DNA from: Nitrospirota bacterium
Lineage (GTDB): Bacteria > Nitrospirota > UBA9217
NCBI GenBank assembly: GCA_041476485.1
Contig: JBGOTO010000001.1
Coordinates: 770 to 64,769 of the forward strand
DNA: 64,000 nt
Direction of reading: 5' to 3'
Shown: positions 1 through 64,000 of the stretch, in pieces
How positions within the stretch are numbered: the stretch's first letter is position 1
How the letters are laid out: the number at the start of each line of letters is the position of its first letter
Made by a program: the position numbers and the translations under genes
Notes under the pieces: model-generated
Told to the model about the DNA's origin: nothing
The model's input: the letters and a program-made list of their open reading frames with translations, nothing else
Database searches by the model: none

Positions 1-1364
1 ACGATCCCCGGGAACGGTTTCGTTGCCGAACCGGGCTTGGCGGTAATAGCGCCGGGGAGCCCCGTGATCAGGATGCCGCCGGTCTCGGTCTGCCACCACG
101 TGTCCACGATCGGAACTTTTCCCTTGCCGACATTCTTGTGATACCACATCCAGGCCTCGGGATTGATCGGCTCTCCCACGGTGCCCAGCACCTTGATGGA
201 CGATAAATCCTTGTTGGCCACCCATTTCTCGCCTTCCTTCATGAGGGCGCGGATGGCCGTGGGCGCGGTGTAGAAGATGTTGACCTTATGCTTGTCCACG
301 ATGTCCCAGAACCTTCCGGCATTCGGGTACGTCGGGATGCCCTCGAACATGAGGGACGTGGCGCCCGCGGAGAGCGGCCCGTACACGATGTAACTGTGTC
401 CCGTTACCCAGCCGATGTCGGCGGTGCAGAAGTGGATGTCTTCTTCGTGATAGTCGAAGATCCACTTGAACGTGAGGTTCGTATACAGCAGGTAGCCTGC
501 CGTGGTATGCAGCACACCTTTGGGCTTGCCGGTCGAACCCGAAGTATAAAGGATAAAAAGCGGGTCTTCCGCGTCCATTTTCTCGGGCTCGCAGTAGAGG
601 GCGATGTCGGGAGCGTTCATTTCCTCGTGCCACCAGGTGTCCCTGTTCGACTCGAGGCTGACCTTGTTCGTGCACGCGTGCTGCACCACGATGACGGTCT
701 TGACCTTGGGGCATTCATTGAGGGCCTGGTCCGCGGTAGTTTTCATGGCAACGAAGCGGCCGCCGCGCACGCCTTCGTCGGCGGTAATGAGCAGCGTGGA
801 CTCGCAGTCCTGAATGCGGTCCATGAGCGACTTGGCGGAAAATCCGCCGAATACGATCGAGTGGATCGCGCCGATGCGCGCGCAGGCGAGCATGGCGATC
901 GGGAGCTCGGGTATCATCGGGAGATAGATCGTTACCCGGTCGCCCTTTTTGACGCCTTTTTTCTTCAGCACATTGGCAAACTTGTTGACCTCGTAATACA
1001 TCTGCTGATACGTGTAGGTCCGGTATTCTCCGCCGTCCGCTTCCCAGATGAGGGCCGCCTTGTTGCGCGTGGGTGTATTGATGTACCGGTCAAGGCAGTC
1101 CACCGAGACGTTGAGTTTTCCGCCGGTGAACCACTTGATGTAAGGCTTGTGGAAATCGTAGTCCAGGACCTTGGTCCATTTCTTGTACCACGTGAGGTTT
1201 TTGTCCGCCTGCTCGCCCCAGAACTTGTCCGGGTTGTCGATGGACTGTTTGTAGAGCTGCTCGTACTCCTTCATGCTCTTGATATGGGCCTTCTGGCTGA
1301 ATTCCTTGGACGGGGGAAACGTCCGTTTCTCCGTCGACAGGACTTGAATGCTGTCTTTTGCCAT
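1..1364 (-). CDS. acs: acetyl-CoA synthetase (AMP-forming), C-terminal part cut by window edge
   Basis: Minus-strand frame from ATG at 1364..1362, with GGAGGA 8 nt upstream, translates [22 protein letters not shown]... It contains [11 protein letters not shown] and WWQTETGG. There is no stop before position 1, so it is absent from the ORF track; the + ORF 288..1571 is its antisense shadow. Confidence 0.9.
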
Positions 1365-1395
1365 GATTCATCCTCCTTCATTACATTAGCTGGGG

Positions 1396-1463
1396 GAATA
1401 AAAAAGGTGAATCAGCGACCGGAGAGAGGGGATATCTCCACCTTGTCCTGTCGCCGATTCACC
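1396..1463 (-). terminator. large inverted repeat plus U-run between actP and acs (minus strand)
   Basis: GGTGAATCAGCGAC (1406..1419) and GTCGCCGATTCACC (1450..1463) form a 14-bp inverted repeat around a ~30-nt loop, with an internal GGATATCC palindrome. On the minus strand it is followed by UUUUUUAU (plus-strand 1398..1405). Confidence 0.4.
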
Positions 1464-1491
1464 GTATTGTATTACTACGAGGGGAGCGGCT

Positions 1492-3237
1492 CTACTCCGC
1501 GCCGATACCCGCGTATGATCTTACTTGTTCCGCATCGAACTTCTCTTCTGCCGTCTTCTCCCGGGTCATGAGCGAGACCAGGATGCCGATCAGGAACGCA
1601 GCGGCCATGGAGTAGATGCCGGGGTTTCTGAGCGGGAAAATCGCTTTCGGCATGGCGGCGGATGCCTCCTTCTTCTGCGCCGTCAACTGATCTTTTTCCT
1701 TGACCGCCGCTGCTATCGCGGTTTCGGCGTTCCCGTTCTTTTTGGAGCCGGGGACGATCTGCTTCTGCAGCTCGGCGATCTTGGCGTCAACGGTGCTCGC
1801 TGCTGCGTCGATCGTTTTGATCTGCGTCTCCACCGTCTTCTTGGCGTCCTTCTGTACGATGTCGACCCATACCGTGGGGCTCAGGATGAGGAGCACGACC
1901 GCGACTGCGAGGCCCGAATAGATGCTCGTCACCGCGCCCATCGTGGTGAATCTCTTCCACATGATGGACATGAGCAGCGCCGGGAAGTTGGCGCTTGCTG
2001 CGATTGCGAAAGTCAGACCGACCAGGAACGCGACGTTCTGCCCCTTGAACAGGATTCCCAGGGAAATGGCGGCGATGCCGAGGCCGACGGTCGCTATCTT
2101 CGCGACCTTCACTTCTTCTTTTTCCGCAGCCACACCGCGCCTGATCACGCCCACGTACAGGTCATGCGAGAGCGCGGACGCGCCGGCAAGTGTTAGACCG
2201 GAGACCACGGCCAGGATCGTGGCAAAGGCCACGGCCGACAGGAAGCCGAGGAAGATGTTCCCTCCGAGGGCCTCCGCGAGGAGCGGGCCGGCCATGTTGC
2301 CGCCGGCATCGATGCCCATGATGACTTTCTGGCCCACGAGTACGGCGGCGCCGAAGCCGATGGTCACCGTCAGGATGTAGAAGTAGCCGATGAACCCGGT
2401 CGCGTAGAACACGGACTTGCGCGCCGCTTTCGCGTCCGGCACGGTGTAGAACCGCATCAGGATGTGCGGGAGACCCGCGGTGCCGAACATGAGCGCGAGC
2501 CCCAGCGAGAACGCGTCAAGGGGGCTGCTGACGAGGACGCCCGGTTCGAGGAATTTCTGGCCCAGCGGCGTGGCGGCGGAGGCCTGTTTGAACAACTCCG
2601 CGTAGCTGAACCCGAACTTGTTGAGGGTCAGGATCACGAGAAGGGTTGCGCCGCCCAGAAGCAGGCAGGCCTTGATGATCTGGACCCACGTCGTGGCGAT
2701 CATGCCGCCGAAGATGACGTAGGAGATCATGAGCGTGCCCGTGATCATGATGGCCAGCTCGAACGGCAGGCCGAACATGAGCTTGATCAGGGTGCCGGCG
2801 CCCACCATCTGCGCGATGAGGTAGGTGAGCACGACCACGAGCGAGCCCGCGGCCGCGGCCGCGCGAATGGGACGCTGCCTGAGGCGAAACGCCACGACGT
2901 CGGAAAAGGTGTACTTGCCGAGGTTGCGCAGCGGCTCGGCGATCAGGAACATGATGATCGGCCACCCTACGAGCCAGCCTACCGAGTAGATGAGCCCGTC
3001 ATAGCCCTTGGTGGACACGAGCCCGGCGATGCCGAGGAACGACGCAGCGCTCATGTAATCGCCCGCGAGGGCAAGACCGTTCTGGAACCCGGTGATGCTT
3101 CTGCCGGCAGCATAAAAATCTTTCGTGGTCCTCGTCCGTTTGGCCGCCCAGTAGGTGATCACCAGGGTACTGATGACGAACAGGACGAAGAACAGGATTG
3201 CAACGGGGTTAGCTTGCCCAATGATTGTCTGATGCAT
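1492..3237 (-). CDS. actP: cation/acetate symporter, sodium:solute symporter family
   Basis: 581-aa multi-TM ORF with an SSS-family signature and a long C-terminal hydrophilic insert; sits immediately upstream of acs on the same strand. Confidence 0.85.
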
Positions 3238-3238
3238 G

Positions 3239-3553
3239 TTATCCTCCCACCTTTTCTATGACTTTTTTGACCATCTCGTCATATTTCGTGTTCGCCCACC
3301 AGATGTAAATGCCCGTAAACACCCAGGACAGCAGGATGGTCCCGATGGCGATGGGAATCCCGATCGTGGCTGCGCCGCCTTCGCTCATCTTTTGCGCGAG
3401 AAACGGTTTGTTGTACGCGATCAGAGCGATGAACCCGAAGTACAGGACGAGTTCCAGGACCGTGAGGACCCAGGATATTCTGTCCTTTTTGCGGGACAGT
3501 TCCTTGAAATCCGGGTCTTGCATGATTTCGTGTGCCGTTCTTTTACTGCTCAT
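3239..3553 (-). CDS. DUF485 (YjcH-like) small inner-membrane protein
   Basis: 104 aa, two TM helices, 2-nt gap to actP, AAGGAGG RBS; canonical yjcH-actP pairing. Confidence 0.8.
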
Positions 3554-3615
3554 TAGGTGCCTCCTTTGGAGAGAATGAACGGCGTGCGCATGCGCGCGCC
3601 GTCGCTGCCGGTGCG

Positions 3616-4320
3616 TTAAAAATTACTATACTCATCTGATTGTCTGAAGCGATCACCTCCTTTGAACGGACTCCCGATTTTCAAGAGGTCCCCGATGTCG
3701 GAGACCCCCGCTCCCGAGAGCATCGGGAGAAACCGCTGGAAAAGCTGCGCCGTGGTAAAGGCGTCCATCATGGCGTTATGCGCTCCGATCACGGGAATGC
3801 CGAAGCACGTCGCGATGTCGTACAGCTTGAAGGCCGGCTTGGCTGATGACAAGCCGGGGTGTTCCATCCGCCGCTTCCGCAGCCACTCGTACACACTGAA
3901 GGTGTCCACGGCGGGATTGGAAAGGGGGGCGCCGTGGATCCGCTTCATTTCCCGGTTGATGAACTCGAGGTCTATGGACACGAAGTGACCAACGAGGATG
4001 TCGTTTCCGCAGAACTCGAGGAATTCACGAAGCACGGCGTCGACGTCCGGTTTCGCCATCACCTCCGACGGTGTGATTTCGTGGATGACGACGCTCGAGG
4101 CCGTCAGTTCCGTTGCCGGGCGGATCAGCCGGTAGTAACTGCCCCCGAGCTCTATTTTCCCGCCCGTCACGCGCACGGCGCCGATGGAGACGATGGAGTC
4201 CTTCTTTTCGTCAAGCCCCGTCAGCTCGGTGTCGAGAACGACGTACCGGCCGTTATTTGGGGGCGCGGTCCGATCGAGCCCGAAGGTTTTTTCTCTCGTG
4301 AACTTAAACATGCTGAACAA
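3616..4320 (-). CDS. DnaQ-like DEDDh 3'-5' exonuclease domain protein
   Basis: VVLDTELTGL Exo I motif, a downstream H-x4-D motif, 234 aa. Confidence 0.8.
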   Translation of the reverse strand: MFSMFKFTREKTFGLDRTAPPNNGRYVVLDTELTGLDEKKDSIVSIGAVRVTGGKIELGGSYYRLIRPATELTASSVVIHEITPSEVMAKPDVDAVLREFLEFCGNDILVGHFVSIDLEFINREMKRIHGAPLSNPAVDTFSVYEWLRKRRMEHPGLSSAKPAFKLYDIATCFGIPVIGAHNAMMDAFTTAQLFQRFLPMLSGAGVSDIGDLLKIGSPFKGGDRFRQSDEYSNF

Positions 4321-4341
4321 TGACGCCCGTCTCCCGCGGCC

Positions 4342-6258
4342 TCACCAGATCATCGACTTGTACCGCTCGATGATCTGGTCCTGGATCTTCGAGATGAGCC
4401 CGAAGGCGTCTTTGATCGAGCGTTTCTCGAGGTTACTCAGCCGGTTCGGGTTGATGAAATTATCGGGCCTCTGGCCCGAGCTGAGCTGTTGGTATTGGTG
4501 ATGGATCCGGAGGAGCATGATGAACTCGAAGGCGTTCTCAAAGTCGGCTGCATACTCCTCGACAATCGTGTGCTTGTCCCGCAGCGCCGCGATCCGTTCG
4601 AGGGTCGAGGTCTCCCGGACCCCCTTTTCGAGGGCGAAGAGCCGGATGAGGTCGACGATGGGCGCGATCCCCTTGACCTTCAGGTTCAGCTCGTCTTTAT
4701 GCTCGCCGCTCTTCTCCACGACGAAGGACCTGATGAACCCAACGGGCGGCTTGTTCCTGACCGCCAGGTTCGCCAGAAAGCCGAGAAAGACCTTCTGGTA
4801 CCTGAGGATCGAAACAAGGTGGTTCCGGAGCTCCTCGGCGAGGCCGAGCTCGCCGTGTATGGCGCGGAAATCGAAAAAGGCCACCGAGTTGAGCACCGCG
4901 TCGGGCGCGGGCGCGGACACCCAGGCGGAAAAGTATTTCTTCCAAGTTCCGAGCGGCTGGCACCACTGGGGATTGCTCGCCATGTAGTTCGCCGGGCAAG
5001 GCGGGAACCCGCACTGGCCGAGACTTTCCCGGACGGAGACGGTGAAGGCCGAAAAGTACTCCTTCGCGGCCCGGGCCTCGGCGGGCGTCTCCGGATCGGC
5101 GTAGATTATGGCGTTGTCCTGGTCGGTCTTGAAGGTCTGCTCCTTGCGGCCTTCGCTTCCGAAAAAGATCCAACAGTAGGGGAGCGGGGCGGGGCCGAAC
5201 TGCTTCTCCGTCAATTGGAGCACCATCCGCACGAGCCGTTCGTTGATCTCGGTGATGACCTTGGTGACGTTGCTCGCCTTCGCCCCCTCCTTGAGGAGGA
5301 GCCCGGCGATGCCGTTGATCTTTTTCGAGACCGGCACCAGCCCTTCGATCGTTTGCTGGCTCTCGATGTCCTTCGTGAGCGACAACGGCGAGGTCCCCTG
5401 GAGCATCATGAGGTCATGGTTCGTGATGACGCCCGTGAGCGCCCCGTCCTTGATCACGAGCACGTGATGGATATTATACCGGAGCATCTTGAGGACCGCC
5501 TCGAAGCAATAGTCCGCGGCGTCCACGCGGATGAGCGAGCCGCTCATGATGGCGCGGACCGGCTCCAGCACGTCCCGCCCCTTGGCCACGACTTTTTCCC
5601 GGAGGTCCCGGTCCGTCACGATGCCCGACGGAAGCTGGTTCCGGTCCATGATGACGAGGGAGCTGACCCTTTGCTCGGCCATGAGCTGCGCAGCTTCCTG
5701 GATGGCGGTCTCCTCCGGAGCGAAGACCACTTCCTTTGTGGCGATGTCTCCCACCCGCGTCGTGAACAGCAGACGGTCGCTGCCTCCATAGAAGAGGCTC
5801 TTACTCTGCATTTCCTGGTACGTCCGGTCGATGTATTTCGTTATGTGTGATTTTAGAAAAAATTCCGTAAAGGAAAGGTGAGAGTCGAGGAGCTTCACGA
5901 GCAGCTCCCGCTCCAGGAGATAACAGATCGTGTCCTCGACGGCGATAATATTCGACCGCACCCGGTCTTTCCCGACGAGCGAAAGGAACCCGAAGGTGTC
6001 TCCTTCGCACCGGCAGTCGATCACTACCTCTTCCCCGTCCTCGTCTATCATCGAGACCTTGACGCTGCCCTTCTTAATGATACGCAAGGCCTCGCTGGGC
6101 GACCCGTCCTGTCTCATGATCACCATGTCCTTGGGATAGAACTCCATGGACAGATGGGACGCCACCTCCGCGAGTTCCGGTTCGTCAAGAAACTGGAACG
6201 GAGGCACCATTTTTAGAAAGGTTATAACGTCTTCGAGAATCATAGCCGTCGACATCAT
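4342..6258 (-). CDS. cNMP-binding + tandem CBS + DUF294 (GlnD-like) nucleotidyltransferase + DUF294_C signalling protein
   Basis: N-terminal cyclic-nucleotide-binding fold (FGFLSLVGKDRVRS), two CBS repeats, NTase motif FGSEGRKEQTFKTDQDNAI (G-S-x9-D-x-D), and a C-terminal helical substrate-binding-like domain. Confidence 0.75.
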   Translation of the reverse strand: MMSTAMILEDVITFLKMVPPFQFLDEPELAEVASHLSMEFYPKDMVIMRQDGSPSEALRIIKKGSVKVSMIDEDGEEVVIDCRCEGDTFGFLSLVGKDRVRSNIIAVEDTICYLLERELLVKLLDSHLSFTEFFLKSHITKYIDRTYQEMQSKSLFYGGSDRLLFTTRVGDIATKEVVFAPEETAIQEAAQLMAEQRVSSLVIMDRNQLPSGIVTDRDLREKVVAKGRDVLEPVRAIMSGSLIRVDAADYCFEAVLKMLRYNIHHVLVIKDGALTGVITNHDLMMLQGTSPLSLTKDIESQQTIEGLVPVSKKINGIAGLLLKEGAKASNVTKVITEINERLVRMVLQLTEKQFGPAPLPYCWIFFGSEGRKEQTFKTDQDNAIIYADPETPAEARAAKEYFSAFTVSVRESLGQCGFPPCPANYMASNPQWCQPLGTWKKYFSAWVSAPAPDAVLNSVAFFDFRAIHGELGLAEELRNHLVSILRYQKVFLGFLANLAVRNKPPVGFIRSFVVEKSGEHKDELNLKVKGIAPIVDLIRLFALEKGVRETSTLERIAALRDKHTIVEEYAADFENAFEFIMLLRIHHQYQQLSSGQRPDNFINPNRLSNLEKRSIKDAFGLISKIQDQIIERYKSMIW

Positions 6259-6531
6259 AGTAATCTCTAATATAGCAAAAAGGATACCATTTTACCCGAC
6301 AATCCAACCCGGCTATCTTAGTTGGCAAATTCACTCTACGTTTAGATAAAAAATACTAAAAAATCGGTAACTTACAAGGACAGAAATAGATCGGGAAAGA
6401 ATTGGCGCTCGTGAAAAGAGCTGATCATTGGCAGCAGAAATGGACGGGATGGTTGGTTACAAGGTGTGGCAATGTAACAATAAGTAACGAAGTGCAAACA
6501 ACATCCGGAAGCGTTGCGACGCGGGTCCGGG

Positions 6532-7881
6532 CTACTTTCTGGGGGAATTCCACTTCTTTCGCTTTTCCCATAGGGATTTCCGGGTTATCCCGAGCATGTT
6601 CGCGAGCTGCTGCTCGGTGTAAGCTCCCTGGTGGGTAATGATAAAATTTTTGGCATAGTCTTCAATAGAAAGCTTCCCGGGGAAGGCCTGTTGATCGGGC
6701 TGGTAGGCCTCTTTTTTCATATCCTCCGGCAGGTGGTCCGGACCGATGACGTTGCCGTCCGATATAAGAATGGCCCGTTCGAGCACATTCTGGAGTTCCC
6801 GTATGTTGCCCGGCCAGGCATACTCCCGGATAAAACCGAACGCCTCGTCTGACACTTCCTTCCGCTGTTTTCCCATTTCCTGGGAATACCGCTCCAGGTA
6901 ATAGTTGACGAGGGCGGGGATGTCCTCCCTGCGTTCGCGGAGCGGCGGGATAAGAAGGGTGATCACATTGATCCGGTAGTAGAGGTCTTCCCGGAAGGTC
7001 CCGTTCCGGACGGCGGCTTTGAGGTCCTTGTTCGTGGCGGTGATGAACCGTATTTCGATCTTCGCAGTTTTCGTGCTGCCCACGGGCCTGATCATTTGGT
7101 CCTCGAGGACCCGCAGGAGTTTTACCTGGAAGGAGAGACTGACGTCGCCGATCTCGTCGAGAAACACCGTGCCGCCGTCCGCCTCTTCGAGGAGCCCCTT
7201 TTTGGACAGCACGGCCCCGGTGAAGGCCCCCCGCACGTGGCCGAAGAGCTCGCTTTCGAGCAGGGTCTCGGGGATGGCGGAGCAATTGATCGGCACAAAA
7301 GGCATGGCGCTCCGTGAGCTGTTGTGGTGGATGACCCGCGCGAAGAGTTCCTTGCCCGTTCCGGTCTCTCCGCGAAGAAGGATGTTGCTTTTCGAATCCG
7401 CGATTTTCTTTACTTCGCTGATGATGTCTTTGATCGTCGCGCTCTCGCCTATGATGTTGCGGAAATCATGCGTTTGCGCGATTTCGCGCTTGAGGAGGGC
7501 GTTCTCAGCCTGAAGGCCTTTCTGGCGGAGCGCGTTGCGCACGACCTGCTTGATCTCCTCATGGATGACGGGCTTCATGATATAGTCGTAAGCGCCGGCC
7601 CGCAGGGCTTTGACCGCCGTGTCGAGCGAGGCATAGGCGGTCACAATGATGAACACCTGGTCCGGGATCAGCTCCCGGACGTGCGAGAGCAGTTCGATGC
7701 CGTCCATTCCCGGCAGGATGATATCGGAGATGATCACGTCGTAGGAGCCCGATTCGAGAAGGACCAGTCCCTTTTCGGCGGAATCGGCCAGGTCCACGTT
7801 GAACCCTTCCTTGGCAAAGATCCGCTTGAGAGACTCCTGCAGCGTCTTTTCGTCTTCGATGATCATCAGGTTCTTCGACAT
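6532..7881 (-). CDS. sigma-54-dependent response regulator (REC + AAA+ sigma-54 activator + Fis HTH), NtrC/CbrB type
   Basis: D-box receiver; GETGTGKE Walker A; GAFTGA sigma-54 contact motif; C-terminal HTH. Confidence 0.9.
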   Translation of the reverse strand: MSKNLMIIEDEKTLQESLKRIFAKEGFNVDLADSAEKGLVLLESGSYDVIISDIILPGMDGIELLSHVRELIPDQVFIIVTAYASLDTAVKALRAGAYDYIMKPVIHEEIKQVVRNALRQKGLQAENALLKREIAQTHDFRNIIGESATIKDIISEVKKIADSKSNILLRGETGTGKELFARVIHHNSSRSAMPFVPINCSAIPETLLESELFGHVRGAFTGAVLSKKGLLEEADGGTVFLDEIGDVSLSFQVKLLRVLEDQMIRPVGSTKTAKIEIRFITATNKDLKAAVRNGTFREDLYYRINVITLLIPPLRERREDIPALVNYYLERYSQEMGKQRKEVSDEAFGFIREYAWPGNIRELQNVLERAILISDGNVIGPDHLPEDMKKEAYQPDQQAFPGKLSIEDYAKNFIITHQGAYTEQQLANMLGITRKSLWEKRKKWNSPRK

Positions 7882-7883
7882 GT

Positions 7884-10829
7884 TTATGCCCTCACGGGTA
7901 TCTTGATCAGAAAGGTGGAACCCTTTTCTTTCTCGGAAGTGAGCTCAATGGTACCGCCGTGGTCCTTGATGATGCTGTAGCAGATGCTGAGGCCGAGGCC
8001 CGTGCCCTGCGCCGGACCCTTGGTCGTGAAAAAGGGGTCGAAGACCTTGTCCCTGACCTCGGCGTCCATGCCGCCGCCGGTGTCGGAGAAAGCCAGTTCC
8101 ACCTGTCCGTCCGCGCGGCGCACCGTGATAGACAGTCGGCCGCCCTCGGGCATGGCGTCGCGGGCGTTCAGCACCAGGTTGAGAAACACCTGCTGGATCT
8201 GGTCCGGGTCGATCTTGAGCGGAGGCACGTCTTGGATGTCCGTGACGATCTCGATCTTTCGGAAGTTGCGGTCATACCGGACGAGGTTCAGCGTGTTTTC
8301 GAGAATGCCGTTCAGGCTCGTCGGGACTTTCTGGCGCGGGTAGAGCCGGGCAAAGTCGCCGAGGTTGCGGACGATCCGAGCTATGCGGTCCACGTGCTGG
8401 TTGACGGTCGAAAGAGAGCTTTTTACGAAGTCCGTGGCCTCCTCGGCGAGGAGCTCCTGCACGAGCGATGAGATCGAGGCGAGGGGATTGCCGATCTCGT
8501 GCGACACCCCGGCGGCGAGACGCCCGATGGTCGCGTGCTTGGTCGCCCGAAAGAGCTCTTCCTCGATCTTTTTCTTCTCCGTAATGTCCTCGAACACGAG
8601 GACGTGTCCCTTCCGCGCCCCCGTGAGCAGGCTGATGTACCCCTTCAGGACGAGGGCAGGGTCGAAGTTCCGCGTGCCCGTAAACTCGCCTTCGCGGATA
8701 TCGGGGCCGAACAGGCGCGGATCGAGGCATGTGAGGAGCCGGTCGGCCTCCCTCCCCATGGCGACGGACTTCTGCACGCCCGTGATCATCTCCATGGCCC
8801 GGTTCCAGGAGGTGACGCGGTGCGACTCGTCGAGGGTCGCCACGCCGAGGGGAATGCTCTCAATGATGTTCTCGCTGAACTCCTTGAGCATGGCGAGCTG
8901 GCGGTTCGCTTCAGCGAGCTCCTGCCGGGACAGCCTGAGGCTCTTCGAAATCCGGCCGACCGAGTCGGAAAGCCGCGCTTTTTCTTCGTGCGTGAGCACT
9001 GCCGTGTCCTGGAAGATCAGGGCGCTGATGGAAGGGCCGAGCGCCCCGGAAAGGATCCGCTCCGCCTCTTCGCGGAGCCTGGCGAGCCACTGCCCGGTCA
9101 CGGCCCCGCGGGCAAGGCCGTTTTGCCGCAGAAACCCTTCCACTGCGTCACGCGCCTCGGCCGCCCCGATGTACTGTTCGAGGACCGCCTCGATCTCGGC
9201 AAGGCTCTTCGGCCCGCGCGAGGACGCAAAAGGTTCCGGAAAATAGGAATGGACGAAGATCATGGCCTGACGCATCTCCGTGTCGGACTGTTTCGTGAAG
9301 ATCGAGACGGCCACATAGAAGAACAGGTTCAAAAAGAGCCCCCAGAACAGGGAATGGCTCCAGCGGTCGAGCCCTTCGAGTCCGAAGAGCGCTCTGGGGT
9401 CCAGGAATCTCGAGTTGAAGAGTGCCTCCAAGAAGCCGCTTTTGTGGAGGATGCCGGCCCGTGCAAGCGCGGGGATAAGCAGGGTGTAGATCCAGATGCT
9501 GAACCCCGCCAAAATCCCGGCGATCGCGCCCTTGCGGTTTCCGCCCTTCCAGTACAGGCCGAGCAGGAGCGCCGGGGCGAAGATCGTCACCGCCTCGAAG
9601 GACTTGAGCCCCATATCCACGAGGCTGTAGAACTCGCCGATGTACACGGCAAAGAAGTACCCGAGGAAGACGCACCCCATGATGATGAGACGCTTGATGT
9701 TCAAAATCACCGCGGGGAACCCTTTCACGACGTTCATTCTCCAGAGCGCGGGCATGACGAAGCTGTTCATCACCATGGTGGACAGCGCTATGGACTCGAC
9801 GATGATCATGGCCGTGGCTGCCGAGAAGCCGCCGATGAAGGCGATGAGCGCGAACGTGGGGTGGCCCCAGGAGAGCGGGATGCTCAGGACAAAATAATCG
9901 GCATCCTGCTGCGTCCAGCCCAGAAGCAGCCCGCCGAAGGCGATGGGGAGAACAAAGACGTTGATCAGGAACAGGTAGAGCGGAAAGAGCCACATGGCTT
10001 TCTTGATGTGCTCGGGGCTGTAGTTCTCGACCACGGCAACGTGGAACTGCCGCGGGAGAAACAGGATTGCCATCATGGCAAGGAACGTGAGCGATGTCCA
10101 TTCAAGGAAACTCACCGGGGAACCCGGGCCCATCTTCGTAAGATAGGCATAGGGTGAGCGTTCGATGCCGCTGAGAATGTCGCCGAACCCGTCGAAGAGC
10201 CCGTAGGTCACGAAGCAGCCTACGAGGAGGAAGGCGGCGAGTTTAATCGCCGATTCGAACGCAACGGCGAAAACGAGCCCGCTGTGCCGCTCCGAGGCAT
10301 TGAGCTTCCGCGCGCCGAAGATGACCGCGAACACGCCGAGCATGAGCGAGAGAAACCATCCCGCGAAGTGGCCCCCTTCGGGCTTGCCCGAGAGGAGGGA
10401 GAAGGTGGTCATGACGGCCTTGAGCTGGAGACCGAGGTACGGGGTGATGCCGACGACGGCGACGAGCGTCACGAGGGCCGAGAGGGCGAGGGACTTGCCG
10501 TATCGGGACCCGATGAAGTCGGAAATTGTCGTGATCCGGTGTTCCTTAGAGAGGTAAACGATCTTCCGGAGTACGATCCACCACAGGGCGGCCATGAGCG
10601 TGGGGCCCACATAAATCGTGAGGAAACTCAGGCCCGAGTTCGCCGCCTTGCCCACGCTGCCGTAGAAGGTCCACGAGGTGCAGTATACGGCCAGCGAGAG
10701 GGAATAGACATAGGGGTTTGAGACCAGGCTCCTCCCCTGGAGCTCTTTCCGGTCGGCGAAATAGGCCACGGAGAAAAGCAGGACGAGGTAAGCGAGAAGT
10801 ATGGACAGGAGCACCCAGGTTGAGAACAA
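7884..10829 (-). CDS. hybrid sensor histidine kinase with N-terminal sodium:solute-symporter-like 13-TM domain, PAS, HisKA, HATPase (CbrA/CrbS-type)
   Basis: About 480 aa of SSS-like membrane domain, then a coiled coil, PAS (SIPLGVATLDESHRVTSWNRA), H-box HEIGNPLASI, and N/G1/G2 boxes. TTG/GTG start directly abuts the stop of the upstream small ORF. Confidence 0.85.
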   Translation of the reverse strand: MFSTWVLLSILLAYLVLLFSVAYFADRKELQGRSLVSNPYVYSLSLAVYCTSWTFYGSVGKAANSGLSFLTIYVGPTLMAALWWIVLRKIVYLSKEHRITTISDFIGSRYGKSLALSALVTLVAVVGITPYLGLQLKAVMTTFSLLSGKPEGGHFAGWFLSLMLGVFAVIFGARKLNASERHSGLVFAVAFESAIKLAAFLLVGCFVTYGLFDGFGDILSGIERSPYAYLTKMGPGSPVSFLEWTSLTFLAMMAILFLPRQFHVAVVENYSPEHIKKAMWLFPLYLFLINVFVLPIAFGGLLLGWTQQDADYFVLSIPLSWGHPTFALIAFIGGFSAATAMIIVESIALSTMVMNSFVMPALWRMNVVKGFPAVILNIKRLIIMGCVFLGYFFAVYIGEFYSLVDMGLKSFEAVTIFAPALLLGLYWKGGNRKGAIAGILAGFSIWIYTLLIPALARAGILHKSGFLEALFNSRFLDPRALFGLEGLDRWSHSLFWGLFLNLFFYVAVSIFTKQSDTEMRQAMIFVHSYFPEPFASSRGPKSLAEIEAVLEQYIGAAEARDAVEGFLRQNGLARGAVTGQWLARLREEAERILSGALGPSISALIFQDTAVLTHEEKARLSDSVGRISKSLRLSRQELAEANRQLAMLKEFSENIIESIPLGVATLDESHRVTSWNRAMEMITGVQKSVAMGREADRLLTCLDPRLFGPDIREGEFTGTRNFDPALVLKGYISLLTGARKGHVLVFEDITEKKKIEEELFRATKHATIGRLAAGVSHEIGNPLASISSLVQELLAEEATDFVKSSLSTVNQHVDRIARIVRNLGDFARLYPRQKVPTSLNGILENTLNLVRYDRNFRKIEIVTDIQDVPPLKIDPDQIQQVFLNLVLNARDAMPEGGRLSITVRRADGQVELAFSDTGGGMDAEVRDKVFDPFFTTKGPAQGTGLGLSICYSIIKDHGGTIELTSEKEKGSTFLIKIPVRA

Positions 10830-11066
10830 TTAACCGCCGCCCTCTTCTTTTTCCGAGATAATCGTGGCAAGAAAGGTGAGCACGATGAAACCGAGCCAGG
10901 CGAGAAACAGGTACCAGGTCAGGCTATTCCGGAAGATGCTCATGATGGGCCAGGTGAACAGTGCCCCGCCGAGCGCGAATAGAAATATCCAGATATCTCT
11001 TCTCATGTCTGCCTTCCTGACAAGGGGAGTATGGATGCCGGAACGATGAAAATCATGATAACACAA
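10830..11066 (-). CDS. small 2-TM membrane protein translationally coupled to the symporter-kinase (DUF4212-like, inference)
   Basis: 78-aa ORF with two hydrophobic helices; its TAA stop is immediately followed by the TTG start of the kinase. Confidence 0.5.
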   Translation of the reverse strand: MCYHDFHRSGIHTPLVRKADMRRDIWIFLFALGGALFTWPIMSIFRNSLTWYLFLAWLGFIVLTFLATIISEKEEGGG

Positions 11067-11246
11067 TCAATGCCCGAATTCTACAGCATTTTGATTCAAC
11101 GGCCGGGGACGCCCTTGTCGTGCTGAACAAATAAACTTGGTATTGACCAGCCAATTATGTGAAAATTCCCTCGACTGGGGAAGCCAGGCGTGTGATAATT
11201 TCTCCACAGCATAGGCTTATTGTCATAAACAGGATATAATAGTGAT

Positions 11247-11393
11247 TACTCAGGTCAGCTACTTCGCTTTGCGCAAGGCGCGCCGGATAATTAAGGGAAT
11301 TTCGAAGTCGACCACAAGCCCCACCTTGCTTGATGTCCGTGCATCGGTCGCCGCGCGCTTCATTGCGCCTTTGCTCCGCAGCAGACCTGAGTA
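11247..11393. repeat. MITE-like ~147-bp intergenic repeat, copy 1 (TIR tactcaggtc / gacctgagta)
   Basis: About 95% identical to the copies at 23499..23645, 24915..25062 and 46431..46577. 10-bp perfect terminal inverted repeats; internal imperfect palindrome gcgcaaggcgcgcc ... ggcgcgcttcattgcgcc. Confidence 0.85.
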
Positions 11394-11431
11394 GTTACCT
11401 ATAATAAAATTAAAAAAAAATGGAGGGTCAC

Positions 11432-14314
11432 ATGAAAAAGTTTCTATCGGTTTCTCTTGTCATTATGGTTAGTGTTTTCACAGCCGCGGTCTGTACAGCC
11501 GAGCCGCCCACGGAGCCCATCCTCCGGATCGAGACCGGGATGCACACGGCGAAGATCGGGCGAATCGGCGTGGACGACGAAAACCGTTATCTCGTTACCG
11601 CGTCGGAAGACAAGACCGTGCGGCTCTGGGACCTTTCGACCGGCAGGCTCATCAGGATCTTCCGGCCGCCGGTAGGCGAGGGAAATGAAGGAAAGATTTA
11701 CTCAGTGGCCCTGTCCCCGGACGGGAACACCATTGCCTGCGGCGGATGGACGCAGTATGAAAACGGATCGTTCCAGGCGGTGGATTATTTCATCTACCTC
11801 TTTGACCGTCAGAGCGGCGGCGTCATCCGGAGAATCAGCGGACTGCCGAATGTCATTAACCAGCTCGCTTTTTCCCGGAACGGGGGATTTCTTGTGGCGA
11901 CCATGGGCCGGAGCAACGGCATCCGCGTCTACCGCTCTTCCGATTACCAGCAGGTGGCACTAGACGAGGATTACGGAGATAACAGCTACGGCGCCGACTT
12001 CGACGGGCAGGGGAGGCTGGTAACCGCGTCCTATGACGGCTATGTCCGCCTGTACAGCAGTTCCTTCAAGCTGATTGCAAAGATGAAAGCTCCCGGTGGA
12101 AACAAGCCCTTTGCGGTGCGTTTCAGTCCTGACGGCTCAAAGGCGGCGGTTGGATTCGTTGATTCCACAAAGGTGGATGTTCTCTCGGGGAATGATCTTT
12201 CCTCTCTTTTCTCTCCCGACACCTCGGGGGTGAACAACGGCAGCCTGTTCACCGTTTCCTGGTCTTCGGACGGGCGAAGTCTGTACGCAGGAGGACAGTA
12301 TACGAGCGACGGCACCCCCATCGTCAAATGGTCCGAAGGCGGCAGGGGCGCGCGCCGCAACTTGACGGCGGCAAACTCCACCATCATGCATATCCTGCCT
12401 CTGAAATCAGGCGGCATTGTTTTCAGCTCCTATGATCCCGCCTTCGGAATCATCAACGGCAGCGACCAACGCACACTCTTTAAAGCGCCCTCCACTCCCG
12501 ATTATCGGGACAACCAGCAGGGACTGCTGCTTTCTTACGACGGCTCATCCGTCCAATTCGCCTATGAACTCTGGGGCAAGTCGCCGGCTCGTATTTCCGT
12601 CTCCGAAGGGCTTCTTACCACACAGGTCGAAGCGACGAATTCCCAACTCGCCGCACCCGTCTTCTCTGCTCCGGGGATGGACATCACTAATTGGAAGTAC
12701 ACCTACGGTCCCAAACTCAACGGCGTCGAGCTGAAGCTGAAGCCGTATGAATGGTCGACCAGCATCGCCATCGCCCCGAATGGAGAATCGTTTCTCCACG
12801 GCTCGCTCTGGAACCTGCGCCTTTTTGACCGCGTCGGCGCCGAGAAATGGATCGTCCCCGCTCCGGGCGTGGTTTGGGCAGTGAACATCTCGGGGAACGG
12901 CAAAGTCGCGGTGGCGGCATGCGGCGACGGCACGGTCCGTTGGTACCGGATGACGGACGGGAAGGAACTTCTCGCCTTCTTCCCCCATATCGATAAAAAA
13001 CGCTGGGTCCTCTGGACCCCGTCGGGCTACTACATCGCTTCCCCCGGCGGCGAGGATCTGATCGGCTGGCACATCAACAACGGAAAAGACGCCGCTGCGG
13101 ACTTCTTTCCCGCTTCGCGGTTCCGGGACCGGTTCTACCGGCCCGACGTGACCGCGAAAATTCTCGGAACGTTCGATGAATCCGAAGCGGTCCGTCTGGC
13201 GAATGAAGAGTCGGGAAGGAGGCAGCAGGAGGCGTCGATCAAGCAGGCCCTGCCGCCGGTCGTGAGCATCGTCTCTCCTTCGGACGGCGCCGTTGTCTCA
13301 AATTCGCAGATCACCGTCAAATTCACGGTCCGGACGCCGTCCGGTGAACCGGTGACGTCTATCAAGGCTTTGGTGGACGGCCGTCCGGTCGCAGCGGAGC
13401 GGGGAGTCACCATAACCCCGAAAGACGCCGAACAAAGGGAAATCAGTATAACCGTCCCCGAGCAGAACACGGAGGTCTCGATTATCGCAGAGAACCGGTT
13501 TGCGGCAAGCGAGCCGGCAACGATACGGGTCAAATGGCGCGGGAAAAAGCAGCAGGACGAGTTCATCATCAAGCCGAAGCTCTATGTCCTGTCCGTCGGA
13601 GTGAGCAAGTACCAGAACCCCGATCTCACCCTGGGGCTTGCCGCCAAGGACGCCAAAGACTTCGCCGCCACCATGCAGAAGCAGCAGGGAGGGCTTTACC
13701 GCGAGGTGGTGACAAAGGTCCTGACCGATGAAAAGGCGACCAAGGACGATATTCTCGACGGTCTCGACTGGCTCCAGCGGCAGACCACGAGCAAGGACGT
13801 GGCCATGATCTTTCTGTCCGGCCACGGCGTGAACGACCAGAACGGCATCTACTATTATCTTCCGGTGAACGCGGACATCGAAAAACTCAAGCGGACGGGA
13901 GTGCCGTTCTCGGACGTCAAGAACACGGTGGCGTCACTGGCCGGGAAGACGGTTTTCTTCGTGGACACCTGCCATTCCGGGAGCGTCATGGGCCAGCGGC
14001 GCGGGCTGACCGACATCACCGCGATGGTGAATGAGCTTTCGAGCGCCGAGAACGGGGCGGTGGTCTTCGCCTCGTCCACCGGGGGCCAGTACTCCCTTGA
14101 GAAGTCGGAATGGGGAAACGGCGCTTTTACCAAGGCACTCATTGAGGGCATGAGCGGCAAAGCGGACTATACCGGCAAGGGCAAAATCAGCATCAACATG
14201 CTCGACCTGTATCTTTCCGAGCGGGTGAAGGAATTGACCAAAGGTAAACAGACGCCGACGACCACGAAGCCCAGCACCGTCCCGGACTTCCCCGTGGCGG
14301 TGAAGAGGCAGTAA
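11432..14314 (+). CDS. secreted WD40 beta-propeller / Ig-like / caspase (peptidase C14) multidomain protein
   Basis: Signal peptide MKKFLSVSLVIMVSVFTAAVCTA. WD40 repeats such as TASEDKTVRLWDLSTGRLIRIF and GDGTVRWYRMTDGKEL. Ig-like segment PPVVSIVSPSDGAVV...IRVKW. Caspase His-Cys dyad in FLSGHGV (His codon ~13823) and VDTCHSG (Cys codon 13971..13973). The ORF track start at 11420 lies 12 nt upstream; ATG 11432 has a GGAGGG RBS. Confidence 0.8.
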   Translation: MKKFLSVSLVIMVSVFTAAVCTAEPPTEPILRIETGMHTAKIGRIGVDDENRYLVTASEDKTVRLWDLSTGRLIRIFRPPVGEGNEGKIYSVALSPDGNTIACGGWTQYENGSFQAVDYFIYLFDRQSGGVIRRISGLPNVINQLAFSRNGGFLVATMGRSNGIRVYRSSDYQQVALDEDYGDNSYGADFDGQGRLVTASYDGYVRLYSSSFKLIAKMKAPGGNKPFAVRFSPDGSKAAVGFVDSTKVDVLSGNDLSSLFSPDTSGVNNGSLFTVSWSSDGRSLYAGGQYTSDGTPIVKWSEGGRGARRNLTAANSTIMHILPLKSGGIVFSSYDPAFGIINGSDQRTLFKAPSTPDYRDNQQGLLLSYDGSSVQFAYELWGKSPARISVSEGLLTTQVEATNSQLAAPVFSAPGMDITNWKYTYGPKLNGVELKLKPYEWSTSIAIAPNGESFLHGSLWNLRLFDRVGAEKWIVPAPGVVWAVNISGNGKVAVAACGDGTVRWYRMTDGKELLAFFPHIDKKRWVLWTPSGYYIASPGGEDLIGWHINNGKDAAADFFPASRFRDRFYRPDVTAKILGTFDESEAVRLANEESGRRQQEASIKQALPPVVSIVSPSDGAVVSNSQITVKFTVRTPSGEPVTSIKALVDGRPVAAERGVTITPKDAEQREISITVPEQNTEVSIIAENRFAASEPATIRVKWRGKKQQDEFIIKPKLYVLSVGVSKYQNPDLTLGLAAKDAKDFAATMQKQQGGLYREVVTKVLTDEKATKDDILDGLDWLQRQTTSKDVAMIFLSGHGVNDQNGIYYYLPVNADIEKLKRTGVPFSDVKNTVASLAGKTVFFVDTCHSGSVMGQRRGLTDITAMVNELSSAENGAVVFASSTGGQYSLEKSEWGNGAFTKALIEGMSGKADYTGKGKISINMLDLYLSERVKELTKGKQTPTTTKPSTVPDFPVAVKRQ

Positions 14315-14329
14315 GCGGTTCTTCACGGC

Positions 14330-14950
14330 ATGTGGCGCAAGGCTGAAGGCAGAAAAATGCGGCGGTTTATGAGGAACAGCAGGGGAAACATCTACCTCGA
14401 ATTTGCATTGCTTGCGGCGGTGTTCCTGGTAGCGGGCGCGCTGCTTGTCGGCATCCATCCCGCATTCGGACTGCTGGTGCCCATCGGCGTAGTGATCTTC
14501 TTTGTGCCGAACATCCTGTCGGGAGTGGCGTCATGGCAAGACAGACGGAGCTTCCGCCGGCAGCTCGCGTCGGTGGGAAACGTTGAGCGGAACCCTCCTA
14601 TTATGATTAGAAATGAGTTTCGCTGGTCGAAGGCCCAGGCCCTCTGGCTCGACCCCGCACGAGGCGAGCTGGGACTGCTGAACGCCGCAGACGGCCCGTC
14701 AACCAGGACGCTGGATGCGCTTCGCTCGGTGCGGGCCGTGTTTGCCGAAGCCGCCCAGGTGCGGACCTTTCACCGGCAGTATCGCGTTCCTGCGCGTTAC
14801 GCCCTGGTGTTCGACTTTGAGAACCAACCGTCCCTTGAGCTCGTTACGTACAAGAAGCGCGTAGCGGTCCAATGGATCGAAACACTGCGCCCCCATCTCG
14901 GCGGCCGGCTGAACACGGAAGGACTCGAGGCTAAAACCGGAATTCATTGA
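14330..14950 (+). CDS. hypothetical 2-TM membrane protein downstream of the caspase gene
   Basis: Starts 16 nt after the caspase stop; two N-terminal hydrophobic helices and a ~130-aa soluble domain with no motif I recognise. Confidence 0.5.
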   Translation: MWRKAEGRKMRRFMRNSRGNIYLEFALLAAVFLVAGALLVGIHPAFGLLVPIGVVIFFVPNILSGVASWQDRRSFRRQLASVGNVERNPPIMIRNEFRWSKAQALWLDPARGELGLLNAADGPSTRTLDALRSVRAVFAEAAQVRTFHRQYRVPARYALVFDFENQPSLELVTYKKRVAVQWIETLRPHLGGRLNTEGLEAKTGIH

Positions 14951-15262
14951 AGCGGTCCCGTCCGGTTTGCCGCCAAAATCTTGTATTGGAGGAGGTTCGC
15001 ATGCGTAAATGGTCAGTAGCAGCCTGCAGAACGCGAACGGCCATGATTACGACAAAATGGAAGTCGAGCATAAAAAGACAGGGGAAAAAGCAGTTTTTTA
15101 TTTTAACGTCGATATGCCGTATAGGTGGCTGAACAAGAAACTTCAATAGTATAAGGCCGTCACCGTGAGGAATGCAGGGCTTTTTCCTTTACATTTCGTT
15201 CCCTTTTATTGTATAAACCCAATGTATCTCCTGACCCTGTTTTGTCCTTTCCGAGGTTTTTC

Positions 15263-16039
15263 ATGATTCTCGTAACCAATGACGACGGCGTATACTCCCC
15301 CGGCATCCAGATTCTCGCCAAGCGGCTCCGCGAACTCGACCAGGTAACCATCGTCGCCCCGGACCGCGAACGGAGCGCGGCGGGCCATTCCATGACGCTT
15401 CACCGGCCGCTCCTGATCGAGGAGATCAAGGAATCGATCTACAGCGTGAACGGCACGCCCACGGACTGCGTGAACATCGCCGTCAAGGGTCTGTTGAAGG
15501 AGGAGCCGAAACTCGTGGTCTCGGGCATCAACAAGGGACCGAACCTGGGAGATGACGTCACCTATTCCGGCACGGTCGCCGGCGCCATGGAAGCAACGCT
15601 GCTCGGCGTCCCGTCCATCGCGGTGTCGCTCGTCGCGCGGGAAGAGTTCCGTTTTGCCGAGGCGGCCGAAGTGGCCTTTCGCACGGCGATAAAAATATTC
15701 GAACAGGGGCTTCCGAAGGGTACGCTCCTCAACATCAACGTTCCGAACCTCCCGCTTTCCGAGATCCCGGGCACGCTCATCACCCGGTTGGGCAAGCGCA
15801 TTTACCATCAAATGACCGTGGAGCGCGTCGATCCGCGAGGTAAGAAATACTATTGGATCGGCGGCGGCGAGCCGGACTGGGAGCGGGAAGAGGGCACGGA
15901 CTTCGACGCGGTCGGCCGGAACATGGTTTCGATCACGCCGTTGCATCTCGATTTCACGGACTATTCCTCCTTCGACAAGCTTCGGTCCATGGAAACCATG
16001 ACGTTTGTTCCCGCGGCGCCGCACCGGAGCGGCGAGTGA
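15263..16039 (+). CDS. surE: 5'/3'-nucleotidase SurE
   Basis: [19 protein letters not shown] ... [19 protein letters not shown] are canonical SurE motifs. The ORF track start at 15209 lies upstream of the conserved N-terminus. Confidence 0.9.
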
Positions 16040-16680
16040 TCAATTACGAAGTGGCGCGCGGCCGCATGGTGGACGAGCAGATTACGGCGCGGGGCGTCAA
16101 AGACGAACGGGTCCTTGCGGCGATGCGCACGGTGCCGCGCCACGAGTTCCTGCCCGAGGCCATCCGCGGCATGGCGTACGAGGACAACTCGCTTCCGCTC
16201 GGCGAGAGCCAGACCATGTCCCAGCCTTACATGGTGGCGCTCATGACCGAACTCCTGGAACTCACGGGAACGGAGCGGGTGCTCGAGATCGGGACCGGTT
16301 CCGGGTATCAGGCGGCGGTACTCGCCGAACTGTGCGAAAAGGTGTATTCCGTCGAGCGCATCAAGCCGCTCGCGGACAAAGCCAGGGCCGTGCTCGACCG
16401 GCTTGGCTACCGGACCGTCGCGATCAAGGTCTACGACGGCACGTACGGCTGGAAAGAAATGGCGCCCTTTGACGCTATCATGGTGACGGCGGGCGCTCCC
16501 GACGTTCCCGCGCCGCTCGTTCTGCAGCTCAAGGAAGGCGGACGGATGGTGGTCCCCGTGGGAGACCGGCAGGGGCAGGCGCTCCTGAAAGTCGTCAAGA
16601 CCGCGGAAGGCGTCGTTGCCGAGCGAAGCATCCCCTGCACCTTCGTGCCGCTCATCGGCAGCCACGGGTGGAAAGAGTAA
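16036..16680 (+). CDS. pcm: protein-L-isoaspartate O-methyltransferase
   Basis: [35 protein letters not shown] (SAM motif), classic surE-pcm pairing. The GTG start at 16036 overlaps the surE stop; ATG at 16066 is an alternative. Confidence 0.85.
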
Positions 16681-16734
16681 CGATTTCGGATTGTAGATTA
16701 CCGATTGCGGATTGAAATGGCGAGGGGTAGTGAA

Positions 16735-17328
16735 TTATTCCTTCTGCTTCATGATCTCTTCGTTCCCGAGCACCTGATATAAGATTGACAGAGCCAGCCC
16801 AATAGCCGTTCCCAATATCACTCCCACAAGAACATCCGCAGGATAATGGACCCCAAGATAGAGGCGGGAAAAAGCAATGGCCGATGCGAGCAGTAGGGGA
16901 TAAAATCTCCATATGAGCTCGATATACCAACGGGTAAGGTAAAAGAGGGGCGCGGCAAAGGCAAAAGAGGATATTGCATGGCCTGAAGGCATGGAGAAGG
17001 ACTTCGGGCATGCGACGATGAGCCTCAGCCCCTCGAGAGCGCGGCATGGCCGCGGACGCGCTACGGCCTCTTTGACGATCTGTTCCATCCACCCCGCAAG
17101 GAACACCGAACAGCAGGCAAGCACGAGAGTCACCAGCGCTGCTGCTAAAAAGGTTTTTCCCCGGGTGTTCTTCTGTTTTGCCGACCGCAAGAGCATGGCG
17201 AGGAGAAAGGGAATGATCAGGAGATACCCGCGCTCCGAGAGGGCAGGCATGAGAATATCGAACAGCCCGTTTACGGTCCCGTGATTGATGAGAAGCAGGA
17301 GCTGCGTGTCCAGGGACTGTATGGTCAT
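16735..17328 (-). CDS. PAP2-family phosphatase (undecaprenyl-diphosphatase-like)
   Basis: Motifs KxxxxxxRP (KEAVARPRP), PSGH and SRxxxxxHxxxD (SRLYLGVHYPADV); 6 TM. Confidence 0.75.
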   Translation of the reverse strand: MTIQSLDTQLLLLINHGTVNGLFDILMPALSERGYLLIIPFLLAMLLRSAKQKNTRGKTFLAAALVTLVLACCSVFLAGWMEQIVKEAVARPRPCRALEGLRLIVACPKSFSMPSGHAISSFAFAAPLFYLTRWYIELIWRFYPLLLASAIAFSRLYLGVHYPADVLVGVILGTAIGLALSILYQVLGNEEIMKQKE

Positions 17329-17342
17329 GATTGCCGGCGCTG

Positions 17343-17681
17343 CTAGGCGCTCGTTGCGCCGCACTTGACTACGTGCGTGTCGCTTATTTCAATGAGCCCT
17401 TTTTCAACGATCGATGTAAGCTCCGCCAGGATGACGTTTATCTTTTCCTCCGTGTCCACGACTTCGATCTTGACCGGAAGGGTGGTGGAGAGTTCCAGTA
17501 TCTTCGTGGTGTGGAGCTTGCCTTTGATTCCGTAACCCGCAACTCCGCGGAACACGCTTGCCCCGGCGATTTTCCGCAGCGCCAGGACGTCCAGAACCGC
17601 TTCATACACGGGCTTGCCGTGGAGCTTCTCGGTCTCGTCTACATATATGGTAAGTTTCTTTGCCGGTCCGGGTTTGACCAT
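17343..17681 (-). CDS. DUF190 (PII-like) protein, usual partner of CrcB
   Basis: 112 aa, immediately downstream of crcB on the same strand. Confidence 0.7.
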   Translation of the reverse strand: MVKPGPAKKLTIYVDETEKLHGKPVYEAVLDVLALRKIAGASVFRGVAGYGIKGKLHTTKILELSTTLPVKIEVVDTEEKINVILAELTSIVEKGLIEISDTHVVKCGATSA

Positions 17682-17725
17682 GGTGGATTCCTTTCATAAC
17701 GCGTGCAAGATTGAAAGCCCACGCG

Positions 17726-18097
17726 TTAAATACTCTTCGCTATGACCTCGCCGAGCTTCAGCGCAATGAAGCCGACCAGGACACTGAACACGACGTTCAA
17801 TCCAGCGATCAGTAACTCGCCGTCTTTCAGGAGCGTACCGGTTTCGTATTCGAACGTGGAGAACGTGGTGTAGGCGCCAAGAAATCCGACCACGAGGAGC
17901 AGCCTCCACTGAGGGTTTATCATAAAGCGCTCTGCGAAGAGCGTCATGAGCAGACCGATGAGGAAGCTGCCGCTCACGTTAATGATAAACGTGCCGAGAG
18001 GAAAGCTCCGGCCCCACCGTTCTCCGATCCAGACCGCCAGAATGTAGCGGGCGATTGCGCCAATGAAGCCGCCGACGCCGATAATCAAATAATTCAT
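17726..18097 (-). CDS. crcB: fluoride ion channel CrcB/FluC
   Basis: MNYLIIGVGGFIGAIARY ... GFLGAYTTFSTFEYE; 4 TM, 123 aa. The track ORF 17726..18997 is an artefactual upstream extension. Confidence 0.85.
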   Translation of the reverse strand: MNYLIIGVGGFIGAIARYILAVWIGERWGRSFPLGTFIINVSGSFLIGLLMTLFAERFMINPQWRLLLVVGFLGAYTTFSTFEYETGTLLKDGELLIAGLNVVFSVLVGFIALKLGEVIAKSI

Positions 18098-18283
18098 TGT
18101 GCGAAACCTCGGTAGTAATTTAGCAGATATTGTTCTCGATGACAATAGAATACTGGCATCGGCCGGTATTTCAATGCGTATGATTTCAATCATAGAAATT
18201 TCTGCGAAAGAGGAGTAAAAAAGTGTATAATAAGGGCAGTGGAAATCAGAGAGCCCTGAAAAAAACAAAAAGGAGAATACACC

Positions 18284-18508
18284 ATGAAAGAAAAAGTAAT
18301 CGAGGCCCTCAAAAAAATCAGGCCGATGCTCCAGCGAGACGGCGGCGATATTGAACTCGTGAGCGTGGAAGAGAACGGTGTCGTTAAGGTGCGGCTGAAA
18401 GGCGCGTGCGGCTCCTGCCCCATGTCCACGATGACGCTCAAGATGGGCGTTGAGAAAACGCTGAAGCAGGAAGTCCCGGGTGTCACGGAAGTGGTCCAGG
18501 TAGCGTAA
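18284..18508 (+). CDS. NifU-like (Nfu-type) Fe-S cluster scaffold domain protein
   Basis: 74 aa; [14 protein letters not shown]...GACGSCPMS motif. Confidence 0.8.
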
Positions 18509-18577
18509 CCGGTTCATCCTTTTTTGAAATCCTTCTCTTAATTCGATCCTGTCATCACAACGGAATGAGGGTGGCCT

Positions 18578-18994
18578 ATGGACAGGCTTGTGTCGCGCTG
18601 CATTACGGCTGCGCTGGTCTATTTCGCGCTCGGCGCCGGGCTCGGCGTGGTGATGGTCTTCTGGCCCGAGTGGCCGGCGGTAGTGCGGACTGTCCACACG
18701 CACATCAACCTGTCGGGTTGGCTGACGATGACGGTGTATGCCGCGGGGTACGGAGTGTTGCCGCGCCTCGCGGGAAAGCCGCTCTACAGCCTGCGGCTGG
18801 GAAGCGTTCAATTCTGGCTGGCAAACGCCTCGCTGGTTGCCGTGTCGCTGTTCTGGATCCTCGCGTCCTTTCCGGAACCGGGAACGCTGACGTATGCGTT
18901 GCTTTATTCCGGTGTTGCGATATCCGCCGTGCTGCTGGCCGCGAGTGCGGATTTGTTCGTTTTCAATATGGTCATGACGCTGAAACGAAGGTAG
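18578..18994 (+). CDS. hypothetical 4-TM membrane protein with conserved His cluster (HTHINLSGW)
   Basis: 138-aa hydrophobic ORF with RBS GGGTGG; no family I can name. Confidence 0.45.
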   Translation: MDRLVSRCITAALVYFALGAGLGVVMVFWPEWPAVVRTVHTHINLSGWLTMTVYAAGYGVLPRLAGKPLYSLRLGSVQFWLANASLVAVSLFWILASFPEPGTLTYALLYSGVAISAVLLAASADLFVFNMVMTLKRR

Positions 18995-19056
18995 CATGTT
19001 CTGTTTCCCCCCGTGCGTTCGCGCTCTCTTATCAGCTTACTTCTTGTTAATTCCCG

Positions 19057-19086
19057 CTTGACACATGCGCTCTATTTCTGTTATAA
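19057..19086 (+). promoter_or_regulatory. candidate sigma-70 promoter of the rnf operon
   Basis: TTGACA (19057..19062), 17/18-nt spacer, TATAAA. Confidence 0.35.
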
Positions 19087-19170
19087 ACACCACGGCCCCG
19101 CAGCCTGAAGAAGTTACCGATTTATAAGAAATCATAATGATACTATTAGCTATTGTTCGGGTGATACAGA

Positions 19171-20505
19171 ATGGCGACCACGACAGTAAAACCGCTTGAC
19201 ACGTTCAAGGGAGGTGTCCATCCTCCCGACAACAAGGCCCTCACTGCCCACAAGCCGACCGTTACGGCGGCAGTTCCCAGAAGAGTCGTCATACCCCTAA
19301 GCCAGCACATCGGCGCGCCTACCAAACCGCTTGTCGTTATCGGACAGGAAGTCAAAAAAGGAGAGAAGATCGGCGATCCCGCCGGCTTTGTTTCCGCGCC
19401 GGTCCACGCCTCAATTTCCGGCAAGGTGGCCGCCCTCGGGAACTTTCCCCATCCCCTCGGAATGGATATGCCTTCCGTGGTCATCGAGAGCGACGGCAAG
19501 GACGAGTGGATCGCGGGACTCCGGGAGAACCCCGACTACGGCCTGCTGGGCCCCGAGGAACTCAAGAAGATCGTTCAGGACGCGGGCGTCGTAGGCATGG
19601 GCGGGGCCACGTTCCCCACTCACGTAAAGCTTGCGCCCCCGAAGGAAAAGCCCGTTGACGTGGTGATCCTGAACGGCGCGGAGTGCGAACCCTTTCTGAC
19701 CTCCGACCACCGCCTCATGCTCGAACGGCCGAAGGAAATCATCGAAGGCCTCAAAATCCTCATGCGGATCTTGAACGTTCAGAAGGGATACATCGGCATC
19801 GAATCGAATAAGCCCGACGCGATCGAGGTCATGACCGAAGCCGCGTCCGGTTCTCCGGACATCAAAGTCTGGCCGGTCAAGGTGAAGTATCCCCAGGGCG
19901 CGGAGAAGATGCTGATCAAAGCCATTGTCGGCAGGACCGTTCCCGCCGGCGGCCTTCCCATGGACGTCGGCGCGCTCGTGCAGAACGTCGGCACGGCCGT
20001 GGCCGTTTACCACGCGGTCCGATACGGCAGGCCGCTCATCGAGCGCGAAGTAACGGTCACCGGAAGAGGGGTCAGGGAACCGAAGAACTTTCTCGCCCGG
20101 ATCGGCACGCCGTTCTCCCAACTTATCGAGGAAGCCGGCGGGCTGACCGACGACGCGGCCAAGGTGATCTCCGGCGGCCCCATGATGGGCATGAGCGAGT
20201 ATACGCTCGAGGTGCCGGTGATCAAGGGCACGTCGGGCATTCTCGTTCTCCCGAAGGCCGAAGTCAGCATGAAGTCCTATGGCCCGTGCATCCGCTGCGC
20301 CCGGTGCATCGACGCCTGCCCCATGAAACTCCAGCCGTCTTACATCGGCATCTATATCGAAAAGGGCCGTTACGAAGAGTCCAAAGAGTTCGGCTTGCTG
20401 GACTGCTTCGAGTGCGGGTGCTGCACCTTCGTCTGCCCGGCGAACCGGCCGATGGTCCAGTGGGTGAAAAAGGCGAAGAAGGAACTGGCGAAGAAGAAGG
20501 GTTAG
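19171..20505 (+). CDS. rnfC: Rnf electron transport complex subunit C
   Basis: NADH/FMN-binding fold GAECEPFLTSD and two C-terminal 4Fe-4S motifs (CIRCARCIDACP, CFECGCCTFVCP). Confidence 0.9.
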   Translation: MATTTVKPLDTFKGGVHPPDNKALTAHKPTVTAAVPRRVVIPLSQHIGAPTKPLVVIGQEVKKGEKIGDPAGFVSAPVHASISGKVAALGNFPHPLGMDMPSVVIESDGKDEWIAGLRENPDYGLLGPEELKKIVQDAGVVGMGGATFPTHVKLAPPKEKPVDVVILNGAECEPFLTSDHRLMLERPKEIIEGLKILMRILNVQKGYIGIESNKPDAIEVMTEAASGSPDIKVWPVKVKYPQGAEKMLIKAIVGRTVPAGGLPMDVGALVQNVGTAVAVYHAVRYGRPLIEREVTVTGRGVREPKNFLARIGTPFSQLIEEAGGLTDDAAKVISGGPMMGMSEYTLEVPVIKGTSGILVLPKAEVSMKSYGPCIRCARCIDACPMKLQPSYIGIYIEKGRYEESKEFGLLDCFECGCCTFVCPANRPMVQWVKKAKKELAKKKG

Positions 20506-20571
20506 TTCAGAGTTCAATGTTCGAAGTTCGGAACAGACAGTAAAATATTTTGGCCGAATGAGGTCTCTATA

Positions 20572-21603
20572 ATGGAAGCACCCGCAAAGGCACAGCCGAA
20601 AGAACAACCCAAACTGGTCGTTTCGATCGGGCCCCACCTGCACGACGTGGAGAGCACGGCGAAGATCATGTGGACCGTGAGCGGCGCGCTTCTTCCCGCA
20701 ACGCTCATGTCGGTCTATTTCTTCGGGATGCCGGCCCTGATGGTGATCCTCGTCTGTATCGTCACGTCTCTCCTGTCCGAGGCAGTTGTTCAGCGGATGC
20801 TGAAGAAGCCTGTTACCGTTTCCGACGGGAGCGCGTTCCTGACCGGTTTACTTCTTGCCATGAATCTTCCCGCGAATGCGCCGCTCTATATTCCGGCCGT
20901 CGGTTCATTCGTGGCCGTCGTGATAACGAAGCACCTCTTCGGCGGGCTCGGCTACAACATCTTCAACCCGGCGCTCATCGGCAGGGCCTTTGTCCTCATC
21001 AGCTTTCCCAAATTAATGACCACCTATGTCGCGCCCGCGGCCACTTTTATGGCCATAGACGCAAAGACCACGGCGACCCCGCTGGTCCTTCTGAAAGAAG
21101 AGGGGATGTCGAAGCTTCTCGAAATTTATCATACGAAATGGGCCCTGTACCAGGACCTGTTCCTCGGCAACCGCGCCGGGTCCCTCGGCGAAACATCAGT
21201 GGCCGCGCTTTTGCTCGGCGCCGCATTTCTCATGATGAAACGGTATATCACCTGGCACATCCCCATTACCTTCATCGCCACGGTTGGCGTCCTCACCTGG
21301 ATGTTCGGCGGCAAGGAAGGCCTTTTCTCGGGCGACGCAGTGTTGCATATGATGTCCGGCGGGCTGGTCCTCGGCGCGTTCTACATGGCCACGGACTATG
21401 TGACGGGCCCCTCGGTGCGCAGCGCCCAAGTGGTCTTCGGCATCTGCGCCGGAATTCTTACGACTCTCATACGGCTGAAAGGCGGCTATCCCGAAGGCGT
21501 GATGTTCGCCATCCTCCTGATGAATTGCTTCGCGCCGCTCCTTGACCGGAGCATGAAGAGCCGTATTTTCGGGAAGGCCGAGGCCAAGGTGGTGAAGAAA
21601 TGA
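20572..21603 (+). CDS. rnfD: Rnf complex subunit D
   Basis: NqrB/RnfD-like polytopic membrane protein with the conserved FMN-attachment region SGGLVLGAFYMATDYVTGP. Confidence 0.9.
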   Translation: MEAPAKAQPKEQPKLVVSIGPHLHDVESTAKIMWTVSGALLPATLMSVYFFGMPALMVILVCIVTSLLSEAVVQRMLKKPVTVSDGSAFLTGLLLAMNLPANAPLYIPAVGSFVAVVITKHLFGGLGYNIFNPALIGRAFVLISFPKLMTTYVAPAATFMAIDAKTTATPLVLLKEEGMSKLLEIYHTKWALYQDLFLGNRAGSLGETSVAALLLGAAFLMMKRYITWHIPITFIATVGVLTWMFGGKEGLFSGDAVLHMMSGGLVLGAFYMATDYVTGPSVRSAQVVFGICAGILTTLIRLKGGYPEGVMFAILLMNCFAPLLDRSMKSRIFGKAEAKVVKK

Positions 21604-22187
21604 AGGATATCCTGAAGATAACCCTGCCTCTCGTAGTGATTTTCGTTGTTGCGGGCATCATCATGAGCGTGACCTACCAGCATACCTATCCCGTCCGGTT
21701 TCAGGCGGAGAAGAAGGAAAAGGAAGAGGCGCTGAAAGAGATGGCGCCGGATGCGACCGACCCCATTAAACCGGCGGGGAACTGGACCGTCAATAACAAG
21801 CCCTACGAGTATTATGCGGCGACCTCCGGCAGAAAGCCGGTGGCCTACATCGCGGAAACCGCGGGCAAGGGTTATTCCAGTTTCATCAGGATGCTCGTTT
21901 CGCTCGGTCCCGATCTGAAAATCAGAGATGTCAAGATCCTCGGCCATGAAGAAACTCCCGGTCTCGGGGACCAGGTTGAGGACAAGAGTTTTCTGGACCA
22001 GTTCAAGGGAAAGACCCTTGCTCAGATCGTTCTGGTAAAGAAAGAAACGAAGGAAAACATCCAGGCCATATCCGGCGCGACCTATTCGAGCCGCGGCGTG
22101 ACGAATGGCGTTAAAGACGCGGCGCAGCAACTCATCGACACGTACGGGGCGGGCATCAAGAAGGCGGCGCGGGAGGTGAGGAAGTGA
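21600..22187 (+). CDS. rnfG: Rnf complex subunit G
   Basis: Single N-terminal TM, FMN-binding domain (SGATYSSRGV); overlaps the rnfD stop. Confidence 0.85.
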   Translation: MKDILKITLPLVVIFVVAGIIMSVTYQHTYPVRFQAEKKEKEEALKEMAPDATDPIKPAGNWTVNNKPYEYYAATSGRKPVAYIAETAGKGYSSFIRMLVSLGPDLKIRDVKILGHEETPGLGDQVEDKSFLDQFKGKTLAQIVLVKKETKENIQAISGATYSSRGVTNGVKDAAQQLIDTYGAGIKKAAREVRK

Positions 22188-22813
22188 GCAACCCTGTCAG
22201 TTACTGGACGCTTTTCAAAAACGGCATCTTCGGTGAGAACCCGGTTTTCAGGCTTGCGCTTTCTCTGTGCCCGGCCGTGGCCGTTACGAGCGGCGTGAAA
22301 AACGGGTTTCTGATGGGGGTCGCCGTCATGTTCGTCATGACCATGACGAACGTAACCGTTTCCCTGCTTCGGAACTTTATCAACCCGAAAGTCCGCATCC
22401 CCTCCTATGTGTTCATCACCGCGACCTGGGTCACGGTGATCGACCTGGTGATGTCGGCCTACCAAAGGGCGGTCTACAAGGAGATGGGCCTCTATATCAT
22501 GCTTATTGTCGCCTTTGCCATCATCCTCTCCCGGGCGGAGATGTTCGCGAGCAAGAATACACTCCTGCCGTCCTTCATCGACGGGGTAGGGATGGGGCTG
22601 GGTTTTCTGCTTGCCCTGGTCCTACTCGGCGTGTTCAGGGAGTTCCTCGGCAAAGGAACGCTCTGGGGCGCCCACATCCTGCCGGCAAAACCGCTGCTCA
22701 TCATGATTATGCCGACGGGCGGTTTCTTCGCCATGGGGCTCATCATGGGCGGGCTCAACTGGATCGACCGGAGGTTCTTCGGCGGCACGGGCGGCGGCGG
22801 GGGAGCGCATTAG
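22184..22813 (+). CDS. rnfE: Rnf complex subunit E
   Basis: RnfE/NqrD-family 6-TM protein; GTG start overlaps the rnfG stop. Confidence 0.85.
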   Translation: MSNPVSYWTLFKNGIFGENPVFRLALSLCPAVAVTSGVKNGFLMGVAVMFVMTMTNVTVSLLRNFINPKVRIPSYVFITATWVTVIDLVMSAYQRAVYKEMGLYIMLIVAFAIILSRAEMFASKNTLLPSFIDGVGMGLGFLLALVLLGVFREFLGKGTLWGAHILPAKPLLIMIMPTGGFFAMGLIMGGLNWIDRRFFGGTGGGGGAH

Positions 22814-22898
22814 AATTTCGGATTTCGGATTGTAGATTTCGGATTTTTTTTATTCCGCACTCCGCATTCCGCACTCCGCATTGCTGTAATCCGGAGGA

Positions 22899-23489
22899 AT
22901 GACCATGTGGGAGCATGTCGTAACGATATTCATAGCGTCGGCGCTCATCAATAACTTCGTTTTCTCGCGCTACCTCGGGCTGTGCATCTTTTTCGGCGTC
23001 ACGAAGAAGATGGAGACCGCGGTGGGCATGAGCTTTACCTTCACGGGGGTGATGCTGGTCGGCGCGGCGCTCAACTGGGCCATCTACAACTACGTGATGG
23101 TCCCCTATAGCCTGGGGTTCCTGAAGATCGTGATCTTCATCGGGACGATCGCCGCTTTTGTGCAGGCGGCCGACACGATCATGAAAAAAGTCGCCCCCGC
23201 GCTGTATTATAAGCTGGGCATTTACCTTGCCCTGATCGTGACGAACTGCATCATCCTCGCGGTGCCGCTCATCAACGCCGACGAGCACTACGGCCTGTTC
23301 GAGAGCATGGCCCTGGCCCTCGGTTCCGGCGCGGGGTTCAGCCTCGCCCTCATCATTATGGCGAGCATCCGGGAAAAGCTGGAACTCGCCGAGATCCCGA
23401 AATCGTTCCAGGGCCTGCCGATCTCGTTCATCGTGACCGGGCTCATCGCGCTGGCGTTTTTGGGGTTCTCGGGAATGATCACGTTGTAA
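22899..23489 (+). CDS. rnfA: Rnf complex subunit A
   Basis: RnfA/NqrE-family 6-TM protein. Confidence 0.85.
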   Translation: MTMWEHVVTIFIASALINNFVFSRYLGLCIFFGVTKKMETAVGMSFTFTGVMLVGAALNWAIYNYVMVPYSLGFLKIVIFIGTIAAFVQAADTIMKKVAPALYYKLGIYLALIVTNCIILAVPLINADEHYGLFESMALALGSGAGFSLALIIMASIREKLELAEIPKSFQGLPISFIVTGLIALAFLGFSGMITL

Positions 23490-23498
23490 AAATGTAAC

Positions 23499-23645
23499 TA
23501 CTCAGGTCAGTTGCTTCGCTTTGCGCAAGGCGCGCCGGATAATTAAGGGAATTTCGAAGTCGATCACAAGCCCCGCCTTGCTTGATGTCCGTGCATCGGT
23601 CGCCGCGCGCTTCATTGCGCCCGCGCTCCGCAGCAGACCTGAGTA
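23499..23645. repeat. MITE-like ~147-bp repeat, copy 2 (between rnfA and rnfB)
   Basis: Begins 10 nt after the rnfA stop; same TIRs and core as copy 1. Confidence 0.85.
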
Positions 23646-23729
23646 GTTATGTAAAAATGATAAATTCAAAGTGAAAAATTTACAATAAAGTGGTAGTATA
23701 CTTCTGCTTTAATTTTTTTGTGAAGGTGC

Positions 23730-24902
23730 ATGGCCATGGTTGAACACATAACGGACATTCTGACGCAGGTCTTCTCCTCCGCGCTCTCTCTTATTACGAA
23801 CAACCTGGCGCCGCTCGTCGACACAGGCGTCTCACCGGAGGCGACAGGGACCGTTCCCGCGTCCACGGTGTATATCACGCTGATCGTGCTCGCGGCGCTC
23901 GGCATTGTGTTCGGCGTGGCCCTTGCCCTCATCGCCGCCCGCTTCGTAGTGAAGGCGGATCCCAAGGTTGACAAGGTGCGCGAGTCCCTGCCGGGCGCGA
24001 ACTGCGGCGCCTGCGGTTTCGCGGGCTGCATGGGCTATGCCGAGGCCGTGGTCGGGAACCCCGACGTGGCGGTGAGCCTCTGCGCCCCCGGCAAGGCCGC
24101 CGTGGCAGCGATGATCGCCGACATTACGGGCAAGAAGGCGGAAAAGATGGACCCCAAGATCGCCCGGGTCTTCTGCCAGGGCGGGACGTCCCTCTCCCAG
24201 CGAAAGTTCATCTATACGGGCGTGAAAGACTGCACCGCGGCGGTGCTCGCCGCGGGTGGAGACAAGTCCTGCGACTACGGCTGCCTGGGCTACGGGACGT
24301 GCATGCGCGCCTGTCCTTTCGACGCCATCACGATGAGCACGGACAACCTGCCGATCATCCATCCGGACAAATGCACGGCCTGCGGCAAGTGCGTGGCCGC
24401 CTGCCCCAAGCAGGTGATCGAACTCGCCCGGGCGTCCAAGGCCGTGGTGATCAGCTGCCACAGCAGGGACAAGGGCGCGGACACGAAGAAGAAGTGCCAG
24501 GTGGGCTGCATCGCCTGCGGCATCTGCGTCAGGACCTGCCCGGTGAACGCCATCACGCTCGAGAACAATATCGCCCGGATCGACCATGCCAAGTGCATCA
24601 CCTGCGGCCTGTGCGTGACCAAGTGCCCCATGAACACGATCAAGGATTATATCCCGGTCCGCGCGAAGGCCTTCATCGATTCCACAAAATGCGTCGGCAT
24701 CGACGCGTGCGAAAAGATCTGCCCGGTGAACGCCATCTCGGGAGACGTCGGGTCGCTGCATGTCGTCGATCAGGAGAAGTGCATCGGCTGCGGCATGTGC
24801 GAGCCCCGCTGCCCCAAGAAGGCCATTACCATGGTCGAGGCAGCGTCAACGGCAGCCGTTGCGAAGAAGCGCGAAAAGGAGCAGGAAACGGTCAAGGTGT
24901 AG
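23730..24902 (+). CDS. rnfB: Rnf complex subunit B with extended polyferredoxin C-terminus
   Basis: N-terminal TM anchor, the CGACGFAGC cluster, and then more than five CxxCxxCxxxCP 4Fe-4S motifs. Confidence 0.85.
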   Translation: MAMVEHITDILTQVFSSALSLITNNLAPLVDTGVSPEATGTVPASTVYITLIVLAALGIVFGVALALIAARFVVKADPKVDKVRESLPGANCGACGFAGCMGYAEAVVGNPDVAVSLCAPGKAAVAAMIADITGKKAEKMDPKIARVFCQGGTSLSQRKFIYTGVKDCTAAVLAAGGDKSCDYGCLGYGTCMRACPFDAITMSTDNLPIIHPDKCTACGKCVAACPKQVIELARASKAVVISCHSRDKGADTKKKCQVGCIACGICVRTCPVNAITLENNIARIDHAKCITCGLCVTKCPMNTIKDYIPVRAKAFIDSTKCVGIDACEKICPVNAISGDVGSLHVVDQEKCIGCGMCEPRCPKKAITMVEAASTAAVAKKREKEQETVKV

Positions 24903-24914
24903 TTAGCCGCGAAT

Positions 24915-25062
24915 TACTCAGGTCAGCTACCTCGCTTTGCGCAAGGCGCGCCGGATCATTAAGGGAATTTCTAAGTCGACCCACAAGCCCCGCCTTGCTT
25001 GATGTCGGTGCATCGGTCGCCGCGCGCTTTATTGCGCCTGCGCTCCGCAGCAGACCTGAGTA
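24915..25062. repeat. MITE-like ~147-bp repeat, copy 3 (after rnfB)
   Basis: Begins 12 nt after the rnfB stop; same orientation as the other copies. Confidence 0.85.
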
Positions 25063-25345
25063 GTTACAAGAATTTTTAAAAAGCACGGAGGGGATGTAAA
25101 AAAGCATTCCCTTTTTTATTTCTCCGGCCTGTGCCCCGTCCCCCCGCGGGTCATTCCCCTTGACAATGCCGTATCCCTATGTAAGAATAAAATGGTTCTC
25201 CGCAACGGCGAGGAACATCTTCCGCGCATGCACGGGCGCCGCGAATTTTTTTGGGGAAGCTCCCGCTCTTTTTGCTTGACAAAAATATGCGCTTAGGCTA
25301 AAAACAGAACCATTCTCGATTTGTTCACGCTTCCGGAGGTATCAT

Positions 25346-25735
25346 ATGAATCCCGATGACATCAAATATCACAGAGAGCATGCCTGGGTGCGGGTTGAAG
25401 GAAAGAAGGCGACGATCGGCATCACCGACTACGCGCAACAGCAGCTCGGAGATATCGTCTACGTGGAACTGCCCGAGGCCGATACGGAAATCGACGCCGA
25501 TTCGGAACTGTCCGAGGTCGAATCCACAAAGGCGACATCGCCGGTGGTCAGCCCCGTGTCGGGGACGGTCGTCGAGGTGAATGAAGACCTTGCCGACACG
25601 CCGGAAATCATCAACGAAGATCCCTATGGCAACGGATGGTTCGTTGTCCTTGAAATGACCGATCCTTCCGAGGTGAATGATTTGATGAGCAAGGCGGCGT
25701 ACGAGAAGTTTTTGAAGGAAGAAGAGGGGAAGTAG
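25346..25735 (+). CDS. gcvH: glycine cleavage system H protein (lipoyl carrier)
   Basis: 129 aa; lipoyl-lysine motif ESTKATS (EVESTKATSPVVSPVSG). Confidence 0.85.
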   Translation: MNPDDIKYHREHAWVRVEGKKATIGITDYAQQQLGDIVYVELPEADTEIDADSELSEVESTKATSPVVSPVSGTVVEVNEDLADTPEIINEDPYGNGWFVVLEMTDPSEVNDLMSKAAYEKFLKEEEGK

Positions 25736-25827
25736 AAAGAGGCCGTCAACAGCAAGTACGGAATTGAAAAGACCGAAGGGAGAGTGTTTACTCTCCCTTT
25801 TTTATTCTCTGTTCCAAGGAGCGCGAA

Positions 25828-27228
25828 ATGGCGATAAAACTCACGATCATCGGCGCCGGACCCGGCGGCTACGTGGCCGCGGTCCGCGCGGCGCAGATGG
25901 GCGCGCAAGTGACGGTCATCGAAGACACGGAAGTGGGAGGCGCCTGCCTGAACCGGGGCTGCATCCCGACGAAGACCATCATCGCCTCAGCCGAGACGCT
26001 GGAGCGCATGCGCCGCGCCGCGGACTTCGGCATTGAACCCGCGGGAGCGGTCGGGTATAACCTCGCCAAGATCCGCGAGCGCAAGGACCGGGTCGTTTCG
26101 ATGCAGGCGCAGGGTATCCGAAACCTGTTCAAAAGCTGGGGCGTCAACCTGATCGAGGGCCGCGGCTCATTGCTCTCTCCCGACGCCGTGCGGGTCGTCC
26201 GGAAAGACGGCATGACCATGGATATAAAATCCGACAACGTCATTATCGCAACGGGTTCGAGACCGGCGACGATACCCGGCGTTTCTTTTGACAACGAGCA
26301 GGTCATTTCGAGCGACGATGCGGTCCAGTTGAAGAGCATTCCCAAGAGCCTGCTGATCATCGGCGCCGGGATCATCGGGTGCGAGTTCGCTTTCCTCTAC
26401 CGGACCTTCGGGGCCGAAGTAACGATGGTAGAACTGCTGCCCCGCGCTCTGTCCACCGAAGACGAGGAAATGGCCGACCTCATCGAACGGGAGTTCAAAA
26501 AGTCCAAAATCAAACTCATCACAAACGTGAGGGTCGAGAAGGTCGAAAAAGACGGCGATGGCTTGATGGTCGCCGTACTTTCGGACGGTCGGCAGATAAA
26601 GACGGAAATGGTTCTCGTGTCCATCGGGCGAAAGATGAACTCCGAAGACCTCGGTTTGGAGCCCCTGGGTGTTGCCACGGGCAAACACCGCGAGATCATC
26701 GTGAACGAAAAAATGGAGACGAATGTGCCGGGCGTCTACGCCATAGGCGACGTGACGGGCAAGATGTTGCTCGCCCACGTGGCGTCACACCAGGGACTCG
26801 TCGCCGTGGGAAACGCCCTCGGCGGCGATGAGAAGATGGATTACACCACGGTCCCGTCGGGCATCTTTACCATGCCCGAGATCGGCAGCGTGGGCCTTCG
26901 GGAGAAGCAGGCCGCCGAGCAGGGGATAAAATACCGCGTCGGCAGGTTCGAATACCGGGCGCTCGGCAAGGCGCACGCCATGGGAGAGATCACCGGCATG
27001 GTGAAGGTCATCGCCGACGAGACGACGGACAAGGTGCTCGGCGTGCACATCTGCGGCGCCCATGCGACGGACATGGTCCACGAAGGCGCGCTCGCCGTCC
27101 GAATGGGCGTGACGGCAAAGCAGCTCGGCGGGATGATCCACGCCCATCCGACGCTGTCCGAGGTCGTGATGGAAGCGGCCCTTGACGCGCACAAGACGGC
27201 GATCCACGCACCGAAGGCGGGAGGGTAA
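25828..27228 (+). CDS. lpdA: dihydrolipoyl dehydrogenase
   Basis: GAGPGGY FAD motif, redox-active GGACLNRGCIPTK, C-terminal HAHPTLSE His-Glu dyad. Confidence 0.9.
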   Translation: MAIKLTIIGAGPGGYVAAVRAAQMGAQVTVIEDTEVGGACLNRGCIPTKTIIASAETLERMRRAADFGIEPAGAVGYNLAKIRERKDRVVSMQAQGIRNLFKSWGVNLIEGRGSLLSPDAVRVVRKDGMTMDIKSDNVIIATGSRPATIPGVSFDNEQVISSDDAVQLKSIPKSLLIIGAGIIGCEFAFLYRTFGAEVTMVELLPRALSTEDEEMADLIEREFKKSKIKLITNVRVEKVEKDGDGLMVAVLSDGRQIKTEMVLVSIGRKMNSEDLGLEPLGVATGKHREIIVNEKMETNVPGVYAIGDVTGKMLLAHVASHQGLVAVGNALGGDEKMDYTTVPSGIFTMPEIGSVGLREKQAAEQGIKYRVGRFEYRALGKAHAMGEITGMVKVIADETTDKVLGVHICGAHATDMVHEGALAVRMGVTAKQLGGMIHAHPTLSEVVMEAALDAHKTAIHAPKAGG

Positions 27229-27238
27229 TACTACCTTG

Positions 27239-28057
27239 ATGATTTATCTACGGATAACGGCGCTTGCCCTTGCCCTGCTCTGCTTCGGAAGTAGTCTTGC
27301 CCGTTCAGCTTTTGCCGACGAAAAAGAGATCTACGTGGCGATCGACAGTTTCACCTGGAGGGAGTTCGGAGACGACGGGTCCCGTTTATTGAAAGAATTA
27401 GGCCCCATTGTAGGCATCGGCTTCGCCTATTGGAGTGAGAATGAACATCATGTTACGTTGAGACCGACTGCGGAAATTTTCGTCGGCACCGTGAATTATG
27501 ATGGACATGCCTGCGATAGTTTCGGGAACTGCCAACCTGCAAAAACCCAAGTGGATTATTTCGGCTTCAAACTCGAAGGCGATCTCGGCCGCCGATTCAG
27601 ACCTTATGAGGGCCTCTATCTTGAACCTTTCGGCGGCCTCGGTTATCGCGCGTGGCTCCGGAATATACGCAACGGCACCGCCGCAGACGGCAGCCCTACC
27701 GCGGGATATATGGAAGATTGGAAAACATTCTACGCACGTTTGGGGCTGAGAGGCGGCAGGGAATTCTCGGAAGCTTCCCGATTTTTTGCCGAAGCGGGGA
27801 TGAAACTTCCCCTGTATAACGAGAACACCGCGTACCTGAGCAAGGCAGGTCTGGGGTCCGACGTCACGTTTAATCCCGGGAAAATGGTTTCTTATTTCGC
27901 TGAAGCGGGAGTGAAGATCAACAGGTTCAAGTGGAGCTTGTTTTACGACGGTCTGAGGTTCTCCAAGTCCAATACGGTGCAGAGCGGAATCTATCTTTAC
28001 TGGCAGCCCAAATCCACGATGGATATTTACGGCCTCAAGCTCGGCTATACGTTCTAA
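27239..28057 (+). CDS. outer-membrane beta-barrel protein (hypothetical)
   Basis: Signal peptide MIYLRITALALALLCFGSSLARSAFA, alternating amphipathic strands, C-terminal ...LGYTF (terminal aromatic). Confidence 0.6.
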   Translation: MIYLRITALALALLCFGSSLARSAFADEKEIYVAIDSFTWREFGDDGSRLLKELGPIVGIGFAYWSENEHHVTLRPTAEIFVGTVNYDGHACDSFGNCQPAKTQVDYFGFKLEGDLGRRFRPYEGLYLEPFGGLGYRAWLRNIRNGTAADGSPTAGYMEDWKTFYARLGLRGGREFSEASRFFAEAGMKLPLYNENTAYLSKAGLGSDVTFNPGKMVSYFAEAGVKINRFKWSLFYDGLRFSKSNTVQSGIYLYWQPKSTMDIYGLKLGYTF

Positions 28058-29433
28058 TCCGGTTCGTTCAGCTTCGCGAAGGCCTTCAGCACCACCTCGG
28101 AAAGCGCGGGATGGATATGGATCCCCCTGGCAACGGACCAGAGGTCCCCGTCTGCCGCCATGACATTCACTACCTCCTGGATCAGGACCGATGCCTGGGG
28201 GCCGATGATGTGGTATCCCAGTATCTTCCCGCTTTTGCGGTGCACGACGGCCTTGGTAAACCCCTCGGTCTCCATCATCGCCTCGCCGCGCGCCACGTCC
28301 GTGTACCTTGCCTTGCCCGTAAGCACTTCATGCTTGCCCATGAGCTTCACTGCCTGCTCCTCCGTCAGGCCCACGGACGCTATCTCGGGATAGGAGAAGA
28401 CGGCATGCGGAACTGCGAGGTAATTCATTTTTGATTTTTTCCCGTGGACGGCATTGTGCCAGATGATCTCGGCCTCGTGATTGGCGGTGTGCCGGAACAT
28501 CTTTTTGCCGACGGCGTCGCCGAAGGCCCAGATGTTCTTCTTCCCGGTCTCCAGGTAATCGTCAACCACGATGTACCCTTTTTCGTCCGTCTTGACGCCC
28601 GTATTTTTGACCATCAGGACATCGGCATTTGACTTTCTGCCCGCGGCGATAAGGACGTGCCGCGCCGTGACCTCCCTCTGTTTGCCGCTGTCCAGTTCTT
28701 TTGCCGTGACCGTCGTGACCTTTCCGGTTTGGCGGACTTCAATCGCTTCCGTATTCGTATACACCGTCATGCGGCGGGAAAGGGTGGTCTTGAGCAATTC
28801 CGAGACTTCCGGCTCTTCATCGGGCACGAGCTGCTTGTTGCGCTGAATGATCGTGACCTTCGCGCCCATGGCCTCGAAGAAATGAGCGAACTCGCACGCG
28901 ACATATCCTCCGCCGATGATGACCATGCTCTCGGGTTTCTCGGTGAGCCGGAGGACGCTCTCGTTCGTGAGGTATTCGATACTTTCAATTCCTTTAAGGG
29001 GAGGGATGAGGGGCCGGGCGCCGGTGACGAGAAAAATGGTCTTGCCCTTGATCGTATTGCTGTTTACCTCGAGTGTGTAATCCCCGGTGAAATGCGCCTC
29101 GCCGAAATAAAAATCCAACTCCTCGGTTTTCTCCAATGCTTCCTTGATGCGGTCATGGCCCTGCTTGACGTGCTCCCGCATCCGCTCCATGATCGCGCCG
29201 AAGTCTATGCTCTCGATCTTGGCTGAAATGCCGAGTTTCTTTGTTTCCCGTATTTCGACGATTCTATCCGCCGGATAGACGAGGATCTTCGTCGGGATTC
29301 AACCCATGTTGAGGCAGGTGCCGCCCAAAGGCCCCTTGTCCACGAGGGCCACGGTCATGTTGTGCGACAGCGCGTCTTCGATGAGGTTCGCGCCGGCGCC
29401 GGAGCCGATGATGACGACGTCATATTCTTTCAT
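28054..29433 (-). CDS. class-I pyridine nucleotide-disulfide oxidoreductase (Lpd/glutathione-reductase family) with in-frame TGA at the second active-site Cys position: candidate selenoprotein
   Basis: One continuous minus-strand frame from ATG 29433 to the stop at 28054, interrupted only by TGA at 29301..29299. Translation is MKEYDVVIIGSGAGANLIEDALSHNMTVALVDKGPLGGTCLNMG-[TGA]-IPTKILVYPADRIVEIRETKKLGI..., against the canonical GGTCLNVGCIPTK. Homology (CIPTK-like, NAD GxGxxG IIGGGYVACEF, C-terminal HIHPALSEV) continues on both sides. A hairpin lies 5-45 nt downstream (29256..29294). Confidence 0.7.
29256..29294 (-). promoter_or_regulatory. SECIS-like stem-loop immediately 3' of the in-frame UGA
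   Basis: mRNA after UGA is AUCC[CGACGA]AGAUCCUCG[UCUAUCC]GGC[GGAUAGA]A[UCGUCG]: a 6-bp lower stem, an internal loop, and a 7-bp upper stem with apical GGC, starting 5 nt after UGA. Confidence 0.45.
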
Positions 29434-29613
29434 GGATGATGTCCTTTCCTGAAACGTGCGCCCCCTTTGCCGAAGGACGGACAGGGGAGGATTTTTATTT
29501 GATTGTAGCAGGTTTACGGGAAGAGTCAATTAAACCGATTCTTCGTCTTGACTTATGGAAAAAATAACGCTATAAAACCGTAAGATTAGTAGCAAAGAAC
29601 CGGAGCCGACGCA

Positions 29614-30915
29614 TTGGACGATCAGCTAACGAAATACACACAAAAGCTCCTCCGCGACCGGACCGCGGTTGCGGAAAGCCTCCGCTTCTACCGGCTCGAC
29701 GACGTTTTGACGTCAAACAAACGGGACGAATGGCTTCCGCTCTTCACCGAGGTTTTCAACGGGCTGGACATCACCGCGATACTCTTTGCAAAACCGACGC
29801 TGCCTTTCGCTGACCTGCTTGTGGAACGGACCGATACGAACATTGATCGGCTTGTTCCGAAGGACAGCGAGACCAAAGGGTTCCTGCACGATATCCCCTT
29901 CATACGGGAGTGTGAATGGGCCGGGAGGCCGAAGCACGAGCTCGCAGGCATGATCGTCCGGTGTCTGAAAGAGCGGAAGGCGGCGATTATCCAGGGACTC
30001 GGCATGGTCGCGACGGGCGGCGTGACGGTGGAACAGGCGTACATCGGCTTTTCCACCCTGTTCCACACGACCTTCGTCAAATATCTTCTCGACCTGCTGG
30101 TAGAGGGGTTCAGGCTGCCGGGAGAAAAAGATGCTTTTGCGGCGTTTCGTAAGGATTGGTTGAAGACGCCGGACTTAGGCAGCCTTACCTTCACTCCGGG
30201 ACCGCTTGAAGGCAATGCGGAGTGCGGAATGCGCCCTGCACTCGCGCGAGCACTCGTAAACGCTGGGTGCAGGCGGAATGCGGAATGCGTGAATCGTAGT
30301 CAGGGAACAGACGCAATCTATCGTGAAGTCTGCAGGGTCGGACGCTATACCGTCGAGAAGGGATACGTAGACTCCTTTTTCGGGAACATCAGTTATTTCG
30401 ACGGAAAGACCATCTACATCAGCCAGACTACTTCATCGCTCGACGAGCTTGAAGGCCATATCGACCCTGTACCGCTCGACGGCTCATCCACTGCCGGGCT
30501 TTCGGCCTCATCGGAATTGCCTGCTCACCGGGGGATATACCTGTCTTCGGACTATCATGCCGTCCTTCACGGTCACCCCAAGTTCAGCGTGGTCATGTCC
30601 ATGTACTGCGTGGAGGAAGGCTGCACGATTCCCGACTGCAACCGGTTTTGCGATCGCAAACGTTCCGTGTGCGGCGTGCCGGTCGTGGCCGGAGAGACGG
30701 GCGCCGGCGGGCTGGCAACATCCGTTCCTCTTGCCATCAACAAGACCGGCGTCTGCATCGCCTACGGGCACGGTATTTTTTCTGCAGGGAAGAAAGATTT
30801 TCGGGATGCGTTCATGAACATGGCGGAGGCGGAAGACAAGTGCAGAGACGGGTATTTTGAACTGCTGGAAGGCAGGAAGGTAGAAGGTCACGAAGTTAAG
30901 AAGTTAGGAGAGTAA
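29614..30915 (+). CDS. two-domain protein whose C-terminal half is class II aldolase/adducin-like; the heptamer repeat is embedded in-frame mid-ORF
   Basis: TTG start. The C-terminal half has GNISYFDG, HAVLHGHP and AYGHGIFSAG (class II aldolase Zn/His motifs). Residues encoded by 30214..30292 (NAECGMRPALARALVNAGCRRNAECVNRS) come from the GCGGAAT repeat element that is intergenic at five other loci. Confidence 0.6.
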   Translation: MDDQLTKYTQKLLRDRTAVAESLRFYRLDDVLTSNKRDEWLPLFTEVFNGLDITAILFAKPTLPFADLLVERTDTNIDRLVPKDSETKGFLHDIPFIRECEWAGRPKHELAGMIVRCLKERKAAIIQGLGMVATGGVTVEQAYIGFSTLFHTTFVKYLLDLLVEGFRLPGEKDAFAAFRKDWLKTPDLGSLTFTPGPLEGNAECGMRPALARALVNAGCRRNAECVNRSQGTDAIYREVCRVGRYTVEKGYVDSFFGNISYFDGKTIYISQTTSSLDELEGHIDPVPLDGSSTAGLSASSELPAHRGIYLSSDYHAVLHGHPKFSVVMSMYCVEEGCTIPDCNRFCDRKRSVCGVPVVAGETGAGGLATSVPLAINKTGVCIAYGHGIFSAGKKDFRDAFMNMAEAEDKCRDGYFELLEGRKVEGHEVKKLGE

Positions 30916-30963
30916 GAAGGTAGGAAACACGTTCTTACCCTTTTCCGGTCTTCGCTCCGCCTT

Positions 30964-31182
30964 TCACGCCGCTTTTTTCGGCAGCTTCTCTCGGGCAGCA
31001 CCGAACTCGAACGTATAAATTTTGAAGTCCCCCTCGGGAAACGCCTTTTTCAACCTGTTTACGAACTCCTCATACACGACCTTGTCGTACTGTTGAATAT
31101 CGGTTTCCCTGGTCTTTTCGGTGACCCCCTGGAGTTCCATGTCCAGATAGAAGTCCATTTCCGGAGAAATACGTAACCACAT
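30964..31182 (-). CDS. small hypothetical protein (72 aa)
   Basis: Strong RBS GGAGGTG 7 nt before ATG 31182. The track ORF 30964..31314 is a longer upstream extension. Confidence 0.5.
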   Translation of the reverse strand: MWLRISPEMDFYLDMELQGVTEKTRETDIQQYDKVVYEEFVNRLKKAFPEGDFKIYTFEFGAAREKLPKKAA

Positions 31183-31527
31183 AGTATTCACCTCCCTAGA
31201 GAACGGAGCTATAAACCGGTCTCTTGATATTTCTATTATACCTCTTCCGGAGAAGAACTGTTCTTCATGGAATTTAATGCACCGCAGAAGGCGGCCCCTC
31301 GTTCTGTCGCGCACGCGTGCCGGTCATGCGGTAGTTGCATAAGGCGGTTAAGCTTGTCCCGGCAGCACTTCCGCTTCGCTCGTGCTGCTTTAAGCTGTGT
31401 GTTTGATCGAACTATGATTAGGGAGGCACGCCTAAGCGCGCCTATCGCTCCGGGGCCGCCTTCTTGAACTTTGCACCATAAAACCCGTGAGCCGGAAGAA
31501 CGATGGGGCGGATGAAAAAACGGCGGA

Positions 31528-34500
31528 TTATACTTTAGTTGTCAGTTCGAGCCGGTTGCTGTCGAGGAAGAGAAGATAGCCTTCGACACTCGTGAGGCCG
31601 AACATTTCCTTTACGGCCTCGCAGTAAATCCGGATTTGGGGAAGGTAATGAGCGCTCCACTCCCTGAGCGCCGCGTCGTTTTCTATGCGAATGGCCTTGT
31701 AATCGACGACAGAGCCCGAGTTTCCCTTGATCACCACGCGGTCGATTTTGCCGCTCACGAGCGACCTGCCTTTTTTATACAGGAACGGCAGCTCGGAGTA
31801 AGAATCTTCGCGGCGCTCGAAGATCCAGGCCAAATCGTTCCTGGCCGTGACCGATTGCAAGACAGATCCGATATCGTCGAGGAGCAATCGCTTCGCGTCG
31901 CTCGTGAGCATGGTTATATCGGGATATTCCATAATAATCCGGTCGAGATCGTAGTTCCCCGTTTTTGTAAACTCTTCGAGACATCGATGAAGTATGCTTC
32001 CGCGCGTGAGCGGGGAGGCCCGTCCGGAGTCGGTCTGGGGCGGGAAAATTTCGAGTGGCGCCTCCTTCTTCTGCTCGATGAAGTCGGTCACCCGTTTCCA
32101 TTCAGGCGCTTCGGACAAGGGGAGCGGAGAGAGGTTCTCTATAACAGCAGTTACCTCTATTGCCTCCTCACTCGTCCGTTGCTGAACGGCCTGTTGTTCG
32201 CTTGTTGTATCCACCGTTGTGAACTGCGCCTGCCAGTCAGGATAAGCATAGTGAATGACGGTTGCTCCGTCATCCCCGCTTTTGTTTTGATCAAGCCGCA
32301 GGGCTTGATGCAGAAAGTCCAGCCAGGTGTTCGGCCTTACCGGCGCCTTGCCGCTTGCGAGCGTGCCGAGCATGATGAGATGGTCCCGCGCCCGCGTCAT
32401 GGCCACGTACAAGAGCCGCTGGTGCTCGCGCCTGAGTTCCTCCTGTTCGCCGTGCTCGCCTTTCCACAGGTCTTCATACACGGGATTGTCCGAATCCCTG
32501 ATCGCCATGCGCCTTGTGCCGTTTGTTTCCTCGATCAGCGCTTCCGGGCCCGCGGCCAAAGACCGCGCGGACTGGTTCATGCCCGGCAAAAACATGACGG
32601 GATATTCCAACCCCTTTGCCTTGTGCACGGTCATGATGCTCACGGACCCCTGGAATCCGGGCAAATTCATGTCCGACGTGGCTTCGCGCTGCTCGGTCCG
32701 GCGGATGTTCTTGATCCATTCGACAAAATCCTGGAGCGTGGTGTAACCCCGGCGGTCGAACTCGCGCGCGGTGTCGAGCAGTTTGTCGATATTGAAGATC
32801 GCCTGCGGATTATGTCTGCCGAACCGGACGTACGCGCCGGTTTCTTTCACGATCCGGTGAATGAGGCCGGAAAGCGGCTCAAGCCGTGCGATGCCCCTCC
32901 AGCCTTCCAGCATGTTTCCGATTTGAGGCCTTCGGCTTTTGAGGGCGTCTGCCAGGCTCCTATCGGCCTGGATGAGGTCGAAGAGGTCCTTGTCCGTAAG
33001 GCCGAACAGCCAGGACTTGAGCGCCGAGGCGAGGGCGAGATTATCGTCCTTGTTCCAGAGAAAGAAAAGAATGTTGATGAGCGCCTGAATCTCGTCTTCT
33101 TCGTAAAAGCCGATGCCGCCGACCACGCGATAGGGGATGCCCCGTGCCTGGAGCGCGGTCTCGTACTCTTTGAGCCGCGTGCGAGACTGGATGAGGACGG
33201 CGCAGTCTCCGTATTCCACTGGGCGCGCATGCAGGCCGGATATTGCTTCTCCGGTCCGGTCATACACAACGGTCCCGTTATCGATCAGCGATTGTATCTC
33301 GCGGGCAAGCACATCCGCTTCGCTCGGGCGGGATGACTGCTCCTCTGCGCGGCCCGGCGAAAGTTCGATGAGCCGCACGCTCCCTGTGTGCTGTGTGCGG
33401 TCGACTTCGGAGGGTTGATATGCTTCTTCCCAGAGCGCGGAGAATACCCGGTTCACGGTCTCGATGACCGCGGGTGTCGAACGGAAATTTTTGTCCAGGG
33501 TCAGGACCTCGCGCGATGCGGGTGGAATGTTTTTTTTCATCCGTTCACGGATGCCGTGAATCAAACGATAGTTCGCTTCGCGGAAGCGGTATATGGATTG
33601 CTTTTCATCGCCGACCACGAACAGGGTCGGAGGCATGGGCTTGTCCGCCCCCTGTCCGGAAAAGATCTCTTCGGTCAGTTTCTTCAAAATGGCCCACTGG
33701 ATGTCGCTGGTGTCCTGGAACTCGTCCACGAGGAAGTGGAGGATCTTGCGGTCGAGCCAGTAGAGTATGTCCGGCGATTCCATGCTTTGGAGCAGGCGAT
33801 AGGCATAAATCTCGAGGTCGTCGAAGTCCGCCAGGCCTTCCCTGAGCTTTGATTCCCGGTATCGTTCTTCCGCGCGAAGGTAGAGCCTGAGCAGGCTCAC
33901 GCTCTCAAGGCCTGCGCGGGCGCGCAGATGCGTATTCTTGAGCCGGTACAGCAGTTCTTGAATTTTAAAAAAGAGGGTTTCGTATTCCTTCCGGTTGTTT
34001 TTTGTCTTGAATGCCTTGAGCGTGATCTTCGGACTCTTGCGCGGCGTGCCTTCCACGGTGAAGTAGATCGGGAAGAGCAGGGTTGCTGTTTTGTATGCCG
34101 GGCCGCCGGCTTCTGCTTCCGCGAGGACGAGATGTTTTTGGCCCTTGCTGTCCAAATAGTTGTCTCCCTCGGACTTGAGCAGGTGTTCCATCTGTCGGAA
34201 TGAGGCGACCCATTCAGCGCTTGCGATAAGTGTTTTTATCTCGATTTCCGCGGCATCAATCTCCATGCCGCGACGGATTGATTGTACCAGGCCTTCCGGA
34301 CCGCCCGCGTCGATCTCCATGCGCTTGAGCCGGCTCCTGATTGAGAGCAGGAACTCCGTGATGGATATGAGTCTGTCTACGGGAACGTCTTGAAGCGGCT
34401 GCATGAGCTCCGGCACGCGGTCGGACTCCTCGATCGCGCTTTCAATGGCCAGTTGGATTTTATATGCCTGGTCCCGGGAATCGAGCACCCCGAAGTCCGG

Positions 34501-34863
34501 CGGCAGCCCGGCCTCGAGCGGGTAGCGTTTTAAAAGATTCATGCAGAAGGAGTGGATCGTCGAGATACGCAGGTCCTGCCTGCCGCGGATGATCTTCTTG
34601 AGCATGGCTTCGGGCAGGTCGCGCAAAACGCGCTCTTTGATCTCCGCGGCGGCCTTGTCCGTAAACGTGATGGCCACCGCCTGGTCGATGTTGAGTCCGC
34701 GTTTTTCGAGCGCTTCGAGAAGGGCGAGGTAACGGTCCTTGAGCGCGCGGGTCTTCCCCGATCCTGCCGAGGCCGAAAGATGCACGGACTTGGCGGTGTC
34801 GGCGGCTTTCTGCATGGTTTGGTTTTTGATCATAGGAATTATTGCAGGGGCGTATGGCAACAC
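31528..34863 (-). CDS. addA: ATP-dependent helicase/nuclease subunit A (UvrD-like helicase + C-terminal RecB-family nuclease)
   Basis: Walker A SASAGSGKTRAL, UvrD helicase motifs, and C-terminal nuclease motif GKIDRVV...VDYKA. Confidence 0.85.
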   Translation of the reverse strand: MLPYAPAIIPMIKNQTMQKAADTAKSVHLSASAGSGKTRALKDRYLALLEALEKRGLNIDQAVAITFTDKAAAEIKERVLRDLPEAMLKKIIRGRQDLRISTIHSFCMNLLKRYPLEAGLPPDFGVLDSRDQAYKIQLAIESAIEESDRVPELMQPLQDVPVDRLISITEFLLSIRSRLKRMEIDAGGPEGLVQSIRRGMEIDAAEIEIKTLIASAEWVASFRQMEHLLKSEGDNYLDSKGQKHLVLAEAEAGGPAYKTATLLFPIYFTVEGTPRKSPKITLKAFKTKNNRKEYETLFFKIQELLYRLKNTHLRARAGLESVSLLRLYLRAEERYRESKLREGLADFDDLEIYAYRLLQSMESPDILYWLDRKILHFLVDEFQDTSDIQWAILKKLTEEIFSGQGADKPMPPTLFVVGDEKQSIYRFREANYRLIHGIRERMKKNIPPASREVLTLDKNFRSTPAVIETVNRVFSALWEEAYQPSEVDRTQHTGSVRLIELSPGRAEEQSSRPSEADVLAREIQSLIDNGTVVYDRTGEAISGLHARPVEYGDCAVLIQSRTRLKEYETALQARGIPYRVVGGIGFYEEDEIQALINILFFLWNKDDNLALASALKSWLFGLTDKDLFDLIQADRSLADALKSRRPQIGNMLEGWRGIARLEPLSGLIHRIVKETGAYVRFGRHNPQAIFNIDKLLDTAREFDRRGYTTLQDFVEWIKNIRRTEQREATSDMNLPGFQGSVSIMTVHKAKGLEYPVMFLPGMNQSARSLAAGPEALIEETNGTRRMAIRDSDNPVYEDLWKGEHGEQEELRREHQRLLYVAMTRARDHLIMLGTLASGKAPVRPNTWLDFLHQALRLDQNKSGDDGATVIHYAYPDWQAQFTTVDTTSEQQAVQQRTSEEAIEVTAVIENLSPLPLSEAPEWKRVTDFIEQKKEAPLEIFPPQTDSGRASPLTRGSILHRCLEEFTKTGNYDLDRIIMEYPDITMLTSDAKRLLLDDIGSVLQSVTARNDLAWIFERREDSYSELPFLYKKGRSLVSGKIDRVVIKGNSGSVVDYKAIRIENDAALREWSAHYLPQIRIYCEAVKEMFGLTSVEGYLLFLDSNRLELTTKV

Positions 34864-34867
34864 GCCC

Positions 34868-37800
34868 CTACGGTTCTTCTTTCTCGCACATCATCTCATT
34901 GGGGCAATACCGGCACTTATTTTCATCCTGCGGTTTGGATTTAAAATCTCCCGCACGGATGCCCTCGACTGCCTTCCGGGCCTTGTCCATGCTCTGTTTC
35001 AAAATGGCTTCGAATTCTTCGGCGTTTTTCGGGCTTGCCGAGGGTTTTGACGCGGGCTGTTCTTCCATCTCGTCCTTGTCGTACAGGACAACGTCCCGCG
35101 CCCCTGCCCCTGTTTTTCCCGCCAGGTCATAGTAAGCGAGGCCGATGGATTTACACAGCGCCGGGCCTTTGTCCGATAACGCGGACAATGCCATGACGGC
35201 ATAGACCGGAAGCTGAAAAATATCCTGCACGAGCCCCATCTTCGGTAGCGGATACTTGCCGGTCTTATAATCCACGATGATGAAATTACCGTTCTCGTCC
35301 ACGTCGATGCGATCTATCTTGGCCGAGAGCTCCACTTCCTCCCCAGTGGAAAGGAGGAGCTTGAAGGACCCGATCTTCTGTTCCAGATACGCGGGCCGCA
35401 ATCCCTGCTTCCAGAATTCCTCCTCCGCATCGAGAAAACGCTCTGCCATGACATTTAGGAACAGGTCTTTCTCGCGCCGGTTACGGACCGTATCGGCTTC
35501 TTTGTCAAAAGAAGAGAGCGCGAGTTTCTTGAGCAGCGCCCGTGCTTCGTCGCGGTTCTCTTTGGTCACCGGGATGTTCCTTGCGAGGTAGAAATTGCGC
35601 AGGATCGCGTGGGCCTTGCTGCCGCGGGCGAGCGGGGAGATGTCCTCGGTCGGTTCTTCGAGCAATTCGATTCCGAGAACATGCTTGATATAGTAATCAT
35701 AGGGACAGTTGACATAGTCGTCCAGTTCCGTGACCCAGAACTCCTTCTTCTGCTGCGGTACGCGTGTGGACGTTGCATTCCCCGGCGTGTACTCGATTGC
35801 GGATTTGATCCCGGAGATGCCTTTGAGCTCCGCGCTCATGATCTTTTGTATGCCCGGAATATTCGGCGAAAGGCTGAGGGCCTTTGCCAACTCAGGTATG
35901 CTCCGGCTTTCTGCGACCTTCAGGCTGAACTGAATTCCCGACGTCTTCTCGATTCCCCGGTTCATGAGGCCGGCTTTCTTAAGCGGGGCAAGCTCTTCCA
36001 GGAACGGCGAGGGAACCACGGGCCGGTCTCCATCGTTCTCGGGCCAGGTGAGCGTAACTTTTTCAGTTGACAGCAAAAGACGGTAAAAATGGTATGCCGC
36101 GTTCAGGCGCGCCCGTTCGAGCGTACGCACGCCGAGCAATTCCAGCGTGGCCTCAGGCAGAAAGATGTTTTGCGGCAGGCGCTGCGGGAACGTTCCGTCC
36201 ATAAGCCCGCCGAGATAGACTTCTTTCCACGGGCGACCCATGCTTTCTTCCAGCCCCAGGATTTGCACGCCGCCCTCGTCTTCAGGCGGGACCTGGAACC
36301 GCGTGTGCATGAAGGTCTTCTTTAAGAGGAAGAGCCACTCATGAAAAGTATACCGATATTCGGGGAACAGTTTCCCGGACCGGGCCAGGGACGCAAGGGT
36401 TTCGTTCAGCTTTCGGTACGCCTGGAGGTTGATCTCGAGCGGACCGTGAATAAGCGCGACCCGGGCGCCGAGGCCTGACCAGGCAATGAGGCCGCCCAGA
36501 CGGTCCATCCAGAGGCTGAGCTGGGCGGTTTCCTGAGTTGAAAACGGTCCCAGTGCCGTGAACAGTTCGTTCAGCGGCGCGGAGAGGACGTCTGTTCCGC
36601 TTTCTCCCGCTGTGGAATATTTCAGGGCGGAGAGCAGCTTTTCCCTGCCGCCGGTCACGCGTTTATTGCGCATGAGGCGGTCGAGGGCCGGCGCGAGAGA
36701 CGGTCGATCGCCAAACTTGAGGAAAGGGGAGCTGAAAATCCTGAGAAGCGACGGGCCTGAGAAGCCGTCCTGACACGCGCGCAGCAGCGAGACGATTGAC
36801 GTGGTCACCGGCGACGCGCTGAGTTGCCTGCCGAGGGCGCGGTTGTAGGGAATGCCGTAGTCCGTGAATATTTCCTCCACGAGCGGACCGTACTCGTCGA
36901 GCGCGGGAAAGACGACCAGGATGGATTCGGCGGGGGCGCCCCGCTGCATCGATTTTTTCACCATCCCGGCGATCAGGGACGTCTCCTCGCGGCTGTTAAC
37001 GGCGGAGAGCAGGTTCATTTCCTTCGAGAAGGACGACGGGGCCGGGGCCTGCCGCACGACATCGTCAAAGGGCTTGTCCGAGAACAGCGCCCCGGCAAGG
37101 AACACCTCGTCAGGATGCGCCCCCGCGCCTTCCTGCACAGGCACGAGGCCCAACGATGAAATGAAGTCCTTCGTTATGCTGAGAGGGTGAAAGTCCTTCG
37201 CGCGATTCAGCAGTTCGGGCGAGGTCGCGTCGACCAGGTACGTGCAGTTTCCGCACGCGGCGACCTTTTTGAGGATGTCCGTTTCGAGCTTGCCCGCGTC
37301 CCGGATCCCGTCGATGACGATCTCACGGTACGGCGCGAGCCAGGAGGCGTCAAATTGTTCGCAAACAGAAGCGAGCATCCCGGCGGGATCGAGCAAGCCC
37401 TTTTTTTGCAGCATGGCTTGATACCCGCCGTATACATCAACGAGCAGCCTGACCTGGGGCTTGTCGGAAAATTCGGCGTGTTTGACAAGGGCAAGCAAGT
37501 CCTCGGGCGATACGCCTGCGGCGGAGAGTTGCTCGATCGTTTCTGCGAGCGCCGAGGAGAGCGACGGCGCGAGAAGGTCGGGGCTCTGGTTGAACAGGGC
37601 AGTGCCGGTCAGGCGTCCTTTGACGATGCCTTCGAGAAGGACCAGCCTGCTGTTTTCGTCGATGATCCGCGGGCCGCGCAGCCGCGCGTACAGTTTTTCA
37701 AAAAACTGGTGAAGGGTCTGGATCTCGGGCTGGACGAGGGCCGTCGCTCCGTGCAGCCGCTGGAGGGCCTCCAGAACAAGCCTGCCGTACATCCGCTTCA

Positions 37801-37957
37801 GACGCGAAGAGGGGACAAGGACCAGCACGTCACCGTAGAAAAACGGGGGTCGCGGACGGGAAGCGATAATCCCTTCAACGATGCGGACCTTCTCGTTCCA
37901 GCCCTCGTTTCCGTATGGCAGTGTCGCGCATTTCATGGCATGATGATTATGCCACAA
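34868..37957 (-). CDS. addB: helicase/nuclease subunit B (inactivated helicase-like + PD-(D/E)xK nuclease with 4Cys Fe-S staple)
   Basis: 1029 aa, directly upstream of addA; C-terminal YVNCPYDYY ... IVDYKTGK ... CRYCPNEMMC. Confidence 0.8.
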   Translation of the reverse strand: MWHNHHAMKCATLPYGNEGWNEKVRIVEGIIASRPRPPFFYGDVLVLVPSSRLKRMYGRLVLEALQRLHGATALVQPEIQTLHQFFEKLYARLRGPRIIDENSRLVLLEGIVKGRLTGTALFNQSPDLLAPSLSSALAETIEQLSAAGVSPEDLLALVKHAEFSDKPQVRLLVDVYGGYQAMLQKKGLLDPAGMLASVCEQFDASWLAPYREIVIDGIRDAGKLETDILKKVAACGNCTYLVDATSPELLNRAKDFHPLSITKDFISSLGLVPVQEGAGAHPDEVFLAGALFSDKPFDDVVRQAPAPSSFSKEMNLLSAVNSREETSLIAGMVKKSMQRGAPAESILVVFPALDEYGPLVEEIFTDYGIPYNRALGRQLSASPVTTSIVSLLRACQDGFSGPSLLRIFSSPFLKFGDRPSLAPALDRLMRNKRVTGGREKLLSALKYSTAGESGTDVLSAPLNELFTALGPFSTQETAQLSLWMDRLGGLIAWSGLGARVALIHGPLEINLQAYRKLNETLASLARSGKLFPEYRYTFHEWLFLLKKTFMHTRFQVPPEDEGGVQILGLEESMGRPWKEVYLGGLMDGTFPQRLPQNIFLPEATLELLGVRTLERARLNAAYHFYRLLLSTEKVTLTWPENDGDRPVVPSPFLEELAPLKKAGLMNRGIEKTSGIQFSLKVAESRSIPELAKALSLSPNIPGIQKIMSAELKGISGIKSAIEYTPGNATSTRVPQQKKEFWVTELDDYVNCPYDYYIKHVLGIELLEEPTEDISPLARGSKAHAILRNFYLARNIPVTKENRDEARALLKKLALSSFDKEADTVRNRREKDLFLNVMAERFLDAEEEFWKQGLRPAYLEQKIGSFKLLLSTGEEVELSAKIDRIDVDENGNFIIVDYKTGKYPLPKMGLVQDIFQLPVYAVMALSALSDKGPALCKSIGLAYYDLAGKTGAGARDVVLYDKDEMEEQPASKPSASPKNAEEFEAILKQSMDKARKAVEGIRAGDFKSKPQDENKCRYCPNEMMCEKEEP

Positions 37958-38031
37958 CTGAAAATTATTGACAATGGTTAGTGCATCGTTTATACTTATT
38001 TACAAATGGTGCGTTTTATAAGGAGGATGGA

Positions 38032-38355
38032 ATGGCAGAAGCGGTGACGAGCGCAACATGGGAACAAGAGGTCCTGAAGGCAAACGGCCTCGTGCTGGTG
38101 GATTTTTGGGCCGTCTGGTGCGGGCCCTGCAGGATGGTCGCTCCGATCGTTGACGAGCTATCCAAGGAATACGATGGCAAGCTCAAGGTCCTCAAGCTGA
38201 ACACGGACGAGAACCCCGACGTGGCCGGCAAGTACCGGATCATGGGCATCCCGACCCTTATGTTTTTCAAGGACGGCCAGACCGTAGACCAGGTGGTCGG
38301 CGCCGTGCCCAAGACCCAGCTCAAAGCCAAGGTGGATGCGCTGCTCGTAAAATAG
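38032..38355 (+). CDS. trxA: thioredoxin
   Basis: WCGPC active site; AGGAGGA RBS 5 nt upstream of ATG 38032. Confidence 0.9.
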
Positions 38356-38412
38356 CGGCCTTCACTTCTTCACGAGACGCGCGCTTCGGCGTATCCGTCT
38401 CTCAGCAGATCA

Positions 38413-38441
38413 CCTGCCCGCTTCGGCGGGCGGTTTTGTTT
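38413..38441 (+). terminator. rho-independent terminator after trxA
   Basis: Hairpin GCCCGC-TTCG-GCGGGC followed by TTTTGTTTT. Confidence 0.6.
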
Positions 38442-38512
38442 TCCCCTGTCGTTTTGTTGTGCCCTGTGTCGTTTTGTGGTACTCTGTATTGAAGCGCAAA
38501 GGAGATTTTTTG

Positions 38513-38998
38513 ATGTTCAGAAATATATTGATTGCGTCCGCCCTGGCAATGGCGCTCCTCTTCGGCTGCACTTCAAAGAGCGCCCAGTCCGACGCTGTGG
38601 CGGTTGATTTTACGCTTCAGGATATGAGCGGGAAAAACATCAAACTGTCCGATTATCGGGGCAAGGTGGTGCTCCTCGAATTCTGGGCCACCTGGTGTCC
38701 GCCGTGCCGCGCATCGATTCCGGGTATAGAAAAAATCCATCAATCGTACAAGGGCAAGGGACTGGTGGTGCTTGCGGTCTCCATGGACGAAGGCGAATGG
38801 AGTTCCGTTAAGACTTTTATGAAGGATTACGGCATCACCTATTCCGTGCTCAAAGGAACAGAGGATGTCGCGGTCCAATACCGGGTGCGCACGATCCCCC
38901 TGCTGTTCATTCTGGACAGGGAAGGGAAAATAGCCAAGCGGTATCCTGGGTTCGGCATCGAAGAAGACCTGGAGAACGACATCAAGGCCATCCTGTAG
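38513..38998 (+). CDS. TlpA/ResA-like periplasmic thiol-disulfide oxidoreductase (lipoprotein)
   Basis: Lipobox LLFGC, WCPPC active site, thioredoxin fold. Confidence 0.8.
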   Translation: MFRNILIASALAMALLFGCTSKSAQSDAVAVDFTLQDMSGKNIKLSDYRGKVVLLEFWATWCPPCRASIPGIEKIHQSYKGKGLVVLAVSMDEGEWSSVKTFMKDYGITYSVLKGTEDVAVQYRVRTIPLLFILDREGKIAKRYPGFGIEEDLENDIKAIL

Positions 38999-39049
38999 TG
39001 TAATCTCTTGTTCCAACCGGTTCTTCCGTGTTTTTTGGCGGTTTTTTAA

Positions 39050-39078
39050 TTGACAACCTCCATGCCTGTCGCTATAAT
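39050..39078 (+). promoter_or_regulatory. consensus sigma-70 promoter for tRNA-Gly
   Basis: TTGACA (39050..39055), 17-nt spacer, TATAAT (39073..39078); the tRNA starts 13 nt downstream. Confidence 0.65.
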
Positions 39079-39090
39079 AATCCACGAAAA

Positions 39091-39166
39091 GCGGGCGTAG
39101 CTCAGTTGGTAGAGTACAAGCTTCCCAAGCTTGGGGTCGCGGGTTCGAACCCCGTCGCCCGCTCCA
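39091..39166 (+). tRNA. tRNA-Gly (anticodon CCC), CCA-encoded
   Basis: Manual cloverleaf: acceptor GCGGGCG/CGCCCGC, D-arm GCTC-AGTTGGTA-GAGT, anticodon stem CAAGC/GCTTG with loop TTCCCAA, T-arm GCGGG-TTCGAAC-CCCGT, 3' CCA. Confidence 0.85.
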
Positions 39167-39196
39167 TTCAAACGTGTAACCATTCTGCTCAAACTG

Positions 39197-39226
39197 ACCC
39201 CTCCTGATGAACAGGCGGGGTTTTTT
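39197..39226 (+). terminator. terminator after the tRNA
   Basis: CCCCTCCTG ... CAGGCGGGG stem followed by TTTTTTG. Confidence 0.5.
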
Positions 39227-39242
39227 GTCTGGGAGGTGCAAT

Positions 39243-39905
39243 ATGTCAAAATCGTACGTTGCATTGTTCAACACCGTGATGGTTTCTATTATTCTTCTCG
39301 TTTCTCAGGTTGCCTGGGCCGAGGACAGGTTCGTGGTCGCTGATTTTTCTTCCGCAGCCGTCGGGGGCGGGGTACCGGCGGGTTGGGAACTCAAGGAGAA
39401 GTCCGGCAAGGCTGACTTCGCAATCGTCAAGGATGGCGATATCCCGGCCGCGCGGTTCCGGAGCAACGATACGTCTTTCTCACTCCAAAAAGAAGTAAAG
39501 GTCGACCTCAAACAGTACCCGGTGCTCACCTGGAAGTGGAAGGCGACGAAACTGCCGGTGGGCGGCGATTTTAGAAAATCAAAGACCGACGACCAGGCAG
39601 CACAGTTGTTCGTTGCGTTCACCAAGACCAAGTCGATCGTCTACATTTGGGACACGAGCGCGCCGCAGGACCTCATGGAGAGCACCTCCCCGGTGCCGTT
39701 CATGACGGTCAAGGTTGTCGTAGTACGGTCGGGACCCACGGAAACAGGGAAATGGATAAGCGAGAGCCGGAACGTATACGAGGATTACAAAAAAATGTAC
39801 GGATCGGAGCCGCCGGAAGTATCCGGGATACGTCTCCAGATCAACTCTCAGCACACCGGGACGTCGGCTGAAAGTTACTTTGCGGATGTGGCGTTCAAAA
39901 AATAG
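39243..39905 (+). CDS. DUF3047-family secreted protein
   Basis: Signal peptide MSKSYVALFNTVMVSIILLVSQVAWA and RBS GGGAGGTG. Family assignment is from the overall pattern (inference). Confidence 0.5.
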   Translation: MSKSYVALFNTVMVSIILLVSQVAWAEDRFVVADFSSAAVGGGVPAGWELKEKSGKADFAIVKDGDIPAARFRSNDTSFSLQKEVKVDLKQYPVLTWKWKATKLPVGGDFRKSKTDDQAAQLFVAFTKTKSIVYIWDTSAPQDLMESTSPVPFMTVKVVVVRSGPTETGKWISESRNVYEDYKKMYGSEPPEVSGIRLQINSQHTGTSAESYFADVAFKK

Positions 39906-39927
39906 TAGTCAGGAGTCAGTAGGAAGC

Positions 39928-40449
39928 ATGGGGAATAGAATCTATTTCATCACCGGCGGGGCACGTTCGGGAAAGTCCGCTTTTGCCGAGAAGCTTGCGG
40001 GCGAGCTCCAGGGTAAACGGGCCTACCTTGCAACGGCGCAGGCCCTCGATGCGGAGATGGTCGCACGCATCGAATTGCACCGGAAAAGGCGCGGAGGCGC
40101 ATGGGACACTTACGAGGAACCGCTGGCCATCGCCGAGCTGATGCGGAAACTCTCCGGCCGGTATGAAGTCCTGCTTCTTGACTGTCTTACTCTTTGGCTC
40201 AGCAACGTCATGGCCAGGACCGAGAAGAGCGACGAAATAGCCGGAAAACTCGACGAACTGACCACGGCGCTGAAGGATTTCAATGGGTCGTCTCTTGTGG
40301 TCACGAACGAAGTGGGGCTCGGCATCGTCCCGGACAATCCGCTTGCACGCCGTTTTAGGGATTTAGCCGGCATGATGAACCAGAAAGTGGCGCGAGTAGC
40401 GGATGAAGTGTATTTTACGGCTTCGGGGATACCGATGAGGATAAAATAG
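39928..40449 (+). CDS. cobU: adenosylcobinamide kinase / adenosylcobinamide-phosphate guanylyltransferase
   Basis: IYFITGGARSGKS P-loop, ~175 aa; the neighbours are cobT/cobS/cobC. Confidence 0.85.
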   Translation: MGNRIYFITGGARSGKSAFAEKLAGELQGKRAYLATAQALDAEMVARIELHRKRRGGAWDTYEEPLAIAELMRKLSGRYEVLLLDCLTLWLSNVMARTEKSDEIAGKLDELTTALKDFNGSSLVVTNEVGLGIVPDNPLARRFRDLAGMMNQKVARVADEVYFTASGIPMRIK

Positions 40450-40478
40450 GGTCAGGGGGCAGGGGTCAAGGGGCATGG
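40449..40478. repeat. G-rich left inverted repeat flanking the four-helix-bundle gene
   Basis: GGGTCAGGGGGCAGGGGTCAAGGGGCATGG abuts the start codon. Its reverse-complement partner lies at 40838..40863 (GTGGGTCAGGGGGCATGGGTCAAGGG when reverse-complemented). Confidence 0.7.
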
Positions 40479-40837
40479 AAAAAGATGAAAGGGGTTTCAG
40501 ACAGCTGAATGCCTGGCAAAAGGCCTATGAACTGACCTTGGAAATTTATCAGCTTGCCAAAGCATTTCCAAAGAGCGAAGCATACGGGCTAACCTCACAA
40601 CTGCAGCGTGCCGTTGTGTTCGTACCGGCCAATATTGCAGAAGGTTACGAGCGTAACCACAGAAAGGAATACGTTCAATTTCTGTTCATTGCTAAAGGAT
40701 CGTTAGGTGAGGTTGAAACATACCTTCTGCTTGCAAAAGATTTTGGATACTTATCACAAGACGAATATGCAAGTATAGACGAAAAAAGGAAAACAACATC
40801 AAGGCTCTTAAAGGGTCTTATCAAGTCGTTAACTTGA
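40475..40837 (+). CDS. four-helix-bundle protein (23S rRNA intervening-sequence protein family)
   Basis: 120 aa; AWQKAYELTLEIYQL...LTSQLQRAVVFVPANIAEGYER...KGSLGEVETYLLLAKDFGY is the signature of this family. It is inserted between cobU and cobT. Confidence 0.8.
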   Translation: MEKDERGFRQLNAWQKAYELTLEIYQLAKAFPKSEAYGLTSQLQRAVVFVPANIAEGYERNHRKEYVQFLFIAKGSLGEVETYLLLAKDFGYLSQDEYASIDEKRKTTSRLLKGLIKSLT

Positions 40838-40863
40838 CCCTTGACCCATGCCCCCTGACCCAC
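40838..40863. repeat. G-rich right inverted repeat (C-rich on + strand) flanking the four-helix-bundle gene
   Basis: CCCTTGACCCATGCCCCCTGACCCAC begins 1 nt after the stop codon. Confidence 0.7.
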
Positions 40864-40873
40864 TAAACATAAT

Positions 40874-41968
40874 TTGCAGAAAAAGGAGAAAACAGTGAAC
40901 AAACTCAAGGAAATTCTCGATACTATTCAGCCCGTCGACCAGTCTCGCTCGAACACGGTCCAGGCGCAGCTTGACAACCTAACGAAGCCGCAGGGGAGCC
41001 TCGGCCGCCTGGAGGAGCTTGCGAAAAAATATTGCCTGATCACGGGCAAGGACAAGCCGACGATCAGGAACAAGATCATTTTTACCTTTGCCGGCGACCA
41101 CGGCGTCACGGAAGAGGGCGTGAGCGCATTTCCCAGGGAGGTGACGCCGCAGATGGTGTTCAATTTCCTGCGCGGCGGCGCGGGAGTGAACGTGCTCGCG
41201 AAGCACACGGGCGCCAGGGTGATCGTGGTGGACATGGGCGTTGATTACGAATTCGAGCCAACGGACGGGCTCGAGATCAGAAAAATAGCCCGCGGCACGA
41301 AGAACATGACCAAGGGTCCGGCCATGACCCGCGAAGAAGCGGAGCGCGCGGTTCTCGCCGGGATCGAACTGGTGGAAAAATATAAGAACGGGCTCGACCT
41401 CCTCGGGACCGGGGACATGGGTATCGGGAACACGACGCCGTCCTCGGCGATCGTATCAGTCATCACGGGAACGGACCCGGAAAAAGTGACTGGACGAGGC
41501 ACCGGCATCGACGAGCAGTCATTAAAGAACAAGGTGGCGATCATTAAAAAAGCGATTGCGGTGAACAAGCCTGATCCCAAGGATGCCCTCGACGTGCTTG
41601 CCAAGGTGGGCGGGTATGAGATCGCCGGGATCGCCGGACTCGTGCTCGGGGCGGCGCTCTACAGGATTCCTGTGGTGATCGATGGGTTCATCTCGACCGC
41701 GGGCGCGCTCATCGCTGCGGAATTGAATCCCCTGTGCAAGGGCTACATGATCGCAGCGCACCAGTCGGTCGAGATCGGCCACCGGAAGATGCTCGAACAT
41801 ATGGAGCAGATACCGCTCCTGGACCTCAATCTCCGGCTGGGAGAGGGCACGGGCGCGGCGCTCGGCATGTCGCTCGTCGAGGCGGGCGTGAAGATCCTCG
41901 GCGAGATGGCGACGTTTGCAGCCGCGGGAGTCGCGGAAGGCAACGAGGCTGAGAAAGTGAGAAATTAA
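40874..41968 (+). CDS. cobT: nicotinate-nucleotide--dimethylbenzimidazole phosphoribosyltransferase
   Basis: CobT signature GDMGIGNTT...GLVLGAAL...[10 protein letters not shown]. Confidence 0.9.
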
Positions 41969-42049
41969 GAAGGTGGAAAGGTAGGAGGGCAAGAAGGTAG
42001 GAAAATGGGAAGGTAAGAAGGTAGGCAAAGAGAGGAAAAGACGGCAGGC

Positions 42050-42820
42050 ATGATTCGAAATTTTATCAACGCGCTCCAGTTTCTGACGATCGTGACCGTA
42101 AGCAAAAAGCACAGGATCGAGGAAGGAGACCTGGCGAAATCCATGGTCTATTTCCCGGTGATCGGCTTTCTGATCGGGCTGCTGCTGGTCTATGCGGACA
42201 AGGCGTTTGCGCTGATCGTCCTGCCCCAGACCGTTGCCACGTTCCTGCTCGTCATCATCTCCGTTTTGATAACGCGCGCCCTGCACATCGACGGCCTGGC
42301 AGACACGCTCGACGGATTGATGGGCGGCCATGACCATTCTTCCCGGCTTGCCATCATGAAAGACAGCAGGCTCGGGACCGCGGGAGCGCTCGGCATCGTC
42401 TTTGTCCTGTTCATGAAATACCTTTGCCTCAATACCCTCGCTGAAAGCGACAGGAACGCCGCGCTGTTGACCGCGCCGATGCTCGCCCGCTGGTCGCAGA
42501 CGCTCATGGCGTTCAAGGCGGACTACGGCCGTGACGAGGGAATGGGCAGGGCGTTTGTCGGGCATCTCCGGGTCGGCGGTTTTGCTGCCGCCACCGTTGT
42601 CGCCGTGGCGCTGTTGGGATTCGTGGTCCTGCGGCTGGACCCGCGCTCCGTGGCCCTTTTCTTCGGCCTGCTCCTCGGCATCGCGCTGCTCACGCTCATC
42701 GGACGCTGGCGCCTTGTCCGCAAACTCGGCGGGGTGACCGGCGACGCGATCGGCGCCGTGAGCGAACTGAACGAGGTCCTGGTGCTCCTCATTTTTGTTA
42801 TTTTCTCGGATGGAAGCTAG
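42050..42820 (+). CDS. cobS: adenosylcobinamide-GDP ribazoletransferase (cobalamin synthase)
   Basis: CobS-family 6-TM protein, with HIDGLADTLDG and GVTGDAIGA motifs. Confidence 0.9.
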   Translation: MIRNFINALQFLTIVTVSKKHRIEEGDLAKSMVYFPVIGFLIGLLLVYADKAFALIVLPQTVATFLLVIISVLITRALHIDGLADTLDGLMGGHDHSSRLAIMKDSRLGTAGALGIVFVLFMKYLCLNTLAESDRNAALLTAPMLARWSQTLMAFKADYGRDEGMGRAFVGHLRVGGFAAATVVAVALLGFVVLRLDPRSVALFFGLLLGIALLTLIGRWRLVRKLGGVTGDAIGAVSELNEVLVLLIFVIFSDGS

Positions 42821-42824
42821 TCCT

Positions 42825-43421
42825 ATGCCTACGAGAGTTTATCTCATGCGCCACGGCGAGGTGGCGGATGACGGAAAGAAACGCTACAACGGCCACATCG
42901 ACCTCGACATCACGCAAAACGGGATAGATCAGATGCGACGTCTTGCCGGCATGCTTGCGGGGAAGAACATCACGGCTGTCTATTCGAGCGATCTCATCCG
43001 GTCGGTCAAAGGCGCGGGGATCATTGCGGAACGGATCGGACTTCCCTTTTCGCCCCGGCGCGAGCTGCGGGAGCGGAGCGTGGGGGCGTGGGAAGGGCTC
43101 ACGGCCGAGGAGATCAAGGCCCGCTTTCCGGAGGAATATACGACGTGGCGTACGGATCTGCTCAGCTACCGTCCGCCCGGCGGCGAATGCCTGCTCGACG
43201 TGAGGGACCGGATCCTGCCGGTATTCAAGGGCCTGGTGACCGCGCATTCCGGCGGTGAGCTCGCGATGCTTTTGCACGGCGGCGTGAACAGGCTCATTCT
43301 TGGCGATGCCCTCGGCATGGACCCACTGAACGTTTTTAGGATAGACCAGACGTACGGCGCTCTCAACATTATCGATTACTACGACGACGGAATGGCCGTG
43401 GTCAGGCTTCTGAACGGGTAG
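42825..43421 (+). CDS. cobC: alpha-ribazole phosphatase (histidine phosphatase family)
   Basis: LMRHGE catalytic motif at the N-terminus; cob operon context. Confidence 0.8.
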   Translation: MPTRVYLMRHGEVADDGKKRYNGHIDLDITQNGIDQMRRLAGMLAGKNITAVYSSDLIRSVKGAGIIAERIGLPFSPRRELRERSVGAWEGLTAEEIKARFPEEYTTWRTDLLSYRPPGGECLLDVRDRILPVFKGLVTAHSGGELAMLLHGGVNRLILGDALGMDPLNVFRIDQTYGALNIIDYYDDGMAVVRLLNG

Positions 43422-43479
43422 GACCCGACTTTCCCTGAAACTTCTTGAGTATTCTCATCATATCTGATAGTCTATTGTT

Positions 43480-43683
43480 ATGAAGTCAGTAATGGACATA
43501 GCAAAAGAGGAAGAGCGGAAAGAGTTCCTCAAGCGTTCCCCGCTTGAGAGGATGGAAGTCATGCACGATTTTCTGTTCCAGGTCATCGCCCTAAAAGCGC
43601 GAGGGGAAAGAGTCCCTGAATATGAGATCTATACGAGATACCTTAGAGACAATCCGAGACATTACGAACGCTCTTCCCGTTAA
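43480..43683 (+). CDS. small ORF overlapping (different frame) the downstream NTase gene; possible frameshifted N-terminus
   Basis: 67 aa; overlaps 43622..43683 of the next ORF in another frame. Confidence 0.3.
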   Translation: MKSVMDIAKEEERKEFLKRSPLERMEVMHDFLFQVIALKARGERVPEYEIYTRYLRDNPRHYERSSR

Positions 43684-44230
43684 AGTCACTATCGTTCTTA
43701 CCGGCGGATATGCCGTAATCGCGCACGGCGTCGAACGAACGACCCTTGACCTTGATTTTTGCGTCTACTCCGACCTTATCGAAACCGCCGACACTGCCGC
43801 ATTTTTCGATGTTCTGAAAAAAAATCTCCCCAAAAGATATGAAGCAGAACTGAGGCAAGGCAGCAAAATCCCCGATGATCCTTTCAAGCATGACCTCATC
43901 CGTATTATTGACAATCAAAAAGAGTTTTTGAGAATCGACTTGCTGATAGCCCGCTATAAATGGGAGCTGGAGGGCATGGAGCTGGCCGTGCATCTTAAAG
44001 ACATTCCCTTGCCCGTCCTGAGCAAGCCGTACCTCGTTGCCATGAAGCTGCAAGCCACGGCGTACAAGGACTACCAGGATGTCGTGACCCTGTTTGACCT
44101 CATGACCGAAGAAGAAAAAGCAAAGACGCGGGAGCTTGCAAAGCGGACCCACAGGGACAAAAAGCTTGACCGGATTCTTTCCCCGCCGCCCGAAGAAGAA
44201 GTGCGGGAAATGCCGGAGGAGTATTTATAG
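43622..44230 (+). CDS. Pol-beta-superfamily nucleotidyltransferase (AbiEii/MNT-like)
   Basis: TGGYAVIAHGVERTTLDLDF is a G-G-x13-D-x-D NTase motif, followed by a helical C-terminal region. Confidence 0.55.
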   Translation: MRSIRDTLETIRDITNALPVKVTIVLTGGYAVIAHGVERTTLDLDFCVYSDLIETADTAAFFDVLKKNLPKRYEAELRQGSKIPDDPFKHDLIRIIDNQKEFLRIDLLIARYKWELEGMELAVHLKDIPLPVLSKPYLVAMKLQATAYKDYQDVVTLFDLMTEEEKAKTRELAKRTHRDKKLDRILSPPPEEEVREMPEEYL

Positions 44231-44335
44231 ACGCTCTGCGAGCAGCACAGACTCCACATCATTCGTTTCTTCTTAGTCGTGTTCCACCCCAAAGTATCAT
44301 GGAATATCCTTTCTGACGGCGTCCGGCTTTTTGTC

Positions 44336-44460
44336 ATCAATGGCCTGCACGCACCCTGTGCGCGTCAGTCGCTCAAGGCCGGCGTGCCCGAGTGAGACGA
44401 GCTTTTCGGGAAACTCCTGGCCGGCCTTTTCTTGACGCGCGACGAAAGTTATGATTGAAT
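44336..44460 (+). promoter_or_regulatory. conserved ~125-nt upstream element, copy A (upstream of rtcB)
   Basis: Aligns with 61917..62040: atcaa.tgcct..gcacgc....tgtgcgcgtc...tcgctcaagg.c.g.gtgc...gtgaga...ttt.ggg.aa.tcctggc...cttgac...tatg.t.aat. Confidence 0.55.
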
Positions 44461-44511
44461 TCTAGTAGTAAGAGCAATTTGGCGCGTTCAGACGTATCCG
44501 GAGGGAGAACC

Positions 44512-45996
44512 ATGCCGGCGCCTGCGGGAAAAATAGAGTCAGGGAAGCCCGAATTTATCAAAATTTCGGATGTTATTTGGGATTTGCCCAGGAGCTTCAA
44601 ACACGGCATGAGGGTCCCCGCGCGGATTGTCGCAACGCGGAAGCTGATCGACGCCATGGACCTTCAGGTCTACGACCAGATCTCGAACGTCGCAACCCTG
44701 CCGGGCATACAGAAATTCGCCTTCTGCATGCCCGACGGTCACAGCGGCTACGGCTTTCCGATCGGCGGCGTCGCGGCCTTCGACGTGAACGAAGGCGGCG
44801 TGATATCGCCGGGCGGCATCGGGTTCGACATCAACTGCGGTATGCGGCTGGCGCTCACGAACCTGACCCGTGACGAGGTAATGCCGCAGGTGAAGACGCT
44901 GGTGGACAAGCTCTTCCGCCGGGTCCCGGCGGGCGTCGGCAGCAGGGGCTTCGTTCGATTATCAAAAGAAGAATTCCGGGACGAAGTCGCCGTCGAAGGC
45001 TCCGAGTGGGCGGTCCGGAAAGGCTACGGATGGAAGGAAGATCTGGAGAGGACCGAGCTCTCCGGCAGGGCGGATTGGGCGGACAACACGACGATATCTC
45101 CACGCTCTGTCGAACGGGGATTCAACCAGATCGGCACCCTCGGCTCGGGGAACCATTATCTAGAAATCCAATGGGTCAAACCCGAAAACATCATGGACGA
45201 AAAGCTGGCTGCACGATGGGGCATCTTTCCCGACCAGGTGGTAATCATGTTTCACTGCGGCTCCCGCGGTTTCGGCCATCAGATTGCTACGGACTACCTT
45301 ACCCTGTTCCTGTCCGTCATGGAGCGGAAGTACGGGATCAAGATCCTCGACCAAGAGCTTGCCAGCGCGCCGTTCTTGTCCCGCGAAGGCCAGGACTACT
45401 ACAAGGCCATGGGCTGCGCAGTGAACATGAGCTTTGCCAACCGGCAGGTGATCCTGCACCGGGTCCGGGAAGTCTTCTCCGAGCAGTTCAATAAAAGTCC
45501 CGAAGAACTCGGCATGCACATGGTGTTCGACATAGCCCATAATCGCGGGACCTTCGAAAAGCACGAGGTGGACGGTAAGATCAAAGAGCTGATTGTCCAC
45601 CGCAAAGGCGCCACCGGGTGCTACCATCCCGGCAGGGAAGAAATTCCGGAGCTCTATCGCGCGGACGGCTCGCCGGTCATCATCGGCGGTTCCATGGAAA
45701 CCGGGAGTTACCTGCTCGTCGGCGGACCGAACGCGAAAGACACCTTCTGCTCGACGGCGCACGGAAGCGGCCGGACCATGAGCAGGGCCAAGGCGAAGAG
45801 GATGATCAGGGGCTCGGAGCTCCTGGAAAAGCTCGAGGAGCGGGGCATCTACGTCAAATCCGCGAGCTATTCCGGCGCGGCGGAAGAGGCCGGGTTCGCC
45901 TATAAGGACATCGACGACGTGGTCGAAGCGGCGTCGCAGGCCGGGATCTCGCTGCCGGTGGTGAAGCTCGTTCCGCTCGGGAACGTGAAAGGGTGA
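44512..45996 (+). CDS. rtcB: RNA 3'-phosphate/5'-OH ligase RtcB
   Basis: CMPDGHSGYGFPIGGV, GFDINCGMRL, HNRG, HRKGAT are RtcB metal-binding/His-GMP motifs. RBS GGAGGGA precedes ATG 44512; the track ORF start at 44455 is a TTG inside the upstream element. Confidence 0.9.
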   Translation: MPAPAGKIESGKPEFIKISDVIWDLPRSFKHGMRVPARIVATRKLIDAMDLQVYDQISNVATLPGIQKFAFCMPDGHSGYGFPIGGVAAFDVNEGGVISPGGIGFDINCGMRLALTNLTRDEVMPQVKTLVDKLFRRVPAGVGSRGFVRLSKEEFRDEVAVEGSEWAVRKGYGWKEDLERTELSGRADWADNTTISPRSVERGFNQIGTLGSGNHYLEIQWVKPENIMDEKLAARWGIFPDQVVIMFHCGSRGFGHQIATDYLTLFLSVMERKYGIKILDQELASAPFLSREGQDYYKAMGCAVNMSFANRQVILHRVREVFSEQFNKSPEELGMHMVFDIAHNRGTFEKHEVDGKIKELIVHRKGATGCYHPGREEIPELYRADGSPVIIGGSMETGSYLLVGGPNAKDTFCSTAHGSGRTMSRAKAKRMIRGSELLEKLEERGIYVKSASYSGAAEEAGFAYKDIDDVVEAASQAGISLPVVKLVPLGNVKG

Positions 45997-45997
45997 C

Positions 45998-46429
45998 ATG
46001 CCGTACCGGTTCCTCGAAGATGTCGCTATCGCCGATGTCGCCTTCGAAGCCGAAGGGCGGGTCCTTCCGGAATTGTTCAAGGAGGCGGGCCTTGCGGTGA
46101 CGAACACGATGGTGCAGGACCTTTCGCAGATCGAGCACAAGATCGCAAAGAGGATCAAGGGCGCGGCGGAGAATATCGAGATGCTGCTGTTTCATTTTTT
46201 GCAGGACCTGATTTTCTACAAGGACGCGGACCTGCTTCTCTTTAGCGATTTTCATCTCACGATCGTCCAGCGGGAAGGCGAGTGGCGCCTCCATGGAACG
46301 GCCTATGGCGAAGAGATATCCCCTGACCGGCATGAACTTCTTGTCGACGTAAAGGCGGTGTCTCTCCATAATTATAAAGTCCGGAAAACGGCAAAGGGAT
46401 GGCAGGCGGAAGTCATCCTTGATGTGTGA
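45998..46429 (+). CDS. archease (RtcB activator)
   Basis: 143 aa, 1-nt gap after rtcB; matches the archease family pattern. Confidence 0.75.
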   Translation: MPYRFLEDVAIADVAFEAEGRVLPELFKEAGLAVTNTMVQDLSQIEHKIAKRIKGAAENIEMLLFHFLQDLIFYKDADLLLFSDFHLTIVQREGEWRLHGTAYGEEISPDRHELLVDVKAVSLHNYKVRKTAKGWQAEVILDV

Positions 46430-46430
46430 T

Positions 46431-46577
46431 TACTCAGGTCAGCTACTTCGCTTTGCGCAAGGCGCGCCGGAGAATTAAGGGAATTTCGAAGTTGACCACA
46501 AGCCCCACCTTGCTTGATGTCCGTGTATCGCTCGCCGCGCGCTTCATTGCGCCTGCGCTCCGCAGCAGACCTGAGTA
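46431..46577. repeat. MITE-like ~147-bp repeat, copy 4 (after archease)
   Basis: Starts 2 nt after the archease stop; same TIRs as the other copies. Confidence 0.85.
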
Positions 46578-46659
46578 GTTACCTTGATGTTTAAATCCGC
46601 GCGCGACTTCTCTGCATTGACAGGCAACCGGTGCTCTTATCTCACGCCCGATAAAATAA

Positions 46660-46688
46660 TTGACATTAACGCGATCATGCCGTATGGT
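46660..46688 (+). promoter_or_regulatory. candidate sigma-70 promoter for the thi operon
   Basis: TTGACA (46660..46665), 17-nt spacer, TATGGT. Confidence 0.45.
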
Positions 46689-46695
46689 ATAGGCA

Positions 46696-46800
46696 CATAA
46701 AGCTGGGGGAGCCTATGGCTGAGAGTCCTGTTCACGAGGGACGACCCTTGGAACCTGATCCGGGTAGTGCCGGCGTAGGGAAGGCGAGTATGTACCAGGA
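46696..46800 (+). promoter_or_regulatory. TPP (THI-box) riboswitch
   Basis: CTGGGGGAGCC...GCTGAGAG...ACCCTTGGAACCTGATCCGGGTAGTGCCGGCGTAGGGAAG matches the THI-element core (CUGAGA, ACCUGAUCYGGNUAAUACCNGCGNAGGGA). Confidence 0.85.
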
Positions 46801-46810
46801 TAACCTTTCG

Positions 46811-46838
46811 AGCCACGCCTCCGGCGTGGCTTTTTGTG
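46811..46838 (+). terminator. riboswitch expression-platform terminator
   Basis: GCCACGCC-TCC-GGCGTGGC hairpin followed by TTTTTGTGTT, 20 nt before the thiS start. Confidence 0.6.
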
Positions 46839-46858
46839 TTCATGAGGGGACAGGACAC

Positions 46859-47089
46859 ATGATGATCACACTGAACGGAGAAAAAAAACAGATCGAAGAT
46901 GGTATGAGCGTACAGGGCCTGCTGGAATTACTGAAAATTCAGCAGCAGCGCGTGGCTGTTGAGTTAAATCTTGAGATAGTGAAGAAGGACAAGTACGGTA
47001 TGACTGCCCTCAAGGAAGGCGACAGCCTGGAAGTGGTGAGCTTTATGTCCGGAGGATGTGCATGGAGCGAGCCGACCGTGTCGGCGTAA
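46859..47089 (+). CDS. thiS: thiamine-biosynthesis sulfur carrier ThiS with a 10-aa extension after the Gly-Gly end
   Basis: MMITLNGEKK...EVVSFMSGG is a ThiS/MoaD fold ending in GG, but the frame continues CAWSEPTVSA* into the repeat element at 47062..47118. The track ORF start at 46715 reads through the riboswitch. Confidence 0.7.
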   Translation: MMITLNGEKKQIEDGMSVQGLLELLKIQQQRVAVELNLEIVKKDKYGMTALKEGDSLEVVSFMSGGCAWSEPTVSA

Positions 47090-47118
47090 ATTAACGGCAA
47101 CACGGTTGCCTTGGTCCA
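47062..47118 (+). repeat. 60-nt double-hairpin element, copy 1 (upstream of thiG)
   Basis: atggagcgaGCCGACcgtGTCGGCgtaaattaacGGCAACacgGTTGCCttggtcca: two perfect 6-bp stems with 3-nt loops plus the palindromic TGGTCCA. Near-identical copy at 55087..55146. Confidence 0.7.
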
Positions 47119-47131
47119 GAAGGAGCAGAGT

Positions 47132-47911
47132 ATGGCTGACGACAAGCTGGTAATTGCCGGAATTGAATTCAACTCCCGGCTCTGGGTGGGCACGGGAAAG
47201 TACAAGGACTTCGCGGAGACGAAGCGGGCCATCGAAGCATCGGGTACGGACGTGGTCACCGTGGCCGTGCGGCGCGTGAATATCACGGACAAGAGCAAGG
47301 AGAACTTGCTCGACTATATCGATCCGAAAAAATATAAGATTTTGCCGAACACGGCGGGATGCTACACGGCAAAGGACGCAATACGCACCGCCATGCTCGC
47401 TGCTGAGGCGGGCATTACCAAACTGGTAAAGCTCGAAGTGCTCGGAGACGAGAAGACCCTGTTCCCGGACAACGAGGCAACGCTCGAAGCAGCGAAGGTC
47501 CTCGTGAAGGAAGGCCTCATTGTATTGCCTTATATGAGCGACGACCCGATTATGGCCAAAAAACTCGTGGACATCGGCTGTCCCGCGGTTATGCCGCTTG
47601 CCGCGCCCATCGGCTCCGGCCTCGGCATCAGGAACCCTTACAACATCAGGATCATCATGGAGACCGTGAAAGTCCCCGTTGTCGTGGACGCCGGAGTGGG
47701 CACGGCCTCGGACGTGGCGCTCGCGATGGAGCTCGGTTGCGATGCTGTCCTGCTGAACACGGCGATTGCCGGAGCGAAGGACCCCATTGCCATGGCCGAG
47801 GCCATGAAGTATGGCGTGCTTGCGGGACGACTTGCTTACAAAGCAGGAAGAATTCCGAAGAAACTCTATGCCACGGCCAGCAGCCCGCTGGAGGGAATGA
47901 TTGGGAGTTGA
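47132..47911 (+). CDS. thiG: thiazole synthase
   Basis: [24 protein letters not shown] ... conserved Lys, TIM-barrel ThiG family. Confidence 0.9.
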
Positions 47912-48539
47912 TTTTCGGTTCTATTTGATCACCGACCGGAAGCAGACGAAGGTGCCGGTTGCTGTTGCGGTCAGGCAAGCGCTTGAAGGCGGAGTTCGAT
48001 CTGTTCAGCTTCGTGAAAAAGATTTGCCGATCAGGGAGCTTCTTGCCCTGGCTTTTGAGCTTCGAAAGATTACCAGAGATTTCAACGCCAGGCTGTTCAT
48101 CAACGACCGCGTGGATGTCGCGGTGGCTGTTGACGCCGACGGCGTACACCTCGGTCACGAGAGCATGCCGGTGTCCGCCGTGCGTAAGATCGTAGGCAGG
48201 GATATGATGATCGGCGTGTCGACCCACAACGTGTACGAAGCGCGGGACGCAGAGGCAGGCGGCGCGGATTTCATTACTTTCGGGCCGATATTTTCTGTGC
48301 CGTCGAAAATTAAGCACGGCGCGCCGGTCGGGGTCGAGGCCATCAGGACGGTCAAGAAGCATGTTCGGATTCCTGTTTTCGCTCTCGGCGGTATAAAAAC
48401 TGATACGGTAATGCAGGTCCTGCAGGGCGGGGCCGACGGCATCGCGATGATATCGGCGGTCCTCGCGGCCCCTGATATAAAACAAGCGGCAGCGGATGTT
48501 GTCAGTAAAATCCGCGGTCAATACGAGGTGCAGCCATGA
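47901..48539 (+). CDS. thiE: thiamine-phosphate synthase
   Basis: FYLITD ... QLREK ... DGVHLGQ-like (ADGVHLGHE) ... ThiE motifs; TTG start with GGAGGGA RBS. Confidence 0.85.
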
Positions 48540-49837
48540 CCCAGATCCTTGAAGCGCGAAAAGGAAATATTACTCCCGAGATGGAAGCGGTTGCGCGTTC
48601 CGAAAGCACGAGCGTCGAGCATGTTATCGCAGGTGTGGCTTCGGGCACGATCGTGATCACGCGCAACAGCCGGCATATGTCCATCACGCCGCTCGGCATC
48701 GGCAAGGGACTCAGGACCAAGATCAACGCCAACATCGGGACCTCGAAGGACCGGATGTCCATCGACGATGAGATCGAAAAGCTCAAGGCTGCTGTGTCGG
48801 CCGGCGCGGACGCGGTCATGGACCTCTCGACCGGCGGCCCGATTGTCGGGATACGCAGGGAAATCCTGAAGCATTCCACGGTTGCCATCGGGACGGTGCC
48901 GATTTATCAGGCAGCGGTCGAGACGGTGGAACAGGGGAAATCAATCGTCCAGATGGACCCCGATCTGCTGTTCCGCGTGATCGAGCAGCAGGCGGAAGAG
49001 GGCGTGGACTTCGTGACCGTGCACTGCGGCGTGACCATCGCGAGCGTGGAGCGGCTGAAGAAGCAGGGCAGGATCATGGACGTGGTGAGCCGGGGCGGGG
49101 CGTTCCACCTCGAATGGATAATCTGTAACGAGGCTGAGAACCCGCTCTACGCGCAGTACGACCGCCTGATCGAGATCTGCAAGAAATTCGATGTGACGCT
49201 CTCGCTCGGCGACGGCATGCGGCCGGGGTGCCTCGCCGATGCCACGGACCGGGCCCAGATCGAGGAGTTGATCATTCTGGGCGAGCTGCGCGACGTGGCG
49301 CACGAGGCCGGCGTGCAGGTGATGATCGAGGGGCCGGGCCACGTGCCGATCAACCAGGTCGAGATGAATATCAAAATTCAAAAGGAGCTGTGTAAAGGCG
49401 CTCCGTTCTACGTGCTCGGACCGCTCGTGACCGACGTTGCGCCGGGATACGATCACATCACTTCGGCCATCGGCGGCGCGATAGCGGGCGCGGCAGGGGC
49501 GGACTTTCTCTGCTATGTCACCCCGTCGGAACATTTGCGCCTGCCGGACCTTGAAGACGTGCGCGAGGGTGTCATCGCCTCCCGCATCGCGGCGCATGCC
49601 GCGGACATCGCGAAGGGCGTCCCGGGCGCCATGGACTGGGACAAGGAAATGGCGCGGCGGCGCAAGGCGCTGGACTGGAAGGGCCAGATCGAGCTTTCGA
49701 TCAATCCCGAACGGGCGCGCAAGCTGCGCGAGTCGAGCATGCCCAAGGAATCCGACGTATGCTCCATGTGCGGGGAGTTCTGCTCGATGAAAGGCGTGAG
49801 CCAATACCTGAAGAAAGAAGACAGGAGCGGGAAATAA
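48536..49837 (+). CDS. thiC: phosphomethylpyrimidine synthase (short, anaerobe-type)
   Basis: 433 aa; C-terminal CSMCGEFCSM radical-SAM-like Fe-S motif; overlaps the thiE stop. Confidence 0.9.
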   Translation: MTQILEARKGNITPEMEAVARSESTSVEHVIAGVASGTIVITRNSRHMSITPLGIGKGLRTKINANIGTSKDRMSIDDEIEKLKAAVSAGADAVMDLSTGGPIVGIRREILKHSTVAIGTVPIYQAAVETVEQGKSIVQMDPDLLFRVIEQQAEEGVDFVTVHCGVTIASVERLKKQGRIMDVVSRGGAFHLEWIICNEAENPLYAQYDRLIEICKKFDVTLSLGDGMRPGCLADATDRAQIEELIILGELRDVAHEAGVQVMIEGPGHVPINQVEMNIKIQKELCKGAPFYVLGPLVTDVAPGYDHITSAIGGAIAGAAGADFLCYVTPSEHLRLPDLEDVREGVIASRIAAHAADIAKGVPGAMDWDKEMARRRKALDWKGQIELSINPERARKLRESSMPKESDVCSMCGEFCSMKGVSQYLKKEDRSGK

Positions 49838-50712
49838 TGCGGAATGTGGAATGCGGAGTGCGGAATAAGTTAAGAAACCTCTATTTGTTCAGTATTCTTT
49901 TCTGCTTGCCTTTTCTTGCTTATGCGGGAGAGACGGCTGTTCAGCCGGAGGTAATCCTCTCCCCGAACAAGGTGGGGCCGGGGGACATCCTGCTCATCAC
50001 CGTAAATAATTCCGGCGGGCCGGTTGAAGGAATATTTGACGGCAAAAAACTCTATTTTAATCCAATAAAAAATTATTATGAAGCCGTTGTCGGCATCGAC
50101 CTGTTGACTAAGCCCGGAACGTATGATCTGGAAATCAATTGCAATAACGTCCCAATTCACCGCGTTGTCCGGGTCTCGAAAAAAGCCTATCCGCTCCAGC
50201 GGCTTACGCTTCCGAAGGACATGGTTGAACTCTCTCCCGAGAACGAGGCGCGCGTCGAGCGCGAGCAGAAGAAGACTGCCACTCTCTGGCCGAACGAGAC
50301 CAGCCGGACCTGGTCGGGCAATTTCATCAATCCGCGGGAAGGCAAGATCTCCTCGCTCTTCGGGGTCAGAAGGATCATCAACAATATTCCGAAGAGTCCT
50401 CACAGCGGCGTCGATGTTTCCGCCGACGAGGGAGATGAAGTGATCGCCCCGAACAACGGCGTTGCCGCGTTGGTAGACGACCAGTTCTATTCAGGGAATA
50501 TCGTCGTGCTCGACCACGGCCAGGGCATTTATACCATGTTCTTTCACCTGTCCAAAATAGTCGTCACGCCGGGCCAGATCGTCAAGAAGGGCGACGTAAT
50601 CGGCCTCGTGGGCTCCACGGGCCGCGCAAAAGGCGCGCACCTGCACTGGGGCGTGCGTATGCAGGGCGCTCGCGTCGATCCGCTGGAACTGATTCACTTG
50701 AAGCTGGAGTAA
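49837..50712 (+). CDS. secreted M23-family metallopeptidase
   Basis: HSGVDVSA (HxxxD), HLHWGV (HxH), signal peptide LYLFSILFCLPFLAYA. ATG 49837 overlaps the thiC stop (TAATG). The first 14 codons (MRNVECGVRNKLRN) are encoded by the heptamer repeat. Confidence 0.75.
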   Translation: MRNVECGVRNKLRNLYLFSILFCLPFLAYAGETAVQPEVILSPNKVGPGDILLITVNNSGGPVEGIFDGKKLYFNPIKNYYEAVVGIDLLTKPGTYDLEINCNNVPIHRVVRVSKKAYPLQRLTLPKDMVELSPENEARVEREQKKTATLWPNETSRTWSGNFINPREGKISSLFGVRRIINNIPKSPHSGVDVSADEGDEVIAPNNGVAALVDDQFYSGNIVVLDHGQGIYTMFFHLSKIVVTPGQIVKKGDVIGLVGSTGRAKGAHLHWGVRMQGARVDPLELIHLKLE

Positions 50713-50776
50713 AACGGCAGGGTCAAGGGGCAAGCAGCAAGGGTATGGGTCCAGGGGCAAGGGGCAGGGGTCAGGC

Positions 50777-51598
50777 GTGAGACGAAAGAGATATTTTCAT
50801 TCCGCAATCCGCATTCCGCAATCCGCAATTGGAGTAAAAGTCCTATCCATCGCCGGTTCCGACCCTTCTTCCGGCGCCGGGATCCAGGCCGATCTCAAGA
50901 CCTTCCAGGCGCTCGGCGTATTCGGCATGGCTATACCCGCTGCGCTTACAACGCAGAACAGCAAGGGCGTTTCCGGCGTGTATCCTGTTCCGCCAAAAAC
51001 CCTGTCACAACAGATTGACACGCTTCTTTCGGACATCAAGCCTGACGGGATCAAGACCGGCATGCTGCTCACGAAGCAAGCCGTGGATGCCGTGGCAAAG
51101 GCTGTCCGAAAGTATAAGGTCAGAAACCTCGTCATCGATCCCGTGATCCGGTCCAGTTCCGGCAGGCCGCTTCTCCGGCCCGATGCGCTGAGATCACTCA
51201 AACAAAATCTTTTGCCGCTGGCGCTTGTCGTCACTCCTAACATACCCGAAGCGGAAATGCTGACCGGCATGTCGATCAAGTCAGACGGAGACATGGATTT
51301 TGCCGCCGGTCATATCCTCGATCTGGGACCAACCTATGTGCTCATCAAGGGCGGTCATTGGAAAGGCCCTGCAACAGATACACTCTACGGAGGCAAAACC
51401 GTGGTCAGCCTTTCCACAACCAGGAAGAAAGGCGAGTTTCACGGCACGGGGTGCGTGCTTTCCTCCGCAATCGCGGTGTTCATAGCCCAGGGATTTCCTG
51501 TGGAAAAGGCTGTGGAAAAGGCAAAACAGTTTGTGGATAGGATGTTGAAAACAGCGATGCGAATGGGGAAGGGCAAGACGAAGTACTTTCAATTCTAA
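50777..51598 (+). CDS. thiD: hydroxymethylpyrimidine/phosphomethylpyrimidine kinase
   Basis: VLSIAGSDPSSGAGIQADLKTFQALGVFG canonical ThiD N-terminus. The start is uncertain: GTG 50777 reads through heptamer repeat 50798..50830 as HSAIRIPQSAI. Confidence 0.8.
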   Translation: MRRKRYFHSAIRIPQSAIGVKVLSIAGSDPSSGAGIQADLKTFQALGVFGMAIPAALTTQNSKGVSGVYPVPPKTLSQQIDTLLSDIKPDGIKTGMLLTKQAVDAVAKAVRKYKVRNLVIDPVIRSSSGRPLLRPDALRSLKQNLLPLALVVTPNIPEAEMLTGMSIKSDGDMDFAAGHILDLGPTYVLIKGGHWKGPATDTLYGGKTVVSLSTTRKKGEFHGTGCVLSSAIAVFIAQGFPVEKAVEKAKQFVDRMLKTAMRMGKGKTKYFQF

Positions 51599-51674
51599 CC
51601 GTTTTTTTACCCAGAGATCGCTGAGAAAATGAAGTTGATTCGCTCTGCATCCTGGTTCAGTCACTTGGGAGGTT

Positions 51675-52385
51675 ATGATGCGCGTTGACGGCAGAAGGGC
51701 GGACGAGCTCCGCAAAATCAAGATCACCAGAAACTACATCAAGTCCGCCGAGGGGTCCGTGCTGATCGAGATGGGTGACACGAGGGTCATTTGTACGGCC
51801 ACGGTGGAAAATTCCGTGCCGCCGTTCCTCAGGGGCAAAGGCACGGGCTGGGTGACGGCCGAGTACGCCATGCTTCCGCGCTCTTCCGCGCAGAGGATCC
51901 AGCGGGAGCGAAACAAGGTGGGCGGCCGCACGCATGAGATCCAGCGGCTCATCGGCAGGTCGCTCCGCGCCGTTATGGACATGGCCGCGCTCGGCGAACG
52001 GTCCGTGCTGATCGACTGTGATGTGATCGAGGCTGACGGCGGCACCCGGACGGCATCGATAACCGGAGCGTACATCGCGCTCGTGGCCGCGCTGCAGCAG
52101 GTGCAGAAAAAGGGTATGATCGACACCGTGCCGGTGAAGGACCATCTTGCCGCGGTGAGCGTGGGGATCGTGGACGGGAAACCGATGCTCGATCTCTGCT
52201 ATGTTGAAGATTCGACGGCGGAAACGGACATGAACCTGGTGATGACCGGCTCGGGTAAGATCGTCGAGGTGCAGGGCACGGCAGAGGGCGCGCCGTTCTC
52301 CAAAGCCGAACTCGGTAAACTTCTCGCCCTGGGCGAGAAGGGGATCAGTGCCCTGATAAAAAAACAAAAAGAAGCGCTCAAATGA
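51675..52385 (+). CDS. rph: ribonuclease PH
   Basis: [21 protein letters not shown] ... [19 protein letters not shown]. Confidence 0.9.
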
Positions 52386-52942
52386 CCGCCTTCCTGACGT
52401 CGCTGGCCATCGTGTTTCTTGCCGAGATGGGCGACAAGACCCAGCTTCTGGCCATGGCCTTTGCCGTCCGGTTCCGATGGCAGACCGTCCTCTGGGGAGT
52501 TTTCGCAGCCACCGCTGCGAACCATCTCTTTGCCGTATACGTCGGGAATTATCTCACGAACATTATTCCTCTTGCTTCTATAAAAATTGCCGCATCCGCG
52601 TCCTTCATACTCTTCGGCCTCTGGACCCTGCGCGGCGATGAACTGCATGATGAGGACAAGAGGTTCAAATTCAGTCCTTTTTGGACCATTGCCATTGCCT
52701 TTTTTCTGGCGGAGATGGGAGACAAGACGCAGCTTGCCACCGTGGCGCTTGCGGCCGATTTCAATACCATTGTCCCGGTATGGTTCGGGACGACGGCAGG
52801 GATGCTTGTTGCCGATGCCCTGGGGATCATCGCGGGCATCGTGTTGCACAAAAAGATTCCTGAAAAACAGATCAAGTGGTTTGCCGCAGCGGTCTTCATC
52901 GCGTTCGGCCTGTGGGGACTGTACGGGGAGTTTTTTCGTTGA
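52382..52942 (+). CDS. UPF0016 (GDT1/TMEM165/MneA) family cation transporter
   Basis: Two E-x-G-D-K-T motifs ([10 protein letters not shown] twice), 6 TM. Confidence 0.8.
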
Positions 52943-53011
52943 CGATCTCCCGTTATCCGTGATACAACTATTCTGATTCATCGACTGTTCAACTCGAGGA
53001 GGTGTACGGTT

Positions 53012-54244
53012 ATGAAGAGAATTTTCATCGTTTTTCTGCTGGCGCTCTGCATTGTTCTCCCGATCGGCGCTTTTGCCGCAGACGGGGACCTGACCAGGAA
53101 CGTGAAGCGCCTGGAACGGGTTTCACCCGACTATGAGGCGGACAAGGACATTGATAGGAAATTCATCGAGGTCCTCAACCTGACCGAGAAGTTAAAACAG
53201 CCCTTCGAGATATACGTCGAGGCCAAGCGTATCGCCGGGAACGCCGCGTTGGCGGAGAGCAAGTACATGGATTCGTTCCTTTACTATATGCTCGTAAAGT
53301 CGCTCTCGCAAGCCAAGACCGGCACCGCGGAAATCGATTACTGGCTCGGCCTGCTGAAGGCCAACAACGACAAGAGCCCCCATCTCCTCGCCGCTCAGCT
53401 CATCAGACTTCATCAGCTTCCCAAGGACTCTCCGGACATCCGCCGCGATGCGGAACTCGCCGTTGACTGGGTCAAGGCGCTAAAGCCCGGCCAGAAACTC
53501 CGTGCGCCTGAATATTCGGGGAACATGATCACCGGATACTTGCTGCGCGTCAATTTCGCGGAAGGCGACTATCTCAAGGTCTACACGGCCGCGACCTACA
53601 AGGCCTCGGCCGCGCCGCTTGCGGGGTTCAGGGAGGACGAAACGTACGTGTCGCTCCTTGACCGTATCAAGCCAGGGCGCGAGGACGTCATGAACGAAAT
53701 GCTGGCCATTTACCGAAAAGCGTATAAAAAGAAAGAGGCTGCCGACATCCTATATCAGCTCGCCGAGCTCAAGATCTCGGCCAGGGATTTGACAACGGCC
53801 AAGACGCTTCTGGACGACGCCGTAAAGCTGAACCCTGAACACGCGGCCGCCAAAAAAGAACGGAACCGGGTCAAGCTCGAGCTCACGTACCGGTCCCTTG
53901 CCCCCGTACCGTCCGTACAGCCGGTAACTCCCGCGGTGACTCCGTCGAAACAAGAGGAAGCGCCCATCCCTGCGCACCTCAATGATGTTCAGGGATATCT
54001 GACGCCGATCGACCGGGTGGTCACGGAAGCGGAGCTCCACGGCAAGAGCAAGGCGGAACTCAGGGTCATGAGGAACGAAATTTATGCGCGCCATGGACGG
54101 ACGTTCGAAGCTCCCGACCTCCAGAAGTATTTCTCCGGGAGACCGTGGTACCGGCAGAACCCCTCATATTCCGACAGCCTCTTGACCGAAACGGACAAGG
54201 CGAATGTGAAGGCCATTCAGGATTTTGAAAACGGGATGCAGTAG
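53012..54244 (+). CDS. secreted protein with C-terminal YARHG domain
   Basis: Signal peptide MKRIFIVFLLALCIVLPIGAFA; C-terminal RNEIYARHGRTFEAPDLQKYF. Confidence 0.6.
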   Translation: MKRIFIVFLLALCIVLPIGAFAADGDLTRNVKRLERVSPDYEADKDIDRKFIEVLNLTEKLKQPFEIYVEAKRIAGNAALAESKYMDSFLYYMLVKSLSQAKTGTAEIDYWLGLLKANNDKSPHLLAAQLIRLHQLPKDSPDIRRDAELAVDWVKALKPGQKLRAPEYSGNMITGYLLRVNFAEGDYLKVYTAATYKASAAPLAGFREDETYVSLLDRIKPGREDVMNEMLAIYRKAYKKKEAADILYQLAELKISARDLTTAKTLLDDAVKLNPEHAAAKKERNRVKLELTYRSLAPVPSVQPVTPAVTPSKQEEAPIPAHLNDVQGYLTPIDRVVTEAELHGKSKAELRVMRNEIYARHGRTFEAPDLQKYFSGRPWYRQNPSYSDSLLTETDKANVKAIQDFENGMQ

Positions 54245-54261
54245 TTTATTGACACTCCCGT

Positions 54262-55122
54262 TTGCGCTGTGTTATTATCGCTCAGATGATGATTGAGCAA
54301 AAATGGGACCGCTTGAGGGCGCTGCTTCGGGAGATGAAATCAGCGGTGCTCGCCTATTCAGGCGGTGTTGACAGTTCATTGCTCCTGAAAGCGGCATCCG
54401 AGGTCCTGGGCCCCAACGTCGTGGCCGTCACCGCGGTATCAGAGACCTATACGGCCGCCGAACTTGCCGGCGCGAAGGAGTTTGCCGGCTCTCTCGGCGT
54501 GGCGCTCCGGATACTCCATACGGCGGAGCTTGAGTCAGAGGAGTTTGCCCGGAATTCGCCGGAGCGGTGCTACTTCTGCAAGAAAGAACTATTCGGAAAG
54601 CTCACGCAGCTCGCCGAGGCCGAGGGCATTGCCTTTGTCCTTGACGGGTCCAACACCGACGATCTCAAGGATTACCGACCCGGTTCGAAGGCCGCCCGCG
54701 AGCTTTCCGTCAGAAGCCCGCTCAGGGAAGCGGGGTTTTCCAAGTCCGACGTCCGGGCCTGCGCGCGCATGCTGGGCCTTTCCGTATGGGACAAACCGTC
54801 GGCCGCCTGCCTGTCCTCACGCATTCCCTATGGCACGAGGATCTCTCCCGGGATACTTCATAGGATACAGTCCGCGGAAGACCATCTGCGCGCGCTCGGG
54901 TTCTCGCAGGTGCGCGTGCGGCATCATGGCGAAATCGCGCGGATCGAGATCGACCGCGAAGACTTCGGGCGAATGGTTGCCGACGGTGTCGTTCAGAAGA
55001 TCACCGTCGCGCTCAAGGAAGCCGGCTACACGTATGTCTGCATGGACCTCGAAGGCTACCGCACGGGAAGCATGAATGAGATTTTTATGGAGCGAGCCGA
55101 CCGTGTCGGCGTAAAAAAATAA
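54262..55122 (+). CDS. larE: PP-loop ATP pyrophosphatase, LarE-like (TIGR00268 family)
   Basis: SGGVDSS PP-loop, conserved Cys (AACLSSRIP), ~270 aa. The last 11 codons (MERADRVGVKK) lie in the double-hairpin repeat copy 2. Confidence 0.65.
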   Translation: MRCVIIAQMMIEQKWDRLRALLREMKSAVLAYSGGVDSSLLLKAASEVLGPNVVAVTAVSETYTAAELAGAKEFAGSLGVALRILHTAELESEEFARNSPERCYFCKKELFGKLTQLAEAEGIAFVLDGSNTDDLKDYRPGSKAARELSVRSPLREAGFSKSDVRACARMLGLSVWDKPSAACLSSRIPYGTRISPGILHRIQSAEDHLRALGFSQVRVRHHGEIARIEIDREDFGRMVADGVVQKITVALKEAGYTYVCMDLEGYRTGSMNEIFMERADRVGVKK

Positions 55123-55146
55123 CGGCAACACGGTTGCCTTGGTCCA
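55087..55146 (+). repeat. 60-nt double-hairpin element, copy 2 (upstream of purD)
   Basis: atggagcgaGCCGACcgtGTCGGCgtaaaaaaataacGGCAACacgGTTGCCttggtcca; ends 13 nt before the purD ATG. Confidence 0.7.
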
Positions 55147-55159
55147 AAAGGGGTCACAA

Positions 55160-56437
55160 ATGAAAGTTCTTATCGTCGGCGGTGGGGGCAGGGAACATGC
55201 ACTCGCCTGGAAAATATCGCAGAGCTCGAAAGTCACGAAGATCTACGCGGCGCCGGGAAACGCGGGGATAGCGCAGATTGCTGAATGCGCGCCGATTAAA
55301 GCCGAAGATATCGCCGGGCTCTTATCATTTGCAAAATCCAAGGCCGTCGACCTCACCATCGTGGGGCCCGAAGGTCCGCTTTCGATGGGCATCGTGGACG
55401 AGTTCACGAAAGCGGGGCTTCGCGCCTTCGGGCCGAGCGGAAAGGCCGCCGAGATCGAGGCGAGCAAACGGTTCTCCAAGGACCTCATGAAGAAGTATCG
55501 TATCCCGTCCGCTGATTACGGCGTGTTCACCGACAGGGCGGCAGCCGAAGCCTACATCCGTGAAAAAGGAGCGCCGATCGTCGTTAAGGCCGACGGGCTT
55601 GCCGCGGGCAAGGGCGTGGTGGTCGCCGAGACCCTGGACGAGGCGATCAAGGCGCTTGACATGATCATGACCCAAAAGGCCTTCGGCAAAGCGGGCGAGC
55701 TCGTGGTGGTCGAGGAGTGCCTGAAGGGAGAAGAAGCGTCTTTCATGGCGTTCACCGATGGCAAGACCGTGGTCCCCATGGCATCATCTCAGGACCACAA
55801 ACGGATATTCGACGGCGATAAGGGCCCGAACACCGGCGGCATGGGGGCCTATTCTCCGGCGCCGGTCGTAACGAAAAAGCTGGAACGCCAGGTCATGGAG
55901 AAGATCATGGTCCCCACGGTGCGGGCCATGGAGAAGGAAGGGCGCTTGTTCAAGGGCGTGCTGTATGCGGGGATCATGGTCCAGAACGGCGAGGCCAGGG
56001 TGCTCGAATTCAACGCGCGGTTCGGGGACCCCGAGACGCAGCCGATCATGATGAGGCTGGACACCGACCTTATCGATATCATCGAGGCAATTATCGACGG
56101 GAACCTGTCGAAGATACATGTCAAATGGAAAGCAGGATCGGCGGTATGCGTGGTCATGGCATCGGGCGGGTATCCCGAAAAGTACGAGAAGGGCAAGGAG
56201 ATCAAAGGCCTCGACCATGCGTCGAAGCACGGCGACGTGATGGTCTTTCACGCCGGGACGTCGCTGAAAAACGGCGCGGTCGTGACCGACGGGGGCAGGG
56301 TGCTCGGCGTCACGGGCCTGGGCCCCGTGGTTGCCGCGGCCATCGACAACGCCTACGCGGGCGTACGCGAGATCTCTTTTGACGGCGCGCATTATCGCAG
56401 AGACATCGGCGCCCGGGCCCTCGAGAAGGGGAGCTGA
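55160..56437 (+). CDS. purD: phosphoribosylamine--glycine ligase
   Basis: MKVLIVGGGGREHALAWK ... ATP-grasp motifs. Confidence 0.9.
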   Translation: MKVLIVGGGGREHALAWKISQSSKVTKIYAAPGNAGIAQIAECAPIKAEDIAGLLSFAKSKAVDLTIVGPEGPLSMGIVDEFTKAGLRAFGPSGKAAEIEASKRFSKDLMKKYRIPSADYGVFTDRAAAEAYIREKGAPIVVKADGLAAGKGVVVAETLDEAIKALDMIMTQKAFGKAGELVVVEECLKGEEASFMAFTDGKTVVPMASSQDHKRIFDGDKGPNTGGMGAYSPAPVVTKKLERQVMEKIMVPTVRAMEKEGRLFKGVLYAGIMVQNGEARVLEFNARFGDPETQPIMMRLDTDLIDIIEAIIDGNLSKIHVKWKAGSAVCVVMASGGYPEKYEKGKEIKGLDHASKHGDVMVFHAGTSLKNGAVVTDGGRVLGVTGLGPVVAAAIDNAYAGVREISFDGAHYRRDIGARALEKGS

Positions 56438-56463
56438 CGAAAATTCCAATTGCAAAAAGCACA

Positions 56464-57237
56464 ATGCAAAAAACAGCACGTCCGACAATCAGGAATATCG
56501 CCTCGTTATTGAACGAGACGCTGCGGACCAAAAGAATCAAGGACGCGTCGGTGAACGGCCTGCAGGCGCGGTCGCGCAAACGAGGAGAAATCCAAACAGT
56601 CGGTTTTGCCGTCGATGCCTGCATTTCTACTTTTGAAAAAGCAAAAAAGCTCGAGGTCGAGCTCCTCGTCGTTCATCACGGCTTCATGTGGAGGCCCCAA
56701 AAGGACAGGGACCTGGCGGACCGGAGGGCGGCGTACCTGAAGGCAGGCAACATGGCGCTCTATGCCGCGCATCTGCCGCTTGATCTGCACGAGGAATACG
56801 GGAATAACATCCGGTTGTCGCGTGTCCTGGATTTGCAGGAGCTGCGGAAATTCGGCGAGTATCACGGCGTCAAGATCGGCTATGCCGGTACCTTCAAAAA
56901 CGCAACGAGTCCGGACGCTGTTGCGGCGAGGCTGAAGAAAGAACTGCATTCAGCGTGCCGCGTTCTGCGGTTCGGGAAGAAACGCATCAGGTCGATCGGC
57001 ATCATCTCCGGCGGAGGCGGGAGTATCCTGCGGGAAGCCGTGCAGGAGCGCCTCGACTGTTTCGTCGTCGGGGAGATCGATCTGGCAGTCTACAATGCGG
57101 CGAAGGACTATAACATGAACCTTATTGTCGCCGGGCACTATGCCACGGAAACCGTCGGCGTAAAGGCATTGATGCCGCTTGTCAGGGACACGTTCGGCGT
57201 AAGAGCGGTCTTCATTGCCGATCCGAAGAATCTGTAG
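56464..57237 (+). CDS. Nif3-family dinuclear metal centre protein (YqfO/YbgI-like)
   Basis: VVHHG ... GHYATE motifs of NIF3. Confidence 0.75.
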   Translation: MQKTARPTIRNIASLLNETLRTKRIKDASVNGLQARSRKRGEIQTVGFAVDACISTFEKAKKLEVELLVVHHGFMWRPQKDRDLADRRAAYLKAGNMALYAAHLPLDLHEEYGNNIRLSRVLDLQELRKFGEYHGVKIGYAGTFKNATSPDAVAARLKKELHSACRVLRFGKKRIRSIGIISGGGGSILREAVQERLDCFVVGEIDLAVYNAAKDYNMNLIVAGHYATETVGVKALMPLVRDTFGVRAVFIADPKNL

Positions 57238-57264
57238 CAGGCCGGACCAGGCAACAAACGATTA

Positions 57265-57918
57265 TTGAAGAAGGGAGACATGATGGGTAAACCGATAGTG
57301 GGAATATTGATGGGGAGCGATACCGACCTGCCGATAATGCAGGAGGCGGCGGCCATGCTGCATGAGTTCGGCATAGACTACGAGATGACGATCGCCTCGG
57401 CGCACCGCACGCCGAAGAAAGTGCTCGAATACAGCCAGAGCGCGGAAAAGCGCGGGATCAAGATAATCATTGCGGGCGCGGGCTGGGCTGCGCATCTGGC
57501 GGGCGTGGTGGCGTCGCAGACCACGCTGCCGGTGATAGGCGTGCCGATCGATTCGTCGCCGCTCAAGGGGATGGACGCGCTCCTTGCCACGGTCCAGATG
57601 CCGGGCGGCGTTCCGGTGGCGACGATGGCGCTCGGCAAGGCCGGCGCCAAGAACGCGGGAGTGTTCGCGGCCCAGATCATCGCCACGAGCGACGTAAAGA
57701 TCTCGAACCGCCTGAAGGTCTTCAAGGTGGAAATGGAGCGCGAAGTGGAGGAGAAGGCCAAGCGGCTTTTGGCCATTACCGCCGCTGCGCCCCGGGAACA
57801 GGCAGCCACGAGCGAGGCGGCGCACGGCGAGGCATCCATGGCCAAGAAAAAACCGCGGCGCAGGCGCTGGAAAAAGAAGCCCGGCGGTCCCGCGCCCGCG
57901 GAGGGCCAGGTAGTGTGA
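57265..57918 (+). CDS. purE: N5-carboxyaminoimidazole ribonucleotide mutase with ~50-aa basic C-terminal extension
   Basis: GSDTDLP, AGAGWAAHLAGVVAS PurE core (~165 aa), then ...AKKKPRRRRWKKKPGGPAPAEGQVV. Confidence 0.8.
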   Translation: MKKGDMMGKPIVGILMGSDTDLPIMQEAAAMLHEFGIDYEMTIASAHRTPKKVLEYSQSAEKRGIKIIIAGAGWAAHLAGVVASQTTLPVIGVPIDSSPLKGMDALLATVQMPGGVPVATMALGKAGAKNAGVFAAQIIATSDVKISNRLKVFKVEMEREVEEKAKRLLAITAAAPREQAATSEAAHGEASMAKKKPRRRRWKKKPGGPAPAEGQVV

Positions 57919-58766
57919 AGACCGAGCTCGAATGCCTGCCCTGCTTTTTCGGGCAGATACGCCGAACGCTGCAGTACGCGGGAGTGAACGGCGAGAGGGG
58001 CCGCGCCATAGAACGCAGGGCCGCGTTGATCATAGAACGCTCTTCTCTTGATGAGGTCCCGGCGCGGACCACTACGCTCATTCACCGGCTTTTGCGAGAG
58101 GAAACCGGCGTCGATCCGTATCGGCAGGTGAAGGAGACCTACAACCGCCTTGCGCTCGAGCTGCTTCCCGGGCTGAGACGTATGGCAACTGAAGCGCCTG
58201 ACCGTCTTGAAGCGAGCGTCCGGATCGCGATCGCGGGGAACATCATCGACTTCGGTATTTATGAAAGCATCGATCTGGACCGCTCCCTCGCGGACGCGTT
58301 CCGCCTGCCGCTTCCGACAGAGGGTTACCGTCGTTTCGCCAGGGCAATCGGCAATGCCCGCCGCGTTCTTTACCTCTGCGACAACGCAGGCGAGATCGTG
58401 TTCGACCGGGTGCTGCTCGAAACCCTGCGCGCAATGGGCAAGGACGTGATCGCCGCGGTCAAGGGCGCCCCCGCGATCAACGACGCCACGCTTGCAGACG
58501 CCGCAGCTGCGGGCCTTCAGGAATGCGCAACGGTCATCGACAATGGGAACGACGGCATCGGCACGCTTTTGGAAGCGTGCTCTCCGCGGTTTATGGACGC
58601 ATACCGCTCCGTTGACCTGATCATCAGCAAAGGGCAGGCCAACTACGAAACACTCGCGCAAGCCGGAGACGCGCGGACATTCTTTTTGTTCAAGGTAAAG
58701 TGCCGCGTTGTCGCGGCGTTCCTGGATCGAGAGAACGGGGACATTGTGCTGACGGGGAACGGGTGA
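57915..58766 (+). CDS. DUF89 (ARMT1-like damage-control phosphatase) family protein
   Basis: N-terminal CLPC, DNAGE and KGQANYE motifs. Confidence 0.7.
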   Translation: MKTELECLPCFFGQIRRTLQYAGVNGERGRAIERRAALIIERSSLDEVPARTTTLIHRLLREETGVDPYRQVKETYNRLALELLPGLRRMATEAPDRLEASVRIAIAGNIIDFGIYESIDLDRSLADAFRLPLPTEGYRRFARAIGNARRVLYLCDNAGEIVFDRVLLETLRAMGKDVIAAVKGAPAINDATLADAAAAGLQECATVIDNGNDGIGTLLEACSPRFMDAYRSVDLIISKGQANYETLAQAGDARTFFLFKVKCRVVAAFLDRENGDIVLTGNG

Positions 58767-58844
58767 GAAAAAATGTGGAATGACGAATGCGGAATGTGGA
58801 ATGAAAAATCATGAAAGCACCGCGTCTCGAACTCCGAAAATGAC

Positions 58845-59465
58845 ATGGCGTACATAATCAAATTTGACCTCGCCGGCCCCGAGGCGGCGTTCTCCCGCTG
58901 CAGAGAAGTGATTTTCTCGGGCGGCGTGATCGCCTATCCGACCGACACCTTCTACGGGCTGGGCGCTGATCCGAAAAATCCCGCAGCGGTGAAGAAGCTC
59001 TTCTCCCTCAAGGGCAGGCTGGCCGACCGGCCCATACTGCTGCTGGTCCCTGATCTGGCGGCGGTACAGGACTGGGCGGCTGAGATCACGCCGCAGGCCG
59101 AGGGGCTCATGAAGAAATTCTGGCCCGGCCCGCTCACGCTCGTGTTCACGGCAAAGAAGGGCGTGCTGCCGGAGCTTACAGCTGGTACGGGCACAATCGG
59201 GCTCAGAATTCCGGGCAACGCGCTGACCCGGCAGTTGCTCGCGTATCTCGGCGCCGCGCTCACGGGCACCAGTGCGAACGTCTCCGGCGGGCCGGACGCA
59301 CGGACGGCGGAGGAAGTGGAAGCAGCGTTTGCAGGCAAGGTTGATCTGATTCTCGACATCGGCAGTTTGGCCGGAGGCAAACCGTCGACCGTACTCGATG
59401 TGCGCTCTGACAAGCCGAAGGTGGTCCGTGAGGGGGCAATCCCGTCAGAGGTTTTTCATGAATAA
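58845..59465 (+). CDS. tsaC: L-threonylcarbamoyladenylate synthase (YrdC/TsaC domain)
   Basis: YPTDTFYGLGADP ... K.R....P YrdC signature. Confidence 0.8.
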   Translation: MAYIIKFDLAGPEAAFSRCREVIFSGGVIAYPTDTFYGLGADPKNPAAVKKLFSLKGRLADRPILLLVPDLAAVQDWAAEITPQAEGLMKKFWPGPLTLVFTAKKGVLPELTAGTGTIGLRIPGNALTRQLLAYLGAALTGTSANVSGGPDARTAEEVEAAFAGKVDLILDIGSLAGGKPSTVLDVRSDKPKVVREGAIPSEVFHE

Positions 59466-59489
59466 AAAATTTAACGCAAAGGATACTGC

Positions 59490-60806
59490 ATGAAAAAAAT
59501 ATTCGTCCTCGACACCAATGTTCTGCTGCACGACCCGCAGGCGATTTTCGCCTTCGAGGACAACGACGTGGTGGTCCCCATCGTGGTTATCGAAGAGCTG
59601 GACAAGTTCAAAAAGGGCAGCGAGGAGATCAGCAGGAACGCGCGCCAGGTATCGAGGATACTCGATGAACACCGGCTGAAGGGCAAGCTCTCGCAGGGGG
59701 TAAAACTGGAGGGAGGGGGGTGCCTGCGCGTCGAACTGAACCACCAGTCGCCGCAGCACTTGCCGAGCGAGCTCATTGCGACCAAGGCCGACAACCGGAT
59801 CCTCGCCACGGCGCTCAACCTCAAACACGATGACCTTCCGGTCATCCTCGTCACCAAAGACACGAACCTCCGGATCAAAGCCGACGCCCTGGGGCTTCGC
59901 GCCGAGGACTATGAATCGGACTCAATCACGATAGACGAGCTCTATACCGGCGAGACGGAGCTGTCGGTTGGGCCGGGTGCGATCGATGAATTCTATGTCA
60001 AGGGAGAGATGGCGGCCGGCGACCCCAAACCGTATCCGAACCAGTTTGTCCTTCTCAAGAACAACGCCAACCCTTCCCAGACGGCGCTTGCCCGCTACAG
60101 CCAGCAGAAAAGCGAGCTTGTGCCGATCGCGGGCGCAAAGCACGGCGTGTGGGGCGTTACGGCGCGGAACAAGGAGCAGCAGTTCGCGCTTGACCTGCTG
60201 TTGAACGACGATATCCGTCTTGTGACGCTGGTGGGCAAGGCCGGCACCGGCAAGACGCTCCTGGCGCTCGCCGCGGGCCTCGAAAAGACGATCGAAGCGA
60301 GGGCTTTTCTGCGGCTCGTGGTTTCGCGTCCCGTGTTCCCGCTCGGCAAGGACATCGGATTTCTGCCCGGCGACATCGATGAGAAGCTTCGGCCCTGGAT
60401 GCAGCCCATTCGCGATAATCTCGATTTTCTGATGGGCGCCTCCGCCGTGTCCGGAAAGGTCAAGGGCAAGAAAGACCTCCAGAGCCTCTTCGACCTGGGC
60501 ATGATCGAGGTCGAGCCGCTCACCTACATCCGCGGGCGCAGCATGCCGAACCAGTACCTTATCGTCGACGAGGCGCAGAACCTCACGCCGCACGAGATCA
60601 AGACGATCATCACGCGCGCGGGCGAGGGGACCAAGGTCGTTTTGACGGGCGACCCTTACCAGATAGACAATCCCTACATCGACTCTTCGAGCAACGGTCT
60701 CGCCTACGTGGTAGAGCGGTTCAAAGAAGAGCCGATCGCGGGCCACATCACGCTCGTGAAAGGCGAACGCTCCGACCTCGCAGAACTCGCCGCCACTCTG
60801 CTGTAG
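59490..60806 (+). CDS. PIN-domain + PhoH-like ATPase (YlaK/PhoH2 type)
   Basis: N-terminal PIN (VLDTNVLLHD), Walker A GKAGTGKT, and DEAQN. Confidence 0.8.
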   Translation: MKKIFVLDTNVLLHDPQAIFAFEDNDVVVPIVVIEELDKFKKGSEEISRNARQVSRILDEHRLKGKLSQGVKLEGGGCLRVELNHQSPQHLPSELIATKADNRILATALNLKHDDLPVILVTKDTNLRIKADALGLRAEDYESDSITIDELYTGETELSVGPGAIDEFYVKGEMAAGDPKPYPNQFVLLKNNANPSQTALARYSQQKSELVPIAGAKHGVWGVTARNKEQQFALDLLLNDDIRLVTLVGKAGTGKTLLALAAGLEKTIEARAFLRLVVSRPVFPLGKDIGFLPGDIDEKLRPWMQPIRDNLDFLMGASAVSGKVKGKKDLQSLFDLGMIEVEPLTYIRGRSMPNQYLIVDEAQNLTPHEIKTIITRAGEGTKVVLTGDPYQIDNPYIDSSSNGLAYVVERFKEEPIAGHITLVKGERSDLAELAATLL

Positions 60807-60902
60807 CCGGACCGGGGCGCAGACGAGAGAAACGTTTGTGTGACTGCGGAAAATGGTGTAATATAGAAATCTCAATTTACGATCGGGAGGTCGAGAAGGA
60901 CC

Positions 60903-61790
60903 ATGCAGGAACGGGAACAGCGTTTTCGGAAAATTTTTTCAGCGATAAGCACGCTCGGCGCCGTCTTCGTGCTCGCGGAGCTGGTCCTGCAGTTCTTCGG
61001 CAGGAGCATATGCTCCGCCGTGGGATGCAGCATAGCGATGCAGGCTACGAGATTCGGTGAAGCTCCCTTCCTGATCATCGGTCTCGCGACTTTTTCGGTC
61101 CTTGCCCTGTTCTCGGCCCGGCCCAGGGCCGTGCAAGAGCCCTTCATCAACTTGGTTCTCATTGCGTCGCTGGCGTCTGAAGGCTTCTTCATCGGTTACC
61201 AGGCCTTCGGCATCCATGCCTGGTGTGTTTTTTGCCTCATCGTCTTTGGCCTGGTGGTCACTCTCGGCGCCCTCAGGCTTCTCGCCGGAGAAAAAGCGAT
61301 GATCGCGGGATTTTTGGCCCTCGTTGCCGTGTTCAGCATTCAGTATCTGGCGCTGCCGGCTGAAGTTACGGTGAACTTTCCAGAAAACGAGCGGCTTGTT
61401 CTGTTCTACAGCAAGGACTGCAAACATTGCTCGGAGATCATGAGCGATCTCAAGAAGAGCAACCTGGCGGTGAAGCACGTGGACGTAAACGGGTATATTG
61501 GCCTCCTGAAGAGCATCGGTGTGGAGAAGGTGCCCACGCTCCTGGTAAACGACCCGTATCAGAAAATCTTTCTCACCGGCACGGAAGCGATCAGGCGCTA
61601 CCTGTCCGCCTGCACGCAGGCGAAACAAGCCGATGGAAAACCGGCGGCGAAAAAGAAATCCGGCCAGGCAGGCAAGATGAACAGCTCCGACCTGGCCCTC
61701 GATATTTTCACCCAGCAGAGCATCCTCAGCCGGCCCGGCGACACGGCGACAGTCACGGGGGCGTGCAAAGAAGAAGAAATCTGTAAATAG
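60903..61790 (+). CDS. VKOR (vitamin K epoxide reductase-like) membrane domain fused to a C-terminal thioredoxin-like domain
   Basis: VKOR Cys pairs CSAVGC and CVFC in TM helices; C-terminal CKHC thioredoxin-like motif. Confidence 0.7.
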   Translation: MQEREQRFRKIFSAISTLGAVFVLAELVLQFFGRSICSAVGCSIAMQATRFGEAPFLIIGLATFSVLALFSARPRAVQEPFINLVLIASLASEGFFIGYQAFGIHAWCVFCLIVFGLVVTLGALRLLAGEKAMIAGFLALVAVFSIQYLALPAEVTVNFPENERLVLFYSKDCKHCSEIMSDLKKSNLAVKHVDVNGYIGLLKSIGVEKVPTLLVNDPYQKIFLTGTEAIRRYLSACTQAKQADGKPAAKKKSGQAGKMNSSDLALDIFTQQSILSRPGDTATVTGACKEEEICK

Positions 61791-61916
61791 TCAACCGTGA
61801 CATCAAGCGAGGAGTTTCCCTTTGCGCGCAGCCCCTTCGCTCTACCGCGCAAGCGCGCACGTAGCCGTGTGAGAACAAAACGTTACAAGCGGCTATCTGC
61901 AAAATCAACGGGTTTC

Positions 61917-62040
61917 AATCAACTGCCTTTGGGCACGCTTGTGCGCGTCCTATCGCTCAAGGGCTGTGTGCTGTGAGAATTAAATTTGGGGGAAAGTCCT
62001 GGCATCAAACCCCTTGACACCCTGTAGCGGGGTATGCTAA
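61917..62040 (+). promoter_or_regulatory. conserved ~125-nt upstream element, copy B (upstream of ccsB)
   Basis: See copy A at 44336..44460; ends in cttgac...tatgctaat, a -35/-10-like pair. Confidence 0.55.
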
Positions 62041-63587
62041 TTTACCAGACTGTTGAACTGTTTTTTGCACGGGAGGGCGCGTTGGAAAAGAATAAAGGGG
62101 TCGTCGATGTCGTTGCCGAGAAGGTCTGGAAGTTTTTCTCTTCCGTAAAACTCGCGGTTGTTCTGCTTATCATCCTGGCCATCGTTTCGATCATCGGCAC
62201 GGTGATCCAGCAAAATGAGGCGCCGGAGAAATACCTGCAGGAGTACAGCCAGGCCACGGTCCAGCTGTTCGAGGTGCTCGGTCTTTTCGACATGTACCAC
62301 ACGTGGTGGTTCGTGCTTTTTCTCGTCCTGCTTACCACCAATCTGACGGTCTGTACGCTTGAGCGTTTCCCCCATACCTTAAAGATCATCATGGCGCCGC
62401 TCAAGCCCGTTGACGACGAAGGCCTCAAAGCACTGCCGTTCAAAAGAGAGATAGCTTTCAAGGGCGGGGCGGACAAGGCCGAGGTGCGGGCGGTGAATGC
62501 GTTGAGCGCGCGGCGGTATCGCGTTGTCGAAGCACGGGGGGCCGGAGGCGCCCAATTCATGACGCAGAAGGGCGTCTACAGCCGCCTCGGGGTCTATATC
62601 ACGCACAGCAGCATCATCCTCATTTTTGTCGGGGCGTTGATCGGGTCCTTCTTCGGGTTCAAGGCCTTCCTGAACCTTCCCGAGGGCAGGGCGACGGACG
62701 TCGTCTATCTCCGAAACGAGCCCATGTGGGACCGCATGATGGCGGCGCTCGGGATCGCCGAGAGCCCGGTCATTCCCGATCCGCAGGGCGGCGTGCCCGC
62801 GATGCCGCTGGGATTTTATGTCTACTGTGACAATTTCGACGTGGACTATTACGTGAACCCGGCGGGAATGCCCACGGGCATGCCTTCGGAATATCACAGC
62901 ACGCTGAGCGTCTATGATAAGAACAAACAGAAGATCTTCGATAAGCGCATCCGGGTGAACGACCCGCTCACGTATCGCGGCGTCACGTTCTACCAGGCGA
63001 GCTACGGGGCGATGCCGGAGGTCCGGGGGAAAGTCGTTCTGAACATCCGTCCGAAAAATGAGCCCCTGTCGGCCGGAGAGACGGTGGCCATTGATCCGGG
63101 CGGCGCCGTCTATGTCGCTTCCATCGACCGGACGATCAAGGCACTCGGGTTCGCCCCCTACGGCGTGAGGGACGAGACGGGAAAGGTCGTCCTGTACCAA
63201 TCGGAAAATAACGAGTTCATCAATCCCGCGGTGCAGCTCGAAATCTACAAGGGGAAAAAGCCGGTTTATAAAACGGAGATTTTAAAGATCGACCAGGGCC
63301 AGCCTTACCTGCCGGAAGACTACGTCATCAAGTACGCCGGTTTCTGGGGAGCGCGATACACCGGGCTCCAGGTCACGAAGGACCCCGGCGTCTGGGTGGT
63401 TTATACCGGGTTCATCCTGCTCTGCATCGGCCCGCTCATCGCGTTCTTCGGGTCCCACAAAAAGTTCTGGGTGCGGGTCCAGGACCGAAAGGGCCACACG
63501 GTGATCACCCTGGCGGGCTCGGCGAACCGGAACAGGATCGGCTTCGAGCGCGAGTTCAACACAATCGCTGACGAGATCGCGAAGTAA
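62034..63587 (+). CDS. ccsB: cytochrome c biogenesis protein ResB/Ccs1 (System II)
   Basis: N-terminal TM, large periplasmic domain, C-terminal TM pair. The true start is probably downstream (TTG 62082 after GGGAGGG), because ATG 62034 lies within the conserved promoter-like element. Confidence 0.8.
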   Translation: MLIYQTVELFFAREGALEKNKGVVDVVAEKVWKFFSSVKLAVVLLIILAIVSIIGTVIQQNEAPEKYLQEYSQATVQLFEVLGLFDMYHTWWFVLFLVLLTTNLTVCTLERFPHTLKIIMAPLKPVDDEGLKALPFKREIAFKGGADKAEVRAVNALSARRYRVVEARGAGGAQFMTQKGVYSRLGVYITHSSIILIFVGALIGSFFGFKAFLNLPEGRATDVVYLRNEPMWDRMMAALGIAESPVIPDPQGGVPAMPLGFYVYCDNFDVDYYVNPAGMPTGMPSEYHSTLSVYDKNKQKIFDKRIRVNDPLTYRGVTFYQASYGAMPEVRGKVVLNIRPKNEPLSAGETVAIDPGGAVYVASIDRTIKALGFAPYGVRDETGKVVLYQSENNEFINPAVQLEIYKGKKPVYKTEILKIDQGQPYLPEDYVIKYAGFWGARYTGLQVTKDPGVWVVYTGFILLCIGPLIAFFGSHKKFWVRVQDRKGHTVITLAGSANRNRIGFEREFNTIADEIAK

Positions 63588-63607
63588 TTTCACGGAGGAA
63601 TTAATCA

Positions 63608-64000
63608 ATGAAGAGTTCCTTACTTATCAATATCGCCACGTTGTCCTACCTGGCCGCCATGGTCCTCTACATCAGCTACGTGGCGTTCCGGAAGAAGGGG
63701 CTCGGCCTGGCCGCCTCGGGAGTCACCTATTTCGGTTTCGGCGTCCAGACCATTGCCCTGTTTCTCCGGTGGCGGGAGTCCTACCAGATGGACATCGGCA
63801 GGGTGCCTTTGTCGAACCTGTATGAGTCCCTCATTTTCTATACCTGGAGCACGGTGCTCATCTATATCGTCGTCGAATACAAGTACAAGGCGCGGGTCTT
63901 CGGGGCTTTCGTGATGCCGGTGGCCTTTCTCGCGCTCGCTTTCATCAACGTGGCGGGAATCAGCGCTGACATCACGCCGCTCGTGCCCGCGCTCAAGAGC
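63608..64000 (+). CDS. ccsA: cytochrome c-type biogenesis protein CcsA/ResC, N-terminal part (runs off window)
   Basis: ATG 63608 after GGAGG. Hydrophobic helices: MKSSLLINIATLSYLAAMVLYISYV. No stop before position 64000, so it is absent from the ORF track. Confidence 0.75.
   Translation, partial: MKSSLLINIATLSYLAAMVLYISYVAFRKKGLGLAASGVTYFGFGVQTIALFLRWRESYQMDIGRVPLSNLYESLIFYTWSTVLIYIVVEYKYKARVFGAFVMPVAFLALAFINVAGISADITPLVPALKS

Follow-up and report, generated by a model that had tools for sequence, protein, structure and literature searches.

A predicted selenocysteine (Sec)-containing class-I flavoprotein disulfide reductase is encoded on the minus strand of the 64-kb window, which is the whole stretch of DNA analysed here. 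Class-I enzymes of the glutathione reductase, lipoamide dehydrogenase and mycothione reductase type are FAD- and NAD(P)H-dependent homodimers. The gene comprises 459 codons, from an ATG at 29433..29431 to a TAG stop at 28056..28054, and this count includes a UGA taken to be Sec45. That TGA, codon 45, is the sole in-frame stop, and it lies in the context GGTCLNMG-*-IPTK (residues 37–49). The preliminary description had joined two open reading frames (29299..29529 and 28054..29190) into one, and translation bears this out, giving a single gene with only one TGA. The gene is monocistronic, with one divergent and one convergent neighbour. Its features are as follows, in the direction of transcription.

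28054..29433, minus strand: complete predicted selenoprotein gene of the class-I flavoprotein disulfide reductases, based on translation, Pfam, NCBIfam and a PDB match
29502..29529, minus strand: promoter-like TTGACT-16 nt-TACAAT preceding the ATG by about 70 nt, the −10 being of the extended (TG) type (consensus match only)
29442..29450, minus strand: Shine-Dalgarno-like AGGAAAGGA, 8 nt upstream of the ATG at 29433, read directly from the sequence
29389..29406, minus strand: FAD-binding GxGxxG motif (GSGAGA, residues 10–15), from the translation
29314..29316, minus strand: TGC codon of Cys40, the first Cys (interchange thiol) of the putative C-x4-U redox centre
29299..29301, minus strand: UGA codon 45, read as Sec, aligned with the second (flavin-proximal, charge-transfer) Cys of CxxxxC
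29256..29294, minus strand: extended candidate SECIS region, in which a 6-bp lower stem, CGACGA (29294..29289) with UCGUCG (29261..29256), folds in the window sequence
29263..29279, minus strand: candidate SECIS core, a 7-bp stem UCUAUCC/GGAUAGA with the apical loop GGC, conserved in Sec orthologs and in the RNAalifold consensus
28897..28914, minus strand: NAD(P)H-binding GxGxxA motif (GGGYVA, residues 174–179), from the translation, within the PF00070 match
28834..28851, minus strand: IIQRNK (residues 195–200) at the end of the second Rossmann strand, from alignment with the canonical dihydrolipoyl dehydrogenase (Lpd) of the window and a solved structure
28096..28119, minus strand: HIHPALSE (residues 439–446) in the dimerisation domain, with the predicted His441/Glu446 catalytic dyad, from the translation

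The TGA falls exactly on the second Cys of the CxxxxC motif, as the preliminary description had stated, and the motif is otherwise intact; in an alignment of the best full-length database homologs, 119/119 have Gly-Cys where this gene has Gly followed by UGA45. The parts played by the two redox Cys residues in this enzyme family are described in PMC8358701, as is the function of the His-Glu dyad. The next ATG downstream of the TGA is Met82 (29190), and the 36 intervening codons are open in the translation, again as first described. Homology had also been said to continue past the TGA to the C-terminal HIHPALSE, and this motif is indeed present; in a pairwise alignment it lines up with HAHPTLSE of the window's canonical Lpd. 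The location of the promoter-like site would place all 44 pre-UGA codons in the transcript. As an ordinary stop codon, TGA is used by 13 of the 45 Pfam-supported genes in the 64-kb window.

The complete translation matches PF07992 over residues 4–320 (profile positions 1–290 of 291), PF00070 over residues 170–245 and PF02852 over residues 341–450. The FAD Rossmann fold, the redox motif (in its Sec variant) and the NAD(P)H and dimerisation domains that define class-I flavoprotein disulfide reductases are thus all present. The nearest PDB entry is the mycothione reductase 8qcj (E = 4e-85), although the mycothione reductase cut-offs of NF005884 (424 vs 501) and TIGR03452 (386 vs 636) were not reached. 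On these scores, the gene belongs to a mycothione-reductase-like subfamily without being a member of mycothione reductase itself, and we know of no mycothiol production in the host phylum. In the pairwise alignment, Gln-Arg-Asn-Lys occupies the site at which the canonical Lpd has Val-Glu-Leu-Leu, while the counterpart of IIQRNK in the solved structure deposited as mycothione reductase is IIGRSQRLLR. The mycothione reductase class uses NADPH. Because the QRNK signature replaces the NAD-type Glu, a preference for NADPH rather than NAD+ as the cofactor is suggested for the Sec enzyme.

The identity of the enzyme could also be read differently, as the dihydrolipoyl dehydrogenase (E3) component of a 2-oxoacid or glycine-cleavage complex. 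The NCBIfam model NF004947, named 'dihydrolipoyl dehydrogenase', scores 610 bits against a cut-off of 592, and gcvH (stop at 25735) is only ~2.3 kb away. TIGR01350 (lipoamide_DH), however, scores 365, below its cut-off of 408.8, the NAD-type Glu is replaced as described above, the nearest solved relatives are mycothione reductases, and the gene stands alone between its divergent and convergent neighbours. Moreover, a canonical Lpd (25828..27228), convergent with the Sec gene, follows gcvH directly. This Lpd had been noted in the preliminary description, which took the Sec gene for its specialised paralog; the Lpd is real, but at 29% identity the two are not close paralogs. Since the canonical Lpd adjoins gcvH, ~1 kb from the Sec gene, we consider it unlikely that the Sec enzyme serves as E3 in glycine cleavage or in a 2-oxoacid complex.

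Immediately downstream of the UGA, the 5′ arm UCUAUCC (29279..29273), the loop GGC (29272..29270) and the 3′ arm GGAUAGA (29269..29263) form the 7-bp upper stem and apical loop that had been proposed at this place. The loop begins 26 nt after the UGA, and the hairpin spans codons V52–R57 (VYPADR). On its own it folds at −6.7 kcal/mol (z = −3.9; 0/200 shuffles as stable), but its 81-nt context shows no unusual stability (z = −0.06), so that the window's sequence is unconvincing by itself. The bSECIS model of Zhang and Gladyshev (bSECISearch), as summarised in PMC13188914, specifies a loop of 3–9 nt, a stem of 4–16 bp, a G in the first two loop positions, a distance of 16–37 nt from the UGA and an MFE of −7.5 kcal/mol or lower. 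Loop size, stem length, loop G and spacing all fall within this model, in keeping with the earlier expectation of a bacterial SECIS element, whereas the energy threshold is reached only with non-conserved flanking pairs (core −6.7 kcal/mol; core plus the flanks of this window −12.6 to −16.6 kcal/mol). The hairpin shares with the bSECIS consensus a GG at the first two loop positions but has no conserved lower stem or bulge. At gathering thresholds no Rfam family was detected; scanned permissively, 29200–29340 returned only noise (E > 4).

The case for recoding comes from comparison with other genomes. In a motif scan (GTC.N.G-TGA-.P.K) of 185,579 species genomes, TGA was found at the identical codon in 58 loci, each from a different species genome, where an estimated ~0.5 would be expected by chance. 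Their hosts are Nitrospirota, Rokubacteria/Methylomirabilota, Binatia, SAR324, Acidobacteria and Ammoniphilus isolates, and nearly all of the 58 genes are otherwise intact; with the exception of L008 and L009, every locus not ended by a contig edge has ~400–446 open codons 3′ of the TGA. A metagenome scan that allowed TGA, TGC or TGT in one and the same peptide context recovered 48 orthologs with TGA and 47 with TGC or TGT, so that both Sec and Cys states occur at this position, which was the comparison the preliminary description had proposed. The hairpin is present in all 48 TGA forms, 47 of them with 7/7 pairs and one with 6/7 (closing pair mismatched), and in 0/46 scorable Cys forms, in which 1–5 of the 7 positions pair (Fisher p = 6e-28). 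The Cys forms encode the same VYPADR by different codons. Whereas TAT, CCG, GAT and AGR are each used in 48/48 Sec forms, they occur in 19/46, 15/46, 3/46 and 4/46 Cys forms, respectively. Across positions +18..+44 the mean folding energy is −8.6 kcal/mol in Sec forms vs −3.2 kcal/mol in Cys forms (p = 7e-12), and the Sec segments are the more stable despite their lower G+C. Judged by these alignments, the conservation of the hairpin is far beyond chance.

Among 54 distinct Sec sequences, all of which share the hairpin, 99.5% of stem cells pair, and the closing pair varies between U-A, U-G and C-G in the RNAalifold ortholog alignment. The stem hardly varies and therefore gives little classical covariation support, with compensatory changes at one pair. 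The stem-loop had originally been described with both stems. Its 7-bp upper stem and G-G loop are conserved; the 6-bp lower stem is not, since only 76% of its cells pair across the 54 orthologs and three of its six pairs are broken in about half. The lower stem is probably a variable, non-essential extension.

Even if the UGA and hairpin form a genuine recoding signal, the amino acid inserted could in principle be Cys, delivered by SelB on a Cys-charged tRNA(Sec)-like tRNA. SelB-dependent Cys recoding has a precedent in the literature (Vargas-Rodriguez et al., 2018, as cited in PMC8762117), and half of the orthologs carry Cys here, where it is fully functional. The phenomenon is rare, however, and a costly signal for Cys would bring no obvious benefit when TGC suffices. 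The hairpin matches the general bSECIS model of bona fide selenoproteins, and the UGA forms are spread across many phyla, including lineages with documented selB/selC. Cys insertion therefore appears quite improbable, and Sec remains the preferred reading of the codon.

More improbable still is a TGC or TGT codon that has mutated to TGA or been misread as such, which would make the locus a dead gene or an ordinary Cys enzyme. TGA is one substitution away from either Cys codon, the best full-length database homologs uniformly carry Cys, the contig is metagenome-assembled, and the database entry for the locus is a shortened 378-aa ORF (P0021). Sec forms are missing among the database hits because gene callers stop at the TGA. 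By contrast, 58 independent genomes at species level and 48 contigs from metagenomes share this TGA in frames that are otherwise undisrupted, and the codons TAT CCG GCG GAT AGA found in the window are of the Sec type, a combination that Cys forms virtually never show. On account of the recurrent TGA and the Sec-type codons, the error and pseudogene readings were rejected.

Equally remote is true termination at the UGA with a regulatory or pausing role for the hairpin and a functional 378-aa product from Met82, perhaps together with a 44-residue leader: the public record annotates the locus in this way and an ATG is present at 29190, but the internal start has no Shine-Dalgarno or promoter evidence, in contrast to the promoter-like site upstream of the ATG at 29433, the codons between the UGA and Met82 are conserved at the protein level in all orthologs, and this reading was rejected because the 378-aa ORF, which matches PF07992 only from profile position 58, contains neither the GxGxxG FAD fold, the motif being upstream of the UGA, nor the two residues of the redox centre.

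One gene with UGA in place of the second redox Cys and a SECIS element just downstream, encoding a Sec-containing member of the Lpd/glutathione reductase family, is therefore strongly supported by the sequence comparisons, and the locus very probably constitutes one functional gene, whose product is a Sec-containing class-I flavoprotein disulfide reductase. The hairpin on the translating mRNA would be bound by SelB carrying Sec-tRNA(Sec), and Sec would be inserted at the UGA. Such SelB-mediated insertion would place a Cys40–Sec45 selenenylsulfide next to the flavin. The FAD would be reduced by NAD(P)H, probably NADPH, and FADH− would in turn reduce the S–Se bond. The Sec45 selenolate would then take the flavin-proximal charge-transfer role and resolve the mixed disulfide between Cys40 and the substrate, with His441/Glu446 of the partner subunit as the predicted acid-base pair.

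The machinery for Sec insertion was sought within the window and the fetched loci that were scanned, and selA, selB, selD and tRNA-Sec were found in neither. Pfam searches covered 50 ORFs of the window (drawn from 57 non-overlapping and a few alternative overlapping calls), and all frames merging across a TGA were listed; no sel genes and no further convincing UGA-interrupted gene were seen there. ARAGORN returned only tRNA-Gly and tRNA-Leu from the window and 52 loci. For the Nitrospirae lineage, selB/selC are documented (PMC8124441), and we infer that the organism has the capacity to decode Sec.

The Sec and Cys forms share the same neighbours, namely an OMP-like gene, Aldolase_II, AddAB and the GcvH-Lpd pair, and judged by this gene order the Sec gene is the positional ortholog of the Cys-containing genes in sister genomes. 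Closest to it is L109, a Sec form; the Cys forms P0001 and P0002 come next, and natural Cys orthologs are found at 86% identity. In one metagenome sample, about half of the orthologs of the Nitrospirota family are Sec forms. As all Sec forms have the same hairpin, repeated loss of Sec to Cys appears more likely than repeated gain. The neighbourhoods of the Ammoniphilus and Rokubacteria genes are uninformative (BCCT transporter, histidine kinase, AcrB, Mur ligase). The motifs of the thioredoxin and TlpA-like genes nearby in the window, WCGPC and WCPPC, are ordinary.

At least four sequence subfamilies show the predicted C-x4-U substitution, and its carriers belong to Nitrospirota, Rokubacteria/Methylomirabilota, Binatia, SAR324, Acidobacteria, Chloroflexota and Planctomycetota, as well as to cultured Ammoniphilus (Bacillota). 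Where other subfamilies have U at this site, it comes with hairpins of their own that show G-G-U loops and compensatory changes (AGACCUU-GGU-AAGGUCU, GGCCUU-GGUC-AAGGCC, GCCCUG-GUC-AGGGC and GGUGCU-GGUG-AGCACC), while inspection of the Group B sequences (SAR324, Binatia, Acidobacteria) revealed no single convincing conserved hairpin. One subgroup has Phe in place of the catalytic His, which hints that the selenolate alters the acid-base requirements of the active site. An Lpd/glutathione reductase/mycothione reductase-type CxxxxU selenoprotein is absent from the 2022 and 2026 selenoprotein reviews and from NCBIfam, and none was found in the deep-Sep paper, the BSepDB paper, the 2006, 2007 and 2008 papers of Zhang and Gladyshev, or full-text searches. 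These genes likely represent an unrecognised, widespread group of bacterial selenoenzymes with at least four subfamilies, in which Sec would replace the flavin-proximal charge-transfer Cys (C-x4-U) of class-I reductases, so that a selenenylsulfide or selenolate would be in direct contact with the FAD.

If this is correct, a flavin-proximal Sec would constitute a new catalytic arrangement, bearing on selenolate–FAD charge transfer, direct reduction of an S–Se bond by flavin and the need for a His base, for which the Cys orthologs at 86% identity are built-in controls. The prokaryotic selenoproteome would gain a family in poorly studied soil and groundwater phyla, and Sec/Cys polymorphism at one syntenic locus would provide a clean system for the study of selenoprotein loss and gain. 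The Sec forms are at present systematically mis-annotated: they are stored as 378-aa fragments, and gene callers have shortened the genes in every source database examined. Cultured carriers exist in which the prediction could be tested directly, among them Ammoniphilus resinae DSM 24738 and Ammoniphilus sp. YIM 78166.

The textbook enzymes glutathione reductase, lipoamide dehydrogenase, MerA and thioredoxin reductase all depend mechanistically on a thiolate–flavin charge-transfer pair. The Sec gene shares its domain order (FAD, GGTCxNxGC(I/V)P(T/S)K, NAD(P)H, HxxxxE dimerisation) with mycothione reductase, glutathione reductase, dihydrolipoyl dehydrogenase and MerA, but has UGA (predicted Sec) where mycothione reductase and the other class-I reductases have the flavin-proximal Cys. 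To our knowledge, the high-molecular-weight thioredoxin reductase of animals (TXNRD) is the only well-known selenoenzyme among the flavoprotein disulfide reductases. It belongs to the same superfamily and forms a Cys–Sec selenenylsulfide, as proposed for the Sec gene. In TXNRD, however, Sec lies in a C-terminal GCUG extension, the N-terminal CVNVGC by the flavin stays Cys–Cys, and the SECIS is a eukaryotic 3′-UTR element, whereas in the Sec gene the predicted Sec lies within the N-terminal CxxxxC by the FAD, the protein lacks a C-terminal redox tail, and the hairpin is a bacterial one inside the ORF. Bacterial Sec enzymes of the CoA-disulfide reductase/NADH oxidase type (TIGR03385, UGxP), which do appear in the reviews, are also of this superfamily and have a redox Cys replaced by Sec. 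Unlike the Sec gene, which scores only 80 bits against the CoA-disulfide reductase model NF007123, they are single-redox-Cys enzymes of other families and have neither the CxxxxC motif nor the His-Glu dyad dimerisation domain.

The window gene is a single frame of 459 codons whose sole interruption is a TGA at codon 45 (29301..29299). Its context, GGTCLNMG-*-IPTK, places the TGA at the second Cys of CxxxxC, the redox motif of class-I pyridine-nucleotide-disulfide oxidoreductases. The preliminary description is borne out here: one frame runs from ATG 29433 with a single TGA at the second redox Cys, the 36 codons from the TGA to the next ATG (29190) are open, and the C terminus has the HIHPALSE dyad. 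With the TGA read through, the match to PF07992 starts at profile position 1 and is joined by matches to PF00070 and PF02852 (Pfam). In P0021, the 378-aa public-record ORF of this gene, the PF07992 match begins only at profile position 58, and neither GSGAGA, which binds FAD, nor the two redox residues are included. TGA is not reassigned in the window, where it is the normal end of 13 of 45 Pfam-supported genes.

29529..29502, minus strand: promoter-like site, preceding ATG 29433 and not the internal ATG
Before ATG 29433 and not the internal ATG, minus strand: ribosome-binding site AGGAAAGGA
ATG 29433 to TAG 28056..28054, minus strand: window gene frame, 459 codons
29279..29263, minus strand: hairpin UCUAUCC-GGC-GGAUAGA

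All 119 best full-length database homologs (73-86% identical, mostly from Nitrospirota MAGs) carry Cys at the codon-45 site, which, taken alone, would suggest a point mutation or error. This picture is misleading because gene callers stop at TGA, and Sec orthologs would be stored as shorter, lower-scoring fragments, as P0021 is. Since protein databases would hide such orthologs, DNA was searched directly with the motif GGN ACN TGY NTN AAY NNN GGN TGA NTN CCN NNN AAR across 185,579 genomes, one for each species. The motif fixes TGA at the second Cys and covers CxxxxU forms only. It was found at 58 loci, against an estimated chance expectation of about 0.5.

Taxa of the 58 TGA-motif loci, counted from record titles
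Nitrospirota: 24
Rokubacteria / Methylomirabilota: 16
Bacillota: 5 (3 Ammoniphilus, 2 of them isolates; 1 Brevibacillus; 1 Bacillaceae)
Binatia: 2
SAR324: 2
Acidobacteria: 2
Syntrophobacteraceae: 1
Planctomycetota: 1
Chloroflexota: 1
Archaeon: 1
Unclassified: 3

At loci not cut by a contig end, a proper N-terminus precedes the TGA and approximately 400-446 open codons follow it, the exceptions being L008 (314) and L009 (39). Being intact but for one TGA in this many lineages marks the gene as recoded rather than decayed. The only archaeal match (L009:3730-3765, on a Nitrososphaeraceae contig) has no hairpin and is probably a pseudogene or fragment rather than a selenoprotein.

Twenty of the 58 loci are orthologs of the window gene (60-81% identity), and another five make up a sister group with an identity of about 50%. 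The remainder fall into at least three other subfamilies at approximately 30% identity, with the motifs GTCVNTGUIPTK, GTCVNRGUIPKK and GTCLNWGUMPKK. Two contigs of the Nitrospirota MAG DATDRO01 (SMAG_U7979), L025 and L028, carry different Sec-type genes, from the 63% and 50% identity groups, so more than one CxxxxU enzyme is possible per genome. In the ~50%-identity Sec subgroup (L001, L032 and L057), Phe stands in place of the catalytic His of the His-Glu dyad, the C-terminal region reading KMHAFPTL(A/P)EL vs IHIHPALSE in the window; this Phe resembles that of the Phe-His dyad of 2-KPCC. The Chloroflexota locus L047 (YVFPTLGG) lacks both the dyad His and Glu. In Sec forms without the dyad His, the selenolate may relax the need for a base. 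Natural poly-His tails close some of the Sec orthologs (L050, L018 and L041; ...GEHHHHHDR, ...EEKEHHHHHH, ...PEGHHHHH), and the Rokubacteria-type subfamily has a conserved C-terminal motif, AAHDHHE(I/V)C; these features hint at a bound metal or an additional redox/ligand site.

The hairpin downstream of the TGA was compared between forms in a metagenome scan requiring the peptide context GTCLN.G-[TGA/TGC/TGT]-IPTK...YP.DR, which gave 95 matches (48 TGA, 40 TGC and 7 TGT).

Hairpin features in TGA forms and Cys forms (Cys counts are of scorable forms)
Stem pairs formed, of 7: TGA, 7 in 47 and 6 in 1; Cys, 1-5 in 46/46
Tyr codon TAT: TGA 48/48; Cys 19/46
Pro codon CCG: TGA 48/48; Cys 15/46
Asp codon GAT: TGA 48/48; Cys 3/46
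Arg codon AGA/AGG: TGA 48/48; Cys 4/46
Mean local fold energy, +18..+44: TGA -8.6 kcal/mol; Cys -3.2 kcal/mol

The hairpin is strongly associated with TGA (Fisher p = 6e-28, 48 TGA vs 46 scorable Cys forms). As both forms encode (V)YPADR, the difference lies purely in synonymous codons, and the fold-energy difference (p = 7e-12) holds despite the lower G+C of the Sec segments. The hairpin is also absent from three Cys orthologs fetched independently. Of the two stems originally proposed, the 7-bp upper one is retained: for 54 distinct Sec sequences, RNAalifold predicts no more than this stem and a triloop, with a closing pair of U-A (39), U-G (12) or C-G (3), while the lower stem (76% paired) is not a conserved feature. 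Published bacterial SECIS constraints are a loop of 3-9 nt, a stem of 4-16 bp, a G in the first two loop positions, a distance of 16-37 nt from the UGA and an energy criterion (PMC13188914). The hairpin agrees with four of the five (loop, stem, loop G and a spacing of 26 nt), and with the energy criterion only when the window's own flanks are included. In other subfamilies, different hairpins sit 13 nt downstream of the UGA (AGACCUU-GGU-AAGGUCU, GGCCUU-GGUC-AAGGCC, GCCCUG-GUC-AGGGC and GGUGCU-GGUG-AGCACC); their loops are of the G-G-U type and their stems show compensatory changes. The SAR324/Binatia subfamily is less clear.

The window locus is orthologous to the Cys genes, and the same neighbours surround both forms:

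Convergent, downstream: outer-membrane-like gene
Divergent, upstream: Aldolase_II-domain gene
Beyond the Aldolase_II-domain gene: small ORF, then AddAB-like helicase-nuclease genes
Other side: GcvH and canonical Lpd

The window gene stands alone between one divergent and one convergent neighbour, so operon context is no guide to substrate. The divergent neighbour (29614-30915, plus strand) encodes 433 aa, with the class II aldolase domain only in the C-terminal half (residues 237-411) and no domain assigned to the N-terminal half. Such a neighbour lies beside Sec and Cys forms in many loci; among Sec loci it is seen at 31 of 73, many of the 73 being too short to judge. The window's GcvH-Lpd pair also flanks the Sec/Cys gene in several related loci; in the Cys-ortholog locus L060 (5539-6940, minus strand, 247-kb contig), the canonical Lpd beside GcvH is split into two overlapping calls (84 and 397 aa), probably through an assembly frameshift. 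A rough, unbootstrapped neighbour-joining tree (180 sequences) intersperses Sec with Cys forms, with approximately 16 switches, the window gene being nearest to the Sec form L109 and then to the Cys forms P0001 and P0002. Since a single hairpin sequence is common to all Sec forms, one origin of Sec and many losses to Cys are inferred from this unbootstrapped tree.

Among NCBIfam models, NF004947 "dihydrolipoyl dehydrogenase" scores best (610 bits against a cut-off of 592); TIGR01350 (classical Lpd) and both mycothione reductase models score under their cut-offs, and the closest solved structures are mycothione reductases (8qcj, E = 4e-85). The gene had been viewed as a Sec paralog of the canonical Cys-Cys Lpd nearby; that Lpd is indeed present, but at 29% identity a close relationship does not hold. 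Where the NAD(P)H-domain strand ends, Gln-Arg-Asn-Lys replaces the Val-Glu-Leu-Leu of the adjacent Lpd, which suggests use of NADPH rather than NAD+. Of the two CxxxxC thiols in this family, the first serves for interchange and the second, in contact with FAD, for charge transfer (PMC8358701); Sec45 would therefore be flavin-proximal. The UGA at the catalytic Cys position, the co-conserved SECIS and the intact enzyme architecture are established. SelB would insert Sec at the UGA, and a Cys40-Sec45 selenenylsulfide would be reduced by FADH-, giving a charge-transfer state between selenolate and flavin. Cys40 would then attack the disulfide substrate and Sec45 resolve the mixed disulfide, with His441/Glu446 as the putative acid-base pair.

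Elsewhere in the window, 19171-27228 (plus strand) holds a complete Rnf-type operon (RnfC, D, G, E and A plus an RnfB-like polyferredoxin gene) and, after it, GcvH and the canonical Cys-Cys Lpd. A thiamine cluster (47111-51598), with ThiG, ThiE and ThiC and then an M23 peptidase and a ThiD-type kinase, has a TPP riboswitch upstream (46695-46799, plus strand, 65 bits). A 964-aa protein (11420-14314, plus strand) has N-terminal WD40 repeats and a C-terminal caspase (Peptidase_C14) domain, and an AbiEii-type nucleotidyltransferase toxin domain gene precedes an RtcB RNA ligase and archease pair (43622-46429, plus strand).

The observation is real, and the original reading of a Sec-containing Lpd/GR-family gene is essentially correct; the presumed Sec machinery draws its support from the selB/selC documented for Nitrospirae (PMC8124441). 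SelB-mediated insertion of Cys, not Sec, at the UGA is a small formal alternative; on sequence evidence, it is very probable that the window gene encodes a bona fide selenoprotein. The selenoprotein tables of the 2022 and 2026 reviews list no CxxxxU protein of the Lpd/GR/Mtr type, nor do the deep-Sep, BSepDB, GOS, Olavius-symbiont and 2006 comparative papers, and full-text literature searches gave none; no selenoprotein-specific model of NCBIfam release 20 matches any of five representatives of these subfamilies. Among class-I flavoprotein disulfide reductases, the gene represents an apparently undescribed Sec form that is widespread. The bacterial Sec flavoproteins already known come from other families: the CoA-disulfide reductase / NADH oxidase type (UGxP) and a type III sulfide:quinone reductase. 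Animal TrxR, also a selenoenzyme, shares the superfamily but carries Sec on a C-terminal tail and keeps Cys-Cys next to the flavin, whereas Sec45 of the window enzyme would itself be flavin-proximal.

Follow-up and report, generated by a model that had tools for sequence, protein, structure and literature searches.

Open reading frames carried within rRNA intervening sequences (IVSs) were first described in the 1990s. In Coxiella burnetii, the IVS is 428 nt long and has a 28-bp terminal stem, with an ORF of the PF05635 family in its loop and two to three tandem heptamers, whose copy number varies between strains, ahead of the ATG (PMC4990558). RNase III excises this IVS in vitro, cutting at the first repeat, and the ORF is apparently unexpressed and decaying (PMC4990558). 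An RNase III stem in RNA is also the closest documented role of arms of this kind (PMC4990558). Here, we describe an element of similar layout in the cobalamin operon of a Nitrospirota bacterium, located in a 64,000-nt stretch of contig JBGOTO010000001.1 (the window). The module occupies positions 40449..40861 on the + strand (413 nt) and consists of a 5′ heptamer array, an ORF for a four-helix-bundle protein and a 3′ inverted heptamer array. Like the ORF-bearing 23S rRNA IVSs of C. burnetii and Leptospira, it is predicted to form a long hairpin whose loop contains a PF05635 ORF, and it resembles such elements in size (~400–450 nt) and in its terminal stem of ~27–28 bp. With the Coxiella IVS it also shares tandem heptamers of variable copy number that abut the ATG, and a Shine-Dalgarno-like sequence inside the stem. 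In contrast to the 23S rRNA IVSs, the module lies in an mRNA spacer and not in helix 9, 25, or 45, and both of its arms are heptamer arrays in their entirety. Our preferred reading, to which we give about even chances, is that the module is an IVS-type hairpin-ORF element, i.e., a promoter-less PF05635 gene set between inverted heptamer arrays in the cobU-cobT mRNA spacer. By analogy with Coxiella, it is probably processed at the stem.

The gene itself (40475..40837, + strand) encodes 120 aa that matched PF05635 over residues 9–113 with 129 bits against a cut-off of 33.8 (E 1e-37) and TIGR02436, the 23S rRNA IVS protein family, with 124 bits against a cut-off of 24. The first-pass annotation, made from the letters alone, had placed a four-helix-bundle gene of this family between cobU and cobT, and the profile matches bear it out. 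In agreement with this assignment, the structure of XCC0516 from Xanthomonas campestris (PDB 2GSC) matched the protein at E 5e-22. An exact-match query with the protein gave no result, but the homology search recovered an identical sequence (P0001). Upstream lies cobU (39880..40449, + strand; PF02283, E 1.4e-61), whose TAG stop codon shares its last base with the start of the 5′ arm, and downstream lies cobT (40874..41968, + strand; PF02277, E 4.7e-139). Judging from spacing, cobT likely starts at a GTG at 40895, which has AAGGAG ahead of it and lies 33 nt past the 3′ arm. According to the profile search, cobT is followed by CobS and then by a His_Phos/CobC-type gene. The wider neighborhood includes AddAB-like, thioredoxin, AhpC, tRNA, DUF3047, AbiEii, RtcB, and archease genes besides the cob genes; PADLOC returned no defence-system match, and an Rfam scan of positions 38000–44000 found the tRNA alone and nothing at the module. 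No promoter-like or terminator-like site was detected in the cobU-cobT interval, module included. The nearest promoter-like site upstream of the module, TTGACA-17-TATAAT with 12/12 matching positions (39050..39078, + strand), stands before the tRNA at 39091–39163 and is a candidate promoter for a transcript reading through DUF3047, cobU, the module, and cobT.

The 5′ arm (40449..40475, + strand) runs from the final G of the cobU TAG codon to the A of the ATG as GGGTCAG, GGGGCAG, GGGTCAA, and GGGGCA; the 3′ arm (40835..40861, + strand) opens with the TGA stop codon of the gene (40835–40837) and runs as TGACCCT, TGACCCA, TGCCCCC, and TGACCC. A repeat search gave arms of 27 nt each, 359 nt apart and complementary at 25/27 positions (93%), with both mismatches being G·A. 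The inverted repeats said to bracket the gene are thus real, but the 3′ arm begins with the TGA itself and not 1 nt after the stop. What had been taken for ~26-bp inverted repeats are, moreover, heptamer arrays and not terminal repeats of unique sequence: each arm comprises four tandem heptamers of the unit GGGKCAR with a period of 7. The window contains 10 occurrences of the motif GGGKCARGGGKCA vs. 0.75 expected, a number reached in 0/100 shuffles, and these occurrences are confined to the two arms and a cargo-free array described below. In the predicted RNA fold (-149.7 kcal/mol, z -5.9), MFE and centroid structures alike have the terminal stem closed around the complete ORF. The 5′ arm also fits a G-quadruplex motif of at least four runs of three or more G with loops of 1–7 nt.

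A G-rich array without a cargo gene had also been reported between the M23 peptidase gene and thiD, and it is indeed present: ~8 heptamers of the GGGKCAR type occupy positions 50719..50775 (+ strand) directly after the M23 stop codon, with no inverted partner of that type. The closest relative (L176) has a GGGGCAA/GTAGCAA array at the same junction, which is absent in L174 and L175, and a possible gene remnant just after the array (50776–50840) gave no blastx match. The commonest arrays in the window are of the GCGGAAT type (18 pattern matches), and a 29-nt, 90% complementary pair of them encloses the M23 gene between thiC and thiD. We considered and rejected the M23 gene as a second mobile cassette, since it is a conserved thiC-M23-thiD resident in L174 and L175, which lack the GCGGAAT arrays. 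Empty hairpins, in which an array is followed by a short loop and an inverted array, occur near family genes in L021 (three), L038 and L050 (two each), L039, L018, and L040.

When the layout was analyzed at the loci of 68 intact homologues, which span more than 15 phyla and none of which lies in rRNA, it proved to be a hallmark of the PF05635 gene family across phyla. Inverted flanking arrays, scored above the 95th percentile of random positions, were present in 62/68 loci, and in 59 of the 68 the inverted-repeat score exceeded all 100 shuffles (median score 35 at family genes vs. 14 at random control positions). The best-scoring period was 7 for 57 of the upstream and 56 of the downstream flanks. 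Within 120 nt of family genes the arrays reached a density of 8.27 per kb vs. 0.36 elsewhere in the same loci, a 23-fold difference. Copies of the gene on cyanobacterial plasmids show the same flanking architecture. Whether other copies carry flanking repeats was the first check proposed in the first-pass annotation, and across the family they do. The two arms of a copy belong together: the score of a 5′ arm was 37.4 with the 3′ arm of the same copy and 18.9 with those of other loci, and within the GGGKCAR unit type alone the scores were 39.0 and 31.2 (permutation p < 1e-4). The heptamer sequence shifts with protein divergence while the arms of one copy keep matching, and two paralogues in a single genome (L076) differ in their unit, TCGGTGAA vs. 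TGGGTGAA. By crude gene calls, 41/68 modules are co-directional with both neighbors and 4 are antisense to both. The family is large, with 23,286 clusters at 50% identity in a single-sequence search (E ≤ 1e-3). The sarcin-ricin loop motif of 23S rRNA was absent from all 175 loci, and one high-coverage contig (L075) was not rRNA.

The closest homologues of the gene (79–93% identity; L161–L169) occupy the same cobU-cobT site, all of them with arrays, and the cobU-gene-cobT synteny is preserved in L162–L168. Omega values of these cob-resident orthologues range from 0.06 to 0.09 and resemble those of cobT (0.04–0.06). The module is therefore an old resident of the cob operon in a Nitrospirota-like clade and is under strong purifying selection (omega ~0.08), unlike the decaying and apparently silent ORF of Coxiella; the insertion into the operon that had been proposed does not stand if taken as recent. 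Between the window and L161 the arms are identical, as against differences at ~10% of ORF positions and at 5/12 positions of the adjoining spacer. Arm complementarity in the orthologues L162 (74%) and L164 (76%) is barely over that of shuffles, their whole-module folds show no unusual stability (z +0.25 and -1.8), and the number and order of units in the arms vary between orthologues. In the same clade the gene has repeatedly been lost by internal deletion, leaving array stubs and mini-hairpins. Among the remnants, L088 and L097 keep the 5′ array and ~10 codons, L092 keeps the outermost units of both arms, and L064 keeps the first 25–30 codons between arrays. At the cobU-cobT site, relatives that lack the gene show deletion remnants and no clean empty site.

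Homologues at 62–70% identity occur in Cloacimonadota, Zixibacteria, Omnitrophota, Nitrospinota, Syntrophaceae, Geobacter, and Jettenia, and are as close as other Nitrospirota copies. On the basis of this cross-phylum distribution, spread between genomes has happened, which fits the earlier view of the locus as a cassette in the sense of a self-contained, horizontally spreading module. The further suggestion that the repeats hint at how the gene moves fared less well. The window shows no target-site duplication, nor is one consistently present across L161–L164; the sequences flanking the module, GGATAAAATA before the 5′ arm and ACTAAACATA after the 3′ arm, hold no direct repeat. No transposase or integrase accompanies the module, integrases having been sought among its neighbors, and viral contigs contained no close relative of the gene. 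Since the arms are variable, unlike classical terminal inverted repeats, and no target-site duplication, transposase, or integrase was found, the repeats do not yet reveal a mechanism of movement. Recombination into pre-existing array hairpins would be one possible route between genomes.

Parts of the layout recur in other known systems. The STRR elements of cyanobacteria are a family of tandem heptamer repeats. In REP elements with a RAYT gene, a short repeat flanks the gene in inverted orientation and also recurs elsewhere in the genome, singly or as hairpin doublets, and different gene lineages have different repeat types. The module shares with these REPtron/REPIN arrangements a gene flanked by inverted repeat copies, but its product is a 120-aa helical bundle and not a Y1 (HUH) transposase, and its repeats are tandem heptamer arrays and not palindromic REPs. 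Avd of diversity-generating retroelements (DGRs) belongs to the same fold superfamily as the module protein. A role as a DGR Avd was rejected, since both Avd profiles scored below their cut-offs (PF22296, 28.8 bits vs. 40; NF033474, 27 vs. 80) and neither a reverse transcriptase, sought ~9 kb to either side, nor a template/variable repeat pair was found near the module. MITEs, TIR transposons, and integron cassettes are, like the module, compact with inverted ends and have internally deleted derivatives; an integron cassette was rejected because the module has repeats at both ends, no single attC-type site, and no integrase among its neighbors. In the tandem heptamer families of STRR, Xanthomonas, and Geobacter, the arrays are intergenic, have ~4 units of 7 nt, often form convergent inverted pairs, and often lie within operons, as in the module. 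X. campestris has 186 GGGAATC arrays, 70 of them in inverted pairs, and one overlaps the start codon of XCC0516 (PMC4692102), the family member crystallized as a homopentamer. Geobacter metallireducens has paired hepta/octanucleotide "global regulator sites," for example in the proB/proA spacer (PMC2700814). Heptamer arrays have been read as G-quadruplexes (PMC4692102) or as regulator binding sites (PMC2700814), and the text searched in these two papers draws no link between the arrays and PF05635 genes.

Under the IVS-type reading, the module would be transcribed by read-through as part of its host operon, and in the transcript the G-rich 5′ arm would pair with the C-rich 3′ arm to form a stem of ~23–27 bp. 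The closed stem would hide the Shine-Dalgarno-like G runs, with the AUG just past its inner end, and would be a substrate for RNase III, like the homologous Coxiella IVS, whose cleavage by this enzyme has been demonstrated by experiment. The stop codon of cobU overlaps the 5′ arm and that of the module lies in the 3′ arm; ribosomes terminating at either would keep the stem open, so that translation and processing would compete. Stem length would be tuned as heptamer units are gained or lost. A wobble-pair test of arm mismatches gave 52 G:T/T:G vs. 45 A:C/C:A, with no G:U-compatible excess; therefore, nothing marks the pairing as acting at the RNA level on the sense strand, and the similarity of the arms could be due to DNA-level template switching between inverted repeats instead of selection for pairing. 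Since the ORF is strongly conserved here, the protein has a function that lies outside the reach of the RNA model.

In a REP/RAYT-like account, the four-helix-bundle pentamer would be a trans-acting partner of tandem-heptamer arrays, as binder, protector, or propagator; the array-flanked gene would be the "autonomous" copy, with solo arrays and empty hairpins as its targets or as non-autonomous derivatives of it. We consider this account unlikely, though it draws on several observations. The gene-free GGGKCAR array after the M23 gene is conserved in the closest relative, empty array hairpins are common near family genes, unit type tracks protein divergence even to the point of different units in the L076 paralogues, an array overlaps the start of the crystallized XCC0516, and family proteins, with a median pI of 9.2, are mildly basic. 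Binding to nucleic acid is known for the related Avd. However, the family has no known catalytic or DNA-binding motif, the GCGGAAT arrays that predominate in the window have no cognate gene within its 64 kb, and a module-bearing 50-kb plasmid, searched whole, has almost no further arrays of that module's unit type. The empty hairpins, for their part, are also explained as deletion relics of the kind seen in L064 and L092. Those internally deleted derivatives, together with inverted ends, compact size, presence and absence at an orthologous site, and close homologues across phyla, would also suit a MITE-like non-autonomous DNA transposon with a passenger gene, its arms serving as terminal inverted repeats for a transposase encoded elsewhere, a view implicit in the first-pass annotation. 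We hold this to be improbable: target-site duplications are lacking in the window and its orthologues, the tandem-array arms change unit number and order even among orthologues, cob sites without the gene retain remnants left by deletion, no close relative turned up in viral contigs, and both the orientation bias toward the host operon (41 vs. 4) and the strong purifying selection on the ORF speak against it.

The variation in unit number, seen between orthologues as between Coxiella strains, is what would be expected if the arrays were mainly simple-sequence or G-quadruplex tuners of expression, with slippage altering Shine-Dalgarno spacing or 5′-UTR structure and the inverted symmetry being secondary. 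The 5′ arm is a canonical G-quadruplex motif, GGGAATC repeats form G-quadruplexes in vitro (PMC4692102), and a 7-nt repeat of Haemophilus influenzae is reported to act via an RNase III-targeted 5′-UTR element (PMC12721329). Nevertheless, we judge this distinctly improbable, since it leaves the 3′ array and the match between the arms of one copy unexplained. Only 27/68 family loci have a G-quadruplex motif and units such as GTTTCAA, AAGGTTA, and TCGGTGAA cannot form one, so the G-quadruplex is not a unifying feature and was rejected as a unifying principle. Finally, heptamer arrays may be seeded at many junctions of the genome, two of them having landed inverted around a resident gene by coincidence. 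The M23 gene is likewise bracketed, by GCGGAAT arrays that are lacking in L174 and L175 despite their conserved thiC-M23-thiD synteny, and the cobU-cobT and cobT-cobS junctions of relatives hold assorted arrays. Yet gene and arrays go together throughout the family and in many phyla (62/68) as well as in every orthologue at the cobU-cobT site, the arms directly adjoin the start and stop codons, arrays are 23-fold denser at family genes than elsewhere, and random controls gave far lower inverted-repeat scores (median 14 vs. 35); we regard this explanation as highly improbable.

That an IVS-type hairpin can hold a PF05635 ORF was already known, whereas the family-wide association of gene and arrays appears to be new: the only links of PF05635 genes to flanking inverted heptamer arrays that we found in the literature are the description of the Coxiella IVS and a single table row in a Xanthomonas supplement. 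Should the hairpin-ORF layout with heptamer-array arms hold for nearly every member, free-standing copies and rRNA IVSs would be one kind of element. The association also provides a concrete candidate ligand for the PF05635 protein, namely its own heptamer array, as RNA or DNA. Deletions of such modules could account for some of the intergenic heptamer arrays that have long been puzzling, and many operons may hold a built-in RNase III site by which genes upstream of it are uncoupled from those downstream. In a bolder and rather unlikely extension, PF05635 proteins would be the missing protein partners of tandem-heptamer families (STRR-like, Xanthomonas GGGAATC, and Geobacter paired sites), each lineage recognizing its own unit. 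The array-bracketed gene would then be the master copy, dispersed arrays and hairpins its targets or relics, and rRNA IVSs a special landing site of a REP/RAYT-like, non-transposase system.

The arrays may also have practical consequences for annotation, as they may be mistaken for CRISPR-like repeats. Many of the homologues recovered by protein search lie on contigs of merely 1–3 kb, and it may be that assemblies break at the arrays.

The gene between cobU and cobT (40475-40837, + strand) encodes a 120-aa four-helix-bundle protein that matches PF05635 in a profile search (E 1e-37), scores 124 bits against TIGR02436 (cut-off 24) and matches XCC0516, a crystallised homopentamer (PDB 2GSC; E 5e-22). 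By profile search, it is the single gene of its kind in the 64 kb. Its scores for the DGR protein Avd fall under the cut-offs. The gene is preceded by cobU (PF02283) and followed by cobT (PF02277), cobS, and a His_Phos/cobC-type gene. A repeat search placed two inverted arms at 40449-40475 and 40835-40861, 27 nt long, 93% complementary and 359 nt apart, each composed of four tandem GGGKCAR-type heptamers; the first-pass annotation had described the gene and its repeats accurately. The 5′ arm reaches from the final base of the cobU stop codon to the A of the ATG, and the TGA stop codon of the ORF opens the 3′ arm. Against an expectation of 0.75, the heptamer motif has 10 hits in the window, all of them in the two arms or in a cargo-free array at 50719-50775, between an M23 peptidase gene and thiD, where a related array had also been noted at first pass.

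What distinguishes this gene is that its association with arrays extends to the whole family. When one genome per species was scanned, 80 loci had homologues at 38-72% identity, in Nitrospirota, Nitrospinota, Zixibacteria, Omnitrophota, Cloacimonadota, Desulfobacterota (Syntrophaceae, Geobacter, Desulfacinum), Planctomycetota, Patescibacteria, Margulisbacteria/Saganbacteria, Acidobacteriota, Chloroflexota, Poribacteria, Alpha- and Gammaproteobacteria, Actinobacteriota, and Cyanobacteria. Intact copies were found at 67 loci, which with the window makes 68. Their 110-nt flanks were scored for inverted repeats: the score was higher than all 100 shuffles in 59 copies and, in 62, above the 95th percentile of pseudo-genes placed at random in the same loci, with a median of 35 vs. 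14 for the random pseudo-genes; other copies of the family, when checked, do carry flanking repeats. Period 7 was best in 57/68 upstream and 56/68 downstream flanks, the remainder being mostly of period 8, and arrays (period 7, 8, or multiples) had a density of 8.27/kb within 120 nt of the ORFs vs. 0.36/kb elsewhere in the loci. Close homologues have GGGTCAA/GGGGCAA/GTAGCAA units in common irrespective of host phylum, and distant homologues have others (GGGTATC, GGGTACA, TAGGGTCT, TCGGTGAA, GTTTCAA, AAGGTTA/AAGGCGA, GGCAGTA, GGGCCGA, GGGGTGT, GTAGAAG). For every unit type, distant homologues included, the 3′ array is reverse-complementary to the 5′ array, and variant units follow one another in mirrored order in the two arms, e.g., GGGTCAA-GTAGCAT-GTAGCAA on both sides at locus L001. 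A 5′ arm scores 37.4 against its own 3′ arm and 18.9 against those of other loci; inside the GGGKCAR unit type the values are 39.0 vs. 31.2 (permutation p < 1e-4). Cyanobacterial plasmid copies (Calothrix, Nostoc, Geminocystis) follow the same plan, yet with other units. An acidobacterial locus (L076) holds paralogous four-helix-bundle genes 1.2 kb apart (4986-5348 and 6604-6966), each within inverted octamer arrays of differing units (TCGGTGAA vs. TGGGTGAA). Since the 23S sarcin-ricin motif was absent from all 175 loci fetched, all of them are non-rRNA copies.

The 23S rRNA of Coxiella burnetii contains a 428-nt intervening sequence (IVS) that has a 28-bp terminal stem and, in its loop, an ORF of the PF05635 family; 2 or 3 tandem heptamers (GACAGAT), their number differing among strains, and a degenerate one lie directly before the ATG (PMC4990558). 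RNase III excises this IVS in vitro, and by cutting at the first repeat on the 5′ side it takes off a Shine-Dalgarno-like sequence (PMC4990558). The window module (40449-40861) is best read as an element of the IVS type, but outside rRNA. In Xanthomonas, 186 GGGAATC arrays were catalogued, 70 of them in inverted pairs, and interpreted as G-quadruplexes (PMC4692102), and Geobacter metallireducens has paired hepta/octanucleotide 'global regulator sites', one between proB and proA (PMC2700814). Neither study links heptamer arrays to PF05635 genes, and the full-text literature searched, with incomplete coverage, held no description of a family-wide association. Within that coverage, an element of the rRNA-IVS type that lies outside rRNA and whose family generally has heptamer-array arms would be new, and the generalization makes both the function of the IVS ORF family and the origin of bacterial heptamer arrays testable questions.

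The module is a long-standing resident of the cob operon, with repeated losses through internal deletion. Among 80 metagenome loci with CobT relatives (59-92% identity), 67 have a cobU homologue and none has a homologue of the four-helix-bundle gene; direct cobU-cobT junctions in the closest relatives are hypervariable, at -6 to 141 nt. A search of relatives for an empty site had been suggested at first pass; gene-less relatives keep relics of the module. L088 and L097, sister to the gene-bearing L162, retain the 5′ array, the ATG, and ~10 codons aligning with the module (blastx E 0.02 to N-termini), and L092 retains a mini-hairpin from the outermost units of both arms. The closest protein homologues share the window's synteny exactly, thioredoxin-AhpC-(DUF3047)-cobU-gene-cobT-cobS-cobC; these are P0002 (93%), P0004 and P0007 (82%), and P0005 (79%, six contigs from different samples), all with G-rich arrays upstream and C-rich arrays downstream. 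Gene-bearing lineages are interspersed among gene-less ones in the CobT tree. Same-site orthologues, together with relics in gene-less lineages, argue for long residence rather than fresh insertion. Outside the cob site, two modules are decayed: in L064 (8427-8589) the inverted arrays are intact, but of the gene between them just the first 25-30 codons are left, and in L022 (4393-4682) the arrays flank 230 nt that are non-coding and rich in hairpins. Many array-loop-array hairpins without cargo occur near the four-helix-bundle genes. A Geobacter MAG (L021) has three such hairpins (4107-4199, 7512-7592, and 9379-9461) of three distinct heptamer unit types within 5 kb of one module, one of them preceding a T run, like an intrinsic terminator.

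The four-helix-bundle protein evolves under purifying selection (omega 0.06-0.09 vs. 0.04-0.06 for cobT). Between the window and the orthologous locus L161, both arms are identical, and ~10% of ORF positions and 5/12 positions of the spacer following the 3′ arm differ; more distant orthologues keep arrays of lower complementarity (L163, 86%; L162, 74%; L164, 76%). Gene-less cobU-cobT junctions (L082, L085, L089, L099, L109) often carry solo GCGGAAT/GATTGCG arrays, indicating that repeat types turn over there. The cobT-cobS spacer (41969-42025) is filled by a purine-rich octamer array (GAAGGTAG, ~7 units); among relatives this junction is hypervariable in content and 16-222 nt long, with similar arrays in some (L082, L163).

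Homologues in other phyla are 62-70% identical to the window protein and share its unit type, and those in other Nitrospirota are 63-71% identical. This equal closeness and common unit type indicate that gene and arrays travelled together between phyla. Viral contigs held no close relatives of the gene, and the cyanobacterial plasmid copies are distant from the window's protein. The first-pass view of a cassette survives as a self-contained unit with a horizontal past, but this unit is an ancient operon resident, and its arms look less like the ends of a transposon than like a stem for RNA processing.

The best-supported reading, about evenly balanced between right and wrong in our judgment, is an IVS-type hairpin-ORF module housed in an mRNA. 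In segment 40430-40880 (451 nt), a predicted terminal stem (13 + 10 bp) encloses the whole ORF in both MFE and centroid structures (-149.7 kcal/mol; z -5.9 vs. shuffles), burying G runs that would act as Shine-Dalgarno sequence and leaving the AUG just past its inner end. By homology with rRNA IVSs, the arms would pair in the transcript and RNase III would cut the stem, a cleavage that would part cobU from cobT-cobS-cobC and either free the ORF RNA or silence it. The geometry suggests that ribosomes halting at either stop codon, that of cobU overlapping the 5′ arm or that of the module within the 3′ arm, may keep the stem open, and that slippage within arrays may tune stem length. By crude gene calls, 41/68 modules are co-directional with both neighbours at <400 nt, mostly <100 nt, and only 4/68 are antisense to both. 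As inverted arms are symmetric, this bias concerns the ORF and points to read-through from the host operon as its mode of expression. In the window, the cobU-cobT interval has no promoter-like or terminator-like site, and no cobalamin riboswitch was detected in 38000-44000. The nearest consensus promoter is a perfect sigma-70 site (TTGACA-17-TATAAT; 39050-39078) just before a tRNA gene (39091-39163), and it heads the DUF3047-cobU-...-cobC gene string.

Architecture, family-wide conservation, arm matching, operon-sense orientation, long residence under purifying selection, and deletion decay are established; readings of mechanism can overlap and are not mutually exclusive. The mRNA hairpin-ORF model is weakened by arm mismatches, which show no excess of G:U-compatible types, and by weak arm complementarity in some orthologues; in L162 and L164 a shorter terminal stem is still in the MFE structure and the overall predicted folds are unexceptional. 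It also leaves the conserved protein without a role. The main rival, which we consider unlikely, supplies one: in a REP/RAYT-like arrangement, the pentameric bundle would act on arrays built from its own type of heptamer unit. This would fit the solo array at 50719-50775, conserved in the relative L176, the cargo-free hairpins, and Xanthomonas, where array 15 of a supplementary table overlaps the start codon of XCC0516 (PMC4692102).

Mobility was invoked earlier by Ralph and McClelland, who proposed the IVS as a mobile element with an ORF serving that purpose (cited in PMC4990558). Inverted arrays alone are no mark of a mobile cassette. The M23 peptidase gene, between thiC (48536-49837) and thiD (50837-51598), is bracketed by inverted GCGGAAT arrays (49838-49866 and 50799-50827; 29 nt, 90% complementary), and the thiC-M23-thiD order is kept in L174 and L175 without them, so arrays can settle on their own at the junctions of resident genes; in L176, the closest relative, a related array is confined to the thiC side. 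A trans-mobilised transposon bounded by terminal inverted repeats is improbable, and a pure simple-sequence-repeat or G4 tuner quite improbable; both fit less well than the hairpin-ORF and REP/RAYT-like readings, as does coincidence, which we regard as very improbable.

GCGGAAT-type arrays occur at six further window junctions (18 pattern matches vs. 3.6 expected). Intergenic heptamer arrays of the GCGGAAT/GATTGCG/ATTTCGG type lie at 16674-16714, 22815-22882 (a G-rich array, a T-rich loop, then a C-rich array), 30214-30294 (a 40-nt palindrome-like core, CCCTGCAC...GTGCAGG, between two direct arrays), and 58772-58803. A block at 43480-46429 comprises a small ORF (43480-43683) preceding an AbiEii-type nucleotidyltransferase toxin gene (43622-44230), RtcB (44455-45996), and archease (45998-46429); it sits between cobC and thiS, which adjoin in L162 and L163, and therefore looks like an insertion. 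An AddA/AddB-like helicase-nuclease gene pair with UvrD helicase and PD-(D/E)XK domains occupies 31528-37957 (- strand), and a 20-nt tandem repeat of ~2.3 copies (GTTTTGTTGTGCCCTCTGTC; 38433-38487) lies upstream of an AhpC/redoxin-like gene.

Follow-up and report, generated by a model that had tools for sequence, protein, structure and literature searches.

The closest described counterparts of the element reported here are REP sequences and their RAYT transposases. In Escherichia coli, the REP/BIME-TnpAREP system (REPtron) has two unit types (Y and Z), which form inverted pairs with short linkers and some tandem arrays, lie outside genes and within operons, and flank the Y1 HUH transposase gene; canonical REPs are defined by a conserved GT[AG]G tetranucleotide at the hairpin's 5' foot (PMC6006769). 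Canonical GT[AG]G REPs have been reported for only some RAYT subclasses, with no REP-like sequences for subclasses 2.1 and 2.3, and in-frame REP insertions in genes have been mentioned (PMC6006769). In Pseudomonas, the repeated unit is a doublet, the REPIN, which flanks RAYT genes and persists for long periods at orthologous sites, and the RAYTs are vertically inherited (PMC3116915; bioRxiv 10.1101/2021.07.10.451892). A classical REPIN consists of two near-identical REPs and has a conserved long hairpin.

We analysed an element present in two copies in a 64-kb stretch of DNA from a Nitrospirota bacterium (the window, meaning the whole stretch analysed). Two further systems serve as comparisons. 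Rickettsia palindromic elements (RPEs) are tolerated inside reading frames. In the sulfur-carrier systems QbsE/QbsD and CysO/Mec+, a JAMM peptidase exposes or regenerates the Gly-Gly terminus of the carrier. We conclude, with a probability of roughly 0.87, that the elements are REP doublets, equivalent to BIMEs or REPINs, in which an A unit (stem GCCGAC/GTCGGC) and a B unit (stem GGCAAC/GTTGCC) are inverted around an A-rich loop, and that they belong to a RAYT-linked family. This documents a REP-RAYT family outside Proteobacteria, the group in which most work on such systems has been done.

Two copies of the element in the window

The initial annotation of the window described two near-identical elements, and the alignment confirmed copies at 47061-47120 and 55086-55148 that differ in the central A-rich loop alone (Table 1). 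From ATGGAGCGA to TTGGTCCA there is no difference save this loop, AAATTA in copy 1 and AAAAAAATA in copy 2, and the flanks of the two copies are unrelated save for an AAGGRG Shine-Dalgarno sequence. Each motif half matches the plus strand exactly twice in 64 kb (47062-47090 and 47092-47118; 55087-55115 and 55120-55146), with a chance expectation of none in 100 shuffles, and a relaxed unit search of the window, allowing up to 4 mismatches, added neither a full copy nor a half-copy to these. The window also carries an unrelated MITE-like family with 22-nt terminal repeats.

Each copy ends 13 nt before a start codon (copy 1 at 47118, with the thiG ATG at 47132; copy 2 at 55146, with the purD ATG at 55160) and overlaps the 3' end of the preceding ORF, the stop codon of thiS or larE lying inside it, both as originally noted. 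The element had also been described as a double hairpin. As RNA, the MFE fold of the two copies is one long hairpin with imperfect pairing (-32.7 and -34.3 kcal/mol; z = -3.6 and -5.3), but variation across the family favours two 6-bp hairpins. Elsewhere in the thi operon, an M23 peptidase has a signal-peptide-like N-terminus.

Table 1. Features at and around the two copies (positions in the window).
Feature	Position	Strand	Evidence and remarks
TPP riboswitch aptamer (46695-46799) and terminator-like hairpin with T-run (46810-46832)	46695..46832	+	Rfam RF00059, 65.4 bits; terminator scan
thiS	46859..47089	+	ThiS domain ends at codon 66 (GG, nt 47056); PF02597 residues 3-66 (profile 1-76/76); TIGR01683 residues 3-66 (profile 1-64/64)
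REP doublet copy 1, thiS-thiG spacer	47061..47120	+	Exact matches; includes conserved flank positions -2/-1 and +1/+2
A-type REP unit, copy 1: TGGAGCGA-GCCGAC-CGT-GTCGGC-GT	47063..47087	+	Unit scan, 0 mismatches
Variable A-rich loop, copy 1	47088..47093	+	Loop plus preceding T forms the thiS TAA (47087-47089)
B-type REP unit, copy 1, inverted: TGGACCAA-GGCAAC-CGT-GTTGCC-GT on minus strand	47094..47118	-	Unit scan, 0 mismatches
thiG	47132..47911	+	PF05690, 374 bits; own Shine-Dalgarno AAGGAG at 47120-47125
larE-like PP-loop ATPase	54262..55122	+	TIGR00268, 325.8 bits, residues 14-272 of 286
REP doublet copy 2, larE-purD spacer	55086..55148	+	Exact matches and alignment
A-type REP unit, copy 2	55088..55112	+	Unit scan
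Loop, copy 2	55113..55121	+	Contains part of the larE TAA (55120-55122)
B-type REP unit, copy 2, inverted	55122..55146	-	Unit scan
purD	55160..56437	+	GARS_N/A/C domains; TIGR00877, 575 bits

A family of heterotypic doublets across genomes

The doublet consists of two 25-nt units, TGGAGCRA-GCCGAC-CRY-GTCGGC-GT and, inverted, TGGACCRA-GGCAAC-CRY-GTTGCC-GT. A pattern scan of a genome collection that does not include the window's own genome retrieved 109 loci from 25 assemblies, mostly Nitrospirota MAGs, with up to ~27 family loci from a single MAG; the full conserved feet were present at 105 loci. Every locus had the order A> loop B<; some carried additional B units in tandem, or arrays repeating every 85 nt. 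All six stem pairs were formed in 229 of 245 units; in the set retrieved by the pattern scan, stem conservation is partly by construction because the pattern fixed both stems. A scan accepting five or more pairs yielded 13 non-canonical stems, nine of them fully compensated (e.g. GGCATC/GATGCC, GGGAAC/GTTCCC and GCAAAC/GTTTGC), and the triloop positions are free to vary across the family. No covariation was found between the A and B arms, leaving the long "REPIN" hairpin without independent support.

At the boundaries of 113 doublets, T stands at -2 in 107 (C in copy 1 of the window) and A at +2 in 105. The loop varied from 1 to 39 nt (modal length 5 nt, 46% A). The canonical GT[AG]G foot does not characterise these 113 doublets: the 5' foot is T-W-TGGAGCRA, and GTGG, with G at -1, occurs in just six. 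The family resembles the E. coli system in its two unit types, inverted pairing, short linkers, occasional arrays and position within operons, but differs in its T-W-TGGAG foot, in its stems of just 6 bp with a triloop, in a doublet that is always heterotypic, and in its hosts, which are Nitrospirota and Desulfobacterales-labelled MAGs and not Proteobacteria. Like a Pseudomonas REPIN, the doublet is the repeated unit; unlike in classical REPINs, the arms differ systematically at stem positions and at one foot position.

The units flank RAYT genes in relatives

One family locus (L067) contains an ORF (2766-3311) that matches the NCBIfam model NF047646, "REP-associated tyrosine transposase", at 91.7 bits (cutoff 80), as well as Pfam Y1_Tnp, and whose sole PDB relative is E. 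coli TnpAREP (4ER8). This gene has B> and A> units upstream and A> and B< units downstream. Homologues at L065 and L107 are likewise flanked by units, giving three such loci in the genome collection, and at L008 a decayed RAYT copy lies between A> and B<. Units lay no more than 200 nt away at all 18 metagenome loci whose RAYT shared at least 61% identity, and on both sides of the gene at 14 of these; more distant RAYTs (40-55% identity) were accompanied by doublets with the same feet and different stems. In these relatives the cognate gene of the family is a RAYT/TnpAREP of the HUH-Y1 fold. The 64 kb of the window contain no RAYT gene, and the collection lacks the genome of origin, so the association is seen only in relatives.

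Because the RAYT gene is flanked by the doublet's own units, the arrangement is that of the known REP/BIME/REPIN-RAYT systems, and "REP-like", one of three options in the initial annotation, was the correct one. If it acts like E. coli TnpAREP, the RAYT of this family would recognise single-stranded DNA by the small hairpins and the conserved TGGAG...CTCCA feet, and would cleave and rejoin there; such cleavage and rejoining would spread and maintain the doublets.

Placement, orientation and persistence

Copies are almost confined to the short gaps that separate co-directional genes, where they stand in sense orientation, typically 2-5 nt past a stop codon, ~10-25 nt before the next start and immediately ahead of its ribosome-binding site. 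Using crude ORF-heuristic gene calls, on which all placement statistics rest, we counted Shine-Dalgarno-preceded starts within 60 nt downstream for 39 sense and 3 antisense orientations; upstream stops fell at -8 to -5 (32 cases) or inside the loop (10 cases). The initial annotation had equated further copies in random orientations and positions with a generic REP. The many additional copies do make this a generic REP, but neither orientation (39 sense vs 3 antisense) nor position (stops 2-5 nt upstream) is random. The very strong sense bias is a further difference from E. coli REPs.

Some copies overlap ORF ends or sit in frame within genes, including 18-codon insertions in pth (L002) and in an RND pump gene (L036/L048). 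Copies inside ORFs, and the C-terminal tails on ThiS and LarE, recall RPEs as these are generally described, although most copies of the present family are intergenic. Annotation of these genomes must allow for ORF ends, and some internal segments, that derive from repeats.

Individual sites are long-lived, as for Pseudomonas REPINs. Four genomes, with ThiE proteins at 60-69% identity, have a doublet at the thiS-thiG site, with units that are invariant there apart from the triloops, and a ligT-like site carries one in genomes where the proteins on its flanks share 32-50% identity. The 8 nt that follow the hairpin contain at least five T in 36 of 113 doublets read antisense vs 4 of 113 read sense. 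The orientation bias may reflect selection: an antisense copy would present the B hairpin followed by a U-run and act as a terminator, whereas a sense copy would be a mere stable intercistronic RNA hairpin that leaves the operon unbroken, and might shield the 3' end of the upstream cistron or make its termination slower.

These observations also bear on an explanation that we consider unlikely, namely that the host has exapted the doublet as an intercistronic RNA module, a hairpin kept by selection to tune the relative expression of neighbouring cistrons, for example by protecting 3' ends, by RNase III processing or by slowing termination. This explanation is compatible with REP identity and adds to it a claim of host function. 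It would account for units that stay invariant at orthologous sites though neighbouring codons and proteins diverge, for the extreme sense bias and tight spacing to stop and start codons, and for the stability of the predicted RNA hairpin (mean about -28 kcal/mol). However, the sense RNA is just slightly more stable than the antisense RNA (-27.9 vs -25.7 kcal/mol; more stable in 71 of 105), and the long RNA hairpin has no covariation support. Sequence constancy is equally explained by the need for RAYT recognition, and orientation bias by counter-selection of terminator-like antisense copies, and in other relatives unrelated heptamer repeats occupy the same spacers. Under the preferred reading of the elements as RAYT-linked REP doublets, three features are unusual, the non-GTAG foot, the obligately heterotypic doublet, and the very strong sense and stop-proximal placement; together they make this a clean system in which to ask whether RAYT recognition, selection on operon transcription, or both shape doublets.

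Other explanations for the element

It is improbable that the element is a MITE mobilised by a DDE-type insertion sequence (Correia or IS630-type) with TWTGGAG...CTCCAWA termini and a TA target duplication. The 10-nt inverted termini and A/T-rich flanks (T-A or T-T before, A-A or T-A after) have this appearance, and the window holds another MITE-like family, but the flanks are not direct duplications, the -1/+1 pairs being mostly A/A. Moreover, there is no recurrent DDE transposase near the copies, and the gene consistently flanked by units is a Y1 RAYT.

A dedicated cis-regulator, by which one protein or ligand would co-ordinate the thiazole (thiG) and purine (purD) pathways, with AIR as the shared intermediate, is suggested by the window itself, where just two copies occur in 64 kb, each 13 nt upstream of a biosynthetic gene of linked pathways. 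The distribution of copies essentially refutes it: more than 100 copies precede unrelated genes, which number in the dozens, and copies also occur inside pth and the RND pump gene, across 25 assemblies. In addition, the element had no Rfam match at the gathering score or at E=10 (miRNA noise only, with E of 5 or more), the loop, its sole non-repeat part, is variable, and the thi operon is already served by a TPP riboswitch with terminator, which is its actual thiamine-responsive control. The notion of a shared thiamine/purine control device was thus a false lead and can be removed.

Finally, an integron attC site, brought to mind by an imperfect ~60-nt palindrome just past ORF ends and by integron-integrase-like tyrosine recombinase ORFs at a few loci (L007, L022, L013 and L068), is rejected since the outer ends do not fit RYYYAAC/GTTRRRY, the AAC/GTT triplets lie 3 nt apart within one small hairpin, and copies lie between housekeeping genes such as thiS and thiG rather than in cassette arrays.

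Repeat-derived tails on ThiS and LarE

The thiS gene has no stop codon of its own; copy 1, which follows directly, provides the stop, in its loop, together with a 10-residue junk tail. The frame reads ...SFMSGG-CAWSEPTVSA-TAA, with codons 67-76 coming from the A unit and the 6 nt 5' of it. The read-through proposed initially is truly encoded in the DNA, but the element is no special cause of it, since most related thiS frames run on past GG into whichever sequence comes next. Among the closest 120 ThiS clusters, just 12 stop at GG, another 28 continue for a single residue, and in the other 80 the extension is 2-50 residues long and of unrelated sequence; at L027, where the orthologous thiS-thiG site is filled, the stop comes directly after GGG. 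More broadly, at least 56 of 148 ThiS representatives (50% clustering) have three or more residues past the terminal glycines by a rough regex count.

As in QbsE and CysO, a carrier of the ThiS/MoaD fold is here encoded with residues past a Gly-Gly that must be free for adenylation, and the tail would be trimmed proteolytically to GG. Unlike in those systems, the tail here comes from a repeat and is junk that differs from one relative to the next, and a JAMM/MPN peptidase near the thi genes, another suggestion of the initial annotation, was not found in the searched part of the window. The H-x-H...S-x-x-D (JAMM) motif is absent from every real ORF of the window, and there was no Pfam match to the JAB family in 36 window ORFs, a scan that left out ~25 smaller or distal ORFs.

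Tentatively, and at rather less than even odds, we suggest that here and apparently in many uncultured bacteria ThiS is routinely a pro-protein with an arbitrary C-terminal tail that is cut to Gly-Gly by some peptidase before adenylation by ThiF. Tails would come from REP doublets, from heptamer repeats or even from an in-frame thiG, the doublet in the window being one tolerated tail of many. This suggestion is kept alive by the presence of a tail on 108 of the 120 nearest ThiS clusters, by the rough count of 56 or more tailed representatives among 148, and by the good conservation of the ThiS core including GG. If it is right, ubiquitin-like C-terminal maturation would be a normal step in bacterial thiamine synthesis. 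The usual lack of a stop after Gly-Gly in thiS of this lineage raises a directly testable question on sulfur-carrier maturation.

Copy 2 plays an equal part for larE, supplying both stop and tail: the last 11 codons of the LarE-like ORF, attributed to the element from the start, fall in the A unit and loop, and the ORF ends in ...EIFMERADRVGVKK-TAA.

Two related repeat units in the window

We conclude that the two elements in the window are REP doublets of a family associated with a REP-associated tyrosine transposase (RAYT). Both elements were present as first described: each motif half has exactly two occurrences in the window, all on the plus strand, against a chance expectation of none. 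In an alignment the copies differ, from ATGGAGCGA through TTGGTCCA, only in the central loop (AAATTA in copy 1 versus AAAAAAATA in copy 2), and similarity ends at the element ends save for AAGGRG ribosome-binding sites. The reported 13-nt distance to the downstream ATG was correct for both copies. We also recovered the proposed coding overlaps. The thiS frame continues for ten codons beyond the Gly-Gly (CAWSEPTVSA), stopping at a TAA within the loop, and the two ThiS profiles each stop at residue 66; copy 2 encodes the last 11 codons of LarE in a different frame, with the TIGR00268 match to LarE stopping at residue 272 of 286. A relaxed scan of the window (57.6% GC) for the constituent units found these four units and no others. 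The nearest relatives of the window ThiS, ThiG and ThiC are from Nitrospirota metagenome-assembled genomes (MAGs).

The left half of the element approximates the reverse complement of the right half, such that the two are versions of a single 25-nt unit comprising, in order, a foot of 8 nt (TGGASCRA), a 6-bp stem closed by a 3-nt loop, and GT. The stem is GCCGAC/GTCGGC in the left (A) unit and GGCAAC/GTTGCC in the right (B) unit. The points of interest are the unusual foot, the heterotypic doublet, its strict orientation, and the maturation of a tailed ThiS. We rejected the reading of the element as a thiamine/purine regulator; the actual control of the thi operon is a TPP riboswitch with a terminator.

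Coordinates of the repeat elements, genes and other features discussed here. L-numbers are loci from the genome or metagenome scans.
Feature	Sequence	Position	Strand	Context
Doublet, copy 1	window	47061-47120	+	thiS-thiG spacer
Doublet, copy 2	window	55086-55148	+	spacer between LarE-type PP-loop ATPase gene and purD
TPP riboswitch and terminator	window	46695-46832		
M23 (LytM-type) peptidase gene	window	49759-50712		thi operon, between thiC and thiD
Heptamer repeats	window	22850-22884, 30212-30233, 30860-30927, 40449-40475, 40835-40861, 41945-42028, 49836-49877, 58772-58820		
Heptamer repeats	L110	3200-3260		
Heptamer repeats	L112	3200-3250		
Second repeat family	window	11235-11404, 23487-23656, 24904-25073, 46419-46588		
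WD40-repeat/caspase gene	window	11420-14314		
AbiEii-type toxin gene	window	43622-44230		upstream of rtcB-archease
thiS-thiG frame across doublet	L008	6182-7231		
Decayed RAYT remnant	L008	5868-6132		between A and B unit, just 5' of thiS
RAYT with in-frame TAG	L107	6037-6575		
Foot-sharing doublets at RAYT	L135	840-890, 1470-1540		
pth with in-frame doublet	L002	4332-4934		
RND pump gene with in-frame doublet	L036	1218-4425		
RND pump gene with in-frame doublet	L048	1-1927		
Tyrosine recombinase ORF	L007	655-2056		
Tyrosine recombinase ORF	L022	287-1742		
Tyrosine recombinase ORF	L013	2146-3031		
Tyrosine recombinase ORF	L068	5352-6243		
Mixed unit clusters	L061	100-330, 7760-7960		
Mixed unit clusters	L097	3780-3930		

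The family is found mainly in Nitrospirota

We scanned a collection with one genome per species, from which the window's own genome is absent, using a pattern in which the two small hairpins were the sole requirement. This yielded 109 loci, 105 of which were full elements with nearly invariant feet, from 25 assemblies. The remaining matches, in Chloroflexota, Actinomycetes, Oscillospiraceae and Streptomyces (L004, L049, L057 and L079), lacked the feet and were discarded as chance matches. Most of the 25 assemblies are Nitrospirota MAGs, and the labels on the remainder are Deltaproteobacteria, Thermodesulfobacteriota or Desulfobacterales. L047, a 1.3-kb contig binned under Anaerolineales, is probably mis-binned; its flanks are very similar to those of the Desulfobacterales copies. 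Some "Deltaproteobacteria" MAGs have five genes in the same order as Nitrospirota loci, with proteins 40-70% identical, suggesting that the apparent spread across phyla may be, at least in part, a labelling issue. The Desulfobacteraceae Eth-SRB1 and Guaymas "Deltaproteobacteria" MAGs carry denser, mixed unit clusters, with several units in the same orientation and some compensated variant stems, whereas Nitrospirota carry simple doublets.

Among 113 doublets, the order was without exception an A unit, a loop and an inverted B unit; extra tandem B units were occasional, and one array contained four doublets with an 85-nt period. The conserved block extends from T-W ahead of TGGA to N-A behind TCCA, and the loop ranges from 1 to 39 nt (mode 5) with 46% A. 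The canonical REP foot, 5' GT[AG]G, is missing, with T-W-TGGAG in its place. The element matched no Rfam family, either at the gathering score or at E values up to 10, and its four core 15-mers had no occurrence in a full-text literature search.

The small hairpins are the conserved structures

The initial annotation described each element as a double hairpin. The element is real; the two small hairpins, however, are not the predicted fold of the sense RNA, which is instead a single long hairpin with imperfect pairing (copy 1, -32.7 kcal/mol, z = -3.6; copy 2, -34.3 kcal/mol, z = -5.3). Stem invariance in the primary set of doublets is partly built in by a scan pattern that fixed both stems; in a search with the stem sequence left free, all six stem pairs were intact in 229 of 245 units. 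A scan requiring at least five pairs returned 13 non-canonical stems, nine of them fully compensated (e.g. GGCATC/GATGCC, GGGAAC/GTTCCC and GCAAAC/GTTTGC), and a GTCGAC/GTCGAC stem was found among metagenome copies. The variation consists of transitions, affecting the triloops and two positions in the foot. We observed no covariation between the arms at five variable position pairs, which leaves a long, REPIN-like hairpin without independent support as a maintained structure; at the L6/R-7 pair, A/C mismatches were in excess (20 observed versus 12.6 expected). Stem compensation together with the lack of cross-arm covariation indicates that the small hairpins are the conserved structures. Judged from these sequence patterns, the long hairpin appears to be a by-product of inverted duplication, without independent maintenance.

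A RAYT gene is flanked by the units

At one locus, L067, A and B units separated by 605 nt enclose a 181-residue ORF with HYH and Y-x-x-NPVKHG motifs. In NCBIfam the ORF matched the equivalog "REP-associated tyrosine transposase" at 91.7 bits (cutoff 80), and in Pfam it matched Y1_Tnp; E. coli TnpAREP (4ER8) is the only PDB entry related to it. On the 5' side, B and A units in the same orientation end 8 nt ahead of the ATG, and a full doublet lies on the 3' side. This gene was found only by looking for units ~600 nt apart; ORF clustering across the 109 loci gave only generic recurrent neighbours (kinases, ABC ATPases, RND pumps and tyrosine recombinases). At L065 and L107, both from Nitrospirota, homologues with 63-65% identity occur amid clusters of A/B units.

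Searching metagenomes with the RAYT alignment gave 44 loci. A/B units were present within 200 nt of all 18 RAYTs with at least 61% identity, and on both sides in 14. Doublets flanking RAYTs of 40-55% identity keep the TGGAG...CTCCA feet with different stems (e.g. ACTTGC, ATCAGC, GTCAAC, ATTGAC). Examples of foot-sharing doublets at RAYTs of 40-47% identity are in L135 and in the flanks of the RAYT matches in L136, L133, L138 and L140. They point to a larger superfamily whose stems change along with the transposase around a constant foot.

What defines REP/BIME/REPIN systems is the pairing of a RAYT lineage with a REP type of its own, together with a RAYT gene that sits among its REPs, the "REPtron" (PMC6006769). 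The family described here shares the RAYT-REP pairing and the nested RAYT with these systems, and differs from them in the foot. Thus the REP-like option, one of several offered in the initial annotation, is borne out by the family doublets and the unit-flanked RAYT in relatives. Two RAYT sequences of the MAG MFD03899.bin.2.182 are interrupted or incomplete: near codon 42 the L107 gene is broken by an in-frame TAG, which marks either a pseudogene or an error in sequencing, and L008 contains a decayed remnant.

Doublets persist at orthologous sites in a preferred orientation

The doublet in the thiS-thiG spacer is shared by the window and three Nitrospirota MAGs (L019, L008 and L027) whose ThiE proteins are 60-69% identical to that of the window. 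In the four-way alignment, the units are invariant save for the triloops, and nearby third codon positions vary. A site 5' of a ligT-like gene is likewise filled in four genomes, with flanking proteins 32-50% identical. Comparable persistence has been reported for REPIN-RAYT systems (bioRxiv 10.1101/2021.07.10.451892). It can be explained by a need to stay recognisable to the RAYT; maintenance of the doublets by a host function is a reading we consider unlikely. The insertion target could not be defined by comparing filled and "empty" sites, since the latter are occupied by other repeats.

Placement statistics came from simple ORF heuristics, such that the figures are approximate. An ORF start preceded by a Shine-Dalgarno-like motif and co-oriented with the doublet lay at most 60 nt downstream in the sense orientation for 39 doublets, versus three antisense; the elements precede start codons very often and in one orientation. 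Co-oriented ORF ends lay near the doublet, upstream, in 64 sense versus 27 antisense cases, with the stop codon starting 5-8 nt ahead of TGGA in 32 and within the loop in 10. Flanking genes were both on the strand of the element in 48 cases and both on the opposite strand in four. REPs near stop codons have reportedly been described before.

At least five T residues within 8 nt past the hairpin were present in 36 of 113 doublets antisense versus four of 113 sense. In a terminator scan the two window copies were flagged as terminator-like on their minus strands alone, and no sense-strand terminator was detected in doublets. Read antisense, the B hairpin precedes the complement of the A-rich loop and would resemble a terminator; antisense copies within operons would be polar, and hence lost. 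Terminator avoidance is likely to lie behind the orientation bias, and a single-strand transposase with strand-specific insertion could be an added source. Mean RNA stability differed only slightly between strands (-27.9 kcal/mol sense versus -25.7 antisense). Tyrosine recombinase ORFs lie a few kb from doublets at four loci, that of L007 resembling an integron integrase; their proximity is probably coincidental, and an integron attC site was ruled out by sequence and context.

Coding overlaps and ThiS tails

Doublets can be read in frame within genes. Eighteen residues are added in this way to pth (...MERADRVGVKTATRLPISK...) and to an RND pump (EQADRVGVETATRLPRSK), the latter conserved between two MAGs. 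In both the window and L019, ThiS has GG followed by xxWSEPTVSA, with the stop in the loop. The L027 gene has a TGA straight after GGG, with the doublet 6 nt further on. The L008 frame (MAG MFD03899.bin.2.182) crosses the entire doublet into thiG, predicting a 350-residue fusion that may be an assembly indel.

The alternative that ThiS orthologues end exactly at Gly-Gly held for 12 of the 120 closest clusters and not for the other 108, of which 28 had one extra residue and 80 had 2-50 unrelated residues; only two tails were doublet-derived. Counted roughly by regex, at least 56 of 148 ThiS representatives (50% clustering) had three or more residues past the terminal glycines, a figure that the choice of representatives may bias; one of the 148, P0154, is an in-frame ThiS-ThiG fusion. 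Among the ThiS homologues (P0001-P0120 and P0121-P0268), unconserved tails of 1 to ~70 residues occurred in most close and a sizeable part of distant sequences, and many begin with Cys (TGY, one step from TGA). The doublet thus created no unusual situation: it follows a gene that, in most members of this lineage, has no stop codon behind GG.

Adenylation by ThiF needs a free Gly-Gly carboxylate on ThiS, making it a reasonable inference that the tail would be trimmed back to Gly-Gly. The JAMM/MPN peptidase suggested for this step was not found in the window, either by a motif regex or as a JAB family match in Pfam scans of 36 ORFs, and a literature search on ThiS tails returned nothing specific. 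The M23 peptidase gene in the thi operon is conserved there in L019, and the 5' end of its long ORF passes through a heptamer repeat. Its product is an unlikely ThiS trimmer, with a signal-peptide-like N-terminus and the look of an exported protein.

Other repeats and genes in the window

Tandem repeats with a ~7-nt period occupy many spacers of the window. In relatives, where they also occur in L081 in a spacer unrelated to thiS, such repeats fill spacers that hold a REP doublet in other genomes. The motifs vary by site (AATGCGG/AATGTGG/AGTGCGG; GAAGGTA-like; GGGGTCA/GGGGCAG; AAATTGC), and many ThiS tails are translated heptamer repeats (..ECGVRN.., CAQARLEIAN). We take these repeats to resemble the STRR heptamers of cyanobacteria.

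A second repeat family, unrelated to the doublet, has four copies of ~155-170 nt with 22-nt terminal inverted repeats (TAACTACTCAGGTC.GCTGC ... GCAGCAGACCTGAGTAGTTA) and 85% mean column identity. It looks MITE-like, and one copy separates the archease gene from the thi promoter/riboswitch. The window also encodes a 964-residue WD40-repeat protein with a C-terminal caspase (Peptidase_C14) domain, and an AbiEii-type nucleotidyltransferase toxin.
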